Shown one piece after another: positions 1 to 64,000 of a stretch of DNA of 64,000 nt (positions are counted from its first letter, which is position 1; the number at the start of each line of letters is the position of its first letter). The stretch lies in assembly GCA_011109175.1 (NCBI GenBank), contig RDEW01000029.1:654158-718157 (forward strand). The letters are read 5' to 3'. The position numbers and the translations under genes were made by a program. Origin of the DNA: Dicyema japonicum. Taxonomy: Eukaryota > Animalia > Dicyemida. Under the pieces are notes generated by a model, which saw only the letters and a program-made list of their open reading frames with translations, was not told the DNA's origin and ran no database searches.

Positions 1-254
1 TATGTCAAATTGTTTCTTAAATCGGTAGAACCAGTTTGATGCAAATAAAGTCTTTATTAGAATGCCTATTAACAATTTTACTTTACAAATTAAGAATTGT
101 GACATTACAACAGGATTGGAGAAGCTCTAAATAAACATATTAATATTCGTTACTAATTTTCCACATTTGGGTTTTTTATTACTAACAAAATTTCATTATT
201 ACAATTTTTAATTTCTTTATTGTGAAAAATTTATTAACAATAAAATATTATTAT

Positions 255-620
255 TAACTATGGGGAAGAGCGGCTGCTGACATCACGGAGTAAGCGTTTC
301 CGCGGACAACTGGGATACTAATTCGTTGCCTTAGTCAGACCGCTTCCCGCACGTCTTTCTTGCGGTGGGCCAATTTTCCCCCAATTTCCTTTAGGAAAGA
401 CTTCCGGCTGCACCAGACGTCTCGATTGCTACCGGTACAAAACGGTAGCGGTCTCAAATCTCGCCATAATTTTTTAATCTTGATTTTCTCGGCCAGATCG
501 GCTGCCGATCCAGCAGACTGCGCCGAGCTGAGAATCATCGAGTTCGAGAAAGTATCCACAACAGTGCAGTCCCATACGAGCGATTTTCCCTCAGTGAACG
601 GAAAGATAGTTAACCCATCA
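255..620 (-). mobile_element. 3' fragment of CRE-like (RLE) non-LTR retrotransposon
   Basis: Minus frames read AEKIKIKKY..DRYRFVPVAIETSG..FLKEIG..LRQRISIPVVRGNAYSVM, the C-terminus typical of CRE-clade RLE proteins; homologous to 58274-58560. Confidence 0.75.
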
Positions 621-777
621 TTTGATTAAAGTATCAACTATTTGAAAATAAATATATTATTTAATCAAAAGAAATTAAATCCGTATTTATTTTTGGAACA
701 TCATCTATTTTGAAAAATAATATTTGATCACTAAATTTACATCTTTCGATTTCAACCTCAAGTAAAACATTCCAAAC

Positions 778-1008
778 CTAAAATAATAAATTTTGATACA
801 AAATAAGATTAATCAAGTCGACAATATTATTTTCATTAACAATGCGATTATTTACTTTCAAAATGAAATCTCCACATTTTAATCCTAACAAAAAGGCGGG
901 AGAATTATTAATTACAGTATTAATAATATAAGGGGGATTCGAAGTTATTGTCAATCCATAACCCACTAATTTGTCCTTCTCAATAATAAATTTTAAATCT
1001 ATAATCAT
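778..1008 (-). CDS. PDZ-domain coding exon of an unidentified host gene
   Basis: GYGLTITSNPPYIINTVINNSPAFLLGLKCGDFILKVNN matches the PDZ GLGF/SPA..GL..GD.IL.VN pattern. Confidence 0.7.
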   Translation of the reverse strand: MIIDLKFIIEKDKLVGYGLTITSNPPYIINTVINNSPAFLLGLKCGDFILKVNNRIVNENNIVDLINLILYQNLLF

Positions 1009-1304
1009 TTAGATAATAAACTATTCATGTATTTTAATAACTACACTAAAATTTATTAAATTTATTTTTTTTCCATAAATTTTATTACAAAAATATGACA
1101 TTTTATATTATAATTATCGAAACGTGGCAAAAGGCGATGAAATTTTAACAGAGGATGATTATTTTAAGAGATGTGAACAACTTGATAAAATTCTATACTA
1201 AAATTTCACACAAGGAGCACATGAAGTCTGATACACCACCATCACGCAGGAAACTAAAGAGACTATCAGAACCACTCTTCTTTTCAGAGAGAGAGGTGAG
1301 GGAT

Positions 1305-3050
1305 AAAATTATTATTATAAGCACGTGCCAAGATCATGAAAAAGCATGTGCAACACGAAAAGGTAACAATCTAATTAACATCGCCCCATCTTTTTCGATC
1401 TGTTGCCATGTTCCGTAACATATCTAGATCCCCCTGAGATCTTCATCTAGTTTTCCAATCCCCCTTGAGATCTTCATCTAGGATTACCGGCAGTGTTGTC
1501 CTCGACCGGCCGCGGAAACGCGAAGCCTCTAAGATAAAATACTTTTTCCATTGCTATGTTGGCAGGGGTCCCCATATCGTGGAGGAGTATGTGTCCAAAC
1601 AGCCTTTATCTTGAATTAGCAATAATCATCACGTGATATTGGCTCAGTTCCTGTTCTCTTGTATAAGATTTCGGACGGCATTTTTGAAAAAGCTTTGGGA
1701 AGAAAGGAGTTCTCGGAGATGATTTATGTAAAAAGAATTCAACTTTTCGAGTTCTTTCTCTGTACATGGCCATGTATCGGCATTATATAATAGGATTGGT
1801 TTCACTAAGGCATTGTATAGTCTCATTCAAGTTTTAGAGTCAAGCCCTTTGTGCAGAAGCCAGGTCTTCTTCATTTTGTTGAAAGCGACGTTAGCTAGTG
1901 TCTTCTTTCGTGTTACATCTTTGGTGTCACCGTGAAGGGATCCTAGTTTTTGATCTACGCCAGTGCTCCTTGGTCACTTCTTTTTAGCTCCGTGATTTCG
2001 GTTTTGTTTGTGTTCACTTTTAATGACCATTCAGCTATTTTATCAAGTATTTTCTCTAAAAGTGCAATTAACTTTTCTTTGTTATTCGAAATAAAGTCTA
2101 CGTCATCCGCATATACTATTATGCTCGTTCCTTCTCCGATATGATGCTTCAAGTCTCGTAGAGCTGCCTCCAGTAAAATAATAAACAAAATCAGGGATAA
2201 TGGACTCCTTGAGGGGTACCAATTGTCGTTTTCAAATGTCCTGATAAAGCTTTCCCAGTCCTGACCATCAAACTTGTCCGTCAGGAGTGTCCTGACCATC
2301 CTAATTTTTGAGCCCTTCAAGAAGTGCTCCGGTATTTGCAGCAGCTTGTTCCTGTTGACGGAATCGAAAGGCCTTTGACATATCAATTCCCAGAATGTTT
2401 GTCGTTATTTTAAATATTTGAACAGTCGCACTTTTCCATTTATGGCTCCATATAACATTTGACGTTGATCTCCATTTGCGAAAGTCACTTTGATAAGCCG
2501 ACAGGTCTAGGCGTCCCTCCATTCTTTGAAGCGTAATATTGGCTAGTATCTTCCGCAATGTGATGGTTAAGACTACTGGTCTTAGGTTCTCAACTTTCCC
2601 CGCTTTTTTGTTTGGCTTCTATACTGGTAGCAAATTCTTCTCCAAGTGACAAGGTGGCTCCTTTACTGTACGTTTCGTTTAGAATCAAGGCAATTATCTA
2701 TTATAGTTTTTGCGTTCCATATTTGAAAAATTCACTATTTAAGCCATTTGGGCCGGGACTCTTATTGTCTTCAGCTTGACACTTGCTGTCATCACTTCTT
2801 CCAAAATTATTTCTTCGTCTAATTTTCCCTGATCCGTGTTAATTGTGAGTTTTTTGCTATTTTGTTAATACGAATTGTGTTTCAAAATAGTCCGCTATAA
2901 TTTCTGCAACTTCTTGTTGGTTAGCAATATGTTTTCCTTCTTCTCGTAAAGTCAGTGTTTTCCTTGGCAGTTTTCTGACTTGGCGACAGCTTCATAAAAC
3001 TTCGCATTGTCTTGAGGCTTTCGATTTTTTCTATTTTTGTTATTGTTTAG
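1305..3050 (-). mobile_element. Decayed RTE-clade LINE (RT and C-terminus), 5' truncated
   Basis: FDSVNRNKL, YADDVDF, RLYNALVKPILLYNADTW, RGRPRTTLP; 3' end GTGCT(TAA)n at about 1305-1325; several frameshifts. Confidence 0.85.
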
Positions 3051-3061
3051 TTTTTTTAATA

Positions 3062-3470
3062 TCGTATTGAAAAGTATATCGGGGACATGGAAAATTGGTA
3101 CTCACCAGTCTTGATGAACGTGTACAAACAGTAAATCGACCCATGTTTTTCATATGCATGCGCCTCGTGGGGACTGTCCACATCTTGGACAAATATGAGG
3201 AAATTTGAGAAATGTAAAAGAGGGCTTACAGAGTAACAGAGCGTTGGATTTGTGAAGATCACCGAACCGGACCTACGCTTCTAGAGGCCCTTATGAGACT
3301 AGACTCCAGATCACGAGAAGATGATTCTGAAAATTCAGGAACCGTCCTGTACGTTCATGCGCGAGCACGAAGGAAGAACACCGGGCAAAGATGAGGTCTC
3401 TGTTAGTTGCATCGGGATCACGTGATAATTAGTTTGGTTTTACTGTGGTCTTGGGTTAAATAAATAATAA
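3062..3470 (+). mobile_element. ~410-bp 3' fragment of a Jockey/I-like LINE with terminal hairpin and (AAAT)n tail
   Basis: Encodes SPVLMNVYKQ..PCFSYACASW; ends GGGATCACGTGA..GTGGTCTTGGGTTAAATAAATAA; close homolog at 28700-29102. Confidence 0.8.
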
Positions 3471-3899
3471 ATTCTTAAAAAACAAAAAAATTGACCTTAA
3501 AAAGTCAATTAAATTTTCTCTAAATTTTTAGTTTAATTTTTTTATTAATAAAAAAATACAGAAAAAAGAAATCAGTGAGCCTTTGCGTATGATTGCGTAT
3601 ACGTTTCCACGTAATACGGCAATCCCGACTCTTTGTCTTAGCCTAAATTTATTAAAACACAAAATTAGATAATTTTTTATATTTTCGAGTAGGAAAATAT
3701 CTTTCGTAAAAATTTAGTGAAGAATCAAAAATAACCTCTCCAGTTCACATGACGTTTCTTGGCATTCCATTAACAAATAATGATCGAACGGAGAAATTAC
3801 TATTTCAGTTTATTCCATAAATTTCGTTTGTTTTCATTCGTTTGTCAATGTTTTCTCTATTTACAGGAATCTTCTTTGGAATCAGCAATCTTTAACAAA

Positions 3900-6782
3900 A
3901 AAAATGCCGCGTGGTTCACCTGTATGGTGGTGTTGTGCATCACATGATGTTGAAAAAAAGTACACTTTCCCTATCCCTATCTATGAAGGAGGATGGTTTT
4001 CCAGGTACGCTCTAATTTTGTGTGGTGACGTCGAATCCAACCCAGGCCCTGAAATCATCCTGATCCAGATCAATATCAACGGAATACGAAACAAGGTGCT
4101 GGAAGTCCGCCACTTACTCAATAGTAATGAAGTTGACATTGCTCTAGTCCAAGAGACAAAACTACAACCAAACATACAAACCCCAACCTTTCCCGGATAC
4201 TCCATTATCCGTAAAGACAGAATGATTAAGCTTGGTGGAGGACTAATGACACTAATAAGAAATGGAATTCAATGTGAAGATGTTTCAAACAAAAATCAGA
4301 AAACTCTATCCAGAAGATGACCCCTAGGAACTAATTGGCATAAATGTTAGAATTCCTAGGAAAACTATAAATATTGTCAATGTATATATTCCCCCTACTA
4401 CATCCTGTCCAAGTGGATACTACCCTAACCTACAGATTTTCTCAAACCTCAAAAACGTAATTCTATGCGGTGACATCAATGCCAAACATCAATTATGGTA
4501 TGAAGGCCAGAAACCAGACAGTAGAGGAAACCTACTGGCCAGAAACTTGGGACAATTTTGTATATTGAATAACACCATAAACTATACAAGAACACATACT
4601 CGAACAGGAGACAAACCTACATCCCCTGACCTCTCCTTATGTTCCCCATCAATGTTTCCCCTCGTCAACTGGACTGTAAAATATGAACTACGAAGTGATT
4701 ACAACCCTATTATGATGAAAATCAACACTGAAAATATATTTATCAGACAGAATTCCACTTTTTTAAATTTTGAAACCGCGGATTGGTCCAACTTCTCTAA
4801 TTACATCGACACCAATATGGAAGTATTTTGCACATTGGTATTTTCATCAATTGACCAAATGATCAAAAGATTCACGGACATTATACTTCAAGAAGAAAAC
4901 TATTTATTCCAATGCCATCAAACAAAGAATACCTATTATAATAGCACACAAAAACACTTATCAGAGAAAGAAATAAATTAAAAAGCAAAAGGAATTATCA
5001 AATGATGATTTCCAAAAAATGAAATCCTTGAATATACAAATTAAACAAGTTACCCAGTCTAGAATCAAGAAGCGATGGACATCATTATTGATTCTCTATC
5101 GCCAAATACATCCGAGACGCTGATATGGAGGAAAATTAAATTTTTGAGAGGTTGCAATGAAGGCTCTGAGAAAGTCCTCCACGGACAGGGATTAGCAACA
5201 TCGACCCAAATATTTTAATGAAGCACTATGTCGTAATCAGCCATAAAAATTTCTCGATGGAACACAAAGTCTACAAGAAGAAGTTGTATCCATCATATGA
5301 TTTGATTGTCTTTACTCCACAAGAAGTTCGAAACGCAATCATGGATGCCAAAAACTCCCGTTCCCGAGGTGCTGACAATGTCTCGATGATGGAACTGAAA
5401 CACCTTGGTGAAAAAGCAACCAAATTCCTATCATACGTTTATACTATATCTGTGAACAATAATATGATACCTTCTATATGGAAGAAATCCATAATTCTGC
5501 CAATTCGGAAGCCAAACAAACCTGTAAACGATCCCTCTTCTTATCGTCCAATTGCAATATTATGTGCAATGTCCCGAATTTTAGAAAAATTAATCTTAAC
5601 ACGAATCAAAAATATTGTACCAAATCGAGTATTCCAGCATGGATTCCGCGAAAATCATTCTACTAACTCATTTAACAAAATTAACTCAATATATTTCTGA
5701 TGGATTCTCTTATCCAAAACCACATAAAGGGACCATAATGGCTTCAATAGACTTGAAGAAAGCATTCGACTCCGTGTCCAGGACGCTGCTTATAGAGAAA
5801 ATTTCTGACACTCTTATAAATCCAAACATTAAAAGATGGCTGTCGAACTTTTTAAATGAAAGAAGAAGACAAGTGATGTCAGACAACAGAAAATCTAAAT
5901 CCCGTTTATTGGCGAATGGTTTCCCTCAAGGTTCACCTCTCTCTCCCCTTCTCTTCAACCTGTACACCAATGACCTTCCCACCAATGACGATCCCGATAC
6001 ATTGATACTCTCATACGCAGATGACATTGTTCTTGCGACGAGAGACTCTAACTATGAGAAGGAAGGGATGAAACTTCAAAGTTATATTAGTATGCTTGGA
6101 ACATTGGCTCACATCAAATCGACTGGAAGTTTCTACAGGAAAGTCGTTTATAACAATTTTCTCTACATATAGAAGATCATTATACTCTCCTAAAATCAAA
6201 TTGTTTGGATATGAAATTCCTATGAATAAGTCTCCAACAATACTAGGATTAAAGTTGGATACTCTCCTGACATTCGGCCAACACGTCAATGACGTTATTA
6301 CCAAGGTCAGGGGGACGAACATATTGAAAATTTTGTCCCGATCACCAATCGGGCGCAACACCTTCTTACTACAGAAAATTTACAGACAATACATACTGCC
6401 AGTAATCGAATATGCATGTCCCTCCTGGAGTTCGATGATTTCTGAATCGTCGTCTCAAAAATTAGAAGCCGCACAACTTGCTGCCTTGAAAATAATAAAT
6501 AAGAAAACTGTGGATAACGTATTGAATGTTAAAGAACATCTAAGGTGGAGAGTGAAGTCATTTCTACAGTGGGCAATAAAAACCGGCTGTCCGCTTTTAC
6601 TCGCTATATCTGACTATCTAGAAAATGCGGGAAATCTAAGGAGAATGAGACCATCCCCGTTTCTACCAATTCTGTTGGATCTTCGAGGACCCCGAACAAG
6701 AGCCAGAACCCGGAAAACCGGGATCACTTAGTTAGTAGTTAACTTTTAACTTTTTCTAATCCGGTGATCTTGGGGTAAAAAA
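3900..6782 (+). mobile_element. Near full-length Vingi/Ingi-like LINE (2A-APE-RT, no ORF1, no RNase H), frameshifted
   Basis: 13-bp TSD AATCTTTAACAAA at 3887-3899 and 6783-6795; ILCGDVESNPGP 2A; APE motifs QININGI, LVQETKL, LCGDINAKH; RT motifs DLKKAFDSV, PQGSPLSP, YADD; ORF ends TGIT*; about 2.9 kb. Confidence 0.88.
4021..4050 (+). other. 2A-like ribosome-skipping peptide (CGDVESNPGP)
   Basis: Exact DxExNPGP consensus directly upstream of the APE domain. Confidence 0.85.
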
Positions 6783-7049
6783 AATCTTTAACAAAGGATA
6801 TAGTTAGTTAAAGAACATCCGCGTTACCAGTACCACTGTTTATGGTTTCGCTTTTAACATGTTATGCTTTAGAAATTTTAAAATTTTACTATTCAATTTC
6901 CTTCAAACTATTTGTTAATAAATATTCACGGCTTATGTTTTTTAAATTCTTATGAAGTAATGGATTCATAGTAGATTCTTTTGCTTTTTGAATTAATATA
7001 ATTCCCCATTCATCACAAATATTGATAATCTGTGTTAAATTTTTACAAA

Positions 7050-8330
7050 TGCTTCAAAGAACAAGAATGCAGTCTAATGGATTACAATTTGGAATCAGTC
7101 ATATGAATATAAACATATATGTTCAACAAAAAGAAAACTCTTAGTCCATCTTGATTTGTCTTGCAACAACCATAACTAGTATTCTTCGAATTAGATCGCT
7201 AATTACGAATGATATAGGGATTTTTGTTTAAGAACAAAGAGAATATGTAGAACAAGCTCAAGATTCTTGAGTATAGACCTCCAACACTAATCCATATTCC
7301 GTCCATGCCTACAAATTCACACAATACATCACAAACGACTTTTGGATTACGAATTCGGAGGCAGTCCCGTACCAGCTACTGCTTCAGCCTTCCATAAAAC
7401 GTCCACGGAATTGTATCCAGTCATTATATTACTCTTAGCTTTCTTTAATTTCGTCTCATTACCACCAAGATGTCGATCTTGGATGCCCTCACAAGTAGCG
7501 CTAGTTCATTATGCATTTTCCCTAGGGATCGGGCATTCGCTAAGACTATTTTTAGCCCTTGCTTTAAACATGACTTTGCTTTTTCAAAGCCAAGGTCCTC
7601 CACCCTTGATCCAACTAAAATTTTTGCAAGAGGGAGTCTCCTATTTCCCTTGTAAAAACGGCATATGGTCGTGGTAGAGGGGGCTAATTCCTTGACAAAT
7701 TCATGAAGCTCGTTATCAACAACCCAAAAGGGCAGGTTCTTCAGCACAATTTCTGAGGGTCTCACTCAAATTTCAATGAAGCAATGGTTTCCAAGACCAA
7801 AAGGTTAAGTTAGCGTTCACATGTTCACAAAAGTTCCTTTCATCCTCCTCATTTCTGAACTCGAGGCAAAAGATCCTTTGTGGTTAATGTGATAGATCCC
7901 GTCAAGTCGAACAAGTGCAGAACGTTATAAATTTTGATGGCTCCCATACTCGATGCAACAGAGATCTGTATAAAAACATTGCCAGAGTATTCAGAAGCTG
8001 GAGGATCGTGAGGAATATACTTTTTTCAGTTTTTGTAGATGTGCAAACTGTTTTTATCTCCTCTTCAAACTTTTTCACAGTAGTAGTTCCTGCAGCTTGT
8101 GGAGAAGTACTACTACCTTTCGATCCTTTTGAACTAACTATTGGAACCATTTTTTCCAATAATCGAATTATTGTCTGATTCGTGTAGCTTTGTGATCTTT
8201 ACGTCGGATCCAAATCATTTTTCTTATCATGGTGGGGACAAATTCGGCGTATTCCTAGTATCGCCAACTCTATCTGTACATGTGAGCAGCCCCAAAACTC
8301 TATGGGATATCTGGAGCGACCATATTCCAC
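7050..8330 (-). mobile_element. 5' part of a Jockey-like LINE (gag-like ORF1 plus APE start), decayed
   Basis: SEIVLKNLPF..RLPLAKILV (gag-like) followed by VLANARSL..IDILVV (APE N-terminus). Confidence 0.6.
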
Positions 8331-8359
8331 AAGACTTGGTTATCAGCATGAGACCTGAT

Positions 8360-8651
8360 ATTATTTATTTATTAACTCCGGATACACAGAGAAAGAGGTT
8401 AAAGTAAACAACTACTTATGTGTATTCCACTTCTACAGAAACAGAGTCCATCCGGAATCAACATAATGGGTAAAAGACGTCCATACTTGCAGTTATGGAA
8501 ACCCTTCCAGTGGAGTGGGGGAGAGCAAATGGTCCTTTCTTACCTGCCTGGCACTTGGCGCCACCACTCTAATTAGAAGAGAGGAGGAACAGACAAACAA
8601 AACAGAAATTTCAACCAATTAGCCACAAAGCACCACATATCGTCACGCGGC
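8360..8651 (-). mobile_element. Non-autonomous Vingi-derived short element, copy 1
   Basis: 5' GCCGCGTGAC..ATGTGGTG; 3' end ..GTGTATCCGGAGTT plus (AAAT)n, with the 5' stem arm mutated (GAATACAC); homologous to 27732, 32785 and 59618. Confidence 0.85.
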
Positions 8652-8738
8652 TAAATTTTAGTTTGTACTATTAAATATCTGGATTTTCTATATCGCAAAA
8701 ATTAAAAAATCAGTTATTTCACCTAAAATGTTATCTTA

Positions 8739-9130
8739 CAGGGTTTTCCTATTTATTTAAAAAAATTTAATAACTTTGTCAAAAATGTTTAAATTTTGTC
8801 TATTATTAGGAGATGCGAGTAACAGGGAGGTTTTCCTATTTATTTAAAAAAATTTAATAACTTTGTCAAAATGTTTAATAACTTTTGTCAAATAATAATC
8901 CCAAAATATATAAATAATAATCCCATATATATTTAACGAATAAATTAACTAATTAATTAATTAAGCGTATTTTGATCCAGATTGTTGGTAATCCCTCTTC
9001 TTCTCTTAGAAGAAGAGGATTCTCTTAGAAGAAGAGTGTGCCATAACCTCCCTGTTACTCCGCATCTCCTAATAATAGACAAAATTATTAAATTTTATGA
9101 CAAAGTTATTAAATAAATAGGAAAACCCTG
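8739..9130. mobile_element. Tc1/mariner-type MITE with long imperfect TIRs
   Basis: Both ends CAGGGTTTTCCTATTTATTTAA.. (about 90-nt imperfect inverted repeat), flanked by TA on both sides. Confidence 0.8.
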
Positions 9131-9189
9131 TATATATTTATGAAATATATATATTTTTCTCGTGGTGACGTGCATGCTTGTTTCATTTT

Positions 9190-9325
9190 CATATGAGAAG
9201 AGCTGTTCAGGATTCTCGACCCGCCGGACTCGTCCTCACCTTTGTCGGTCTGGGATCACTTAGTTAGATGAGAACTTTTATTTCTTTCTCTTTGACTCAG
9301 TGATCCTGGGGGTAATAATAATAAT
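9190..9325 (+). mobile_element. Short LINE 3' end with hairpin and (TAA)n tail
   Basis: GGGATCACTTAG..CAGTGATCCTGGGGGTAATAATA; inverted homolog at 44550-44690. Confidence 0.75.
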
Positions 9326-9339
9326 TTTTATCGGACTTA

Positions 9340-12300
9340 TCTACGAAAGATTTTGATAGAGAAACCAATTGTAACGTAGACCAAGTGGTCCATAGGCTGT
9401 GTGGGACTCAAGAAAAAAGATTACCTCCTAGTCTGGTGTCACATTCAGATTGCCGTGCAAATCTACTCTTTTTAAATGTTATTATCGACCAAGTGGATTA
9501 TAAAGACAGAGTTGAATGGACGTCTGAAGTTGTTCGAGCTGCTCAAGTGAGATTCGAGAGAATTCCTCGTGGTGGCTGGCCGTTAATCACTCGGACTTTT
9601 AATGAGAAGTTTGGTATGTCCAAATCGATTGCAGACTTTACGAGTTTGGCCAAGCTAAAGTCGTCAAAATCCAAGCCCTCTATGAATATTGATCCTGGGA
9701 ATAATGCATACAGCACAGAAATCTCTAATTTTAGAGTTTGTTCAAATGAATTTTGTGTCCAAATTAATCGAGTAAAATCCATACCTCGTGTATTACGGTA
9801 GCCTACCAAAAATTCCCCTTCCAACTTCTCAACAAAGAAATTCTCTCGGGGATTAACTCTTCAATAGAGCAATATATCAATTCCTACCCTCCTGCTAATT
9901 TGAATGATATTACAGATATCATTTATGCTGGGCAGTTAACATATGATGTTCTCAATCTACGATGGTTGAGCGCATTCAAGGAAGACTTCTGAAGTTGAAT
10001 AAACAGCTCAAGCAAATCTCGGTGCTTGTCGAACACAGAAGGGAAATAAGAGGTTCGATACGATACGAGGGATACACTGTGCCAATATGGATATCGAAAG
10101 TCGAAGAAGGGTGAATTGGGGAGAACAGTTAGTTGCATTCAGGATAAAATAAATATCGTGGAGAAAAAACTTCAGAGTACATGAATCCCGGAAAATTCAG
10201 GAAACAAAATTGTGTTTCGACTCAATCGGAGGTTTTTTTATAGAAAGTTAAATGGAGAAACCAGGGATGCCATATTCTGTTTTAATGAAAGTGAATGTCT
10301 AGCATTTTGGGAAAATATTTAGAAGGAGCATGATATCAAAGAACACATATCCGATGAGTAGGAGAGTTACTGGAGTAGAAGACATATTTGTAGACTGCAA
10401 GAAGAATCCTTGAAAAATTAAACTCCTGCCTAATTGGAAAGCCAGTGGATGTGATGGGGTGTACAACTGCTTTCTTAAAAGATTTACTTCAATCCATGAT
10501 AAACTCTGTGAAGAGGTTGCCAAAATAATATATGGTGATTATACCCCTGATGAGTGGTTTTACACAGGGATTACACATCTTATCCCGAAAAGAGATATAT
10601 GTCAATCCCCGAAAGACTTGAGGCCGATTGCATGCATGACTAACTATATAAGTTAGTGACAAAATGTGTTAACCGTAAATTATCTATATTGAAGCATTCG
10701 TGAGTGATAATCAACTGGGAACTAAAAGGATGTGTCAAGGAGCTAAAGAACAGGCAATCCTTAACCAGTGTATAACTAAAAAGAATGGGAACAATTTGTC
10801 TTCGACATGGATAGATGTTAAGAAAGCATTCGATTCTGTAAATCATGACTTTTTATACAAAGTCTTGGACAACTCTGGACTCCCATACTGGATCGTGAAT
10901 GGTTTATTAAGAATTTGGTAACCAAATGGAAAATCAGACTCAACTTTAATAAAAAGAAATTGGAGAAGTTGAATTGAAGCGAGGGATCTTGCAAGGCGAT
11001 TCGTTGTCACCACAAATCTTTGTACTTCTGATGGATCCTTCAGCAGATTTTGAATGCAAAATACCCAAAGGTGACCATAGATTGCCCTGATCGAGGATCT
11101 CTTGCGTACGCCACAAATCATCTACTGTTCATGGACGACTTGAAAATATTTTCCGCAAAAAAGATACAATGTTGTTTATGATGAATGAAGTTAATATGTT
11201 CTTCGAAGCTGCTGGACTTTAACTAAATGCAGAAAAATCGGCTACTAATGTTTCTGAGTTGAGCTCCCAAGCCAAACTGCTGGATGGAATGGAGGGATAT
11301 TGATACCTTGGTGTGTTGGAGGACAAAAATAGCACCGTTTTGAAAAACGAAGTTCTAGAGACGATTTTTGATGGAGTTAAGAATAGAATTGACAACTCGG
11401 CAGTGACAAAATTAAATTCTGGGAACCTGTTCAAGGCCATGAATGAGCATGCTTTATCTTTCTACAACTATTACATCGGAGTAATTGATATCGAACCAAC
11501 TAAATTTGAACTCATTGACAAGGATATACGCAAAATCTTTGTAAATCTAGGATTCACTTTAAACCCGCAAACAAAGAGCGGCTTTATTTACCAAGAGATC
11601 AGCTCGGAAGGAGGCCAGTTTTTATTACACACAAAAGTGAACGCATGCTGCTCCAATTCCTATCGGATGTTGAAAAGAAATCATTCTATTGTCTGAGGAA
11701 GGCAGGAATTCTACGGCGCATCAAATCAAAGAAAAATCATATGGCCACAATCATAGAATTCCTCAACCGAAAATATAAAATTCAAGAACCCGATATCTCA
11801 AAATGGACACATTGAAAGAACTCTAGAATAATGTTTATTGGAACAAATACGTGCAAAATCATTGCATGGAATACTTTTCAACTTTCTTGATGATAACAAT
11901 GTTGATATAACAGAATCTTCCCATTGGCTTTTGCATAGAAACAATTCACCCAAATCCGAAGGAATGTTGTGCTTCACTCAAGATCGTAATTTATTCTTCG
12001 ATAGTATTGGCTCTAATTATGGTCACTGTAGCACTACTAAAAAGTTTGATCATTTGGCTACAATGTGTGATCGAATGCTAAACAGTGACTATCTTTGCTG
12101 ACACAACGAAGTAGTGAGATGTATTCATCTGCATCTATGTCGATTATATGGGATAAAACACTCGAAGAAGCTCAAAACACACTCTGTGCAATCAATACTC
12201 GCCAATTTTGAATTTCGTGTAGACACCAAAATTAATACCGAGACAAATATTGAGCAATACAAGCCTGATATATTTGTTCTCGATAAACTGAAGAACATGA

Positions 12301-12770
12301 TTACACTTATTAAGATTGGCATCACTTCCCAGCAGGCACTAAAGCAAGTCGAAGTGGAAAAATTGCGCAAATATGACCTGCTTGCAGGCGAATTGGGACT
12401 AATACATAATGCTAAGGTTAACAATGTGCCAATAGTGCTTACCTGGGATGGAATTGTATCAAGGTTTTATAAACATCACCATACTTCGCTTAATGTGGAG
12501 AGTACTATAAGAGCGGAGTGCATGCAAGTAGAACACAAATATGGACTTACTCTTGAAGAAGGATTGATGGACGTTACCATTAGAGAAGGACTAACGAGCC
12601 AAATATGCCACCTTGGAAAGGAACAAAATGGACAAACTGGGACAACGAAGACTTTAGATGTTGTTCAGATTGAGTCTGTGTTATTGGTCGGGTTGGGCCA
12701 TAAGAGAAGAAGAATGTGCTAGGGAGGATAACATAGAAGGAGCCCCTACATTAGTTAATTTATTTCTGAC
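9340..12770 (+). mobile_element. R4/Dong-like RLE non-LTR retrotransposon, near full length, frameshifted
   Basis: LRPIACM, GAKEQAILNQ, WIDVKKAFDSV, GILQGDSLSP, LLFMDDLK, YLGVLED, C-x-H-x-C..RHN region, and RLE motif KPDIFV..IGIT..EVEKLRKY. Confidence 0.85.
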
Positions 12771-13012
12771 GTTAATCTTATTATTTTTTAATGAAATTTA
12801 TATAGATAAAGTCAATAATCACTGATACAAATGAAAATCCTTTAAGAATTAATAGAATACCTAAAAATAAGAAAAGTAAAATTAAAAAATAAGAATGCAC
12901 AAATTAAAAATCATTTTGAATGCAATGGGAAGATTTTATTAGCTTCCTCAATAAAATGATTATTTACAAGGATATCCCTAATTTTTCCAATGCACGCCTC
13001 ACTGTCCATAAT

Positions 13013-15300
13013 TTCCTACAAATTATAAATATTAAATACAATCCATTTATGAATGACCAACTCGGTGACTTTTGATTTTGACATATCTCCTTTCTTTAGT
13101 AAATCACACAAGTATTTAGACACATCCTCCACAAAATTGAATGCTTCAATAAGTTTATATACTTTAGGTGAAAGGATAACAGCAGCCTTTTCAACAGTGT
13201 AAGATCGTATATAAGCATCATATTCCATTGATTGTTCTACAATTCAACATAATCAATAACTCTGAATAGGTACCTCACATTCTTCTGTTGGTACATCCAT
13301 TAATTTTGATTCATGTTGTACTAATGTATCTGAGTTTGAAATCTCTTTCATATTCTTTATAATTGGTAATAGTTCAGTTTTAAATACATTCTATTTGATA
13401 ACAATAAACGCTCACATCCTGAGGATATTCCTTCAAATTACCAGCCAAGGTGAAAAAACTCTTTAGAATATCAACATTAGACTTTGCGTTTATCATAGTC
13501 TCATAGGCAAATGTATGTTGATCAGCTAATAGTCTAAATAAACACCACAGATTTGGTGTTTCAGAAGATTTACTACAAATTATACTAAAAAAGACCCGTC
13601 ATCTAAGCTAATCAACTCATCCTTAATCTTTAACAAATTATCTTCACAAAATGTCCTAGCATCCACAATTGAGTTTCTTCACAATTAAACTAAACTCACT
13701 TTTCCAATTTAACAGAAGTGAACATATCCAATGGAAAACGAATCTTAGTTTTATCAACCACATTTCCATCAGCCATATCAATTTTTTGAAGACAACTTCC
13801 AAATGAAGAATCATAATTCCCATTTATAGTACTTTGTCTTGAAATGATAACAATAATAACCTTTTAGCCTTTGGTTCATTGATATCAGTAGAAATAGTAA
13901 AGTCAGGACATCTGTTGTTCTTCCAAGAATTCCATGCCTTTTCATGATTAATAATTTTCTAAATTATCAATAAAATACAACATTCATAGCAGATGCAAAC
14001 TCTTGTCCATCCTTACCAGTATTCCTTATTAGATTGTAACATCTCTCAGTACTACTTTGAATCCACTCATTATGAGTTTGAATAGTTTTACTCAAATAAT
14101 AATACGATTACTTTTTCCTTGATAATTTTAGATATTGGAAAAAAATAACAAACTGAATAAGAATATGCCGTCTAAATATAACATCAGATATTTGCATAGA
14201 TAATAACTAAATATAATAAAATGATAAACATTTTCACATGTCAAATACTTAACAACATTACAATTTAGAGTATATTCAACAGACTCAACACTAAGGCTAT
14301 TAGTTTCCTTAACAGCCTCAAAGGTATCCAACACATCATCAGCAATCTTTAATAAAAACAATAATAAACCCTTCTAAACTTTGTCCATTCATCAACATTA
14401 GAATCATTAACCAACGAAGATGAACTGAAATACTTTTGTAACATCCAAAAGTCATCACAAAATTGAGAGTTAATAAATTGCATTCCACTTAAAAATAATA
14501 ATATTGAATACATTTTAGCATAATCCATCATTTCCCCGTCCTCTACAGATCCGACTTCATCATATAGTCCATCATTCTATCATATTGTACACTTATTAAC
14601 CTGAAGTTGATTAGTACCGTTTAATGTTGTAGATATTCGTGAATTTTGAGTAATATAAAAATGTCCCATCAAGTTAACACCAGATCTGTCACATATTGGA
14701 AGAAGACGAGCAAGAAATAGTTGAATTCGAGCACATAAGTGAATGTGGTTAACACGCGACAATCGACGTAAGAATTCTCAAGTCAATCAGAGGGATACCA
14801 TTGCAAATTGGTTGAAGGGATTTTTGTGTGCTCAAAAACATTGACTGATAATAATACGCAAAAATACAGATTTCCAGACTTCCATGTTTTTCTCAAGGAA
14901 GTTGAAAATAGTAGAGCACTTATCAATAGATCGACATTCTAGGAGATCCCCACACAGTTTAATTGGAAGAGCAGTAGAACTTAATCCCCTTTGAGCAACA
15001 ATCAAACTCTTCTCAAGAATTTCCAACAATTTGGAGTCATCATTACACTTTGCTAGATTATAGTAAATTACAATTATTTCTCCGAAAACGTTGATAAAGG
15101 CAGTGTCGAGAACCACTTTAGAGTCCTTTATCCTAAATTACTGATTATAGAATTAATACAAGTCATTTGGAATATAATACGAAATGTCTAAGTCAGAAGA
15201 TATTCTCTCCAATGGAGAATTCACAATAAATTTCTATTTCATTTTTAACTTTTAATAATTACTCCTAGATTATGCAGCACATTATGAATATCCATCCTTT
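13013..15300 (-). CDS. THOC1: THO complex subunit 1 (multi-exon, micro-introns; start approximate)
   Basis: LCGDLLECRSIDKCSTIFNFLEKNMEVWKS|SMFLSTQKSLQPICNE|FLRRLSRVNHIHLCARIQLFLARLLPICDRSGVNL after removing 23- and 22-nt introns; FWMLQKYF and WNSWKNNRCPDF match THOC1 as recalled. Confidence 0.88.
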
Positions 15301-16599
15301 ACAACTAAAGCCTATTCGTAAAATGAGTTATTTTTAAATTTTATAATTATTATTTACAGTAAATTAAATGTTAAAAATAATTATCAAAATATACCATTGG
15401 GATGACATTAGAACTACAATTGTCTGAGGTGGTCCTCAATTCCACGTATGTCTAAAAACACAAAAACCAAGACCTATACATGGTTTTTAAATGAAAGCAC
15501 TTGGATACAATTATTACAAAGACTCGAATGGGATTATTTGGATGAATCATTCCGTTCCTCCTTACGATATTACAGAATCATACATCCTCTGCTCAAGATT
15601 TGCCATCAATGATGAACACCTATCTAAAACATGTTAAAATGGCACTAGAAGACGGAGATTATCTAGACAGTCTCAAAAAATCGTAATCTCGAGAAGAGCT
15701 TGGAGGATTATAAAAGACCGTATCATCCAGGGGTTGCACAAGTGACGGGAAAGTTATAACTTTCTTATTGCGAATGTACACTATACATACAAGGATAACT
15801 TATTCTCGCAGGTCTGATGAATTCCTATGATACTTCTAAAAAATCTGAGTGGATAGGCAACGTTGAGAAAAATAAGCAACTTTTCAAGTAACAGAAATTT
15901 TATTCGATGTGGAAACTTGGACACATTCCTCACATTATGAAACTTGAAAAATCTAGAAAATGATCCAGTCTTATAGTTCAGTCATGAACTGGATCGGAAG
16001 TTGGGGAATATCCTTCGAATGTTAAACTCACTTTGTGGTTTGGTGCATGTCGTTTCAGCTAGAAAGAATGCGACCTTTTTGCGAGATCAAATCAAATATC
16101 AAGAATTGTATGATGGGTGATCATGGTGTACCAACCAATTTGTGTTCTTTTTCAGTCATCATCGAAGATGTCACTTGTGTCTCTGAAGCTGGATTGGTGT
16201 CTAAGATAGTTTATGCTGCAAAAAGAGATTTAGGAGGATCCTCATAAGTGGATGGAGCCTTATCCTTAATCAGTTTAATGTGAAATATTTTAAGAGTTCA
16301 AGTATATGTCAGCTGAAAAAGATGGTCAAACAAATGAAAGGAGATAAGAATGATGTAGTCGATTGATAGAGGAACAAAATGGTGTAAATATGGAAATTTA
16401 CATTTCAGAAAGTGATTAGAAGAACTTAAGTTCCAAATTAAGGAAATTAAGTCAATCCCGGGGATACTCGAAAACCAACACCCAAAATTCAGAGGAAGTA
16501 GGTCAGAGTTAATATCTCGTTGCCAAGTTCATGAATGAATTTATCTTGGATATCATTAAATGGCTCCTCGATTGGAAAGCGTGCGGATTCAAAGGTCAT

Positions 16600-17340
16600 A
16601 CAATATCTTTATTAAGAAAATGGAATCTTTACATAGCTTTTTATGTACTGATATTAATCGAATTATTAATGGGGAATATATGCCCGTAATTTAGTTTTAT
16701 ACTGGAATAACCTATTTAATTCCTACAAAGATGATTGTGAGACTAATAAAGACTTACGTCCTATAACTTGTATGCCAACATTATATACATGAATTTTTTC
16801 TTTTTTACGTCGAGGACATTCTGCAACCTTTAAAAAACAGTCGATCACCTGGTTACTCAGTGTGGTAGAATTTTAAATAATGATTACGTCCGAAGGCACA
16901 AAGAAGTTGCAAAATGCTTACATCTCCATCTATGCAGAGTATATACAATCAAAAAATCTAGAAAGTTAAAGGGGCGTTCAGTTCAGTCGATTCTATCAAC
17001 ATAGTATCTTTAGATAAGACGTCGATTCCGACTATAACGAAAGCACAGTTCAACAAACCAGATATTTTCACAACAATGAGATAATTCTAATCGAAGTGGG
17101 AATTACATCTCAGGATTGCCTAAAACAGGTGGAAGTAGAAAATGTAACAAGTACGACCTCATCGCAAGTGAGCTTTCGCTTCTCTACAATCGTCAAGTAA
17201 AGATTATCCTACTGGTTGTGGGATAAAGTTGTCTCGAAATGCTTCAAAAACTATATGGATAAGCTATCTGTTAAAGGAGAAACGAGAACTTACATCTAGT
17301 CGGTTATATTCGTAATGACCTGACAGATATTACGCTTTAT
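16600..17340 (+). mobile_element. Internally deleted R4/Dong-like fragment
   Basis: DLRPITCMPTLY; DYVRRHKEVAKCLHLHLCRVY; KPDIF..EVGITSQDCLKQVEVE; homologous to 10600-12500. Confidence 0.75.
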
Positions 17341-18624
17341 TAGTGGTCGCCTTACTCAAATTGTTGAGTTGGTGTCCTGTTACACTTTTGATAACTTTTT
17401 CTCTTTAATGAGATCTCGTCCAAGGAATGAATTCCATGATGTATTTTCGATCTGCTGAGATCCGTTGATATTTGGCTGCAGAATTGTTAAGTATTCCAAA
17501 GGGTTCGCTTTGAATTTTATTAACATTTTCTGGGACTGAGCACAATCCCTTCAAAGCAAATTCCATGGCAAATATATTTTTCCTTGCACCCCCTGGTCTG
17601 AGGCGGAAATTTTAGGTTTCCTATCAATCTTGGGATGAATTAGTCTGAATAATAAAATAACCGAATGAGTTAAAGAAAATATTTTTTGATTTATTAAGAA
17701 AATCTTCTACAATTCCTTTAACATTGTTTCTGGGATATCTAGAATCGTCATTAGAAAGTAATAAAGGATCATCAAAAGTTTCCTTAAATTAAAAAATGTG
17801 TTACGTCATTAATGTCCACACGTAATTTATAGTACTGTTTGTACTTGATTACAGTAAATAAAATAATCATATATAATGAAAGTGCAGCCAATCCAAACAA
17901 TAAAATAATAACTCCACTCTAAAGTAATAATAAATAGAAACGTAGAGAAATATCTTATTTCTAAAACTGAATAAGCATTTGCATGAATTACAAAAGGTTG
18001 TCGAAGCATATTTTAGAACGTTATTACAAAAACTGAGTTTTGTATAAAAATTTAACCAGCTTGATTCGTTAAAATTAACAGAAGTATAATATCTTCTCTC
18101 AATTCTTCCATTTGAGGGGAAGGTACAAATACATCGACATCTTGTATTATGTGAAGTCTATGGTTTGTGGATATAATTACAGATATTATGGATAGGATCA
18201 AAACAAACAGCAGCTTAATAATAAGCATGATTAGATTTTTACATAATTAACATAATTATATTTTAAAATTTATTTTAATAATAATAATATAATCTTACCA
18301 TTGATATCGGATGCCACGTGCATCAACCCCATTTGTCAATCCAACATTATCTGGAGTTTGGTAGACATGCTGTATGTCGCAGAAAAAGCTGAAGGTGCTG
18401 ACCTGGTCATGCCTACCCTAGTGTTAAAACAACTGAAAGAATAAGAGGGAAATCGCTTCATTTCCTCAAGAATCTGGGACATCTAGCTACACTTAAAAAA
18501 GCCAAGACGCATGTGAGACTCAGTGGCTTCTCCAGTTGATCTCCGTTGCAATCATGAGAGGTAACTTGAATTACATTTTTGTGATTTCTATATGTGTCAA
18601 TCAAGAATACGTTTGATTATTAAT

Positions 18625-18900
18625 TTAATTTATTAACCCCGAAATCACAAGAAAAAGGATAAAAATTATCGTTTAAGTGATCCCGGTGTCCACACCAGTC
18701 TTTTTCTGTGGTTAGTTTTTGAGTCCTGGATTAATCTCCACAACAAGGATGGTTTTTTCTCACATCTCGGACAGGCTTCCATATATGATTTGATGTCCGG
18801 TCCGAGGGGACGTTCGAATATTAAAAATAATTCAATTAGAATAAATAGTTTGACTATATTTTTGTCTCGAACATCGTCTGTTTTGGGCATGTAGATTCTC
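18625..18900 (-). mobile_element. LINE 3' fragment with terminal hairpin
   Basis: NHRKRL..TGIT*; GGGATCACTTAA..GTGATTTCGGGGTT plus AT-rich tail. Confidence 0.65.
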
Positions 18901-19329
18901 CAAATCTAACGTCATTGCCAAGAAAACAATCTAAAATGCAGAATTCATTAATTTTTTCGAACTCGTTGCACTGGACGGGGTCGATGGTACACGATCAAAC
19001 TACGTCAAGTGCATCAAATAAAAGTGTCTATGTACGTAACTCAAAAGGACATAAACCGTTTTATATGCCAATCTTCATAAATTAAACGAGATATAGCTGT
19101 AGTACAACAAATGAGATAAAAGAAAGAAACACCAAGGAATTGAAAAATTCTCTTTAATTAGTGTCTTCTAGTCTTTTCTATCGATTAAAATTTTATTGAT
19201 TTGTATATCTATTGATATGTTTATCTATTGATTTAAATTAAAAAAACAAAACTATTTAACAATGATTTTTTTGAAGTAATAATTGGTATATAAGAACAAT
19301 AATAATCAATTAACTAAAATGAAGTGGTG

Positions 19330-20139
19330 CTCTGTGGAAAAATTCTGTTGATAGCATTGATCGCTGCTCGCTCATAATCTATGGTAAAAGATAGTGGATT
19401 CAATTGTGACCTTTTTCTTTTAGTGTTGAAAATATTTGTTCATACATTTGTTGATATTTTTCTCGAGCAATAGCGTACACTAATGGAACCGTACATGTTT
19501 TACATAATGTAACATGTATAGTGTATAACTGAAACTTTAATGGAGCTGAATCAAAAGTACGATCACATAACCAATGTTCTTTCATAGACATAAGATCAAG
19601 GTTTCTTGCTTTTGTTAACATAAGCAATTCATCACTATCTTGTAGCACAAAATCATCACCTCTGAGAGTACTTTTAAGTTCATCAGTTAGAACATTACCG
19701 TCTTGTTTTTTTGTACGCTGTCGTCGAACAGTACGTGCAAGGGTTTCTTTTTTGGGTAGCGCACTAGCAGCAATAATAGGGTATGTGCTTAAACAATTTT
19801 GGATAACTGTGGATGTAGTTTCTCTCTCTCTCTCTTTATCGTATTGACGGTTTTCAGCGAATGTAAACGTCCTGCATTTGGTGGATGTTCGTGTGGTGTC
19901 ATACTTCCATTAAGTTCTTCGTTAGCAGTTCTTACTCTGCCTTTGCAATTTCCTTTCAGCTTATCTCCAATATATGACATTGTCTCTCTGTCTATCCATA
20001 ATGTACGGATAGCCATCATTTAGAAGTTTTCTCTTTCCACGAGTGGTTTTTGTAAATTCCATTTTTACCGTTATTTCTTGATCATTTATGCTTAATTGAA
20101 TTGTCGGCTATACGTCTGTCAGCCAAATGTCCTAGTACC
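19330..20139 (-). mobile_element. FLYWCH-MULE (Mutator-like) transposase remnant with 5' terminus
   Basis: MEFTKTTRGKRKLLNDGYPY..CKGRVRT..HEHPP; WLCDRTFDSAP..QLYTIH..VPLVYA; terminus GGTACTAGGACATTTG at 20139. Confidence 0.8.
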
Positions 20140-20169
20140 TGCACTATGGTACTAGGACATTTGCACTAT

Positions 20170-21000
20170 GGCCATTTTCATATAGGCGACGGTAAAACAA
20201 TCTGCGATTAAACTCAAACAGATTATTTTCTTTCCTTCTCTTACACCTACTTTCATGTGTATATAGTTTCCTCTTATTCACTATTATTGCCCCCTCTAAC
20301 TCCACTTTTGCCTTCCTCAACTCTTTGAGTTCCCATTTGGGAACACAGAATTTACTAATTAGCCCCTTTACTATAGGCGCTGCTTTTCCTCTAACCCCTC
20401 TCACCACACTACTTATGTGCCCCTCCAGTGCTTCCAGCTCAGTCTGTCTCCAAATATGCTCCCTCTATTTGATGGGTGGTCTGGGCTTGTCCGTCAATTC
20501 CTCATAGGTGATATTTGTTGCATACAGCACTAGGGAGATGTCATTCAGTGCCCCTACTGGCTTGGCCTCCACCGCATAAGCCACAGCCTTATTGATACAG
20601 GTTAACACTACTCCGTTAACCTTACAATGAGGGATCTTGGCAAGTAAATCTACGGTCCTCAAGTGGGACATCTGCCGCTGCAGCCAGATTCCGCGCGAAG
20701 ACCTCATAAACATGCTTGAACTGCAACGTATCACAGCTCTAGTGCTCGTGCTCTTTTTGACAGTTGTGGTCATCTGGTCCCCGTCCCTTTAGACCAGTAC
20801 CTCTTTGCCTACAGCCATTTTCTTGAGTTCAGTCATAGATATAGCAGTACTGAATCTGCTACTGCAGAGCTCCGCTAAGTATGACCAACATTCCAGGGCA
20901 TTCGGGATAGCCTGCTACGTACCTGCAGGATTACCTACCTAGCCCATTCTTTTGGGTCAGCTGCCACAACGGGCTCTCGGATATGACAAGAATTATATTC
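20170..21000 (-). mobile_element. 5' portion of an R4/Dong-like element
   Basis: LNDISLVLYATNITYEEL; FEFNRRLFYRRL; matches the N-terminal region of the 9340 element. Confidence 0.65.
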
Positions 21001-21163
21001 ACACCATATCCTTTTTTAATCCTTTTTTCCTTTCAACATTTTTACCAACTCGAGAGAGTTTTAACGCCACCGAATCGAACGCACGTTGCATCTTTTTAGG
21101 AAGGTTGTTGATTATTAAATATTAACTTTTTATTGTTGGTTAAATAAAGTGGGCTTGTTGTTT

Positions 21164-21687
21164 TATTTTATTTATTTATTTTAATAACCCGGGAACACCG
21201 AGAAAGAAAGACAAAAGAGTCAGACAGTTAGGTGATCCCAGTCCTCGCAATCACTTGTGCCATTCGACGTCTGTGATCCTCCATCGTCCCCACTACTTTC
21301 CGGAAGAGCCTTCTCTCGGTTTTGCAGAGGAATCCGATCGGGGAGGGGAATTTCTTATCCAATCGGTTTTCTCTTGCCATGGAAGGATTAGGCGAAGCGG
21401 ATTTCCATCTTCCTCACAGAGGCGAAGAAATCCGGAGCCACGACTACGGATCTTAGCTTCCATGAGTAGTGGGTCGACTGTTGATCCATTACGTGGGGAA
21501 AGCATACTGATTGTTTTCCGGTATATCGAGTTGATTCTTTGGACCAAAGACTCCGATAGCCCGAATCTCCATGCAACGGAGGCATACTCAATGGCAGGCG
21601 CGATTGTTTGTTGGTAGAGTGTAGAAACGGAAAAGTCCATGTTCCTCGTGGTCCTCCGAACAAGGGCGCGTATAACGTTAACTTTCT
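21164..21687 (-). mobile_element. 5'-truncated Vingi-like LINE copy with TSD
   Basis: 12-bp TSD GGCTTGTTGTTT at 21152-21163 and 21688-21699; LYQQTIAPAIEYASVAW; ends RTGIT*, hairpin and (AAAT)n; same family as 52158. Confidence 0.85.
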
Positions 21688-21844
21688 GGCTTGTTGTTTA
21701 AATTACAATTTTTTTTTAATTTAACATAATAAAGAATTCATACGAAAATAATTAATTAACACAAAAGTCCATCAAACGTGGTCCCCGCCAACATTATAAA
21801 TAATTCAAGCATTTACATATGTATTGATTATGGTTTAATACTAG

Positions 21845-22075
21845 ATATAGATTTTAGGGTTGAGATTTTACACTTAGGATTTGATAAAAGGGATTAGTTT
21901 CGGCATGGTTAAGGGATAGGGTTTATGGTTAGGGATAAGGGTTTAGTGTTAGGGTTTACGGATAGGGTTTGGAGTTAGGGTTAGAAATATGGTTAGGTTT
22001 ACAGATATGGTTATGGTTTAGGGATAGGGTTGGATAGATTTTAGAATTAGGCTTAGGGTTTAAGTTTTATGTTTG
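21845..22075 (+). repeat. Degenerate TTAGGG-like (telomere-like) repeat tract
   Basis: Many TTAGGG, TAGGGTT and ATAGGG variants over about 230 nt. Confidence 0.65.
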
Positions 22076-22549
22076 ATTTAAATTTATGAAAGATAAGGGA
22101 TCAGATTATACTTAAGAATTTAGAATAGAATAATTTTTTTATATTAAAAGTTAATTTTCGTTTATTCTTTTAGTTTTTAATAGATTATAAGATATTGTCG
22201 TATAGTATTAGAAACCGGAGTGATCTTCGTGTCCGGGATGATAAGTCAAACTTATCACTCCAAAAATATGGTTACAGTAGTCATTAATGAAACCAAAGGA
22301 ATCACAATGTATTTCCATGATAACCAAAAGAATTGAACAATTGCAGCATTGTCAAAAGAATTGAAAACGTAACAAAGGCAAAAGTTAAAAAATCTGTCGC
22401 TAGATAGATAATTTTATTAACAAAACGCTATCAAAAGCCTTTGATTTGTCTAAACATACGGCCGTAAGAAATTTTTTAATCTTCTTAGCAACACATATAA
22501 AATTTGATAATATTGAGAAACAATCTCCAGTCCCTCTAGTGGGAGAAAA

Positions 22550-24720
22550 CCCCACTGATCATCGAGAAGAAAATTGTTGTCTTCAGCGTATTTTGATAAT
22601 CTGTTGAAAATGATTTTTTTCCATAATTTTCGATATACTGCATATTAGGCTTATCGGCCAATAGTTCTCTGGATTTGAACTAGCTTTTCCCTTCTTCGGG
22701 ATCATCCGTACAAAAGACTTCTCACGTAGAAGGAACATGTCCAGAACACCACGAAGAATTAAATAAAGCCCATAACGTTTTCAATAATGGTATTCCAGCA
22801 TTTTTAAGATAGTCAGTGGGATAAAATCCCATCCCGGAGCTTTATTTTTGCATCCATTAATAGCAAAATTATCTCCTCCATAGAAATCGTTCACACAAAG
22901 ACCGCTCCACAAGCGAGAATGGCTCCTCTTCAAGAAAACTCGTTTGTATGCCTCGGGGAATAATTAACAGAGGATCCAATTCTTGTACCCTGCGAGCTGT
23001 TGTCTTAACTTTTTCTTTCGGGATCCAAGAGCCGTCACGAGACTTGAGATTTATATCTTCACCTTTCCTATCCAAAGAATTCATTTTCGAAAAAAGTTTT
23101 CAGAAGTTAGGATTATTAAGATAGAATTTGGAGCATTCTCACCTCAATCTATCTTCTTCAATACTTTTTGATACTTCCATCAATACTCTCTTTATAGACT
23201 TGATCCTCTCTTTAAAACGGTAAGAATCTTGTGGATCCCAACATCGTCTCAATTTTCCTTCCAAATTTCTCATTTCACAAAGCAAACGACATTGCTCCCA
23301 TTCATTAAATTTATTTCTATGCGGAGAAAGAAATCTCTCTTCCATAATAATCAAGATTGTTTAATATAACACTTCTTATTTTACATCCAAACTATTGATA
23401 TCCACATGATTTAAAATTTTCATTTCGAATTATACAACTTCATAGAAATATAAGAATTAAAATGAGCCCAATTCTTTGATTTATATAAGAAATATTTCAT
23501 CTTCAAAAACGGGTCCAGTTCGCAGCTCCAAAGTTTGAGGTAAGTGATCCTCCTATATCATTTTCGACATAGGGAAGACCGCTCAATAAAGCGAGGTTTC
23601 TTGCATAACGAAAATACCCAATCTATCAGCACTCCGTTATTGGAAATGATTAAGTTCTTTACGAAAAACCTCTAAATTTTCTGATTCCATTATTCCAATA
23701 AACATTTGCCGTCAGAATTAGTTATCATACAACCATGTGCAATATTTTTTGCATTGCAATCTCCCACAAGGATTGAGGTTTCATTATTAGCGAAAAATTT
23801 TTTTATAATCCTTGATAATTCCTTAATCTTTTGGAGTAAATTCCACCAATTGTTACCAACCAATGGAAGTGTACAAATCAATGCATAAAAATACGCGGAC
23901 ATTCTCTTCTATATTTTTTGGCAATCGCGTTTTAATACTTTTTTGTAGAAAATAGAGTTCCTGTACCAGCTATGGCACCGGAACGCCATGGAATATCAAT
24001 CGAATTATAACCTGGTATATTAATCATTCCATTTTTCATCTTCGTTTCATTAATAATTTATACACCCATCTCAACAGCGCTGTTCAGGCTATCAGCTCCG
24101 CAGCCCGCTTCTAAGAGAGCGGGCATTAACCAGGTAATCCTGGTTATTTCTGATTTATTTGGTGGCTGTCCTCTCTTCTTAGGAGCGCCACCAGGCCAAA
24201 TAAAAACTTGGCATCTTTCTTCGTTCTTGTCATGCTTTTAATATTTTAAAATAATTGTTCAACAATATTATGAAAACGTTCCTCTTCCTGAATATTTCTG
24301 TCTTCCTGTCCATTCGATCTTTTGATTCGCTGATTGATTTACTGACTGTGTTTGGGATCCACTGTGAACAGAGGACAATGGTGGTCTATCCGTCTGCATC
24401 CAATATCCGAGTCTTCTTTAGATGATCGGATTCTATCCTGTTCGAGTTGGCTTGGCCAAATCTTTATTGTCTCCGATCTTTCTGTAACATTACTTCCTTT
24501 AGCAACACTGTCATTGCGTGGTTTACTCTGAGGTGAGAATTTATCCATCTTGAGTTTATTAGCTGCTTTTGCACAAGAGCAACCTCCGTAGTTAGCTATG
24601 TGGTTAGTTGATCCACAATTTATGCAATTTTTACCGTTCTTTAAGTCAAGTTGACACTCCGACCTTCTGTGGTTTCCTGAGCAAATCAAACATCTTTCAA
24701 CGTTCTGTCGAAAAATCTGT
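22550..24720 (-). mobile_element. Decayed Jockey-like LINE (gag zinc knuckles, APE, RT start)
   Basis: CLICSGNHRRSEC..CINCGSTNHIANYGGC; INETKM; LVGDCNAK; IPKKGK..PENYWPISL. Confidence 0.75.
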
Positions 24721-25432
24721 CACTTAGTAAGTAAGTTATAATAAAGAAAAAGCACTGTAAATTAAGTGATGGGGGAAGTAATATGAAACGGTAGGGCATG
24801 CCAACCGATTTCTACCCCGACAGTCTCCCCAAAAAAATTCGTAAACACAGGGTCATCTCTGAAGATAAGTGCCAGATACTTTAGTGCGATTTTTGACACC
24901 TCGAATCAGATTTTCGAACCTCGAATAAGATTTTCGATAGTTCCGCCAACCTTGCACATTTTTCCTTCCAACTATAGGGGAATTGGCATACGAGGACTTA
25001 TCCCGTAAGCAAGCTTCTGCAAAAAGACTCTAATGGCACAGTGATATTTAGTCGATTAAAAATGATTTGACGCATGGAGCTTATATAATGGAATGTCGGC
25101 TTTTAAAAAATCAATGACGAGATTTTTCATGAATCTGATTCTGATTTTTCTACGAAATCAAGTTTCCCTTGATTAGTACTCATGACTATTTTGTAAGAAT
25201 TAATATACACCTAACAAATTATTGTGCTTAATCGTTTCCCTGTGTGATTCAATGAAATATTTTTTTAGAATTGTTAATTTTTGTTTTATTTAGCTTGCGA
25301 TAAAATGACTTGTCGAAGCTATAACAAGATTCTTCTACAAATTGGCTTATTTATTTTCTTGTTAATCTAAATTGAGACAGCTTTAAACGTGGCATAACAA
25401 GGAATAGTAATTTTACACATGTTTAATATTTT

Positions 25433-25840
25433 ATTTTATATTAAAATTAAAAATGGCATTTATGGGAACTAAAATCAATTATGGCATTTGAAACCCAAAA
25501 TAGCAAAAGGACATCTATAACTTCTTAGATAAAACAATTAAAAAATATAATTTAACTTGGTAATTAAAAACGACCCTTCCCTGAAAAATGGTATTTTATG
25601 GTAAAAAATATCCCTTGTGATAACAAGCTATAATTTTATATTAAAATTAAAAATGGCATTATTTTAAAATTAAAAATGGCAATTATGGCATTTAAAACCC
25701 AAAATAGCAAAATGACATCTATAACTTCTTAGGTAAAACAATTAAAAAATATAATTTAACTCGGTAATTAAAAACGACCCTTCCCTAAAAAATGGTATTT
25801 TATAGTAAAAAATATCCCTTGTGATAACAAAGCTATAAAC
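25433..25840. repeat. Two-copy ~205-bp tandem duplication
   Basis: ..GGCATTT(G/A)AAACCCAAAATAGCAAAA..AAAATATCCCTTGTGATAACAA present twice. Confidence 0.85.
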
Positions 25841-25866
25841 AGAATAAATTTTTGCATTTAATTAAG

Positions 25867-26957
25867 TTAATTATAGCTATGAAGGATTCCCTGGTCTGTC
25901 ATGGCCAATTTATTACACAAATTGTTTTTCTTTCCAAATTCAGTCAAAACAAATCCATATGATAAACCCAAATAAGTTTCGCTGAACGTGTCCAAATGTG
26001 AATTGTCTTTGGTTTCTGATTTCACACATTTAATGTGGAGCTCTAGTCTCTTGAAGGTGAGGTACTCCAAGTCTTTAATTTGAATATCTTTGGTAGAGAC
26101 TTTATTCCAAAAACGAGAGAGGGCTGCATCATAAAGGGCCATGTCGATATCATTCCACTCAATAATTGACTGTCTTAACTTTGGGTCAACTGTTTTAAAC
26201 TTTTGAGAGTTGATTTTGAAGGAAATTAAGTCATCCAACTCCCAACGTAGATATTTTCTCAAAAGTAGCATAGAAAAATCAAAGTAGTCCGCAATCAATA
26301 TTAAATCGAACTGTTTCATCGTTTTTTCCACAAAAAGGTTAGCGTCTTTTTTGGAATAATTTTTTTGGAGTTGAAACCAAGCATGTAAGCCTGAGGGTTC
26401 CTCGATTTATCGTCTCTTAGCCTTTGGTAGTGAAAATTCGGGTTTTTTAAAAATTCAACTATTTCCAGATTTTTAGAATTTCCACTGTAGTGAAAATACG
26501 AGAAAAATTGATAGAAGGGGTTTCTTAGAATTGTCAAGAAGAAAGGATCATTTTTCATCACTTTCAAGATTTCTATTTTGTCCATTCGAGTATGAAAAAA
26601 GAGCATGTCAAATGGTATTTGGTGTTGATTTCTGACGTATTTCAAGTCAAAGAAGGAAGAAGACAATCCAAAGTGAGTACTTTTATGAATTGGCACAGCA
26701 ATTGATAGATCGTGAAGACGGGCAAATCTGTTTAGAATATTAACTACCGTACTGCTTCCACATTTCAATGTTTTGAGAAAAACAATCGTTGTGACTTGAT
26801 TTTTTATATTTTTCATTTTTCCAGAGTTTTCTAGTTGGAATAGAATGTATGGCTTATGGAGTGTCAATTCCAAAATTATGAAGATCATCAGTGAAACAAT
26901 CAACAGGAACAAAATAAACCTAGTTTTCCTAAATACCATTACAATTTGATTGTTCAA
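25867..26957 (-). CDS. Galactose-3-O-sulfotransferase-like type II membrane protein with one frameshift
   Basis: N-terminal TM segment; IVFLKTLKCGSSTVVNILNRF (PAPS-binding loop), FLTILRNP, FDLILIADYFDFSMLLL, IIEWNDIDMALY; frameshift near the A7 run at 26360-26366. Confidence 0.82.
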
Positions 26958-27229
26958 ACATTATTATATGTTTATTATCGCCGTTTATTGATTAGTATTT
27001 TAGCTATTTATTTGTTTCTAGGGAATTAACCAATTAGGAAGTTTGATTAAATCAAACATTGCAGTTTTCTCTCTTGTTTTAAAAGTATTTCTACAATGTT
27101 AGAGTATTAATGGAGAAAAAAATACAAGAATGTAATGTAAAAGACATAGGCTTTCAATTAGTTTAATCTGATCGATTATTTTTCTTTGTTATCAGTATGG
27201 CTTTTCTTAATTTGTTTAAATATTTGCTA

Positions 27230-27610
27230 ATTCTGTAATTTATCACTTGTGTGTTGGTCATCTGTATTTAGATATTGTATCAATATTATTTTTGACTGAC
27301 TGGCAAGGTCTGCCATTCGAGAGGGAAACAATTTCCCCATTCTTTGAAGATAGATTCTTTGAAAGATCTTCTGCCCTTTTTTGTGCTTTAATAAATTCCA
27401 TGCATCTGGAAGTGGCAACTCGATTGATGTTCCCTCGAGCTCTTTATCCATGTAATCTCTGAACGTCGAGCTAGGGTTAGTTTGAGTCCTCATGTAGTCC
27501 AGATATTTTGGATGCTGTTCTGAGTAATCACTGTTTTTTTTCTCACCCTCAGCAATGACTCGTATTTCTTAATGTGAGTTTGCCAGTAACCATTTTGTGG
27601 TCTTTTAGAT
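27230..27610 (-). mobile_element. RTE fragment (APE end and linker)
   Basis: HLKDHKMVTGKL; linker resembles the 46095 RTE copy. Confidence 0.45.
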
Positions 27611-27731
27611 GAGATAGTTCATATTTAAAAAAATAATTACAATAATTAAAATTTAAAAATTCAGCGCTAGTTTATTAGTCAATAAATCACTTAATAAAGT
27701 AATGGAGGTGGACTAGTCAATAAATCACTTT

Positions 27732-28019
27732 TTATTTAATTTATTTATTAACCCCAGATACACCGAGAAAGAAGTTAAAGTAAACAACTAATTAAGTGTA
27801 TCCAGTTTCCACTTCTACAGAAACAGAGTCCATCCGGAATCAGCATAAAAGGTAAAAGACTTCCATAGTTGCAGTTGTGGAATCCATTCCGGTGGAGTGG
27901 GAGAGAGCAAATGATCCTTTTTCGTGCCGGCCCTCTAATGTGAAGAAAGAAAAGGAACAGACGAACAAAAATGAAACTTCAACCAATTAACCACGAAGCA
28001 CCACAAGGCACCACGCGGC
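27732..28019 (-). mobile_element. Non-autonomous Vingi-derived short element, copy 2
   Basis: 5' GCCGCGTGGTGCCTTGTGGTG; 3' GGATACAC..GTGTATCTGGGGTT; internal deletion in the pseudoknot region. Confidence 0.85.
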
Positions 28020-28033
28020 TATTAATAAAGTAA

Positions 28034-28680
28034 ATGGAGGTGGATGAAATGCTGCATGTATTGATGTCAAAAAGCATTCACTTTTTAATGGCAGTCTTTG
28101 AAAAATCCGGAATCCCCGAATGGATTATTAAAGCTGTGAGATTACTTATGCATTGGAGAATGAAACTAATGTTGAATAATGAAAATGTTCAGATTGAAAG
28201 GGGAATTTTGCAGGGGGATAGATAGTCTATCCCCCATGTTATTTGTCTTAGTGCTTGACCCACTTAGCCGTTTATTGACATATAATCATCCAAACGTATT
28301 AATTTTGCATGATGATCAGTCTGTCTCATCATTCTCGACTAATCATCTTCTATTTATTGACGATTTAAAACTTATTTCGACAAATGAAAATGTTAGTTTG
28401 TATTTCACTGCTGTGGGGATGGAAAGGAATCTAGAAAACTCCGCTACAAATTTCTTGTTGTTATCGGATGAAGCCAAGTTGTTAGAGGGAATGGATGGAT
28501 ATAAATACCTTGGTGTATTGGAAGATCCTTCCGGACAAATTCAAAAGCCAGAATTGTTAAAAATAATTTCTTCGTAAATAAACCAGAAAATTGAGAGTCT
28601 GGTGAATACCAAATTAAAAGCAGTGAATTTGTTAAAGACTATTAACGAGCATGTCTTTATATAACAATTATATTGACATA
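28034..28680 (+). mobile_element. R4/Dong-like RT fragment
   Basis: GILQGD/SLSPMLFVLVLDPL, NHLLFIDDLK, YKYLGVLED. Confidence 0.8.
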
Positions 28681-28699
28681 AGACCACGGTAAAACAAAA

Positions 28700-29102
28700 T
28701 TTATTTAACCCAAGACCACGGTAAAACAAAACTAATTATCACGTGATCCCGATGCATTCTAACAGGAACCTCATCTTTGCCCGGTGTTCTTCCTTCGTGC
28801 CCGCGCATGAACGTACAGGGCGGCTGCCTGAATTTTCAAGGCCAACTTCCCGTGATCTGGAGTCTAGTTTCATAAGGGATTCCAGAGGCGTAGGTTCGGG
28901 TCGATGATTTTCACAAATCCAACGCTCCGTTATTCTGTAAGCTCTCTTGCATTTTCTCAATTTTCCTCAAATTTGTCCAAGATATGGACGTCCCCACGAG
29001 GCGCATGCATATGATAAACATGGCTCGATGTATTGTTTGTATACGTTCATCAAGACTGGCTGAGTACCACTCTTCCATATTCCCGATAAACTTTTCAATA
29101 CG
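28700..29102 (-). mobile_element. ~400-bp LINE 3' fragment (same family as 3062)
   Basis: ORF ends EHRAKMRFLLECIGIT*; terminal hairpin and tail. Confidence 0.82.
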
Positions 29103-29178
29103 TTCAGTTTCTTATCGCATTTCAATAGAATGTTTTCTACGTGAAATGTTAAACAGAGATAGGCTCCTCAGTATTATT

Positions 29179-30311
29179 ATTATAAGCAACATTCGTAAAT
29201 CATAATACTTATAATTTCACTCGTGCAGCATCAAAACAATCCTCCGAACCAACTTCTTCCAACCTCCTCGATCGTAGGAGAGTTTCCTCAACTCGTCCAG
29301 GTCGTCCCCACTTCTTAGACGTTTGTTCACGAGCTTTAGATTTCCGTCAAGTGTTTCAGGTAGTGTTATACGCCGGCGTTTACGAAATCACGGTCCCTTT
29401 CTCAAAAAGTAGTCCTCCATTGCTATGTTTGCTGGAGTGCCCATTGCATTGCTATGTTTGCTGGAGTAATAAACTAGCGCTGAATTTTTAAGTATATACG
29501 CAAGATATGTCCAAATAGCCTCCAGCGCATATCAGCAATTTCGAGACTTAGTGGACCCGTGCAACATCTCTTGTACAGCAATTTTTTTTATTCTTGCTGG
29601 CCAGCTCAGTTCTAGTAGGGATCTAAGTTGTCTTCGATGGAAAGAGTCTAGTCCAAGTTGTTCGGTTTTGGACGTTCCCCAGGTCGATGAATTGTACATT
29701 AGGATCGGCTTGACAAAGGCTTCATACAGTCTCAAACGAAGTGATGTGCAGGATCGTCGTTTGCCAATCCACTCTTTATTCAACTTGTTCATTGTTACCC
29801 AAGCGAGGGCTTTCCTTCTGGCAATATCTTGACACTCTCCAAGTAAAGAGCCAAGTTTGTTTGTTTTTCGTTATGTTTCACTTGATCTGCTTTCCATTCC
29901 ACAATGTCAGTTTTTTCGATATTTATTCCAAGGAACCATCAGTTCAGCTCAGCAAAAACCAGCTCGAGGAGTCGAAGTAGGGCCGATTTGTCTTCTGACA
30001 CAAAGTCGACGTCGTCCGCATAGGCAATTTCGACGATGTTGCCATCATTGAACTTCCGAAGATCTCGTAATGCCGCCTCCAGATATATGACAAATAGCAG
30101 GGGGAGTACCAAAATTGCACGTAAATTCACGGGATAACGTCTTACCGATCCGCACTCTGAGCTTCGTGTTAGATAGCAACATTCTGATCATATTGACAGA
30201 ATCTGGGTCCAAGAATTGTTTCAGTATCTTGAGAAGTAGACCGTGTCAAAGGCCCTAGAGAGGTCTATTCTCAGGACTGTTGTTGCACTTTCAAATCTCT
30301 GGTTGATAGCG
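29179..30311 (-). mobile_element. 5'-truncated RTE LINE with TSD
   Basis: TSD CAGTATTATT at 29169-29178 and 30312-30321; YADDVDF; LYEAFVKPILMYNSSTW; 3' end GTTGCT(TAA)n. Confidence 0.85.
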
Positions 30312-30499
30312 CAGTATTATTGAATATTAAAATAATAATAATATATCAAAAAAAATATTATTAATTATGATTTATATAAATTTGAAATTATTAGGCTTCT
30401 TCAACTGATATTTGTTTAATTGTTAAAAAAAAAATTTAATACCAAAAAAAAAAAAAAAAAAATTATTATTAATAAAATTTAAATAAAGGTTCAAAAGTA

Positions 30500-30528
30500 T
30501 CTCGCGGACCCCAGGTTGAGAACCACTG
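30500..30528. mobile_element. Solitary hAT-like terminal inverted repeat
   Basis: GGACCCCAGGTTGAGAACCACTG, the reverse complement of CAGTGGTTCTCAACC, a typical hAT/Charlie end; similar end at 61809-61823. Confidence 0.55.
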
Positions 30529-30695
30529 ACTTAGAGATTTTCATCTCCATTTGGATTAATTAGTTCATTTGGATAACGTGTTCTCTCTCTAGTTCTTAAA
30601 ATAAAATTAAGCCAAAAATGTGTGGCTGGCACAAGTGAGATGTCGACATGTCGTCTTCATATACTGGACGGGCGTAAAAAAAATTGACAAATAAA

Positions 30696-32675
30696 TCAAT
30701 CTTTATTGTTGCAATAATCAATAACTAATTTAATAAGACTATTTTTCAGTTTAGTAGAATGAACAACATTATTATCATTTAAAAATGCTTTCAAAGATTT
30801 GACAGTGAGAGTCTCAATTCCCCCGTCGAATATGATTTTCCTCATCTCCTCCAAACTTATAATTCTCTCCAGTCCTTTACACGGAGACCTCAAAACCATA
30901 TCATCAGAATCCCATATCACACTCAAGCCAGCAAGTTTGCCAAAATGTCTAATAATGTGACCTGCTCTCACATCAATCTCCTCTAAATTTGGCACTACTT
31001 GTCATATGACGCTAAATACTTGTGACATCATCAAAATCTTCTACATCATCTAAATCTAGAGCCATTGCTTCCAAAGTTCCATAAAACCGTCTCAAGGAAG
31101 GATTCTCGAAATTCTCTGGACGATAAGTAAATGTCAGCTGACCAATAAGACGTCTTACAGCATCCATTAGTTCATCTCCTTCATCTCCACAAAAGTCAAT
31201 CAGAGTAGACTCACAAACACAGTTCCTAATGTCATCTCTGTACGGAAGGACGACCATATAAAAGCCAGACGGGAAGATTTGAACCCCACTCTCGCGACAA
31301 ACCTCCTCCAACTACACTAAACAATCACTATAACCTGAGGTTGGAGTACTACATAGCGTCCGCTTTGATTCACGTGAGGGACATGCCAGGCCACAATCAG
31401 CTTAGACCTCTCATGACATCTTTTCAACAGAAGAGAGAAAAAATCAACAGAATCTAAGCAAACAGTCTGAGGGTAAACAAAATAAGCAGAAGTTACGTGA
31501 TAGTAAGGTTTTAGAAAGTCAATTTCCACAAAACCAACAAGTTTGAGCTCTACAATAATATAAGCGGAAACCAGGTATATAAACCAATTCATTTTTATCA
31601 TAAACGCAAGAATCACCACAAGAAAAGTTGATGAATCTTAAGGTCTCGTCAGTATTGAAAGTTTGATAACTATCAGAGTCATAATACATGGTATTTCTAA
31701 ACAATCTTCTCCCTGAAGTTCGATGAAGTCGATGTGCGGTTGGCTTTGATCTCCTTTGAACCAATTTGTGCCTAATCATAGCTATTAGGAGTACAATAAG
31801 ACATTTATTTTGCAATTACCGACAGTGAAAATTGTACTGGAAATCACACTTTTCTTGCAATCCCGGCAAAAATTTCTGCAAAATTAATAAAATAATAATT
31901 TAATTAAAAAATTTAAAATAAAATTTATAACCTCGCCGTTAATTGTTCGATGTAGTTTTCAGTGTCTGCTTTCAAATTTTTTACATCCAAATTAGGAATT
32001 AGTGCCTAAATTCATAATAAACTGACCTTATAAGAGATTTCAACATTAAAGCAGGTTTCTGAACTATCAAATGGAATCAAAATTAGCTCAATTGAAGATC
32101 TAAGTAAGTCATCGGCCCTTGCGAGAGCCTTTCTGCTCATTGCTTCATTTTTGAAGGGGTCGTCATTATCTGTGAACAGAAAAACCCGCTTGGTTATAAT
32201 TTTGGAGGGGAAGTAGTTAAAAATATCCATACATAGCCAAAAAACGTCTGAGAGATCAAAATATCCTCTAAAAGGGCCAAATTTACTCTCAACTAGTTGG
32301 TTTTCTTAATGTAAGGGCAACTCATACTTAACTTTGCCAAATTTTGAAGTTTGATTATTTTCTGAGAGTCCACCTCACTTAAGTCCTACATAAGTTATCA
32401 GTATACATCAAAGCAATCTATGTGAGGGAGGTTCATAACGTTGTTTGTCTGCTCAGTACCAACAATGAGGGTGGCAGTGCAGTCATGTAGCCGACTTATG
32501 GCTTTATTTTTCATGGTGTTTGTTATACAATGTAGACTTCTCGAAAAGTGACCATTCATTAGCATGCTCTGGTTTATAATAATCACAAATATGATTCCGT
32601 CTCGTTTGCCGAAGTTTGCTGTTTGTTGCTGCTAATTATTGTTTAGTTAACCTCCCCAGGAGAATCAGACCACAT
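30696..32675 (-). CDS. XRCC6: Ku70 (XRCC6), multi-exon with micro-introns
   Basis: GKRDGIIFV, KRVFLFTDNDDP (vWA); LKLVGF..YHVTSAYFVYP, PSGFYMVVLPYRDDIR, FENPSLRRFYGTLEAMALD; C-terminal SAP-like LTVKSLKAFL; 20-, 22-, 23- and 25-nt introns restore the frame. Confidence 0.92.
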
Positions 32676-32784
32676 CGTTAATATTTTACATAGATAATTT
32701 GAATTAGAAATTTAATAAATATTTTCTAATTTTATTTGATTTATAAAATTTTTGGCTGTTGGAACTTGATTGTCGAAATATAAT

Positions 32785-33106
32785 GTGGCGCCATGTGGTA
32801 CTGCGTGGTTAATTGGTTGAAGTTTTCTGCTTGCTTGTCTGTTCCTCCTCTCTCTTCCTAATAGATTGGTGTCATGTTTCACCTGTCTAGGTGACGCCCA
32901 GTGCCAGGCCGGCATGAAAAAGGATCATTTGCTCTTCCTCACTCCACTGGAGAGGTTTCCACAACTGCATGTAAGGGACGTCTTACCCTTTATGCTGATT
33001 CCTGATGGACTCTGTTTCTGTAGAAGTGGAAACTGGATACACTTAATTAGTTGTTTACTTTAACTTCTTTCTCGGTGTATCCGGAATTAATAAATAAATA
33101 ATAAAA
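32785..33106 (+). mobile_element. Non-autonomous Vingi-derived short element, copy 3
   Basis: GTGGCGCCATGTGG 5' end; structured region 32868-32927; GGATACAC/GTGTATCC hairpin; (AAAT)n tail. Confidence 0.85.
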
Positions 33107-33169
33107 TGTCACAGTCACATCTAATAATCCGCGAATAAATTAAATTGTGGTTAAATTAAAATTAAATTA

Positions 33170-36100
33170 ATTCCATAGACCACTGTTAAACCGAAAAAAA
33201 CTAAACTAAGTGATCCCGACATAATTGGATCAAGGCTATCATCTTTGCTCGGTGTTGATCCCTTGAGCTTACACAAGTTCGTTGCAGACGAGCACTTTCT
33301 TTTTAGCATTGGTGTCAATTTTTGTTTTTTTCGATTAGTTTCTCCATGGGCGTCGGTGATTTAATGTCTTCCCTGTGTACCATCTCTTTTTAGTTTGAAG
33401 CGTTTTTTCTGGGTTGCGGAAATTTTCTGGATGTTCGCATAAGAGGCCAGTAGTCTCCATGAAGTACACGCATATGAAATGCATGGTTCGATGTACTGTG
33501 AATAGAGCGTTTAAGTATAGGGTGATGTCCAATTTTCCATAGACCTGTTAGGCATTTCAGAAGGTTGATTTTCTTCTCACATTTGTTCACCAGTTAGTGA
33601 CATGTCTCGAAAAGTTCATGTGCGTATCGAAAGTCAGACCTAATAATTTTGCTATTTGCTGAACGGCAATTCTCTCCCTCTGCAGTAACTTCTATTGTCC
33701 TGTTCGACAATCTTTTCTCCGAGGTATAGAGTTGTAACAGATTTTTCGGTATTGATTGACATCCGATTTTCATTAAACCACTCGAGCAGTCGATCCATGT
33801 GGTGTTGTATTATTTCCGTCGCTGTTTGGGTGTTCTGATCCCGTGAGGCTAAGACGATATCATCTGCATAAGCCAGAAGCGGGTCGTCTTTTCCATTCGG
33901 CGTCGGAATGTCATCCGTAAATAGGTTAAATAGTAATGGTGATAGCGGCGAGCCCTGGGGTACTCCATTTGGGAATAAACGGGAGACAGAATGAATGTTT
34001 CCAATGCACACTCTACCTCTTCGTCCGGTAAGGAAGTTCATCAGCCAGCGTTTGAGGTTTTTAGGGATATCTGATAGGTAGATTTTCCATGTTAGGTTCT
34101 TCCTTGGCACAGAGTCGAAAGCTTTGTGGACGTCCAGTGAGCATAACACAGTTTTCTGGTGTCTTGGCTTGCACAGAAATCCAGAGCGAATAAAGTTAGT
34201 CAGGGATGTGAAGAAGCTCGTTGTGGACCGATCCTTTTTGAAACCATGCTGGAACGGTTTATCGGGAGTTCTTTCAGTGAAGGAAGCTGGGTCTTCTTTC
34301 GGTTTTCCTGGCTTCAATTCAGGGCGAATGTTTGCAAGTTTCCATATCGTTGGGATTGAGTTACAATTAATCGACCAGTTGTAGATTTTGGTCAGGGTAC
34401 CGATTCCATCATTGCCTAGGTTCTTCAGGAGGATTATAGGAATTCCGTTTGGACCATGAGAGAATGCGTTTCTTTTGTTTGGCTTATGAATGTTATTACC
34501 TTCTTTCCCGTGAAATAAGTTAATTGATCCCTTTTCGGTTTTCTTAGCGGCGGTTTGGGTGGGTCAGTTCTCATGTGGTTTTTGTGAGAGATTTTCGCGT
34601 AGTATTTTATTATGGTGTTTAGGTCCTTTTGGCTGAATTCGTCATTTCCGGGTGTCCTCTTATCCACCTTCGAGATATTTCGAATAGTCTTCCAGACTTC
34701 GGATGTTGACCATTTACGATTTAATAACGTAAGGACAATCTTCCATTTTACTCTGGGTTCCTCACTCTTCGGTATACCTTCCAGAAAGAGGGATTGTGTT
34801 TGTTTAGCTTCCGTAGTTGAGAGTTCCACTTATTCTCATTCCATCTTTTAAATTGTTCTGACAACTGCTTTTGTAGTTCGCCGATTTTGTGACACAAGGC
34901 TAAGCGGTCCTGTGGATATCCTCAATTTAGTCCTTAGATTATTTCTTTTCAACACAATCTTCATGATGTGCCATGGAATAGAAACAACATTATCGTTTCT
35001 TGAGTGTATTTTTCTAGCAAAGTTATCCAGATAGTATAAAATCAGATCCGTTGCTCGTTTACTTATTTTATCAATTTCCAGACGAGTCTTGGGCTCGGTG
35101 TGCCCTAACATTCAATTCCTTTGCAATGAAAATCCTATAGTGATTCCAGTTTAGATTCTTGGTATCGTAATCGACAAACACTCCAGGTTCATTAATCATT
35201 TTCATATCCACAGATATTAGCAATAAAATGTGGTCACTGCCAATATTCGAAAGAGTAATTCGTACTTAGGCGTATTCTGAAATAGTAAGGGAAATCAAGA
35301 AGACAGCAAACTTGTCACCTCCGTAATGAGAAATATGGTTATCCTCTTTGATGTAAGGACTTTTACTCCTAGGCCTTTAGATAGCTTCATCAGGAGCTTG
35401 GTATCCCTATTACTCTTTTTGCATCTGAAGGATGTGCTCTTGGAGTTGAGATCGCCTCCCAGTATGGCCATCGGATTTTTATTGAAGAACTGGGAGATAT
35501 CTCCGGTACATTTTCTCAAGGATTTAAAATACATTCCGCCAATTGCGAGCCAATCATCGACACAGCGAACACCAATAGCGACAAACTCACAACAAATTGA
35601 TGAAACAATTCTCGGATTTCTTGTCTTTAGATGACACCAATAAAAATTGATGTCGCAGTCCCTGTTATAGCCCCTTCTTTCTAGTATAAAGATATCGATA
35701 CGAAAACCGGGAGTACCGTATTCTCATCTGACTTCATCTTCGTTACGTTGTCAATATTATATCAGCTTCCTCGGCATTCGCCAGGGAAGCTATCTCGTGA
35801 TGTCTCCTCAGGATTGATCGGGCATTCACAAACATGATCCTTATGTTTTGGATCACTGGTCTTGGAGGTCTGATCTCTTCAGGACCAGAGCCACCATGTG
35901 CTGTAAATCAAAATTTACCTTATCACACATTTAGTTCAGACGGTTAATCACATATGTAAGTTCTCTCGATTTTCTTTCAGATGCCCCCGGAATAGGTTCC
36001 CAGCAGGACCTTTTTAGCTTCTCTTCCAGGTATTTTTTATCCACAATTGGCTTTTTCTATGTTGGATTCATAATATCGTATTTTAAAGGTCGATTTTTGA

Positions 36101-36700
36101 TAATAATCAAAAATTGCGTAACGTGGCAGAAAAGGAATTTCTCCTTTCCTCCATGTTTCTAACCCAGGACTTTCGGTTCCTCTTCCTGTGATGGCCACGG
36201 CTTCCCTGGCCACCGGACAACCACCATTGCTCGTTCCTTGATCACCAGACCTGCAGTTGATACAGGATTCTCTATTTTCGGTTCTGGGCACTCAGAAGAA
36301 CTACACGCATATGAAATACATGGTAAATGTGGTCCTCCACAGAAGAAACATCTCTTTGTCCCATTGCAATGTCTTGTAATGTGTCCGAAATATTGACAAT
36401 TAAAGCATCTTGGGAGGTGTCTTTTGGCCCAGTCACAGTCGATTTCCATCCATCCAATTCGTCCAACTCATCATAGGTAACCAATATTCTGCCGGTATGG
36501 GGTGGATATAAGTTGATAATAGTCTACAATTTATTCCCTGTCGGTTTTAGTTTGATTTGAATAATCGCAATACGATCATTAACACTCCACACTTTGAACT
36601 CTCGCTTTGTCAACGAAGGAAATCCATAGTGTCAGCATTTACACGGTAGTAACATTAGGTGGCATTTTCCATAAACTTTATCGTGTCCTCAACTCTGTAG
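33170..36700 (-). mobile_element. Jockey/I-like LINE with gag ORF1, APE and RT, decayed (5' limit uncertain)
   Basis: PRCFNCQYFGHITRHC..RCFFCGGPH; MFVNARSI; ILGGDLNSK; LDVHKAFDSV, PQGSPLSP, YADD; ends VGIT* with hairpin. Confidence 0.85.
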
Positions 36701-37429
36701 CGGTCTAGGTCTTCGCACAAGGTGTTCGTAAGTACGTATTCATGTTGAAGGCGTCTGTGATGAACTGAGAGACATATCCAAATGAGTCGTTGCTCTGAAG
36801 CCATGTTGAAAATCTGGAAATTGTAGAACACAGAAATTAACATTAACACAAGCTTCTCCAACACTTTTGAAAAGGCGCAAGTTATGGAGACTGAATGGTA
36901 AGAGAATAAAATGTCTTTTGATTTTCCAGGCTTCAGAATTGGTGTAATCAGTTAGCACGGATTATTTGGGAAATTCTAATTTAGAGTGCGTATGGACGAT
37001 ATATGGTCATTTGTTTGCAATCCGGTTTTTTTCAAGGCATCTATTTTTCTTGATGTTTGAAGATAGGATTGAATGTTTTGTAAGACGATCGGGGATAAAC
37101 ATTTTGTCGGCTCTCAGGATTATCGAGGTTAATATCTGAGCTCCTTTGTCTTGTCGTGCGTTAATCCAAGAATTGAAAGAGACCTTTTTACTGGTATCTG
37201 AACAGATCCTATAAAATTTCTCTAAAACGACAGTATCAGGTGAATAAAGTACAAATCGATTTTGCGGCAGAAATCGTAAGGTGGTTGGCAATCAACCAAT
37301 CGTATACAATATTTACTTTCGTCTGGGCATTAGCGGTTGTGACTTGCGTCAAAGATCGCGCTTTGCAAGGATTAAATAATCCGACAAGATAGTAAAAAAG
37401 GAGTCTTAATCTCCGTCTGTTTGTAAGCC

Positions 37430-38950
37430 TAAAAATAGGTTGAAAAGAGTCGGAGAGAGGGAAGAACTCTGGGATACTCCATTAGGTAGTAATCATGATC
37501 TGATGACTCTCCCTGGTCTTCCAGAGAGAAAGTTAGCGAGCCATAGCTTTAAGAAAGCAAAAAATCTTCCCAATGATAAGTTTCCTCTGGACTGTGTCAA
37601 AAGCCTTGTTTGTGCATGTGTGGTCGGAGAGGATAAAACCATCAGCAATAAATTGAGATAACTTAGTTAAATGCGTAGTTTTTGATCTTCCAGGACGAAA
37701 ACATTATCAGAAACCAAGTCGAGGAAGATTTGGTCATAGTACAAGTTTTTCAAGAATTTTTGATAACGTGCTGGTTAGGGAGATGTGCTTGTGTAAACAT
37801 GTTCTCCTCCGGTTTTCCAGCTTTCAATATTATTTTGATAAAAGAGTTTTTTCCAAATCTTGGGGAATAATGTTGTAGTTAATAGACAGGTTATATATTT
37901 TCGTGAGATAGTCAATTGCACAGTGGCCTAAATTTATAGATGAATTGAAGATACTTTGTCAGGCCGCAGGCCCGTGAACATTTAATCGAACTATGACAAC
38001 TGTGACTGGCTTATCTAAGTGACTGGCTTATGTAAGAATAGGTAAGGTTCCTTCTTCGGTTTATAGGAATCCACCTTGATTTCCTGGTGGTTCGAGAATG
38101 TTTAGAAGATTATTCCAGCGTCATGTCTCATAAGTAGGTAGGGTGTATATGACACATGTGTTATGGATAAGACTTTTCAGTTCCGTTTTAGTGTTTTCCA
38201 GAATTGACAAGATGGACTTTTTTTTCTTTTTTTGATACTTTTATTGAGTTACCTGATGGTCTTCTAAGACTGAAAATCAATTAGGGGCATCATTCTATAA
38301 GGTTTCTTAGTATTATCGGGTAAGTGTGCGATTATATATGGTAGGAATAAAATTCGTAATCGGATGTATTTGTGATGAGATTTTTTGGCCAATTCTTTCC
38401 AACAAAGTTACTTAAACCAGACAAATCAGCCTTCCTATAGTTCTTGAATCTGTGACTTAAGTCTGCTGTCTCCACTGTCGTCGAAATCTTCTTAACTTAA
38501 GAAGGATGAGATTGTGGTCAATAGAAATTCACATTCTATTAACCGAATTCTGCTAAAGAATGGGAACATAAGGTAAAATCCGGAGATGTAAGACTCGCTC
38601 CTTAATCGCTCCTTAATAGGGTTCTTGTATGTAAAGTATGTCCATTAAAGACAATTAAATCAATAAGACCATTTGCGATAAACACGCCTCCGTTTTCAAA
38701 GTTTTTGAGCAAACCAAAAGGGGTGCACATTAAGGTCGCATATTAGTAAATTCTTCAGTGTTAGAAGGTGGAGTAGATTGGGGGTGTATGATGTTGGACA
38801 TTATTTTTATGGAGGAATGTACAAGTTGATCAAAGTAATCCAAAAAGATGGAAATAGCTGGAGTTTTATTGTAATCTGCTTCATAGTATTGTCTGAGCCA
38901 AAAAGCTCTGATGTTCGTATATTTACTTCCATAAAGATTTTTTTTCACAA
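37430..38950 (-). mobile_element. Heavily decayed Vingi-like LINE (APE and RT)
   Basis: Collinear homology to 52850-54000 (LSQFIADGF, NKAFDTV, SPDFTLCS). Confidence 0.65.
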
Positions 38951-38959
38951 TAATGAGTA

Positions 38960-41900
38960 GGCCTCCACCTGAGGATCAACGTGTATCCGGAGAAGGAAGA
39001 TGTTGGCGTTGAGAATAAAATTTTGGATTTCTGGATAAGGTCAGCTCGACTTTTGGAGAGGAGAGTCCGAAGTTCCAGAATCTTCTTTCTAATTATCTGA
39101 TGTATTTTTGATTTTTTTGATTTTTTGACGTCCCTCTTAAAAAGTATGTCTGAAAAACACGAAATTTGTAATATAAAAGACTTCTCTCTTTTAACGTTCA
39201 ATGTCAGAGGACTCTCTAGTGCCTGGAAAAGAAAAGAACCATGTGAAGACCTTTCAAAATATAAGATATCAATCGGATGTCTCCAAAAGACCAAAATATC
39301 GAAGGAGTTTGAAGAACAAACGGAAAGTTTTAGTTAATCTATCTCTCTGGGGGATCAAAACATTACGGACTTGGATTCGCTGTAAGAAAGGACCTACTCT
39401 GGCGCATATACCTTTACTGGACAATCAATGAAAGGATTTGGATTTTACAAATAACATTGGACGATCATAAAGTTATCTTACTATTATTAACGAATTTGCT
39501 CCACCTAGTGGATATTATTATTATAAGCAACTACATAGAATCATATAAACTATAATTCTATTCGTGCCGCGTCTGAACAATCCTCTTAATTAGCCTTTCC
39601 CCTCCCCTCCTGTCCGATGCCAAGTGCCGCAGACTACTAAGGTCTTCACCGTCCTTTAGTAGTCTGGTTACTGATCTCAGGTCACCATTAAGGACTTCCG
39701 GAAGAGTTATTCTTGGACGACCTCTGAACTTCTCCCCTGACGTATCGAAGTATTCTTCCATGACGACGTTTGCTGGCGTGTCTTGTTCCAATCTGAGAAT
39801 ATGGCCAAACAATCTCCAGCGAGCCTTCATGATCATGGTGCTCAGAGGTCCGGAACCGCATCTTCTATATAAATTTTCACTCCCTACACGCATTGGCCAC
39901 TTTAGTCCCAAGAGAGACCGAAGTTGCCTTCTGTGAAAGGAGTCAAGGTTTTGTTCGTCCGTTTTCGAAATTCCCCACGTCCCAGAGTTGTATGTTAGTA
40001 TGGGCCTCACGAACGCCTCATACAACCTGAGTCGGAGTGATGGCCCGACCGAGCATTTTCTTATCCAACATTTCATAAGTTTTTGCATAGTAACCGTAGA
40101 TAACAATTTTCTTCTTGCAATGTCTTCGGAGTCTCCGAGAAGAGAGCCAAGCTTTACGGTCTTCCTCCAACATTCACTATTGCGTAGTTCCATCCGCTTA
40201 ATTTCAACAATATCCGTTTTCTGAACATTCAGTGATAGACACCATTTGGCCAAACAGCCTGATGCAACCTCCAAGAGACGTAAGAGTGCTTCTTTGTCAG
40301 TCGAGATAAAGTCAACATCATCGGCATACACGATCTCCATAATATCATTGTTGTAATACTTCCGGAGGTCTTGCAGAGCCGATTCAAGGTATATAGCAAA
40401 CAATACTGGGGAAAGGGAATCTCCTTGGGGTGTGCCCACTGTTGAAATAATTTCCCGTGACAAACATTTTCCAATACGCACTCGTAACCTCGTGTTTGAT
40501 AAGAGTATCCGTATCAGAATAACCGAGTCCTTATCCAGGAAACTTTCAAGCACTTCAATGAGTTTTCCCCGACGGACAGTGTCGAAAGCTCTGGTCAGAT
40601 CAATTCCAAGGATAGTCTTTGAGCTCCGGAATCTTTGTTGAATAGCACATTGCCATCTATGGCACCATACTACATCAGCCGTTGATCTCCCTGTCCTAAA
40701 ACCACTCTGGCTCTGGGCCAAGTACCCGTCCACCGGCTCTTGGATCCGATTAAGAGTAATTAGGGCAAGGATCTTCCTTAAGGTGTTTAGAAGGATGACA
40801 GGGCGCAGGTTTTCAACTGGCCCAGGGGGTTTATTACCTTTTTGAACTGGTACTAGTATCCCCTTTCCAATTTCTGAAAAGTCCTTGTTTTCTATCATGT
40901 CATTCAGCAATTTTGAGAGTTTATCTGCAAGTTCTGGAGGGCCAAATTTTAGCAATTCAGATGGTATATTATCTGGTCCTGGAGAGCGCCCAGATTTAAG
41001 TTTCCTTATCGCCATGCAAACCTCCTCCGGTGAAATGATCCGTTCAAGTGTTGTGTTCTTAGGCGTGAAATCTGATTTTTCTCCTTTTACAAAGAACAGT
41101 TGTTCAATATGCGATGCTATGAACTCTGTCTGTTCTGCAACATTTCCTATTGTTTTTCCATTTCTGTCATGCAAAATAAGTTTCACTGATTGGCTCTTCC
41201 TCCGTATTAGTCGTATAGCCATGAATGTCGCAGCATTGTCTTTAAGGTTTTCTACCTCTCTGATCTTACTTTCCAACTGACTAGTGTGATGTAGTCTGTT
41301 TAGGAGTTTGATTTTTCTCTCAATTTGCCTTCGTTCTTGTTTCAGTTTGCAAACAGTCTGAGGATCGATAGTATTTTCGGATCTATGCCTTAAGTTCTTC
41401 TGCAAATTCAATAGGGCTGACACTTCCGGGTGACGCTGACTGCTAGTGGATATGGATCAATAAAAAACATGCAAAAGTTGGAAATCGAATCACTATAGAA
41501 GAATCATTCATTGGAAGACATGGAAGGGGAAAAAGGAACATTGCAGGAACTTGTTAGCTAGCTTTTGTCAAGCAAATAACCTATTCCTTTGTAACACATC
41601 TTTTATGCACTTCAGCAAGACACAGGACAACTTGGTCAGGCAATAGAACTAAGTCTGACGGAAGCATTGCGAAAATCTACAATCAAATAGACTACATTAT
41701 TTGCAGACAAAAAGACCGCATATTGTCACTGATGCCCGTGCTTGATGTCACTGATGCCCGGAGGGTCTATAATTGACAGCGATCACAAGATGGTAATTGC
41801 CAAAATGTCCTTAAAGAAACTTATGGGTTTACAAGGGATAAAAAGAAAGTGCAATGGACACACAGAACTGCGGGAGAAGGGATTCGATGTAGACCATCTA

Positions 41901-42180
41901 AAAAAACGACACTATCCAGGGAGAGGAATTCAGAAAATACCTGGATGAGGAATTAGAAAAATATCAGTAGATTTGGCACCGCAAATTGCGTGGACCTTGG
42001 TCAAACATAATATCATGATTGCTGCGGATATATTGCATGGAAAAGAAAAGAGTATACAATGCTTTAGTGAGGCCAATCTTATTATATAATGCCGGTACAT
42101 GGCCATGTACTTTTTGACTAAGATTAGTATAGATGATGGAAGATATCTTAACACACTAAAAAGCAAGTTAATAGTAAATA
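38960..42180 (+). mobile_element. Decayed RTE element (APE, internal deletion, RT C-terminus) interrupted by a nested RTE
   Basis: LLTFNVRGL..CLQKTK at 39185-39300; IDSDHKMVIAK at about 41770; VYNALVRPILLYNAGTW at about 42055. Confidence 0.7.
39516..41442 (-). mobile_element. Young 5'-truncated RTE LINE with an intact 621-aa RT ORF (39558-41423)
   Basis: 11-bp TSD CTAGTGGATAT at 39505-39515 and 41443-41453; uninterrupted RT (DLTRAFDTV, PQGDSLSP, YADD) and RWRLFGHILR..RGRPR; (TAA)n tail. Confidence 0.93.
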
Positions 42181-42224
42181 ACTAATTAGGTCTATCGAGT
42201 TACCACAGTCCCTGACAGTGATCA

Positions 42225-42450
42225 GTTATCCCCAAGACCACACAAGAGAAGAGAGACGGAAACATCCACGGGGATACCCAAAAGTTAGTTAATTAGCCCG
42301 ACCTACTAAAAAGTAGCAAGCCACCATCAGCCTCCCAGACACGATTATAGACTACTCAAATAACTCAATGAATTCTTCCTGGACGGGGATATCCGAAATT
42401 GGATTACAGCGATAAGGTCATTGATGCTCCATACTTTTTGTAGACGATCA
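42225..42450 (-). mobile_element. LINE 3' fragment
   Basis: Ends GTGTGGTCTTGGGGATAA, matching the shared 3' terminus; 5' stem arm degenerate. Confidence 0.5.
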
Positions 42451-44549
42451 GCCAAATGTATACTGATTCCAAAACCAAGTCACAGTGCTCCACTTCAACC
42501 AAATAGTCTTAATAAAAATCTTTGGAATGTGTGGTGTTGTTATAATTAAACGATGGAAATAGAGATGAAGTTCTCTAAGAAAAGGATGATTTTTATATGT
42601 TGATAAACTACAATAATGATTATTATGATTTATTTAATTAAAATGAAATTATTTTATTAATGAAATACATTTCCTATACTAATTATCATTTATTCTTTAA
42701 GGATTTCCCTGAGTGAATAGTTGTCAATGAGAGGCTCGAAATGGAAAGCTAATGACACAAGTAATGTCACAACCCAGCTATTTCCTATTCTTCGCATTTA
42801 GTTTTTGTTCAAATTTATTTTTAACCCTGTTCCATGCTGCTCAGTTGGAAATTCAGATAATGTGTCTATGTTGATCTAATTACTGTTTGATAGCCCTAAT
42901 GGTATTGGCATAAAGTTTAGGTGTGTCCTAATTTCACAGCGAATAACGCTGGAAGATTTTCCTGCGATCCGTGCGGGTAGTGAAAATCTGGCAAATGAGA
43001 CCATTACCTGCGTCCAAAATAAAGACAAGACACGCTACATAAATCATTTTAAAGGGAAAATATTTGAGTAATATTTATAATGATTTATGAAAACACACTC
43101 AAATTAATTTTTGTGACCAAATTACCATTAAACCAAAATTAAATTATACCAAATGTTAATCCCTATTCTTTACTTTAAATCTGAAAGAACACAAAAAATT
43201 ATCTTCCCTTCAGACATAAATTTAATTTTAAATCGAATCACCTCCCTCTAAAATATAAAAATATAATAACCCTCTCTGAAAGTATTACATATTCATCTTG
43301 AAAAGTAAACGAATAATATTTTCCAGATATCAGTGTGCATCCAAAACACTCAATTTTTCTTATCCAATCCAAATTTTTACGATTGATAAATTTAACTCCA
43401 AATTCTCCGGTGAACAAACTGACGTTAGAATCTAATATGTATATCAAATTACAAGATTTGATCTTTACATTTATGAAGAATATACGTCGTGAATTACTCG
43501 CTATTATTTGAATGAAATTGACAAAAATTGTGTTATTGTTACGTTCTAATATTGCTTATTTTTTAATTACCACAATTTTTAAACCGAATTTTTCTTGAAT
43601 CGACAATAAAGAATAAAATCCACGAAATTACGACATACATTTAATTTAAATTTTATTATAATTTAAGTAAAATTTGGTTTGCCAATAAAAAATAGAAATA
43701 GAATAAAACAATATATCAAAAGGATAAAAAGTTAGAAATTGTTTCCCGAACTGGATAGTTCCAGGATGTGATGGCGTCTATAATTTCTTCTTTAAGATGT
43801 TTAAATCTTTCCATGATGTAATTTTCAATGAAATGGTGAATGTTTTAAATATGGAATCTACTCCGGGGGATCACCTACCTTGTTGCGAAATTTAGTAATC
43901 CGGATTCTCCTAAAGATCTATGCCGATAAGATGTATTCCATCGCTCTAAAACTGATGAAAAAATGTATTAATCAAAAACTTGTGGAATATTTGGGCGAAT
44001 TTAATCTCCTCAGTGAGACTCAATTGGCACAAGAAAGATGCCTAAGGAATAATCTCTCATTATTGAATCACTCAATATAGTAAATAAGAGTGGTAGATGT
44101 CAAAATCCGAAATCTGACGTAAATCTTCCTTTTCTGAATCCGGTATGTATAAAAAAATATACTTTAGTTATCTCATCGATTTTATGTATAATTATTTTTG
44201 CTAACACTTTCTGGAATTTATTCATTAAAATAACTAATAATTTTTCAGTCTTTGTTTTGGCTTCAATTTGTTCTTTTTCTAATAAGCGTATGTTATTTTA
44301 TAGCGGCTTATGATGTTTGATGTCGGTCATGAAGATAATACCGAATACTCTTGTAGTGTGATGCAAAAGTTCGCACAGTAAGAATTGCAGCTTCACAACT
44401 GCCGAAGTGCCAATCATAATCTGGGCTGGTTGCAGCTGTTAGATAAGCCAGAGAAGAACTGTACTGCACTCTAGGTACAACGTTAAGCGACGGAAAACGA
44501 AATCCAAGCAATGAGTCGAACTTCTCCTTTTTTTACGAAAACCAGTAGT

Positions 44550-44690
44550 TTATTATTATTACCCCAGGATCACTTGGTCAAAGAGAAAGAAATAAAAGTT
44601 CTCAGCTAAGTGATCCCAGAGTGACAAGGAAGAGGACAAGTCCAGCGGGGTCTAGAGTCCTGTGCTCCTTCTCTCATCGAGTGTGGAATC
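44550..44690 (-). mobile_element. Short LINE 3' end (homolog of 9190-9325)
   Basis: GGGATCACTTAG..AAGTGATCCTGGGGT(AAT)n. Confidence 0.75.
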
Positions 44691-44789
44691 AGCTCAATTT
44701 TTATATGTTTATAGATATTTCGTTAGTATATTAAACAGAGGGCAGCTCGGTAAAGTGATATGTGACTCACCTCTCTTGTGATGATATTT

Positions 44790-45030
44790 TGAAAAAAAGA
44801 GTTTCCCCTTCCTTATCTTGGCGACAGGAAATACTAAAAGGACTATTTACTCCGTTTGGGGATATTCCTGGTCAGTTCAAACTCAAGCCAGTAATTGGGC
44901 AGATTTAACTAAATTTAAATTTATTGAACAAGAAAAACAACGTCATAACCAGAATGAAAAAAAATTCAAGTGGTCTAGGCCTCCCTCAACAGTCACATGC
45001 TTGGACTTTCATCCGACATCTTGATTGCAC
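44790..45030 (+). CDS. Possible WD40-repeat gene fragment
   Basis: LATGNTKRTIYSVW and TVTCLDFHP resemble WD40 repeat segments; gene structure not resolved. Confidence 0.3.
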
Positions 45031-45417
45031 GTTTGTTAATCGCTTTTCCATAGTTTTCTTTTCAAAACGATGATTGTATATATATTTGTTTCCTCTATAT
45101 ATTATCCATATTGAAGCAGTCAGAGACAACTGCTCCTAAGTTGAATAATCTTCACTTGAGAGTCGTTAATGCTGTTAATTACTAAATTAAATTGTTGTCA
45201 AGAATCACTCCCCAAATGTCCTTGGATAAACCTCCTGGTTAAGAAGGATGACCTATACAAAGACGAACTGTAAGAGACATTGTAAAAGTGCTTAACATTA
45301 TATGTGACTTTTATAATAAAATGAATCATAGGTTTAATGGGAATAAGTGACCTACGTGGGGTATAATGTTTGAAATCTCACAAGTAACAAGAATAAAAGA
45401 TTACAAAAGATTACAAA

Positions 45418-45717
45418 TCAATAAGGTGAAACCAACACAATTCCGTCCCCTCTAATAAACAGCATGTTAATATCTCTTCGTTTGATCTATTAATACAACA
45501 AGCATATTACACGTGACATTTCTTTCAGTGATTTATTGTCAATTTCTACTGAGATTACCTTCTCCTGTACTTCTGATAACACCATATTGAGGTGTTGGTC
45601 GTATGCCTGTAGTTTGCCTGATATTTCTCTGTTATATCTCATTTTTATTAGTATTCTCTCGTTTAAACTTAATTTTAATAAATCAAATGGGTCTTCCATA
45701 TTTGATATTTGCTCCAT
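45418..45717 (-). CDS. LSM3: U6 snRNA-associated Sm-like protein LSm3
   Basis: EDPFDLLKLSLNERILIKMR..GKLQAYDQHLNMVL; a 24-nt intron (45487-45510) gives IKRRDINMLFIRGDGIVLVSPY*. Confidence 0.92.
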
Positions 45718-45759
45718 GTTGAACAGATGTTGTTATTTTTAAATTATTAATTTTAATTT

Positions 45760-47140
45760 AATTAATATATTTAATTAAATTTTTGCATAATGGTTGAGGC
45801 TGGTGACGCATCTCAAATTGCACTAATGTCTTTTCACTCTTTTCAAACTTTCTGTTCACGTCGTCGATCAAAAGGAGGTCACTCTGCCAGGATCTGAAAC
45901 GATACAACATTACTATCTGCTGCCTGCAAGAGACCAAAGTCAAAGAAGGACTTAACGAACAAATTGCTGACCACGACCTTATCTTGCTTCCTTCTATATT
46001 ACAAACCATAGAACCGATCAATCTCAATTTACCTGCTGGAAGTTTATGGAATAAATTCGTAAACAAAATAAAAATCAGTGGCTAATCACACGATTTGGAC
46101 AATTCCCAAAACCTTCAAAAGAATACACGACCACATATAGATCACCTCTCCCATTTACAAAAGGATCTACGTATCAAATGCATGAACACCCCCAACAAAG
46201 TGAAAGCAGCTGAGTTCAAAATCCGAAGAAACAAAATTATGCGAGAAATCATAAAAAAATGTCAGATAAACCACGAAACAGAGCTACAAAACCTTGCAAA
46301 TGAAGTGGGAATGTACAAACACGAAGCGCAAATGTATGCATCTGTAGTAAAGATGCTATCGCGAAAGAAATCCGAAAATCTAACAATTCATGACGAACTC
46401 GGAAGAACTATTTACAACAACCAGGAACGCACATACATCATAGCTGATCACTTCGAAAAATATTTCAATTTTAAAAAAGAGGAAACGCTTTATCCATTTG
46501 ATGGAGTCCCGAGAAAGCTATCACCAGAAATAACTTTATTGGAAGTTAAAAAGGCTGTGACCAGACTAAACAACTCAAAAGCACCAGACCCAGATAATGT
46601 TAATGCAGATCTCATAAAATACTATCCTGAAGAGTTTCAAAAACTCATCACTCGCATTGTTTCGAAAAACACTCCAGAATTAACATCGAAATCAAAAAAT
46701 TAATCTTCTTACATAAAACGGGGAAGAAAATAGGAAAGCTAAACAGCTTAAGACAAATCATACTACTCAACTCACTACGCAAAATTCTATCTCTAATCGC
46801 TCCGGACAGAGTAAAAACCCCACTACGTGGATTTATCGGAGCTAACCAAAGTGGGTTTGTCTCTGGAAGATCAACTTTCGATGCCGTTTGGATCCACAAA
46901 TGGATGTGTGCTTAATGCCAAAAATATAAATAGGAGTGCCACATATTGGGAATCGACCTATCTAAAGCATTTAACTCAATCAGCAGAGTCAAGATGATAC
47001 AAATATTAACACCACTACTCGAGGAAGATTCCATCAGAATAATTCGTTATCTAACCTCCTCCACTCAACTATTTATCCAGCTCGGAAATCAGAAATTCGG
47101 AATAAACAAGGGCGTTGTTTTTCAAGGTACTCATTAATAA
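45760..47140 (+). mobile_element. Decayed RTE fragment cut by a Helitron
   Basis: LNNSKAPDPD, GIDLSKAFNSI; ends at GVVFQG just before the Helitron 3' end. Confidence 0.75.
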
Positions 47141-49093
47141 CTAGGTAGGCAGCTCGCTTCGCTCACTGTGAGCTAGGTACTGCGGACGGCTGTCGTTCAC
47201 ACCTTCGGAGTTCACTCCTATTTCGTTCCTGTGGAGATCAGTTTTTTCTTTAGTGAATTATATTTAACGAATTAAACTATTTTTATTAAAAAAAACTGAT
47301 TGTTATAATAAAAATTATCAAATATCTTATTGAAATGCTTGTTGATATACTACATTGCTTGTACGACCGTCCTTTTTGTATATGAATATGTTTTCTCGTT
47401 CACCTACTCTAGAACAACCTACATATAACTGTTTATGTGCAAAACATTCACTTGCTAAAGATAAACCTACTACTTTAAGAGTTTGTCCCTGTGATTTGAT
47501 AACTGTCATTGCGAAACTCAATTTCAATGGAAATTGTAGTCTCTTAAATCTAAATGGTAATTCATCCGAAATTATTGGAATTCTTGGAATATAAACGTCT
47601 TCTCCTTTATTTCGCACCGTTAATATCGTTGCTTCAATAATATTAGACATCAAATTTTTTACTACCAATTTTGTACCATTACATAACCTTGGATATTTCA
47701 GATTTCGTAATAGAACAACTGGCGATCCTAGTTTTAATTTTAAAAAATGATGAGGCATCCGTGACTGTTCTAAAGAATTTAGAAATTCTACAAGATATGC
47801 ACATGCTAATTTTTGATCCATAATTACATCGAAAGATTTATAAATACGTTCCAACCCGGGTAATTTAATAAGTAAGTTTAAGTTAATATTTTGTACTTCA
47901 TCAGTTAGTGGTAATAGTATAGCTCTTTCCCGAAGCCAGTCGAAACACGTGTAGTTTTCCTGTAGATCTGGATACAAAAAAGTCAATAAATTTTCTGAAC
48001 TGTGTACATTTATACATAATTCTTCAGAAAGTTGTACCTTTAAATCTTTTGAATTTATTTCGAGTGCTCCATTCCCTACATTTAAAAGTACCTTAGCGAA
48101 GGTATTCGTTTCTGACTTGTTTTGTGCACGAATATTTACATCTAAACTTATTTTTTTACAAAAGTCCAGAAATATGATGATTTCAGACATGCATTTTATT
48201 CATCTGCTGGTGTTACCCTATGAATAATAAACAGTGTCTGTTAAAATCACCTGCTAATACTAATACCGACTTACGAAATGGAATATCAAAGTGTTTTATG
48301 TCGCGAAAAGTTTTATCAACTGCTTCAAATGCTCTTTTACTTACCATTGTACACTCATCCCATACTATTAGATTACAATCACGTATAATTATCCCAGTAA
48401 GTGAATTTTCTTTAATGTTGCAAACTGGATTTTACATATCTCTTGCTAGATTAAATGTAGTTTGAAAATTGAATGCGCTGTTCGACCACCATCTAAAAGC
48501 GTAGTCGCAATACCTGTAGATGCAACTGCTATTGTTTTTTTATGATTGCATCTCGCATTTGCTAACAATAGATTTAACAAATATGTCTTACTTGTACCTT
48601 CTGGTGCATCTAAAAAAATATCTTACCATCATTTTCTTCAATATTTCTGTTTATTTCAGTATAGATTTTTGATTGACGTTCCAATAATTTCGGTTCCCTG
48701 TTTTTTATTATTTGATGTAGTTCTTCTAAGTTATATTTTTTCACATTCTAAATTACAATATGCCAACATCAATGTAAATAAAAATCTAATATGTGATGGC
48801 ATATTGAAAATCCCAGCTTCGGTCAATGCGATTTTTATGTTAATCTCTTTTTTAACTCTTTTTAGAATTTTAATTTTTTTAAGGGACCGATCTCTTGAAG
48901 AGGTTGAATCATCTTATTTTTATGTGAATCTCTTTTTTAACTCTTTTTAGAATTTTAATTTTTTTAAGGGACCGATCTCTTGAAGAGGTTGAATCATCTT
49001 ATTTTGCTATTATCTCAGGCATTTCCTTCTTTAGCTAAGTGCGCACGGACAGACAGACTGACAGACAACTTATTCTTTTATTAATAATAATGA
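47141..49093 (-). mobile_element. Helitron, internally deleted (PIF1-like helicase retained, no Rep seen)
   Basis: 287-aa helicase C-terminus (LLRNL..LCNGT, QFPLKLSFAMTVIKSQGQTL, LYVGCSRV) and upstream motif fragments; 3' hairpin GCTCACAGTGAGC then CTAG|T; 5' TC..(TGTC)n start (5' limit less sure). Confidence 0.85.
48842..49005. repeat. Two-copy ~85-bp tandem repeat inside the Helitron
   Basis: AATCTCTTTTTTAACTC..GGGACCGATCTCTTGAAGAGGTTGAATCATCTTATTTT present twice. Confidence 0.85.
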
Positions 49094-49544
49094 AAATATT
49101 AGTATTTTAGAGACAAAATATCTTTTTAGTCACTAATTTCCATGGGATTTAGTCAGGACGATTCAGAAATCTTGGCTCGTCCGGTGATTTCCAAGGCTTT
49201 TGGGCATACCTCCTGCTTTCTTTGAAAAATAACCATGCAATCCGGAGCTATATAACTCTCCCCATCAAAGCTCCACAAGCCCAAAACAAAGATCAAAAAA
49301 TTAAGACCAATTATTTTTAATGAACATAATTTACAAAGTAGCATAGTTCAAAATGGAATCAAGAGAAGATTGAAGTGTATTATTTACCAACACACCATAG
49401 GGGATTCTGAAAAAGGAAGATTGACATTAGATGCTGCATGGAATTATAAATAGAGATACTCGACTGTAAGAAAGATTCAAAACGGCCGCAAAATTCAAGG
49501 AATTGATATATCAAGAGCCTTTGTTTATATTAATCGACTGAAAC

Positions 49545-50470
49545 TCATTAGTCGGTCCGGTCTTTGTCTCCCACAAGACTACCGCTCCGTCATTCTGAAA
49601 TCCTTCTTTTGAACGTCCTCGATTTTCTTAGTGTTCGTCCATGATAATGAAAATCTCCACGAAGCACACACATACGAGAAGCATGGTTTGATGTATTGTT
49701 TGTAAATGTTCATCAAGACCGGGTGGGTACCTGTCTTCCATATTCCAGATAAACATTTTAATACATTGATCCTCTTCTCGCACTTCAGAACAATGTTTGC
49801 CACGTGTGTAACAAACATAAGTGCGCATCCAATGTCACCCCCAGGATCTTCTGACATTTGCTAATGGGGATTTCAACGTTTGTCCAATTTTAACTTGACA
49901 GTTATTTCCTTAACCTTTTGTCCAAAGAACATAGACGTGACCGACTTTCTGGAATTTATCGTGAGTTGAGGCGGTCCAGGTTAATTTGTAATCTTTCTGT
50001 AGCATTTTGGATATCCCGATCACGCGAGGCCAAAACAATGTCGTCCGCATATGAGAGTAGAACATCGTTATTGGGTTCCGGAGTCCAGAGGTCTCCAGGT
50101 ATAAATTGAATAAGGCGGGGGATAAAGAAGATCCTTGGGGGACACCGTTTGGAGAAGACGTGAGACTGATTTCAGTCCTCCGAGGCATACACGTTCCCTT
50201 CGTCCACTTAAGAAATTTGTTATCCAAAGTTTAAGCTTCCCCGGGATCTCGGACTGGAAAATTTTCTTTGATAATATTTCTCTCGAAATAGAATCAAAGG
50301 CCTTGTTAATATCAATGGAACATAAGACTGTTTTCAAATGCCTTGGTTTGTTTGAAAATCCATCTTTAATGAAGTTGGTTAATTTCTGTAAATACGTTGA
50401 TGTAGAACAATCCCTCTTGAATCCGAGTTGAAAACTCAAAACCTCTTTATCCAATCCTCCAAGATACGGC
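49545..50470 (-). mobile_element. Jockey/I-like RT fragment
   Basis: IDINKAFDSI, PQGSSLSP, YKQYIKPCFSYVCASW; related to 33390-34317. Confidence 0.8.
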
Positions 50471-50479
50471 CTTGTTTGA

Positions 50480-51715
50480 AATATAATAGCGTTCCATGGC
50501 TATGTTTAATGAGAAAATCCATTCCCATTTCGAGTTTGGCTTCATCATTTTTCGGTTGGCATACAGCCATATTTCTTGAAATCGTAGTGAGTCAAACCGT
50601 CTTCTATCTCAGGCAGTTCAGGTGGAAAGATTATAACTTATCTGTTTTTTTCTTTTCGGACATTGTATTAAAATGTATCCATCATCAAGCTGAATATATT
50701 GCGTCGTACTTAGAGTCCGCGGAGAAATATCTGATCATACCTGTGGATACGCCACCCAACTTGATAAAGCTATCACCTGGCGAAATCTCAAATGCAATGG
50801 TCAAACTTAAATATGGTCTCTCCCCTGGACCGGATTGAATCAATTCAGAAATTCTCAAATACGGACCACCTACACTAGCAGACAAACTGGCAGAACTACT
50901 CAACTCTATGTTTATAAAAAAATAGAATACCCGGTCTTGAATCCGGACTACTAATACCAATACAAAAAAACCTGCTGAAAATCTACGTCCAATAATCTTG
51001 CTAACACCTTACAGAAACTTCTGGCATCAGTTACGCTGAACCGAATAAGAGAACAAGTGGAAAACTATATATCCCCTAGTCACAGTGGATTCAAAACTGA
51101 AAAATCCACTGCGGATGTAGCATGGAGCTAACACCAAGCTCAGAGTGCGAGTCTGTAAGACGTTATCCAGTGAATTTAAAGTTCAATGTTGGTACTCCTC
51201 AGGTAGATTCCCTCTCACCCTTGCTTTTTGTCATATATCTGGAGGCTGCATTACGAGATCTTCAAAAGTTATATGATGGCAACATCGTCGAAATTGCACA
51301 TGCCGACGACGTCGACTTTGTGTCAGAAGACAAATCGGCCCTACTTCGTTTCCTCGAGGTTGCAACTGCTGAGCTGAACCGATGGTTATTTGGAATGAAC
51401 ACCGCAAAAACTGACACTGTGGAAATCAGGAGAATAAAAACCAGATCAAGTGAAACATGGCTCTTTACTTGGAGACAGTCAAGATATTGCAAAAAGGAAG
51501 GCCCTCGCTTGGTAACAATGAACAAGTTGAATAAAGAGTGGATTGGCAAACGACGATCCTGCACATCACTTCGCTTGAGACTGTATGAAGCCTTTGTCAA
51601 ACCGATCTTAATTTACAATTCATCGACATGAGGAACGTCCAAAACCGAACAACTTGGACTCGACACTTACCATCGAAGACAACTTATATCTCTACTAGGA
51701 CTAAACTGACCAGCA
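50480..51715 (+). mobile_element. Decayed RTE fragment
   Basis: GLSPGPD, PQVDSLSP, HADDVDF, LYEAFVKPILIYNSST; near-identical in part to 29179-30311. Confidence 0.8.
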
Positions 51716-54281
51716 TCTGATTCCTTAGACGACGCAGGAATTCGAGCTTCGAAGACGCAACTCCGAGTTGAACAAACAACATCTTACGACATTATTATAT
51801 CGTTTTGTTCTATCGGCCTTCTCGGTGCCGAGTGGCTCTTGAGGCACTTTGAAATAGGTGGTAAAGCTACCTACATTTTGGTAGTTTCTTGAACTGCGGA
51901 CAACTTGTGTAGGGAAGATAGGGAGATAGTTAATTACCATGCAACACTAGGAGAGTAAGAGACATTCAAGATTGCTAATTCTTGATTAATTTCACGAAAA
52001 CTTCCTTAATTAGAGGATTATCAGATGGGATCGTTTCCAAAGAGTTGTTTTGGTAAAATTTGTTAAAAAACATACTCTCAAGAGTTTTCTTCAAAACAAG
52101 AAGATTGTCTTTCGCTCATATTTCATTGACTCTGCATACTTAGCAGAATGAGATGTTTTTATTTATTTATTTATTTTAATAACCCGGGAACACCGAGAAA
52201 GAAAGACAAAAGAGTCAAACAGTTAGGTGATCCCAGTCCTCGCAATCACTTGTGCCATTCGACGTCTGTGATCTTCCATCGTCCCCACTACTTTCCGGAA
52301 AGCCTCTCTCGTCTGCAGAGGAATCCGATCGGGAGGGGAATTTCTTATCCAATCGGTTTTCTCTTGCCATGGGAAGGATCAGGCGAAGCGGATTTTTATC
52401 TTCTTCACAGACGCGAGAAATCCGGAGCCACGACTACGGATCTTAGCTTCCATGAGTAGTGGGTCGACTGTTGATCCATTACGTTGGCCTTGGAACGACG
52501 GTCCGACGTGAATGTGGAACAGATAGACTTGGTTGCAGAAATCGTTAGTCGATTGCCAACAATCCAATCGTGGAGAGTGTTCAATTTTGTCTGAGTTTTA
52601 AGGATGCGACTTGCGTCAAGCGGTTCCGTATTGCAATGACTACATCGTCTGCGTAGGATAATAGCAGGGAATCTTCGTCTCTTTAGGTAGTCGTGTAGGA
52701 ATAGGTTGAATAGAATTGGTGAAAGTGGAGACCCCTGGGGTACCCCGTTCGGTAGTAAATCGTGATCTAGATCTGAGATCACACTAACTACTCTTCCACG
52801 TCTTCCAGACAAAAGTTGGCAGCCATAATTTCACATTCGACGAATATTAGTAGAAATATTTTTCCAACCAGGATTTTCCTCGAAACAGTGTCAAAGGCTT
52901 TGTTGATGTCAATAGAAACCAAGATGTGCGTTTGTGAGGCGGAGGATGGGTGTTAAAACCGTCGGCAATGAACTGCGATAAAGTTGCCAAGTATGTAGCG
53001 GTGGACGTACCGCGGAGGAAACCATGTTGAAATATAGGACGCGGAAGATACGAAATAATGACTGATAATACAAGTTTCTCCATAATTTTTTGGCAGTGTG
53101 CTGGTAACGGAAATAGGCCTGTAGGATGCAGGTTCTGTCTCTGGTTTCCCAGCTTCAATATCGGTCTGATGATAGAATTCTTCCAAATTTGGAATAATAT
53201 TATAGTTATGGACAGGTTGTATATATGCGTGAGGTAGCCAATTGCGTAGTGGCTTAGGTGTTTTTGGTGAATAGAAGATACTTTGTCAGGCCCGCACGCC
53301 CGTGAGCTCTTTAATCTGGTATCACATCCAAGACTTGGTCATCTGTGAATAGTTCGTGGTAAGGTTCCTTCTTCGGTTTATGGGCACGCACCTTAATGTC
53401 CAGGTGTTTCGAGAATGGTTTGAAGCTAATTCCAGCGTAATGTTTCATAAGGGTGTTAGGATGTAGGTGGCATAAGTGTTCAGGAGAAGACTTTCCGGTT
53501 CCGTCTGCATCATCCAGCTCCGACTTGACTTGTTTAAGAGTTTTCCAGAAATGTCGGGATGTACTTTTCTTGTCGAGGTGGTTAAAAAGATGCTGGCATC
53601 TCTTGTCCTTGTGTTCTTTTGCTCTGACAGATCCTTTTAGTAAAAGACGTTCCAGGAAATGAGTCCAGCCAGAGAAGGTGAGCATAGTGTTAAGTCGGGG
53701 GATGTGCAGCTATCAGTCATCCTTAATGGGGTCCTCGTATTTGAGTTAGGGTTGTTCAGTATAATCCGGTCAGGAAGATAATTTGCAATGAGTTCTCCTC
53801 GGTTATCAGAGGATTGGGAAGTGAGCCAAACTGGATGTCGTGCATTAAGATCCCCACACAACAGTAGATTTTTCAATGTTGAAATGCGTGATAAATCAGG
53901 GGTGTAAGATGACGGACACGATCCTTGTGGAGGAATATATAAATTAGCCAAATGGATCTAAAAGGACGGGAATAACTCGATTTTGACAGTAATCTGCTCC
54001 AAAATCTTGTCGTAGCCAAGAAGCTCTGAGGTTCGTTGAGTTGTATCCATAAAAGGAATATCGTTCTTTATAATAGTAAGTAGTCCTCCTCCGCGTCCTC
54101 CCTGACGATCTTTACGGATCACTGTGTATCCGGGAAAAGAAGGTGTTGGTATGGAGGGAGATAGCTTGGACTCCTGTATTAAAGCGAGGTCAGCCTCATT
54201 TTTGCGGAGGAGTGCCCGGAGTTCAAAGATTTTCTTCCTGATCTCATTCGTATTCAGTTGTATAATTGTAAAACCTCTCCA

Positions 54282-54311
54282 TGGACCAGGATTGGTTTCG
54301 ACGTCCCCACA
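54282..54311 (-). other. 2A-like peptide (CGDVETNPGP)
   Basis: DxExNPGP upstream of the APE domain. Confidence 0.85.
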
Positions 54312-54391
54312 TAGAAGAATCAAAAGTCTGGATAAATGGGGACACCAGACAGGGTCGAAGACACAGGAGATGAGAGGAGGGGAGAAGCTGT

Positions 54392-54451
54392 TGGCTCTTT
54401 TCGTTCCATTTTGGAATGGGTGACACCGTTTCTGGTGAGCCACATGACACC
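54392..54451 (-). ncRNA. Candidate HDV-topology double-pseudoknot RNA element at LINE 5' end
   Basis: GGTGTC ATG TGGCTC ACC AGAAAC GGT GTCACC CA TTCCA AAA TGGAA CGAAAA GAGCCA: P1 (one mismatch), P2, P3, P4; P2 covaries with the 59716 copy. Confidence 0.5.
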
Positions 54452-54594
54452 ACGCTAACATTCCTGTGTTTAAGTAATGTCTGAATGAGATGTTACTAGA
54501 CTGAGAGGCGGTTAGATGTCAATCAGTCGCACGAATTGTCTAGCTTCTTTTAAACCTTGGGAGCAGTTTCTTGTTGCGAATTAATTTGCTAAAA

Positions 54595-54945
54595 TAATTT
54601 ATTTATTTATTAACCCGGAGATCACCGAGAATGAATGATGAAAGTAAAGTCAACTTTTGGTGATCACAGTTCCCACAACCAAACGTGCCATCCTAAGCCT
54701 GTGCGTCTCCATTATTCCCACTGTCAAACAGAAATGCCTTCTTTGATCCTTGCAGAGGAAGCCAATTGGGGAGGAAATTTCTTAGCCAACCGATCTTCTT
54801 TTGCGTGGAACAGTGAGAGGCTTAGTGGGTGTCCATCTTCGTCGCAAATGCGGAGAAATCCAGAACCAAATCTACGAGTTCTAGATTCCGTTAGTAGGGA
54901 AGGCATTTTTGTTCCACATTGTGGTCCCTGCATACGTATTGTTTT
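54595..54945 (-). mobile_element. Vingi-like 3' fragment with hairpin
   Basis: GSGFLRICDEDGHPL, similar to the 21164 and 52158 copies; GATCACC..GGTGATCTCCGGGTT. Confidence 0.75.
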
Positions 54946-54949
54946 TTCT

Positions 54950-55550
54950 TATTATTAGTATTAAGGCACTTGCACGAAAGCCATAATGTTTATAGTGGGC
55001 ATGTGCAACACTCAGAAACAATATTTATAATTAATTTTTTCCATCTTCTTCTGTCGAATCCTAGTCATCTCAATTCGTCCAGGTATTCCCCCGTCTTTAA
55101 ATTTTTTCCCATACGATTTAGATCTTTATTTAAGGCAGTCAGAACTATCGATCTAGGTCGTCCGCGGAAGAGTTTGTCGCAATGTCAAAGGAATCTTCCA
55201 TCGCTTTGATACCGGCTGAGTCCGTGTTCATTCTTACTAAATGCCCAAATAGCCTCCACGAGCATCTATCACATTCTTGCTGATGTATGAACACATATAC
55301 TTGTTATAAACACCAGTGGTTGATATTCTCGTGGCCACTCCATTCCGAGTAAGCTTCTTAGTTGCCTTCTATAGAACGAATCCAGTTTCGATAGTTCGTT
55401 AAAGGAACTTCCCCAGGTCCCAGCGTTGTACCGGATGCTCTGACTTTAGTAATTAATATATTCGGTAATTTAGACGAATACAGCAGATTATTCGATGAGG
55501 TTGGTGGACTCATACGATCGTTGTGTCTTCATGGTTTGTGCTTGAATTAT
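54950..55550 (-). mobile_element. Internally deleted RTE derivative
   Basis: FRGRPRSIVLTALNKDL..DRRRWKKL C-terminus and a GTGCCTTAATACTAATAA tail, joined to upstream APE-like sequence. Confidence 0.6.
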
Positions 55551-55929
55551 TTTGCTAGGAAGTTTCCTCTAAATTTAAACGTGTTATTTGAGGAAGCTTT
55601 TCTACGGAAATTGGTATTTGTTTACATTATGTGATCAGTCGGAATGTGCCTGAAAGGATTACAAAAACTACTGCCATCGTCCATAGCCAGTTGTATATTC
55701 GACTATGGTACACCAAAAGATCAAACTTTGAGATAATCACCCACAAAAAAACGAATGGAGTCGATTTAGACATTTTTGGCTGAAATTTGTGGCTTTTTAA
55801 TAAACTACAAAAAAATTGTCGGTTTATTATTTTGCAGAGAAAACGAAGTGTGAAATCTTCTGTTCCCAAACGACCGCGTGACAATTCTGTAAATTTGTTA
55901 TATTACTGAAGGATTAAGAGTTTTCAAAA

Positions 55930-57200
55930 GCCATGAGACTGACAAATTATATAGGAATTAGTGGCCTTCTGTCAATCACATGCTATTCTGACAACTGCAT
56001 TCTCTCTCACTGGTTGCTAGACACTTTATTAGTTTTACTCTTAGTATATGAGGTAATATGAATGTTTAATATTAGAATTTAAAATTGCAGAATTCGGGGA
56101 GATTTTGTATCACATTGCTCGATGTTATTAAATATTACTGTAGAAAGTCATCTCTAATAGAGTATGTCCACAACTATTTGAAAGATGATCCTTGATTGGA
56201 GTTTGACTTTGCCTCTTATCACTTTCGTTGTTTGTGTTATCTTTCTAGATGTATTGGAATCTATTGAATGTACTTACTTTTGTCCAACACCCCAAATATT
56301 TACTGGTTAAAGGTTAACTGCTAATTCATTTTGAGGAATAATGAATTATCGGGACAGTCAATTCTACGCATATGATACGTTTGTGACTCCAGAATTGGTG
56401 ATGATGCAAAACTGACTTCTACGTAAATGTTTATTGGTCTCCTCTCCTTTACGAAATGCCGGTAATGGACAGTTATTATATAAAACATCGGCTGACATGT
56501 ACTCCACGTGGAATTGTGGATATGTTATGTTCCGTTTACCCTCATTTCCTCACGTGGCATTGGTAGTCGATACCATTTTCAACCGATGAGACATCTCTAC
56601 ACTCAGGCGTGTGATTGTAGTTGTTGTGATGATTCTCTATTGATTGTTGATAATTTAATTCTTATATATTAATTGCAGTCATCTATTGAGGATTTGTTTA
56701 GGCGGGAAATTAAATTTGTTTGTTGTGGTGTTATTTTAGTATTGTTCTGTTTTTCTCAGAGACAATTCACACCTGATTATTGTTTGCATCTAAACAACTT
56801 TCGGTTGATCAAAGAGTTCTTTTCTTCATTCTCCTTGAATGACCCTCCTCGTTTATTATCGACCCAATTTTACATAGACCACGTGTACTATGAGTTGATG
56901 AAAATTATTGATATGATAATTAATAAGCTGTATAAGTTCAATGGTGAATATGTATGTAAATGTTAGATGTACAAACTCACAAATTGATGTGTTATTTGTT
57001 GGGACCCCGACTTGATGATTATGAAGTGATTAATGAAGTGCTAATATGGTATGGAGTTGATTTAAGATATGAAAAGACAGTGGGAACATCAAGTATTATT
57101 TTATTTAATATGATGGTCTTTCTAAATTTCCACCAATATCTGATGTAATGCAGACTATTGCCCAGACATCACTTGACTTTGCACATTTTATATTTCAAGG
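55930..57200 (+). CDS. Probable multi-exon host gene, unidentified
   Basis: Open segments separated by plausible ~23-nt GT..AG introns (e.g. GAG|gtaatatgaatgtttaatattag|AAT); no family recognised. Confidence 0.3.
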
Positions 57201-58254
57201 TTCACTACTCATTAATTTTAATAAATACTGGTTATTTGTAAGGAATTTGTAAGAATACCCTCATAGTCCTTTAAACAAATTATAATGCTATCTTATTTTG
57301 TATGTCTGTTCGATAATATAATCGTTCATGTTTTGAAGGAAAATAATCAATCTCAGCGACAGATTCTTAGAAATTATTGCAAAATTATTAATCGTTTAGG
57401 TACAATCTTTCGATTCAAACAATATTACTTATTTTTGTGACAGGGACACGAACAATCAAATTAGGATCAATAATTCATACTTAGCTTTTACCACCTATGT
57501 CAAAATGATTCAAAATGNGTTGGAACTCGGGAGGAACACCAAGCAAAATGAGATGGCTATTCGAGGCGCCGGAATTACCAGACGGCTATGTAGTTATTTA
57601 ATTTGTCGGTGATTTTTGGCTATTAATAATAATAATAATTCCAGATCGATGGTAACCCCTCTCATTCTATTAGAAGAGTGTGCTAACAACTCTCTCTTAT
57701 TCCTCATCTCTACATCAGAGTCATTCGAAATGTCTCTGTTGGAGATCAGTATGATGTCCTCACGGCATGCCATTTCTACAAGTTGGGAAATAGGAGAGGA
57801 GTACTCTTCATCGTATACCTTCATCCCATGCTTATGTTCAATGAACATACTTTCAAGCGTTCTCTTCAGAACAACCGATTTTATGTATGTCCTCTTTTAT
57901 TCTTCAATAGATAATTTATCCATATGATTGTTGAAACATCCTTAGACAACTCCATCCTATGTCAAAACCATTGGAATAATCTTCACTTGTCATTCATAGA
58001 GCAGCGAAAGTTCGTTTTAAAGCAAGTCATATTTGTGAAGTTTCTCAAACTTCAACTTGCTGTAGTCGGTCTTGTGAAGTAATTCACTTCGATTAAGGAT
58101 ACTTCGTTCTTTTTTTTGTCGTAAAAATATCAGATTTACTGAATTGGACTTTTGTTACTGTCATAATCGACGTGTCAACTCTGATTTCGACATTTTGAGT
58201 CGTCAATTGGATAATTCTTTTAGAAAAATAATCAGTTAATTTATCCCCAGTAAA

Positions 58255-59500
58255 GCATATTTAAAACTGCCATCTATCCAAAGTGGACCCCGCCGACATT
58301 ATCGACGTTGCGTTGCCTCTCACGATTGCAACAGAGATCAACTGGAGTAGCCACCGGGGTCTCACGTGCGTCGTGGCTTTTTAGTGTAGCTAAGCGTCCA
58401 AGCGAAGCGATTTTCCACTTATTCCTCCAGTTGTCTCGACCACTATCGGATAAAACGCGAATCGGTCGCGTAGCGCTTCGTACTTCTTCTCCTTTGCCAT
58501 CATCGTTTTTTCCGCGGAATACAGTGTGTCTACCGCGCTCCCGACAATGTTGGACGGGCAAAGCGTGTCGACACAAGTAGCGTCCCAGACCAAAGGTTTT
58601 CCCTCTTCGAATGGGAAAATTGTGATCCCGTCAGGACGTTTTCCGTCTCCTCTGTCCACACCAACAGGTTCTAGTATGGCTGGGTATCCCGAGACTCCAG
58701 GGCTCGCTTGACAATTCCGTTGATCGCCTTGTGTCTTGGGAATCGTCCTGCACTCCTTCGACAAGAGAGGGCATGGAGTCCATAACAATCGACGGTTGCG
58801 CCACATCGGCATTTGTTGGTCCGGCAAATCTCCAGTCCAAGTCTGGTGGAGATGCCGATGCGGACAGTATCGTCGTCAAGATGGGTCCCGACACTGCCAA
58901 CTGGGAGTGCATTGATCCATGCGCCACTCGATTCGCATCTTCCAGTGACTAGACATGCACGTCTGTGTTGGTTTGATTGGTTCAGAAGCCTCTCATATTT
59001 ATCCTCGCAGATGGTCCTGTAACGATCTTTCTGCTCAGGCATCATCCCCCTTCAAATGCTCCATCTCTGTGATTTCAGATGATTCTGTTTTGGAGTTGGA
59101 GAATCATCCTGACCAGCAATCGGCTGGAGCCCAAAGAGGATAGATAAGCAGGGCAAGCAAGATCTTTCGTTTAAGGGATTCCCAGTCCGCCCAGGCTAAC
59201 GGGTAGGGTCGCTTGGTCCCACCCTTGGTCGTCAAATTTCACATTTGTGATACGTTCAATAGTACTCCGGAAGAGGGAATCGATAGCATCGAGCTGTTGC
59301 ATTTTCAAATAGCAGGTGCCCCCCGAAGAACGTAGTTCAGTTTCTGTGTTGATAAGGCGTTTCTCAAGAGGAATAGGGAGGTGTGTGCGTCCAGCATCTC
59401 CAGACGTCTGAATGTTGTTTTTAGTTGATGTTCTTTTGTTCTTAGAGTGTTACTGATTCCAGCATCAGTAAGAGGGCATCCAAGTATTTCCAGTCGTCAA
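58255..59500 (-). mobile_element. CRE-like RLE non-LTR retrotransposon, 3' half
   Basis: QATLPVSLGGLG; SGAWINALP..RIGISTRLG; CRCG..HALSC; RHKAINGIVKRAL; GKRPDGITIFPF..LVWDATCVDT; RLSVAIVRGNA. Confidence 0.88.
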
Positions 59501-59617
59501 TAATAACTGAATCGAATTTCCTTTCAATTTTTTGCTTCTTTTGATTTAAATTAAATATAATTATTAATTTTTATTTAATTTTAACAAATAATCCTGTCTC
59601 ATTTTTGTCTCAGGTAA

Positions 59618-59951
59618 AAAAAAAAATTTGCCGCGTGGCTCCATGTGGTGCTGCGTTGTTAATTGGTTTAATTTTTCTGCTTGCTAGTCTGTCCCCTCTC
59701 TCTTCCTAATAGAGTGGCGTCATGTGATCCACCTGTCTAGGTGACGCCCAGTGCCAGGCCGGCATGTAAAAGGATCATTTGCTCTTCCCCAATCCACTGG
59801 AGGGGTTTTCACAACTGCATGTAATGGACGACTTACCCTTTATGCTGATTCCGGATGGACTCTGTTTCTGTAGAAGTTGAAACTGGATACACTTAATTAG
59901 TTGTTTACTTTAACTTTTTTCTCGGTGTATCCGGGGTAAATATATAAATAA
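59618..59951 (+). mobile_element. Non-autonomous Vingi-derived short element, copy 4 (most complete)
   Basis: 15-bp TSD TTTTGTCTCAGGTAA at 59603-59617 and 59952-59966; GCCGCGTGG start; pseudoknot 59716-59777; 3' hairpin. Confidence 0.9.
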
Positions 59952-60109
59952 TTTTGTCTCAGGTAATTTTGGTACAACATCATTGTCTTAGTTGTGTTTC
60001 AAAATTATATCATATTAACATATTTTTAGACATATTAGATATTATTGTAAAATTAATTAAATTGAAATAAATTTTAATTTTCGTAACTATAAATATTTAA
60101 TCTTTGTAA

Positions 60110-61152
60110 TTGTTAATGTCCCGAAATTTGTCTCATGAAAATAGGCGTTTTATTATTAATGTGTATTCCAATGGATCCACAGCTAAGTCAATTACCGAAA
60201 ACCTATGTATCTCTGCGAAAACTGTTTATCGAATTATTGGAGACTTCAAAGATTCAAAAAAAGTAATTCAAAAGGCGGTCCTCGAAATATAAAAATCACT
60301 ATAGAAATTTCTCTGTTTACAAATAATGAAATATCGGATTCGTGTGATATTTCTTGTAAAGAAATAAACTCGAAAATATTTGCTAAATTTGGTTTAACGA
60401 TCGGAACATCAGCGATCCATTATCATTTAATTCAACTTATTCAAGAACGAAGAATATCACTGATGTGGCTGCTTTACGTAAACAATATGCCAAAGAATTT
60501 ATTGGCAAACTATCCACTACTCTAGAATACAAAATTTTTTTTGTGGATAAAGTTCGTTTATTACTTTATAATTTTAGGTTGGATTCAATGTATCAATGAG
60601 GAACAACTACGGGAAAGCAAAAAAGGGCCAAACGCACACTCTAGTGGTTAAATCAATCAGATCAAGGAATATTAGTGTGTGCTGTGCAATTTCAAAGTCG
60701 GGGATCATATTTTACAAAATTTCAATGAAGCCATATACACGGAAAAGGATATATAAATGATCTTTTCGAATATTTGGTAAATGAAAAAAATTTAAAAAAT
60801 ATTATGGTGATCTTGATAATGTTCCATTTCTGAAAAAGTGCTTTGATAAAGGAAAAATTGATAAAACAATAACCAACTGAAATTATTGCCTCCTTATTCT
60901 CTTTTTGAATCCTATTGAGGAATATATTCTCTAAGTGGAAAAAATAGTGAAAAATCTAAAGTCAACAAGCGAAGAAATGCTTTTCTCTGAAATAGAAGAT
61001 GCAGTCAAGACGATTTTAAGATGATTGCAAATCATTTTACATGAAAATGATGGGTGAAATAAATAGACTAATCTTAACTAAAGAAATTCTCACTTTGATG
61101 TGAATGATTCTCATTTTGATGTGAACAAGTTGTCACTTTGAATTGAAAACCC
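60110..61152 (+). mobile_element. IS630/Tc1-like transposase remnant with right terminus
   Basis: HTH ISAKTVYRII; NISVCCAISKSG; DNVPF; LPPYS; ends AAAACCCTG|TA like the 8739 MITE. Confidence 0.75.
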
Positions 61153-62179
61153 TGTATATTAGTCAATTTTGTAACGCAGTTTTGAATGCCGTTGCTATGA
61201 CGTTATCAGTTTCTTCCATTTCTCTTTGTCTATTCCAATCCGTTAGTTCATCGGATTCTTCCCATTGACATCCTTCCAAACCTGTCGGAGTTGATAAATT
61301 AGGATGACGGGAGAGTAAGTCATGGCAGTCTCCGGAAGCAAAGAGCTTCGTGTGTCATCCAATCTCTTGTAATCATGTATGAGTATATGTTGCTTCTATA
61401 CATTCCATAATGTCGTCATGAGGATATTCCTAAATCATTTGTTATCTACGAAATGTGTTTAAGTCCAAATTTGACCTAGCTTACGTACTGAATTATAGTG
61501 TATCACTGATTTATCTAATTAGTCATAAGAAAAGATTTATGCATCCTAACAATCATCAAAGCTGTTCCGAGATACTTCAGGAATTCCATACTATCGATTC
61601 CACATAGGGAGCCTTGCTGATTCCCTTTCCATTTCCGCAGAAGAATCTTGCATTAGATTTTTACTGACAACTTTTCCTTGGAGACCAAACGAGACTCATT
61701 TTGTCGAATTCAGTAACAAATTTCATTTTCTTGGAAATAATCATAAAAGTCGATATCAGTAAAATTAAAAAATCAATAATTAAAAATCCTAAGCACAATT
61801 TAGCGATAGGTTGAGATCCACTGGTTTATACAATAATTGTATAAAGTATCTGACATAAAAATTTTCAAGCCTAGATAAAAAAGTAATTCTTGCAGTTGTA
61901 GTGGAATGGGGGAGACCCATGATCATTTTAATAATAATAGTAATAATTTTCGCGTCACCCTGGCAGATGAGAAAAGTGGATTAAATGGGACTATTCTAAT
62001 AAAGCTGAATAAAAGAAAGAACAGAAGAATAGAAAAGAAATCTGAACAAATTGCCAATGGAAAAAATCTAATCAACAGATTATTGTTTATGATGACATGA
62101 GAAGTACTAACTGACAACAAACTCAGCTTTATTTACTAGACAAATAATTTATTTAATATCTAGTATCACCGACAAAATT

Positions 62180-62250
62180 TATTTATTTAACAACCTAAGA
62201 CCACGGTAAACCAAACTAATTATCACGTGATTCAATGCATTCCNCATACT
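62180..62250 (-). mobile_element. ~65-nt LINE 3' tail with hairpin
   Basis: GAATCACGTGATAATTAG..CCGTGGTCTTAGGTT plus (AAAT)n; same family as 3062 and 28700. Confidence 0.75.
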
Positions 62251-62898
62251 CTGGATGTCGACTCCCAAAGAGCGGGGTCATGGCCTGGAGACAGGAAAAT
62301 TCATTTCCATCCAAATACTTCCAGCTGTGAACCATAATCAGGCCCAAAGTGACAAACACTGACTCAACAAGGGCCAATTCTGTTGGATACTTCCTCAGCA
62401 GTTTGTTCACGGCTCGCATTACTTTCGGGAAAAATGGCCCAAACTCGTCCACCAGGTCCCTGGATAGTCCAAGGAGACATCTATAAGTGAATTTTGAGAA
62501 AATACTCTAATATGTGGTCAACCGACTGGATGTCCGAATCTGACAGACTTTCTGACACGTGTTTTACCAGTTTATTCTTAATTCGATTAAATGAAGTACC
62601 TTGTTCAGGAGAAGAAGGGGTAACTGCAAGAGAAGGGAAATATTTGGGAGTGGAAGAGTTCTAAGAAATAAATGAGTTAAATACCAAAGGATTGTCCGCT
62701 TGGAAGTTCATTTGATAGGGCTGATTCGAGGAACGTGTTTTTATCCTTGAAATAAAAAGAATTTATACATTTGGAAGTTCAAGTTAACGTATTGGTCGCT
62801 TACCTATCCTCAATTCGAGTTGGGAGACACGTTTGGAATGTTTAATAAACTCAAATGACTTGTGATATTACCTTTAGTCGTTCTTTTTCCAGACTCAT
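62250..62898 (-). pseudogene. UTP20: UTP20 5' fragment (micro-intron gene) ending at an N and a LINE tail
   Basis: Spliced reading FIKHSKRVSQLELRI..KNTFLESALS..CLLGLSRDLVDEFGPFFPKVMRAVNKLL..LVESVFVTLG matches the UTP20 N-terminus as recalled; 22-25-nt introns; one homopolymer frameshift; may be an assembly join rather than a true pseudogene. Confidence 0.65.
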
Positions 62899-63214
62899 CA
62901 ACCAAGTATCACGTGTTTAAGTTTAAAGAAAATTAACTAATTTTAAAAATAATATTTTTTAACTTTCGAAATTTATTAATTTAAATTTAAATAATAATAA
63001 TAATAATAAATTGTTCTTTTTAATTTCAAAAATACAGTACACCATCATTAATCAGAACTTCAATAATCCGAAAATTCAAAATCCGAATTCTTTGATAAGT
63101 CAGAAAAATTTTACCAAAATTCCATACAAACAGGCTTCAATAAACCGAAATTTCCTTATCCGCAATCTAAAATTTCTGATTAATTTATTTTTTATGTACA
63201 ATTAATTAATTTAA

Positions 63215-64000
63215 AGTACCACATGGTTAGGAAAGGACTGAAATTTATATTGTCTAGAAAAGAATGATTTGTTAAAAAATGAATTTCAGAATTATCCCAT
63301 ATCTGTGAAATAAAAATGAACCTTTATTAAGGAATTTCGACACTTTCAGAATTTCTTAAAAATCGTGAAAAATGGGAAAACTGAAATTTTGATTAACAAG
63401 TCAAAACAGCTGGAAAACATCATCAACTTGATAATTCCCTTGTTGAATGGATTTCAAGAATGGATGCAATCAATGGTTTTATTACTGAAGATATCATTTC
63501 AAAGCTAAAATATTTGGTGGAAAGTTAGGAATCAACAATTCTGAATTTAGTAAAGGACGCTACACAGATTTAAAGGAAGATTTAATCTTAAACTAAAAGT
63601 TCTTTATAGAGAAGCTAGAAATAAATTTTAATATGATTAAGTTAAAAGAAGTTGAGCCTGAAGTATTGATAAACACGGATGAAACTGGACTTTTTTTATT
63701 TTTCACTTCGAAAACAAATTCATCTAAAGATAGAAAGGGCATAAAGCAATCAAAAGTGAGATCACTATAGCTCTTTGTGCCAATGCAACTGGAACAATAA
63801 AAATTAAAACTTTAAAGACCAAGATGTTTAAAAGATTTTGATTTTTAAAAATATTGTACTATGCAAATAAAAGGGCTTGGATGACAACAGAATTTTTAAG
63901 GTTTTCATCAGTCATCTTAGTGATGAATCAAAATGTTACAAGTTCTTTATACGTACTGATGCACAACATAACATTTTTTATTAAAAACCAAGACATAGCG
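63215..64000 (+). mobile_element. pogo/Tigger-like transposase remnant
   Basis: INTDETGLF, GIKQSK, LCANATG, AWMT segments. Confidence 0.7.

Follow-up and report, generated by a model that had tools for sequence, protein, structure and literature searches.

Stringent-type LINE reverse transcriptases (RTs) pick their template through a hairpin at its 3' end, a mechanism known in detail from only a handful of elements, for the most part L2 LINEs of fish. The CR1 elements of amniotes possess a clade-wide conserved hairpin in the 3' UTR together with an octamer microsatellite, thought to be the site of RT recognition and priming; to our knowledge, no overlap between the CR1 hairpin and a stop codon has been reported. 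The stringent L2-clade LINEs UnaL2 (eel) and ZfL2-1/ZfL2-2 (zebrafish) terminate at the 3' side in a short tandem-repeat tail, with the hairpin just ahead of it; the conserved stem, variable loop and repeat tail are needed for retrotransposition, and ORF2 binds the stem generally and the loop specifically (PMC1636434, PMC4176376).

A 64,000-nucleotide stretch of Dicyema japonicum DNA (the window, hereafter) contains LINEs that likewise end in a hairpin followed by a repeat tail. Dicyema is a parasite of octopuses. By analogy with the fish elements, the most likely role of the Dicyema hairpin is recognition by ORF2p/RT, as in the stringent type of UnaL2/ZfL2 but in an unusually compact form.

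Hairpin copies in the window and the genome

The initial annotation listed 11 hairpin sites, and pattern search, inspection by eye and alignment recovered all of them. They follow the pattern YYGGGATCAC, a 20-45-nt loop and GTGRTCYYGG, succeeded by a (TAA)n, (TAAA)n or A-rich tail; the arms of two, 18635 (GTGATT) and 62191 (GAATCAC), are slightly mutated, and these were confirmed by eye and alignment. The expression GATCAC-N20-45-GTGDTC returns 13 matches at nine window sites, palindromic arms being counted twice, versus 0.39 matches in dinucleotide shuffles, of which 0 of 100 reach 13. A covariance model gives 14 strong matches on the window, and Rfam covariance models at gathering score give none across its whole length. 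Five more hairpins lie in the window beyond the 11 sites, one in a divergent LINE copy and four in copies of a short non-coding element. The genome-wide motif search that the initial annotation had proposed yields 729 occurrences of the strict pattern and none of its reversed control; in the genome-wide covariance-model search, 150 of ~50,000 rough candidates were scored. The tail begins within ~5 nt of the stem at 16 of 16 window sites and in 48 distinct genome copies, and in every copy, 5'-truncated ones of 150-480 bp among them, 10-30 nt separate the hairpin from the 3' end.

LINE 'A' of family F5 (body ~3990-6790, +) encodes a 2A motif (4027-4050), an APE domain (4328-4978) and an RT (5209-6169). 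Its hairpin and the start of its A-rich tail occupy 6714-6779 (+; 60 bits; MFE −21.1 kcal/mol, z −3.3), with GGG ATC ACT TAG at 6720-6731 (+). LINE 'D2' of family F2b (body ~52157-54400, 2A at 54282-54305, both −) has its hairpin at 52178-52240 (−), and another F2b copy, with stop TAA and one U-U stem mismatch, has it at 21183-21245 (−). The hairpin of LINE 'E' (family F8) lies at 33168-33223 (−), with RT at 33655-34563, APE at 35298-35723 and a CCHC gag-like ORF at 36162-36467 on the same strand. Two F3 copies, both with stop TAG and a (TAA)n tail, carry it at 9246-9315 (+; z −3.9) and 44558-44623 (−; z −4.2), and family F21, with stop TAA and the 3' arm GTGATT, at 18633-18690 (−). Three further copies are 5'-truncated: an F0 copy (~3063-3475) with stop TGA, a (TAAA)n tail and its hairpin at 3408-3460 (+); a second F0 copy (28700-29174; hairpin 28704-28756, −) directly behind the (TAA)n tail of a G-type LINE; and an F2c copy (~54600-54945; hairpin 54610-54673, −), also directly behind a G-type LINE tail, which ends in V-I-T and has lost its stop. 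A decayed F0 hairpin at 62200-62231 (−; 10.4 bits) corresponds to the site listed as 62191. The divergent copy at 57565-57624 (+; 18.2 bits, E 0.02) has lost its stop and retains a (TAA)n tail; it spells G-I-T as GGA ATT ACC, and its 3' arm, GGTGATTTT, turns G-C into A-U and C-G into U-G. For some single copies the fold is no more stable than in shuffled sequence (54620, z −0.07; 33178, z −1.2).

Pairing, conservation and overlap with the reading frame

The pairing of GATCAC with GTGATC described in the initial annotation holds, and the true stem is longer: the YYGGG noted past the 3' arm is its outer part, paired with the YYGG ahead of GATCAC, giving 11 bp in all. Across 35 diverse copies 93% of cells are paired, versus 34-49% when the partner columns are slid, and RNAalifold independently predicts nine of the 11 pairs. 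Double changes at four pairs amount to 21 cells versus 3.2 in shuffles, and 0 of 500 shuffles reach 21; most stem positions are invariant, so that the covariation comes from these four pairs, three of which trace to one founder event in the short element. Position three of the Thr codon and the base opposite it change together (C-G 13, U-A 11, U-G 10, G-C 9, G-U 2), and G-U pairs are tolerated in the stem, as had been proposed.

Among 18 family representatives, which were picked by hand and whose upstream-DNA clustering is confounded by neighbouring insertions, the two arms are 0.84 and 0.76 identical. The corresponding values are 0.48-0.52 for the upstream flanking coding DNA, 0.56 for the loop and 0.45-0.53 for shuffled sequence. 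Outside the arms, then, nucleotide similarity between carriers is at the random level, in keeping with the divergence originally ascribed to them.

The hairpin overlaps the end of the reading frame. Checked site by site, GGG ATC ACN is followed by TGA at 3416 and 28714, by TAG at 6722, 9254, 33178 and 44568, and by TAA at 21193, 52188 and 18635; the copy at 54620 is the one that reads V-I-T without a stop. The overlap with G-I-T-stop and the use of all three stop codons, both noticed initially, extend to a set of 48 distinct hairpins drawn from the window and from genome loci (TAA 20, TAG 13, TGA 10, none 5), whose C-terminal residues are GIT in 42, EIT in four and VIT in two. The U of the stop codon stands opposite a pyrimidine in 45 of these 48, and the synonymous sites of GG[G] and AT[C] are invariant throughout. 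Synonymous sites that stay fixed next to coding DNA no more alike than shuffled sequence argue for a constraint at the RNA level.

Carrier LINEs and their non-coding partner

RT identity between carrier families is ~28-51%. We placed seven carrier families in an RT tree built by a 'quick' search from query-anchored projections, in which frameshifted copies were projected onto the intact frame of locus L051 with X at breaks. All carriers form one clade (SH-aLRT 99), apart from all 68 outside homologues, and the G-type LINEs of the same window, with a different tail, form a separate RT clade (support 100). The G-type LINEs have an RWRLFGH motif, which we take to be CR1/L2/RTE-like. Because the carriers are a single RT clade and the window's other LINE lineage ends differently, the hairpin appears to be shared by descent: judged from these sequences, it is inherited within one clade and is not common to several. 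The carriers are thus diverged LINE families, as the initial annotation had described them, but not several unrelated LINE clades, and the phylogeny that it had called for returns one clade rather than several. A candidate exception, a G-type (CR1/L2-like) RT carrying the GATCAC hairpin at window positions 55430-54620 and at positions 5867-7225 of locus L037, was rejected. At both places a complete G-type tail, itself a hairpin plus GCYTWA(TAA)n, intervenes, and the carrier copies are 5'-truncated and inserted just behind it.

The expected association with 2A elements lacking an ORF1 was confirmed in the two window LINEs with 2A motifs (4027-4050, +; 54282-54305, −) and in L051, whose 1030-aa frame contains DVEQNPGP, then APE and RT. 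Pfam finds no RNase H (PF00075) in L051, and a C-terminal Cys-His motif is likewise absent. The existence of gag-bearing carriers is upheld in part: LINE 'E' does follow a CX2CX4HX4C gag-like ORF, but Pfam gives no zf-CCHC match for this ORF (36162-36467, −), and none of its 140 matches in a genome search lies beside the listed E-type RT matches, so that its linkage to family F8 comes from the one window copy. In the RT tree the carriers sit next to RNase-H-bearing Ingi/I-like proteins. The contigs of the three closest outside proteins (P0001-P0003, ~31% identity) were traced, and none carries the hairpin; in two of these metagenome sister elements a short UTR is followed by a terminal (ATG)n or (CAA)n.

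The same hairpin is found on a short non-coding element of ~320 bp with the compensated stem GATACAC/GTGTATC (at 27757, 33036, 59886 and 8372), so that the variant reported in short elements is present in four window copies. They are the elements at 32785-33102 (hairpin 33029-33090, +; 58 bits; stem CUGGAUACAC/GUGUAUCCGG), 59635-59952 (59879-59940, +), ~27730-28021 (27748-27809, −; 65 bits) and ~8359-8653 (8372-8433, −; outer stem partly mutated). Three adjacent stem pairs are fully compensated. Genome-wide, matched arms number 556 for the short-element type and 729 for the LINE type, and the two hybrid combinations number 1 and 0. The short element, of which the genome holds at least 556 copies, has no reading frame and keeps the stem, the U-C mismatch and the UAA-like loop start UUAAUUAG. 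One genomic match to the GATACAC stem begins its loop in an ACC-TAA-like way. Its loop is closest to that of LINE family F2 (80% alike), and it is presumably moved in trans by that family. Family-specific loops, together with a short-element loop nearest to one LINE family, argue for partner specificity where the initial annotation had thought cross-family trans-mobilisation possible, and a model of stem-general, loop-specific recognition fits such loops (PMC4176376).

Proposed recognition of the 3' end: interpretation and comparison

What must be explained is the terminal position of the hairpin, its helix and covariation, the island of conservation, the single clade of carriers and retention in a non-coding partner. 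Reasoning from the fish systems, we consider it likely that a single diversified lineage of compact (~3 kb) APE-RT LINEs has conserved this hairpin as the recognition element at its 3' terminus, although the conserved sequence could serve in 3'-end formation as well. ORF2 protein would bind the RNA of its own element through both the 11-bp stem and the loop typical of the family, and reverse transcription would then begin on the adjoining (TAA)n, (TAAA)n or A-rich tail at a nicked target, in many cases probably a microsatellite of similar kind. The elements are so compact that their coding sequence extends into the hairpin: the three final codons, GGG AUC ACN, lie in the 5' arm as stem bases, with the third Thr base in the innermost pair, and the stop codon starts at the conserved U-pyrimidine mismatch that opens an internal loop. 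The short element, with its F2-like loop, carries the same hairpin and is presumably mobilised in trans by F2 LINEs. The common RT-recognition signal put forward in the initial annotation is retained as the best explanation, by analogy, but limited to one clade.

Alternatively, the hairpin may act in translation, a stop codon within the stem pausing or releasing the ribosome so that newly made ORF2 protein seizes the RNA it was translated from (cis-preference), or tuning termination or read-through. The stop follows directly behind the innermost pair in 43 of the 48 distinct hairpins, whichever of the three stop codons is used; its U is kept unpaired in the 45 where it faces a pyrimidine; and the last three codons are stem bases. 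However, compaction of a 3-kb element explains this overlap equally well, the stop-less copies at 54620 and 57565 retain the hairpin (though they are perhaps simply dead), and the non-coding partner keeps stem, mismatch and loop start with no frame to terminate. The proposed tie to translation termination is not borne out by this partner, and we regard a translational role as unlikely. Similarly improbable is a functional overlap in which the ribosome would have to melt the hairpin to read the three final codons and would halt at the conserved unpaired U, the RT site re-forming only on release of each ORF2 protein and so coupling termination to own-RNA capture; if true, this would be a built-in cis-preference device, the RNA dictating the G-I-T tail of the protein and not the reverse.

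The remaining explanations fare worse. Were hairpin and tail a signal for 3'-end formation, either a terminator or a polyadenylation element, and no handle for the RT, one would point to the AAUAAA within (TAAA)n tails and to a hairpin followed by a U/A-rich stretch at the transcript end. Yet (TAA)n and A-run tails contain no AAUAAA, a pure processing signal needs no family-specific loops, genomic copies stop inside the repeats and not downstream of them, and faithful copying into every 5'-truncated insertion with variable-length repeats is a mark of template slippage; we consider this reading very unlikely. Slightly less room still is left for selection on the protein, by which a C-terminal G-I-T of ORF2p would be needed and the 3' arm would pair by chance. 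The predominance of GIT (42 of 48), the homologous peptide VGS/T-x-x-EH-x-x-R-I/M-R...GIT ahead of it in many families and the freedom with which the non-coding element changed three stem pairs hint that coding underlies some of the invariance in LINEs. Against this, the synonymous third bases of the Gly and Ile codons never vary, the Thr one changes together with the base it pairs with, the non-coding 3' arm is 76% conserved, EIT and VIT variants occur, and families F5 and F3 keep the hairpin without the upstream peptide motif. That the likeness merely reflects common descent of recent copies, with no function, is hardly credible: many copies within a family are near-identical, but across the 18 representatives the flanks are at shuffle level while the arms keep 76-84% identity, RT identity between families is as low as ~28-51%, and covariation, with its compensatory changes, and the conservation island contradict such a reading.

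With RT recognition as the preferred reading, the Dicyema elements would offer thousands of copies in at least 15-20 families, with an invariant stem, family-specific loops and a high-copy, compensated non-coding partner, a natural mutagenesis set for telling apart stem, loop and tail requirements. The stop and last codons inside the stem make an unusually clear overlap of protein and RNA constraints, and covariance model R1 provides a simple marker for annotating Dicyema LINEs and their 3' ends.

In architecture the carriers resemble Ingi/L1Tc and Vingi, where 2A (GDVExNPGP) likewise stands at the N-terminus of a single ORF, ahead of APE and RT (PMC3708506, PMC5786205). The size of ~3 kb matches Vingi-2_Gav (3128 bp), and short non-coding derivatives keeping the ends are known there as RIME, NARTc and the Vingi derivatives. 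The nearest outside homologues past the sister group bear RNase H, as do Ingi and I. Unlike Ingi, the carriers lack RNase H and the C-terminal Cys-His motif, the former absence being Vingi-like; one carrier family, moreover, seems to have a CCHC ORF1 in place of 2A. Amniote CR1 differs from the Dicyema elements in clade, sequence and repeat unit.

The closest parallel is with UnaL2 and ZfL2. Dicyema shares with them the marks of the stringent type, namely a 3'-terminal hairpin with repeat tail, a conserved paired stem with variable loop, and a non-autonomous partner. In both, related LINEs keep the stem but differ in their loops, a mismatch or hinge lies inside the stem, the tail recurs on a short non-autonomous element (SINE partners in the fish), and variable-length repeats suggest template slippage. 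The RT lineage of Dicyema is different, however, and its stem sequence unrelated, and where the fish elements have (UGUAA)n, it has (TAA)n, (TAAA)n or A-run tails. The Dicyema hairpin may be a second, independent example of the 3' hairpin type, in a spiralian parasite whose repeats, half of its genome, were undescribed; and whereas UnaL2 and ZfL2 have a separate 3' UTR, in Dicyema the reading frame enters the hairpin and the stop codon opens its internal loop.

The hairpin and its pairing

The type hairpin (6720-6776, + strand) consists of GGG ATC ACT TAG, a 34-nt pyrimidine-rich loop, GGTGATCTTGGGG and an A-run. In the window, GATCAC-N20-45-GTGDTC yields 13 matches at nine sites (palindromic arms are counted twice), compared with an expectation of 0.39 in dinucleotide shuffles. 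At 18635 and 62191 the arms carry slight mutations, and inspection by eye confirmed both; the sites listed in the initial annotation thus exist. Alignment of the 11 sites reveals invariant ATCAC and GTG, with near-invariant GGG before and YYGGG after. A covariance model built from 35 diverse copies returns 14 strong matches in the window, of which ten are the well-preserved LINE sites and four belong to copies of a short non-coding element; weak matches fall at 57565-57624 and on a decayed copy at 62200-62231.

Genome searches used the Dicyema japonicum assembly (67,542,437 bases, 377 sequences), published as 67.5 Mb in 377 scaffolds with 36.7% GC and 49% repeats, in a paper that names repeats only as 'LINE-1 ORF2' copies (PMC6736024). 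The strict pattern GGGATCAC-N20-45-GTGRTCYYGGG gives 729 genome matches and its reversed control gives 0. Because all 150 candidates scored with the covariance model, from ~50,000 rough ones, are strong, we place the number of hairpins in the genome in the thousands. A search of Rfam returned no matching family.

The proposed GATCAC/GTGATC pairs are confirmed, but the stem is longer than first described: single-sequence folds extend it to 10-12 pairs, with the YYGG 3' of the 3' arm pairing to a YYGG 5' of GATCAC. Fold z-scores are -2 to -4 in most copies and about 0 to -1 in two. A set of 48 distinct hairpins, drawn from window and genome loci and anchored on CAC and GTG, gives a stem of 11 pairs. 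The three pairs of CAC/GTG, the A-U and the G-C (or G-U) next to it are intact throughout. The outer pairs alternate between G-U and G-C or U-G and C-G, bearing out the suggested tolerance of G-U. At the innermost position, the final base of the Thr codon (ACN) faces the base preceding GTG (C-G 13, U-A 11, U-G 10, G-C 9, G-U 2 and U-U 3 of the 48). In a 35-row alignment, 93% of cells are paired, versus 34-49% when partners are slid by 1-3 columns; both sides change at four pairs in 21 cells, compared with 3.2 in shuffles, and none of 500 shuffles reaches the observed value. An independent RNAalifold prediction contains 9 of the 11 pairs. The helix is real. A pyrimidine faces the stop-codon U in 45 of the 48 hairpins; therefore, this U is kept unpaired and an internal loop is opened there.

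Codons and RNA in the same arm

In every intact copy the frame closes with GGG ATC ACN and a stop, and all three stops are in use, as the initial annotation had noted. The 48 hairpins carry TAA in 20, TAG in 13, TGA in 10 and none in 5, and end in GIT (42), EIT (4) or VIT (2). In families that are otherwise saturated, all 48 hairpins keep one and the same base at the synonymous third position of GGG and of ATC, and the G-I-T codons appear from these alignments to be under RNA-level constraint. In the divergent copy at 57565-57624 (+), G-I-T is written GGA ATT ACC and the 3' arm reads GGTGATTTT, changing one pair from G-C to A-U and another from C-G to U-G. This divergent family has lost the stop (AGA), and its frame continues to a TGA within the 3' arm. 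A C-terminal peptide, FLCRxKRRHFRxxVGSxxEHxxRIR, precedes GIT in many families and is absent from F5 and F3.

Pairwise identities among 18 family representatives, each contrasted with its shuffled partner, delimit the conserved island. Mean identity is 0.48 at 95-185 nucleotides upstream (shuffled 0.48), 0.52 in the 90 nt just upstream (0.49), 0.84 in the 5' arm (0.45), 0.56 in the loop (0.50), 0.76 in the 3' arm (0.52) and 0.62 in the tail (0.53), a profile unlike that of a single recent family with uniform similarity. The loops (e.g. 6729-6740, 9261-9272 and 3425-3436) nearly always begin UAR-(N0-3)-UUAG or CUAG, which places stop codons in two frames. Because the short non-coding element keeps this start, the sequence probably serves as an RNA motif and not as a back-up stop.

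One diverged clade of carriers

RT identity between families carrying the hairpin is ~28-51%. The RT tree, computed by quick search, contained 90 segments: 10 carrier rows from 7 families, 2 with an unknown 3' end, 10 of the window's other LINE lineage (G-type) and 68 outside homologues; frameshifted copies were projected onto the frame of the intact copy L051, with X at breaks. Carriers form one clade (SH-aLRT 99), sister to three metagenomic proteins (P0001-P0003), beyond which lie RNase-H-bearing proteins of the Ingi/I kind. G-type LINEs (e.g. the 632-codon ORF at 39561-41456) form a separate clade with support of 100, and at their 3' end a distinct small hairpin of their own precedes TGCTTA(TAA)n, with no GATCAC. 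The sister metagenomic elements have (ATG)n or (CAA)n tails and lack the hairpin. Since the carriers are one clade and neither G-type nor sister elements possess the hairpin, it follows descent within one old, Dicyema-specific radiation and is not common to several LINE clades.

In the closest outside relative (L053, 449-4070, the metagenome contig of P0002), a 2A motif (MAALIVRSGDVEQNPGP) stands at the very start of the ORF, and a UTR of ~50 nt separates the ORF from an (ATG)n tail. G-type elements have a very short 3' UTR, their hairpin and tail lying at 39510-39565, 29170-29225, 1300-1392 and 54950-55030 (all -); the small hairpin overlaps the TAG at 39561, and the RT ORF (39561-41456, -) contains an RWRLFGH motif. 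A truncated G-type copy (46131-47086, +) adjoins a Helitron-like ORF (47330-48199, -) that has a Pif1 helicase 2B domain, and window self-comparison reveals a ~200-bp tandem duplication at 25433-25838 (92% identity).

At two places a G-type RT seemed joined to a GATCAC hairpin; these are 5'-truncated carrier copies inserted directly after a G-type tail. Such truncated copies start directly after another LINE's (TAA)n or (TAAA)n tail, in the same orientation, at ~29175 and ~54950 in the window, at ~7058 in genome locus L037 and at ~1245-1336 on the reverse strand of L051. This suggests that carriers prefer insertion into tail microsatellites, where the target matches the RNA tail.

The noted occurrence on 2A elements is borne out. 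L051 (reverse strand) encodes a single 1030-codon frame in which a 2A motif (GDVEQNPGP) is followed by APE and then by RT; the frame closes with AGIT, its TGA lies within the hairpin, and the tail is (TAA)n. Two window elements, A (2A at 4027-4050) and D2 (2A at 54282-54305), share this build. The claim of gag-bearing carriers holds in part. Upstream of element E (hairpin 33168-33223), in which a 2A motif was sought and none seen, lies an ORF with CX2CX4HX4C knuckles (36162-36467); Pfam does not confirm this ORF, and a genome search found no second copy linked to element E. Element E is probably gag-bearing.

A non-coding partner and the likeness to UnaL2 and ZfL2

The end of the short non-coding element (~320 bp; copies at 32785-33102, 59635-59952, 27730-28021 and 8359-8653) reads CUGGAUACAC...GUGUAUCCGG. 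In its stem, three neighbouring pairs are swapped with full compensation and unchanged stem length, as the initial annotation had recognized. Matched arms occur 556 times in the genome and the two hybrid combinations 1 and 0 times; the compensation is one founder event, not many. By its sequence, the element appears to present a working hairpin with another stem and without a reading frame. Its loop is most similar (80%) to that of LINE family F2, despite the different stem, which fits loop-based partner choice and speaks against free cross-family mobilisation.

Because this partner retains the same internal loop, compaction of a 3-kb element is the best reading of why the hairpin overlaps the stop codon. 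The suggested link to translation termination is unsupported on the same ground, the partner having no reading frame, and it is improbable that termination within the hairpin has a role in cis-preference.

In five respects this anatomy is that of the UnaL2 and ZfL2 3' tails: the hairpin is terminal, its stem is conserved and contains a mismatch, its loop is specific to the family, the short repeat tail varies in length, and a non-coding partner shares the tail. In those elements, stem-loop and repeats are both required for retrotransposition, a SINE partner is mobilised via the shared tail, and ORF2 binding is general for the stem and specific for the loop (PMC1636434, PMC4176376). The U-pyrimidine internal loop recalls the hinge of the UnaL2 stem (PMC1636434). 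By analogy, the Dicyema hairpin would most likely serve as a handle for the element's own ORF2 protein and the repeat tail as the priming and slippage site. A 3' recognition stem-loop is a device of a kind already known; new are its presence in another LINE lineage, 2A-type and Ingi/Vingi-like by architecture alone, a stem that takes in the final three codons and the stop, and a clean natural series of families plus a compensated partner.
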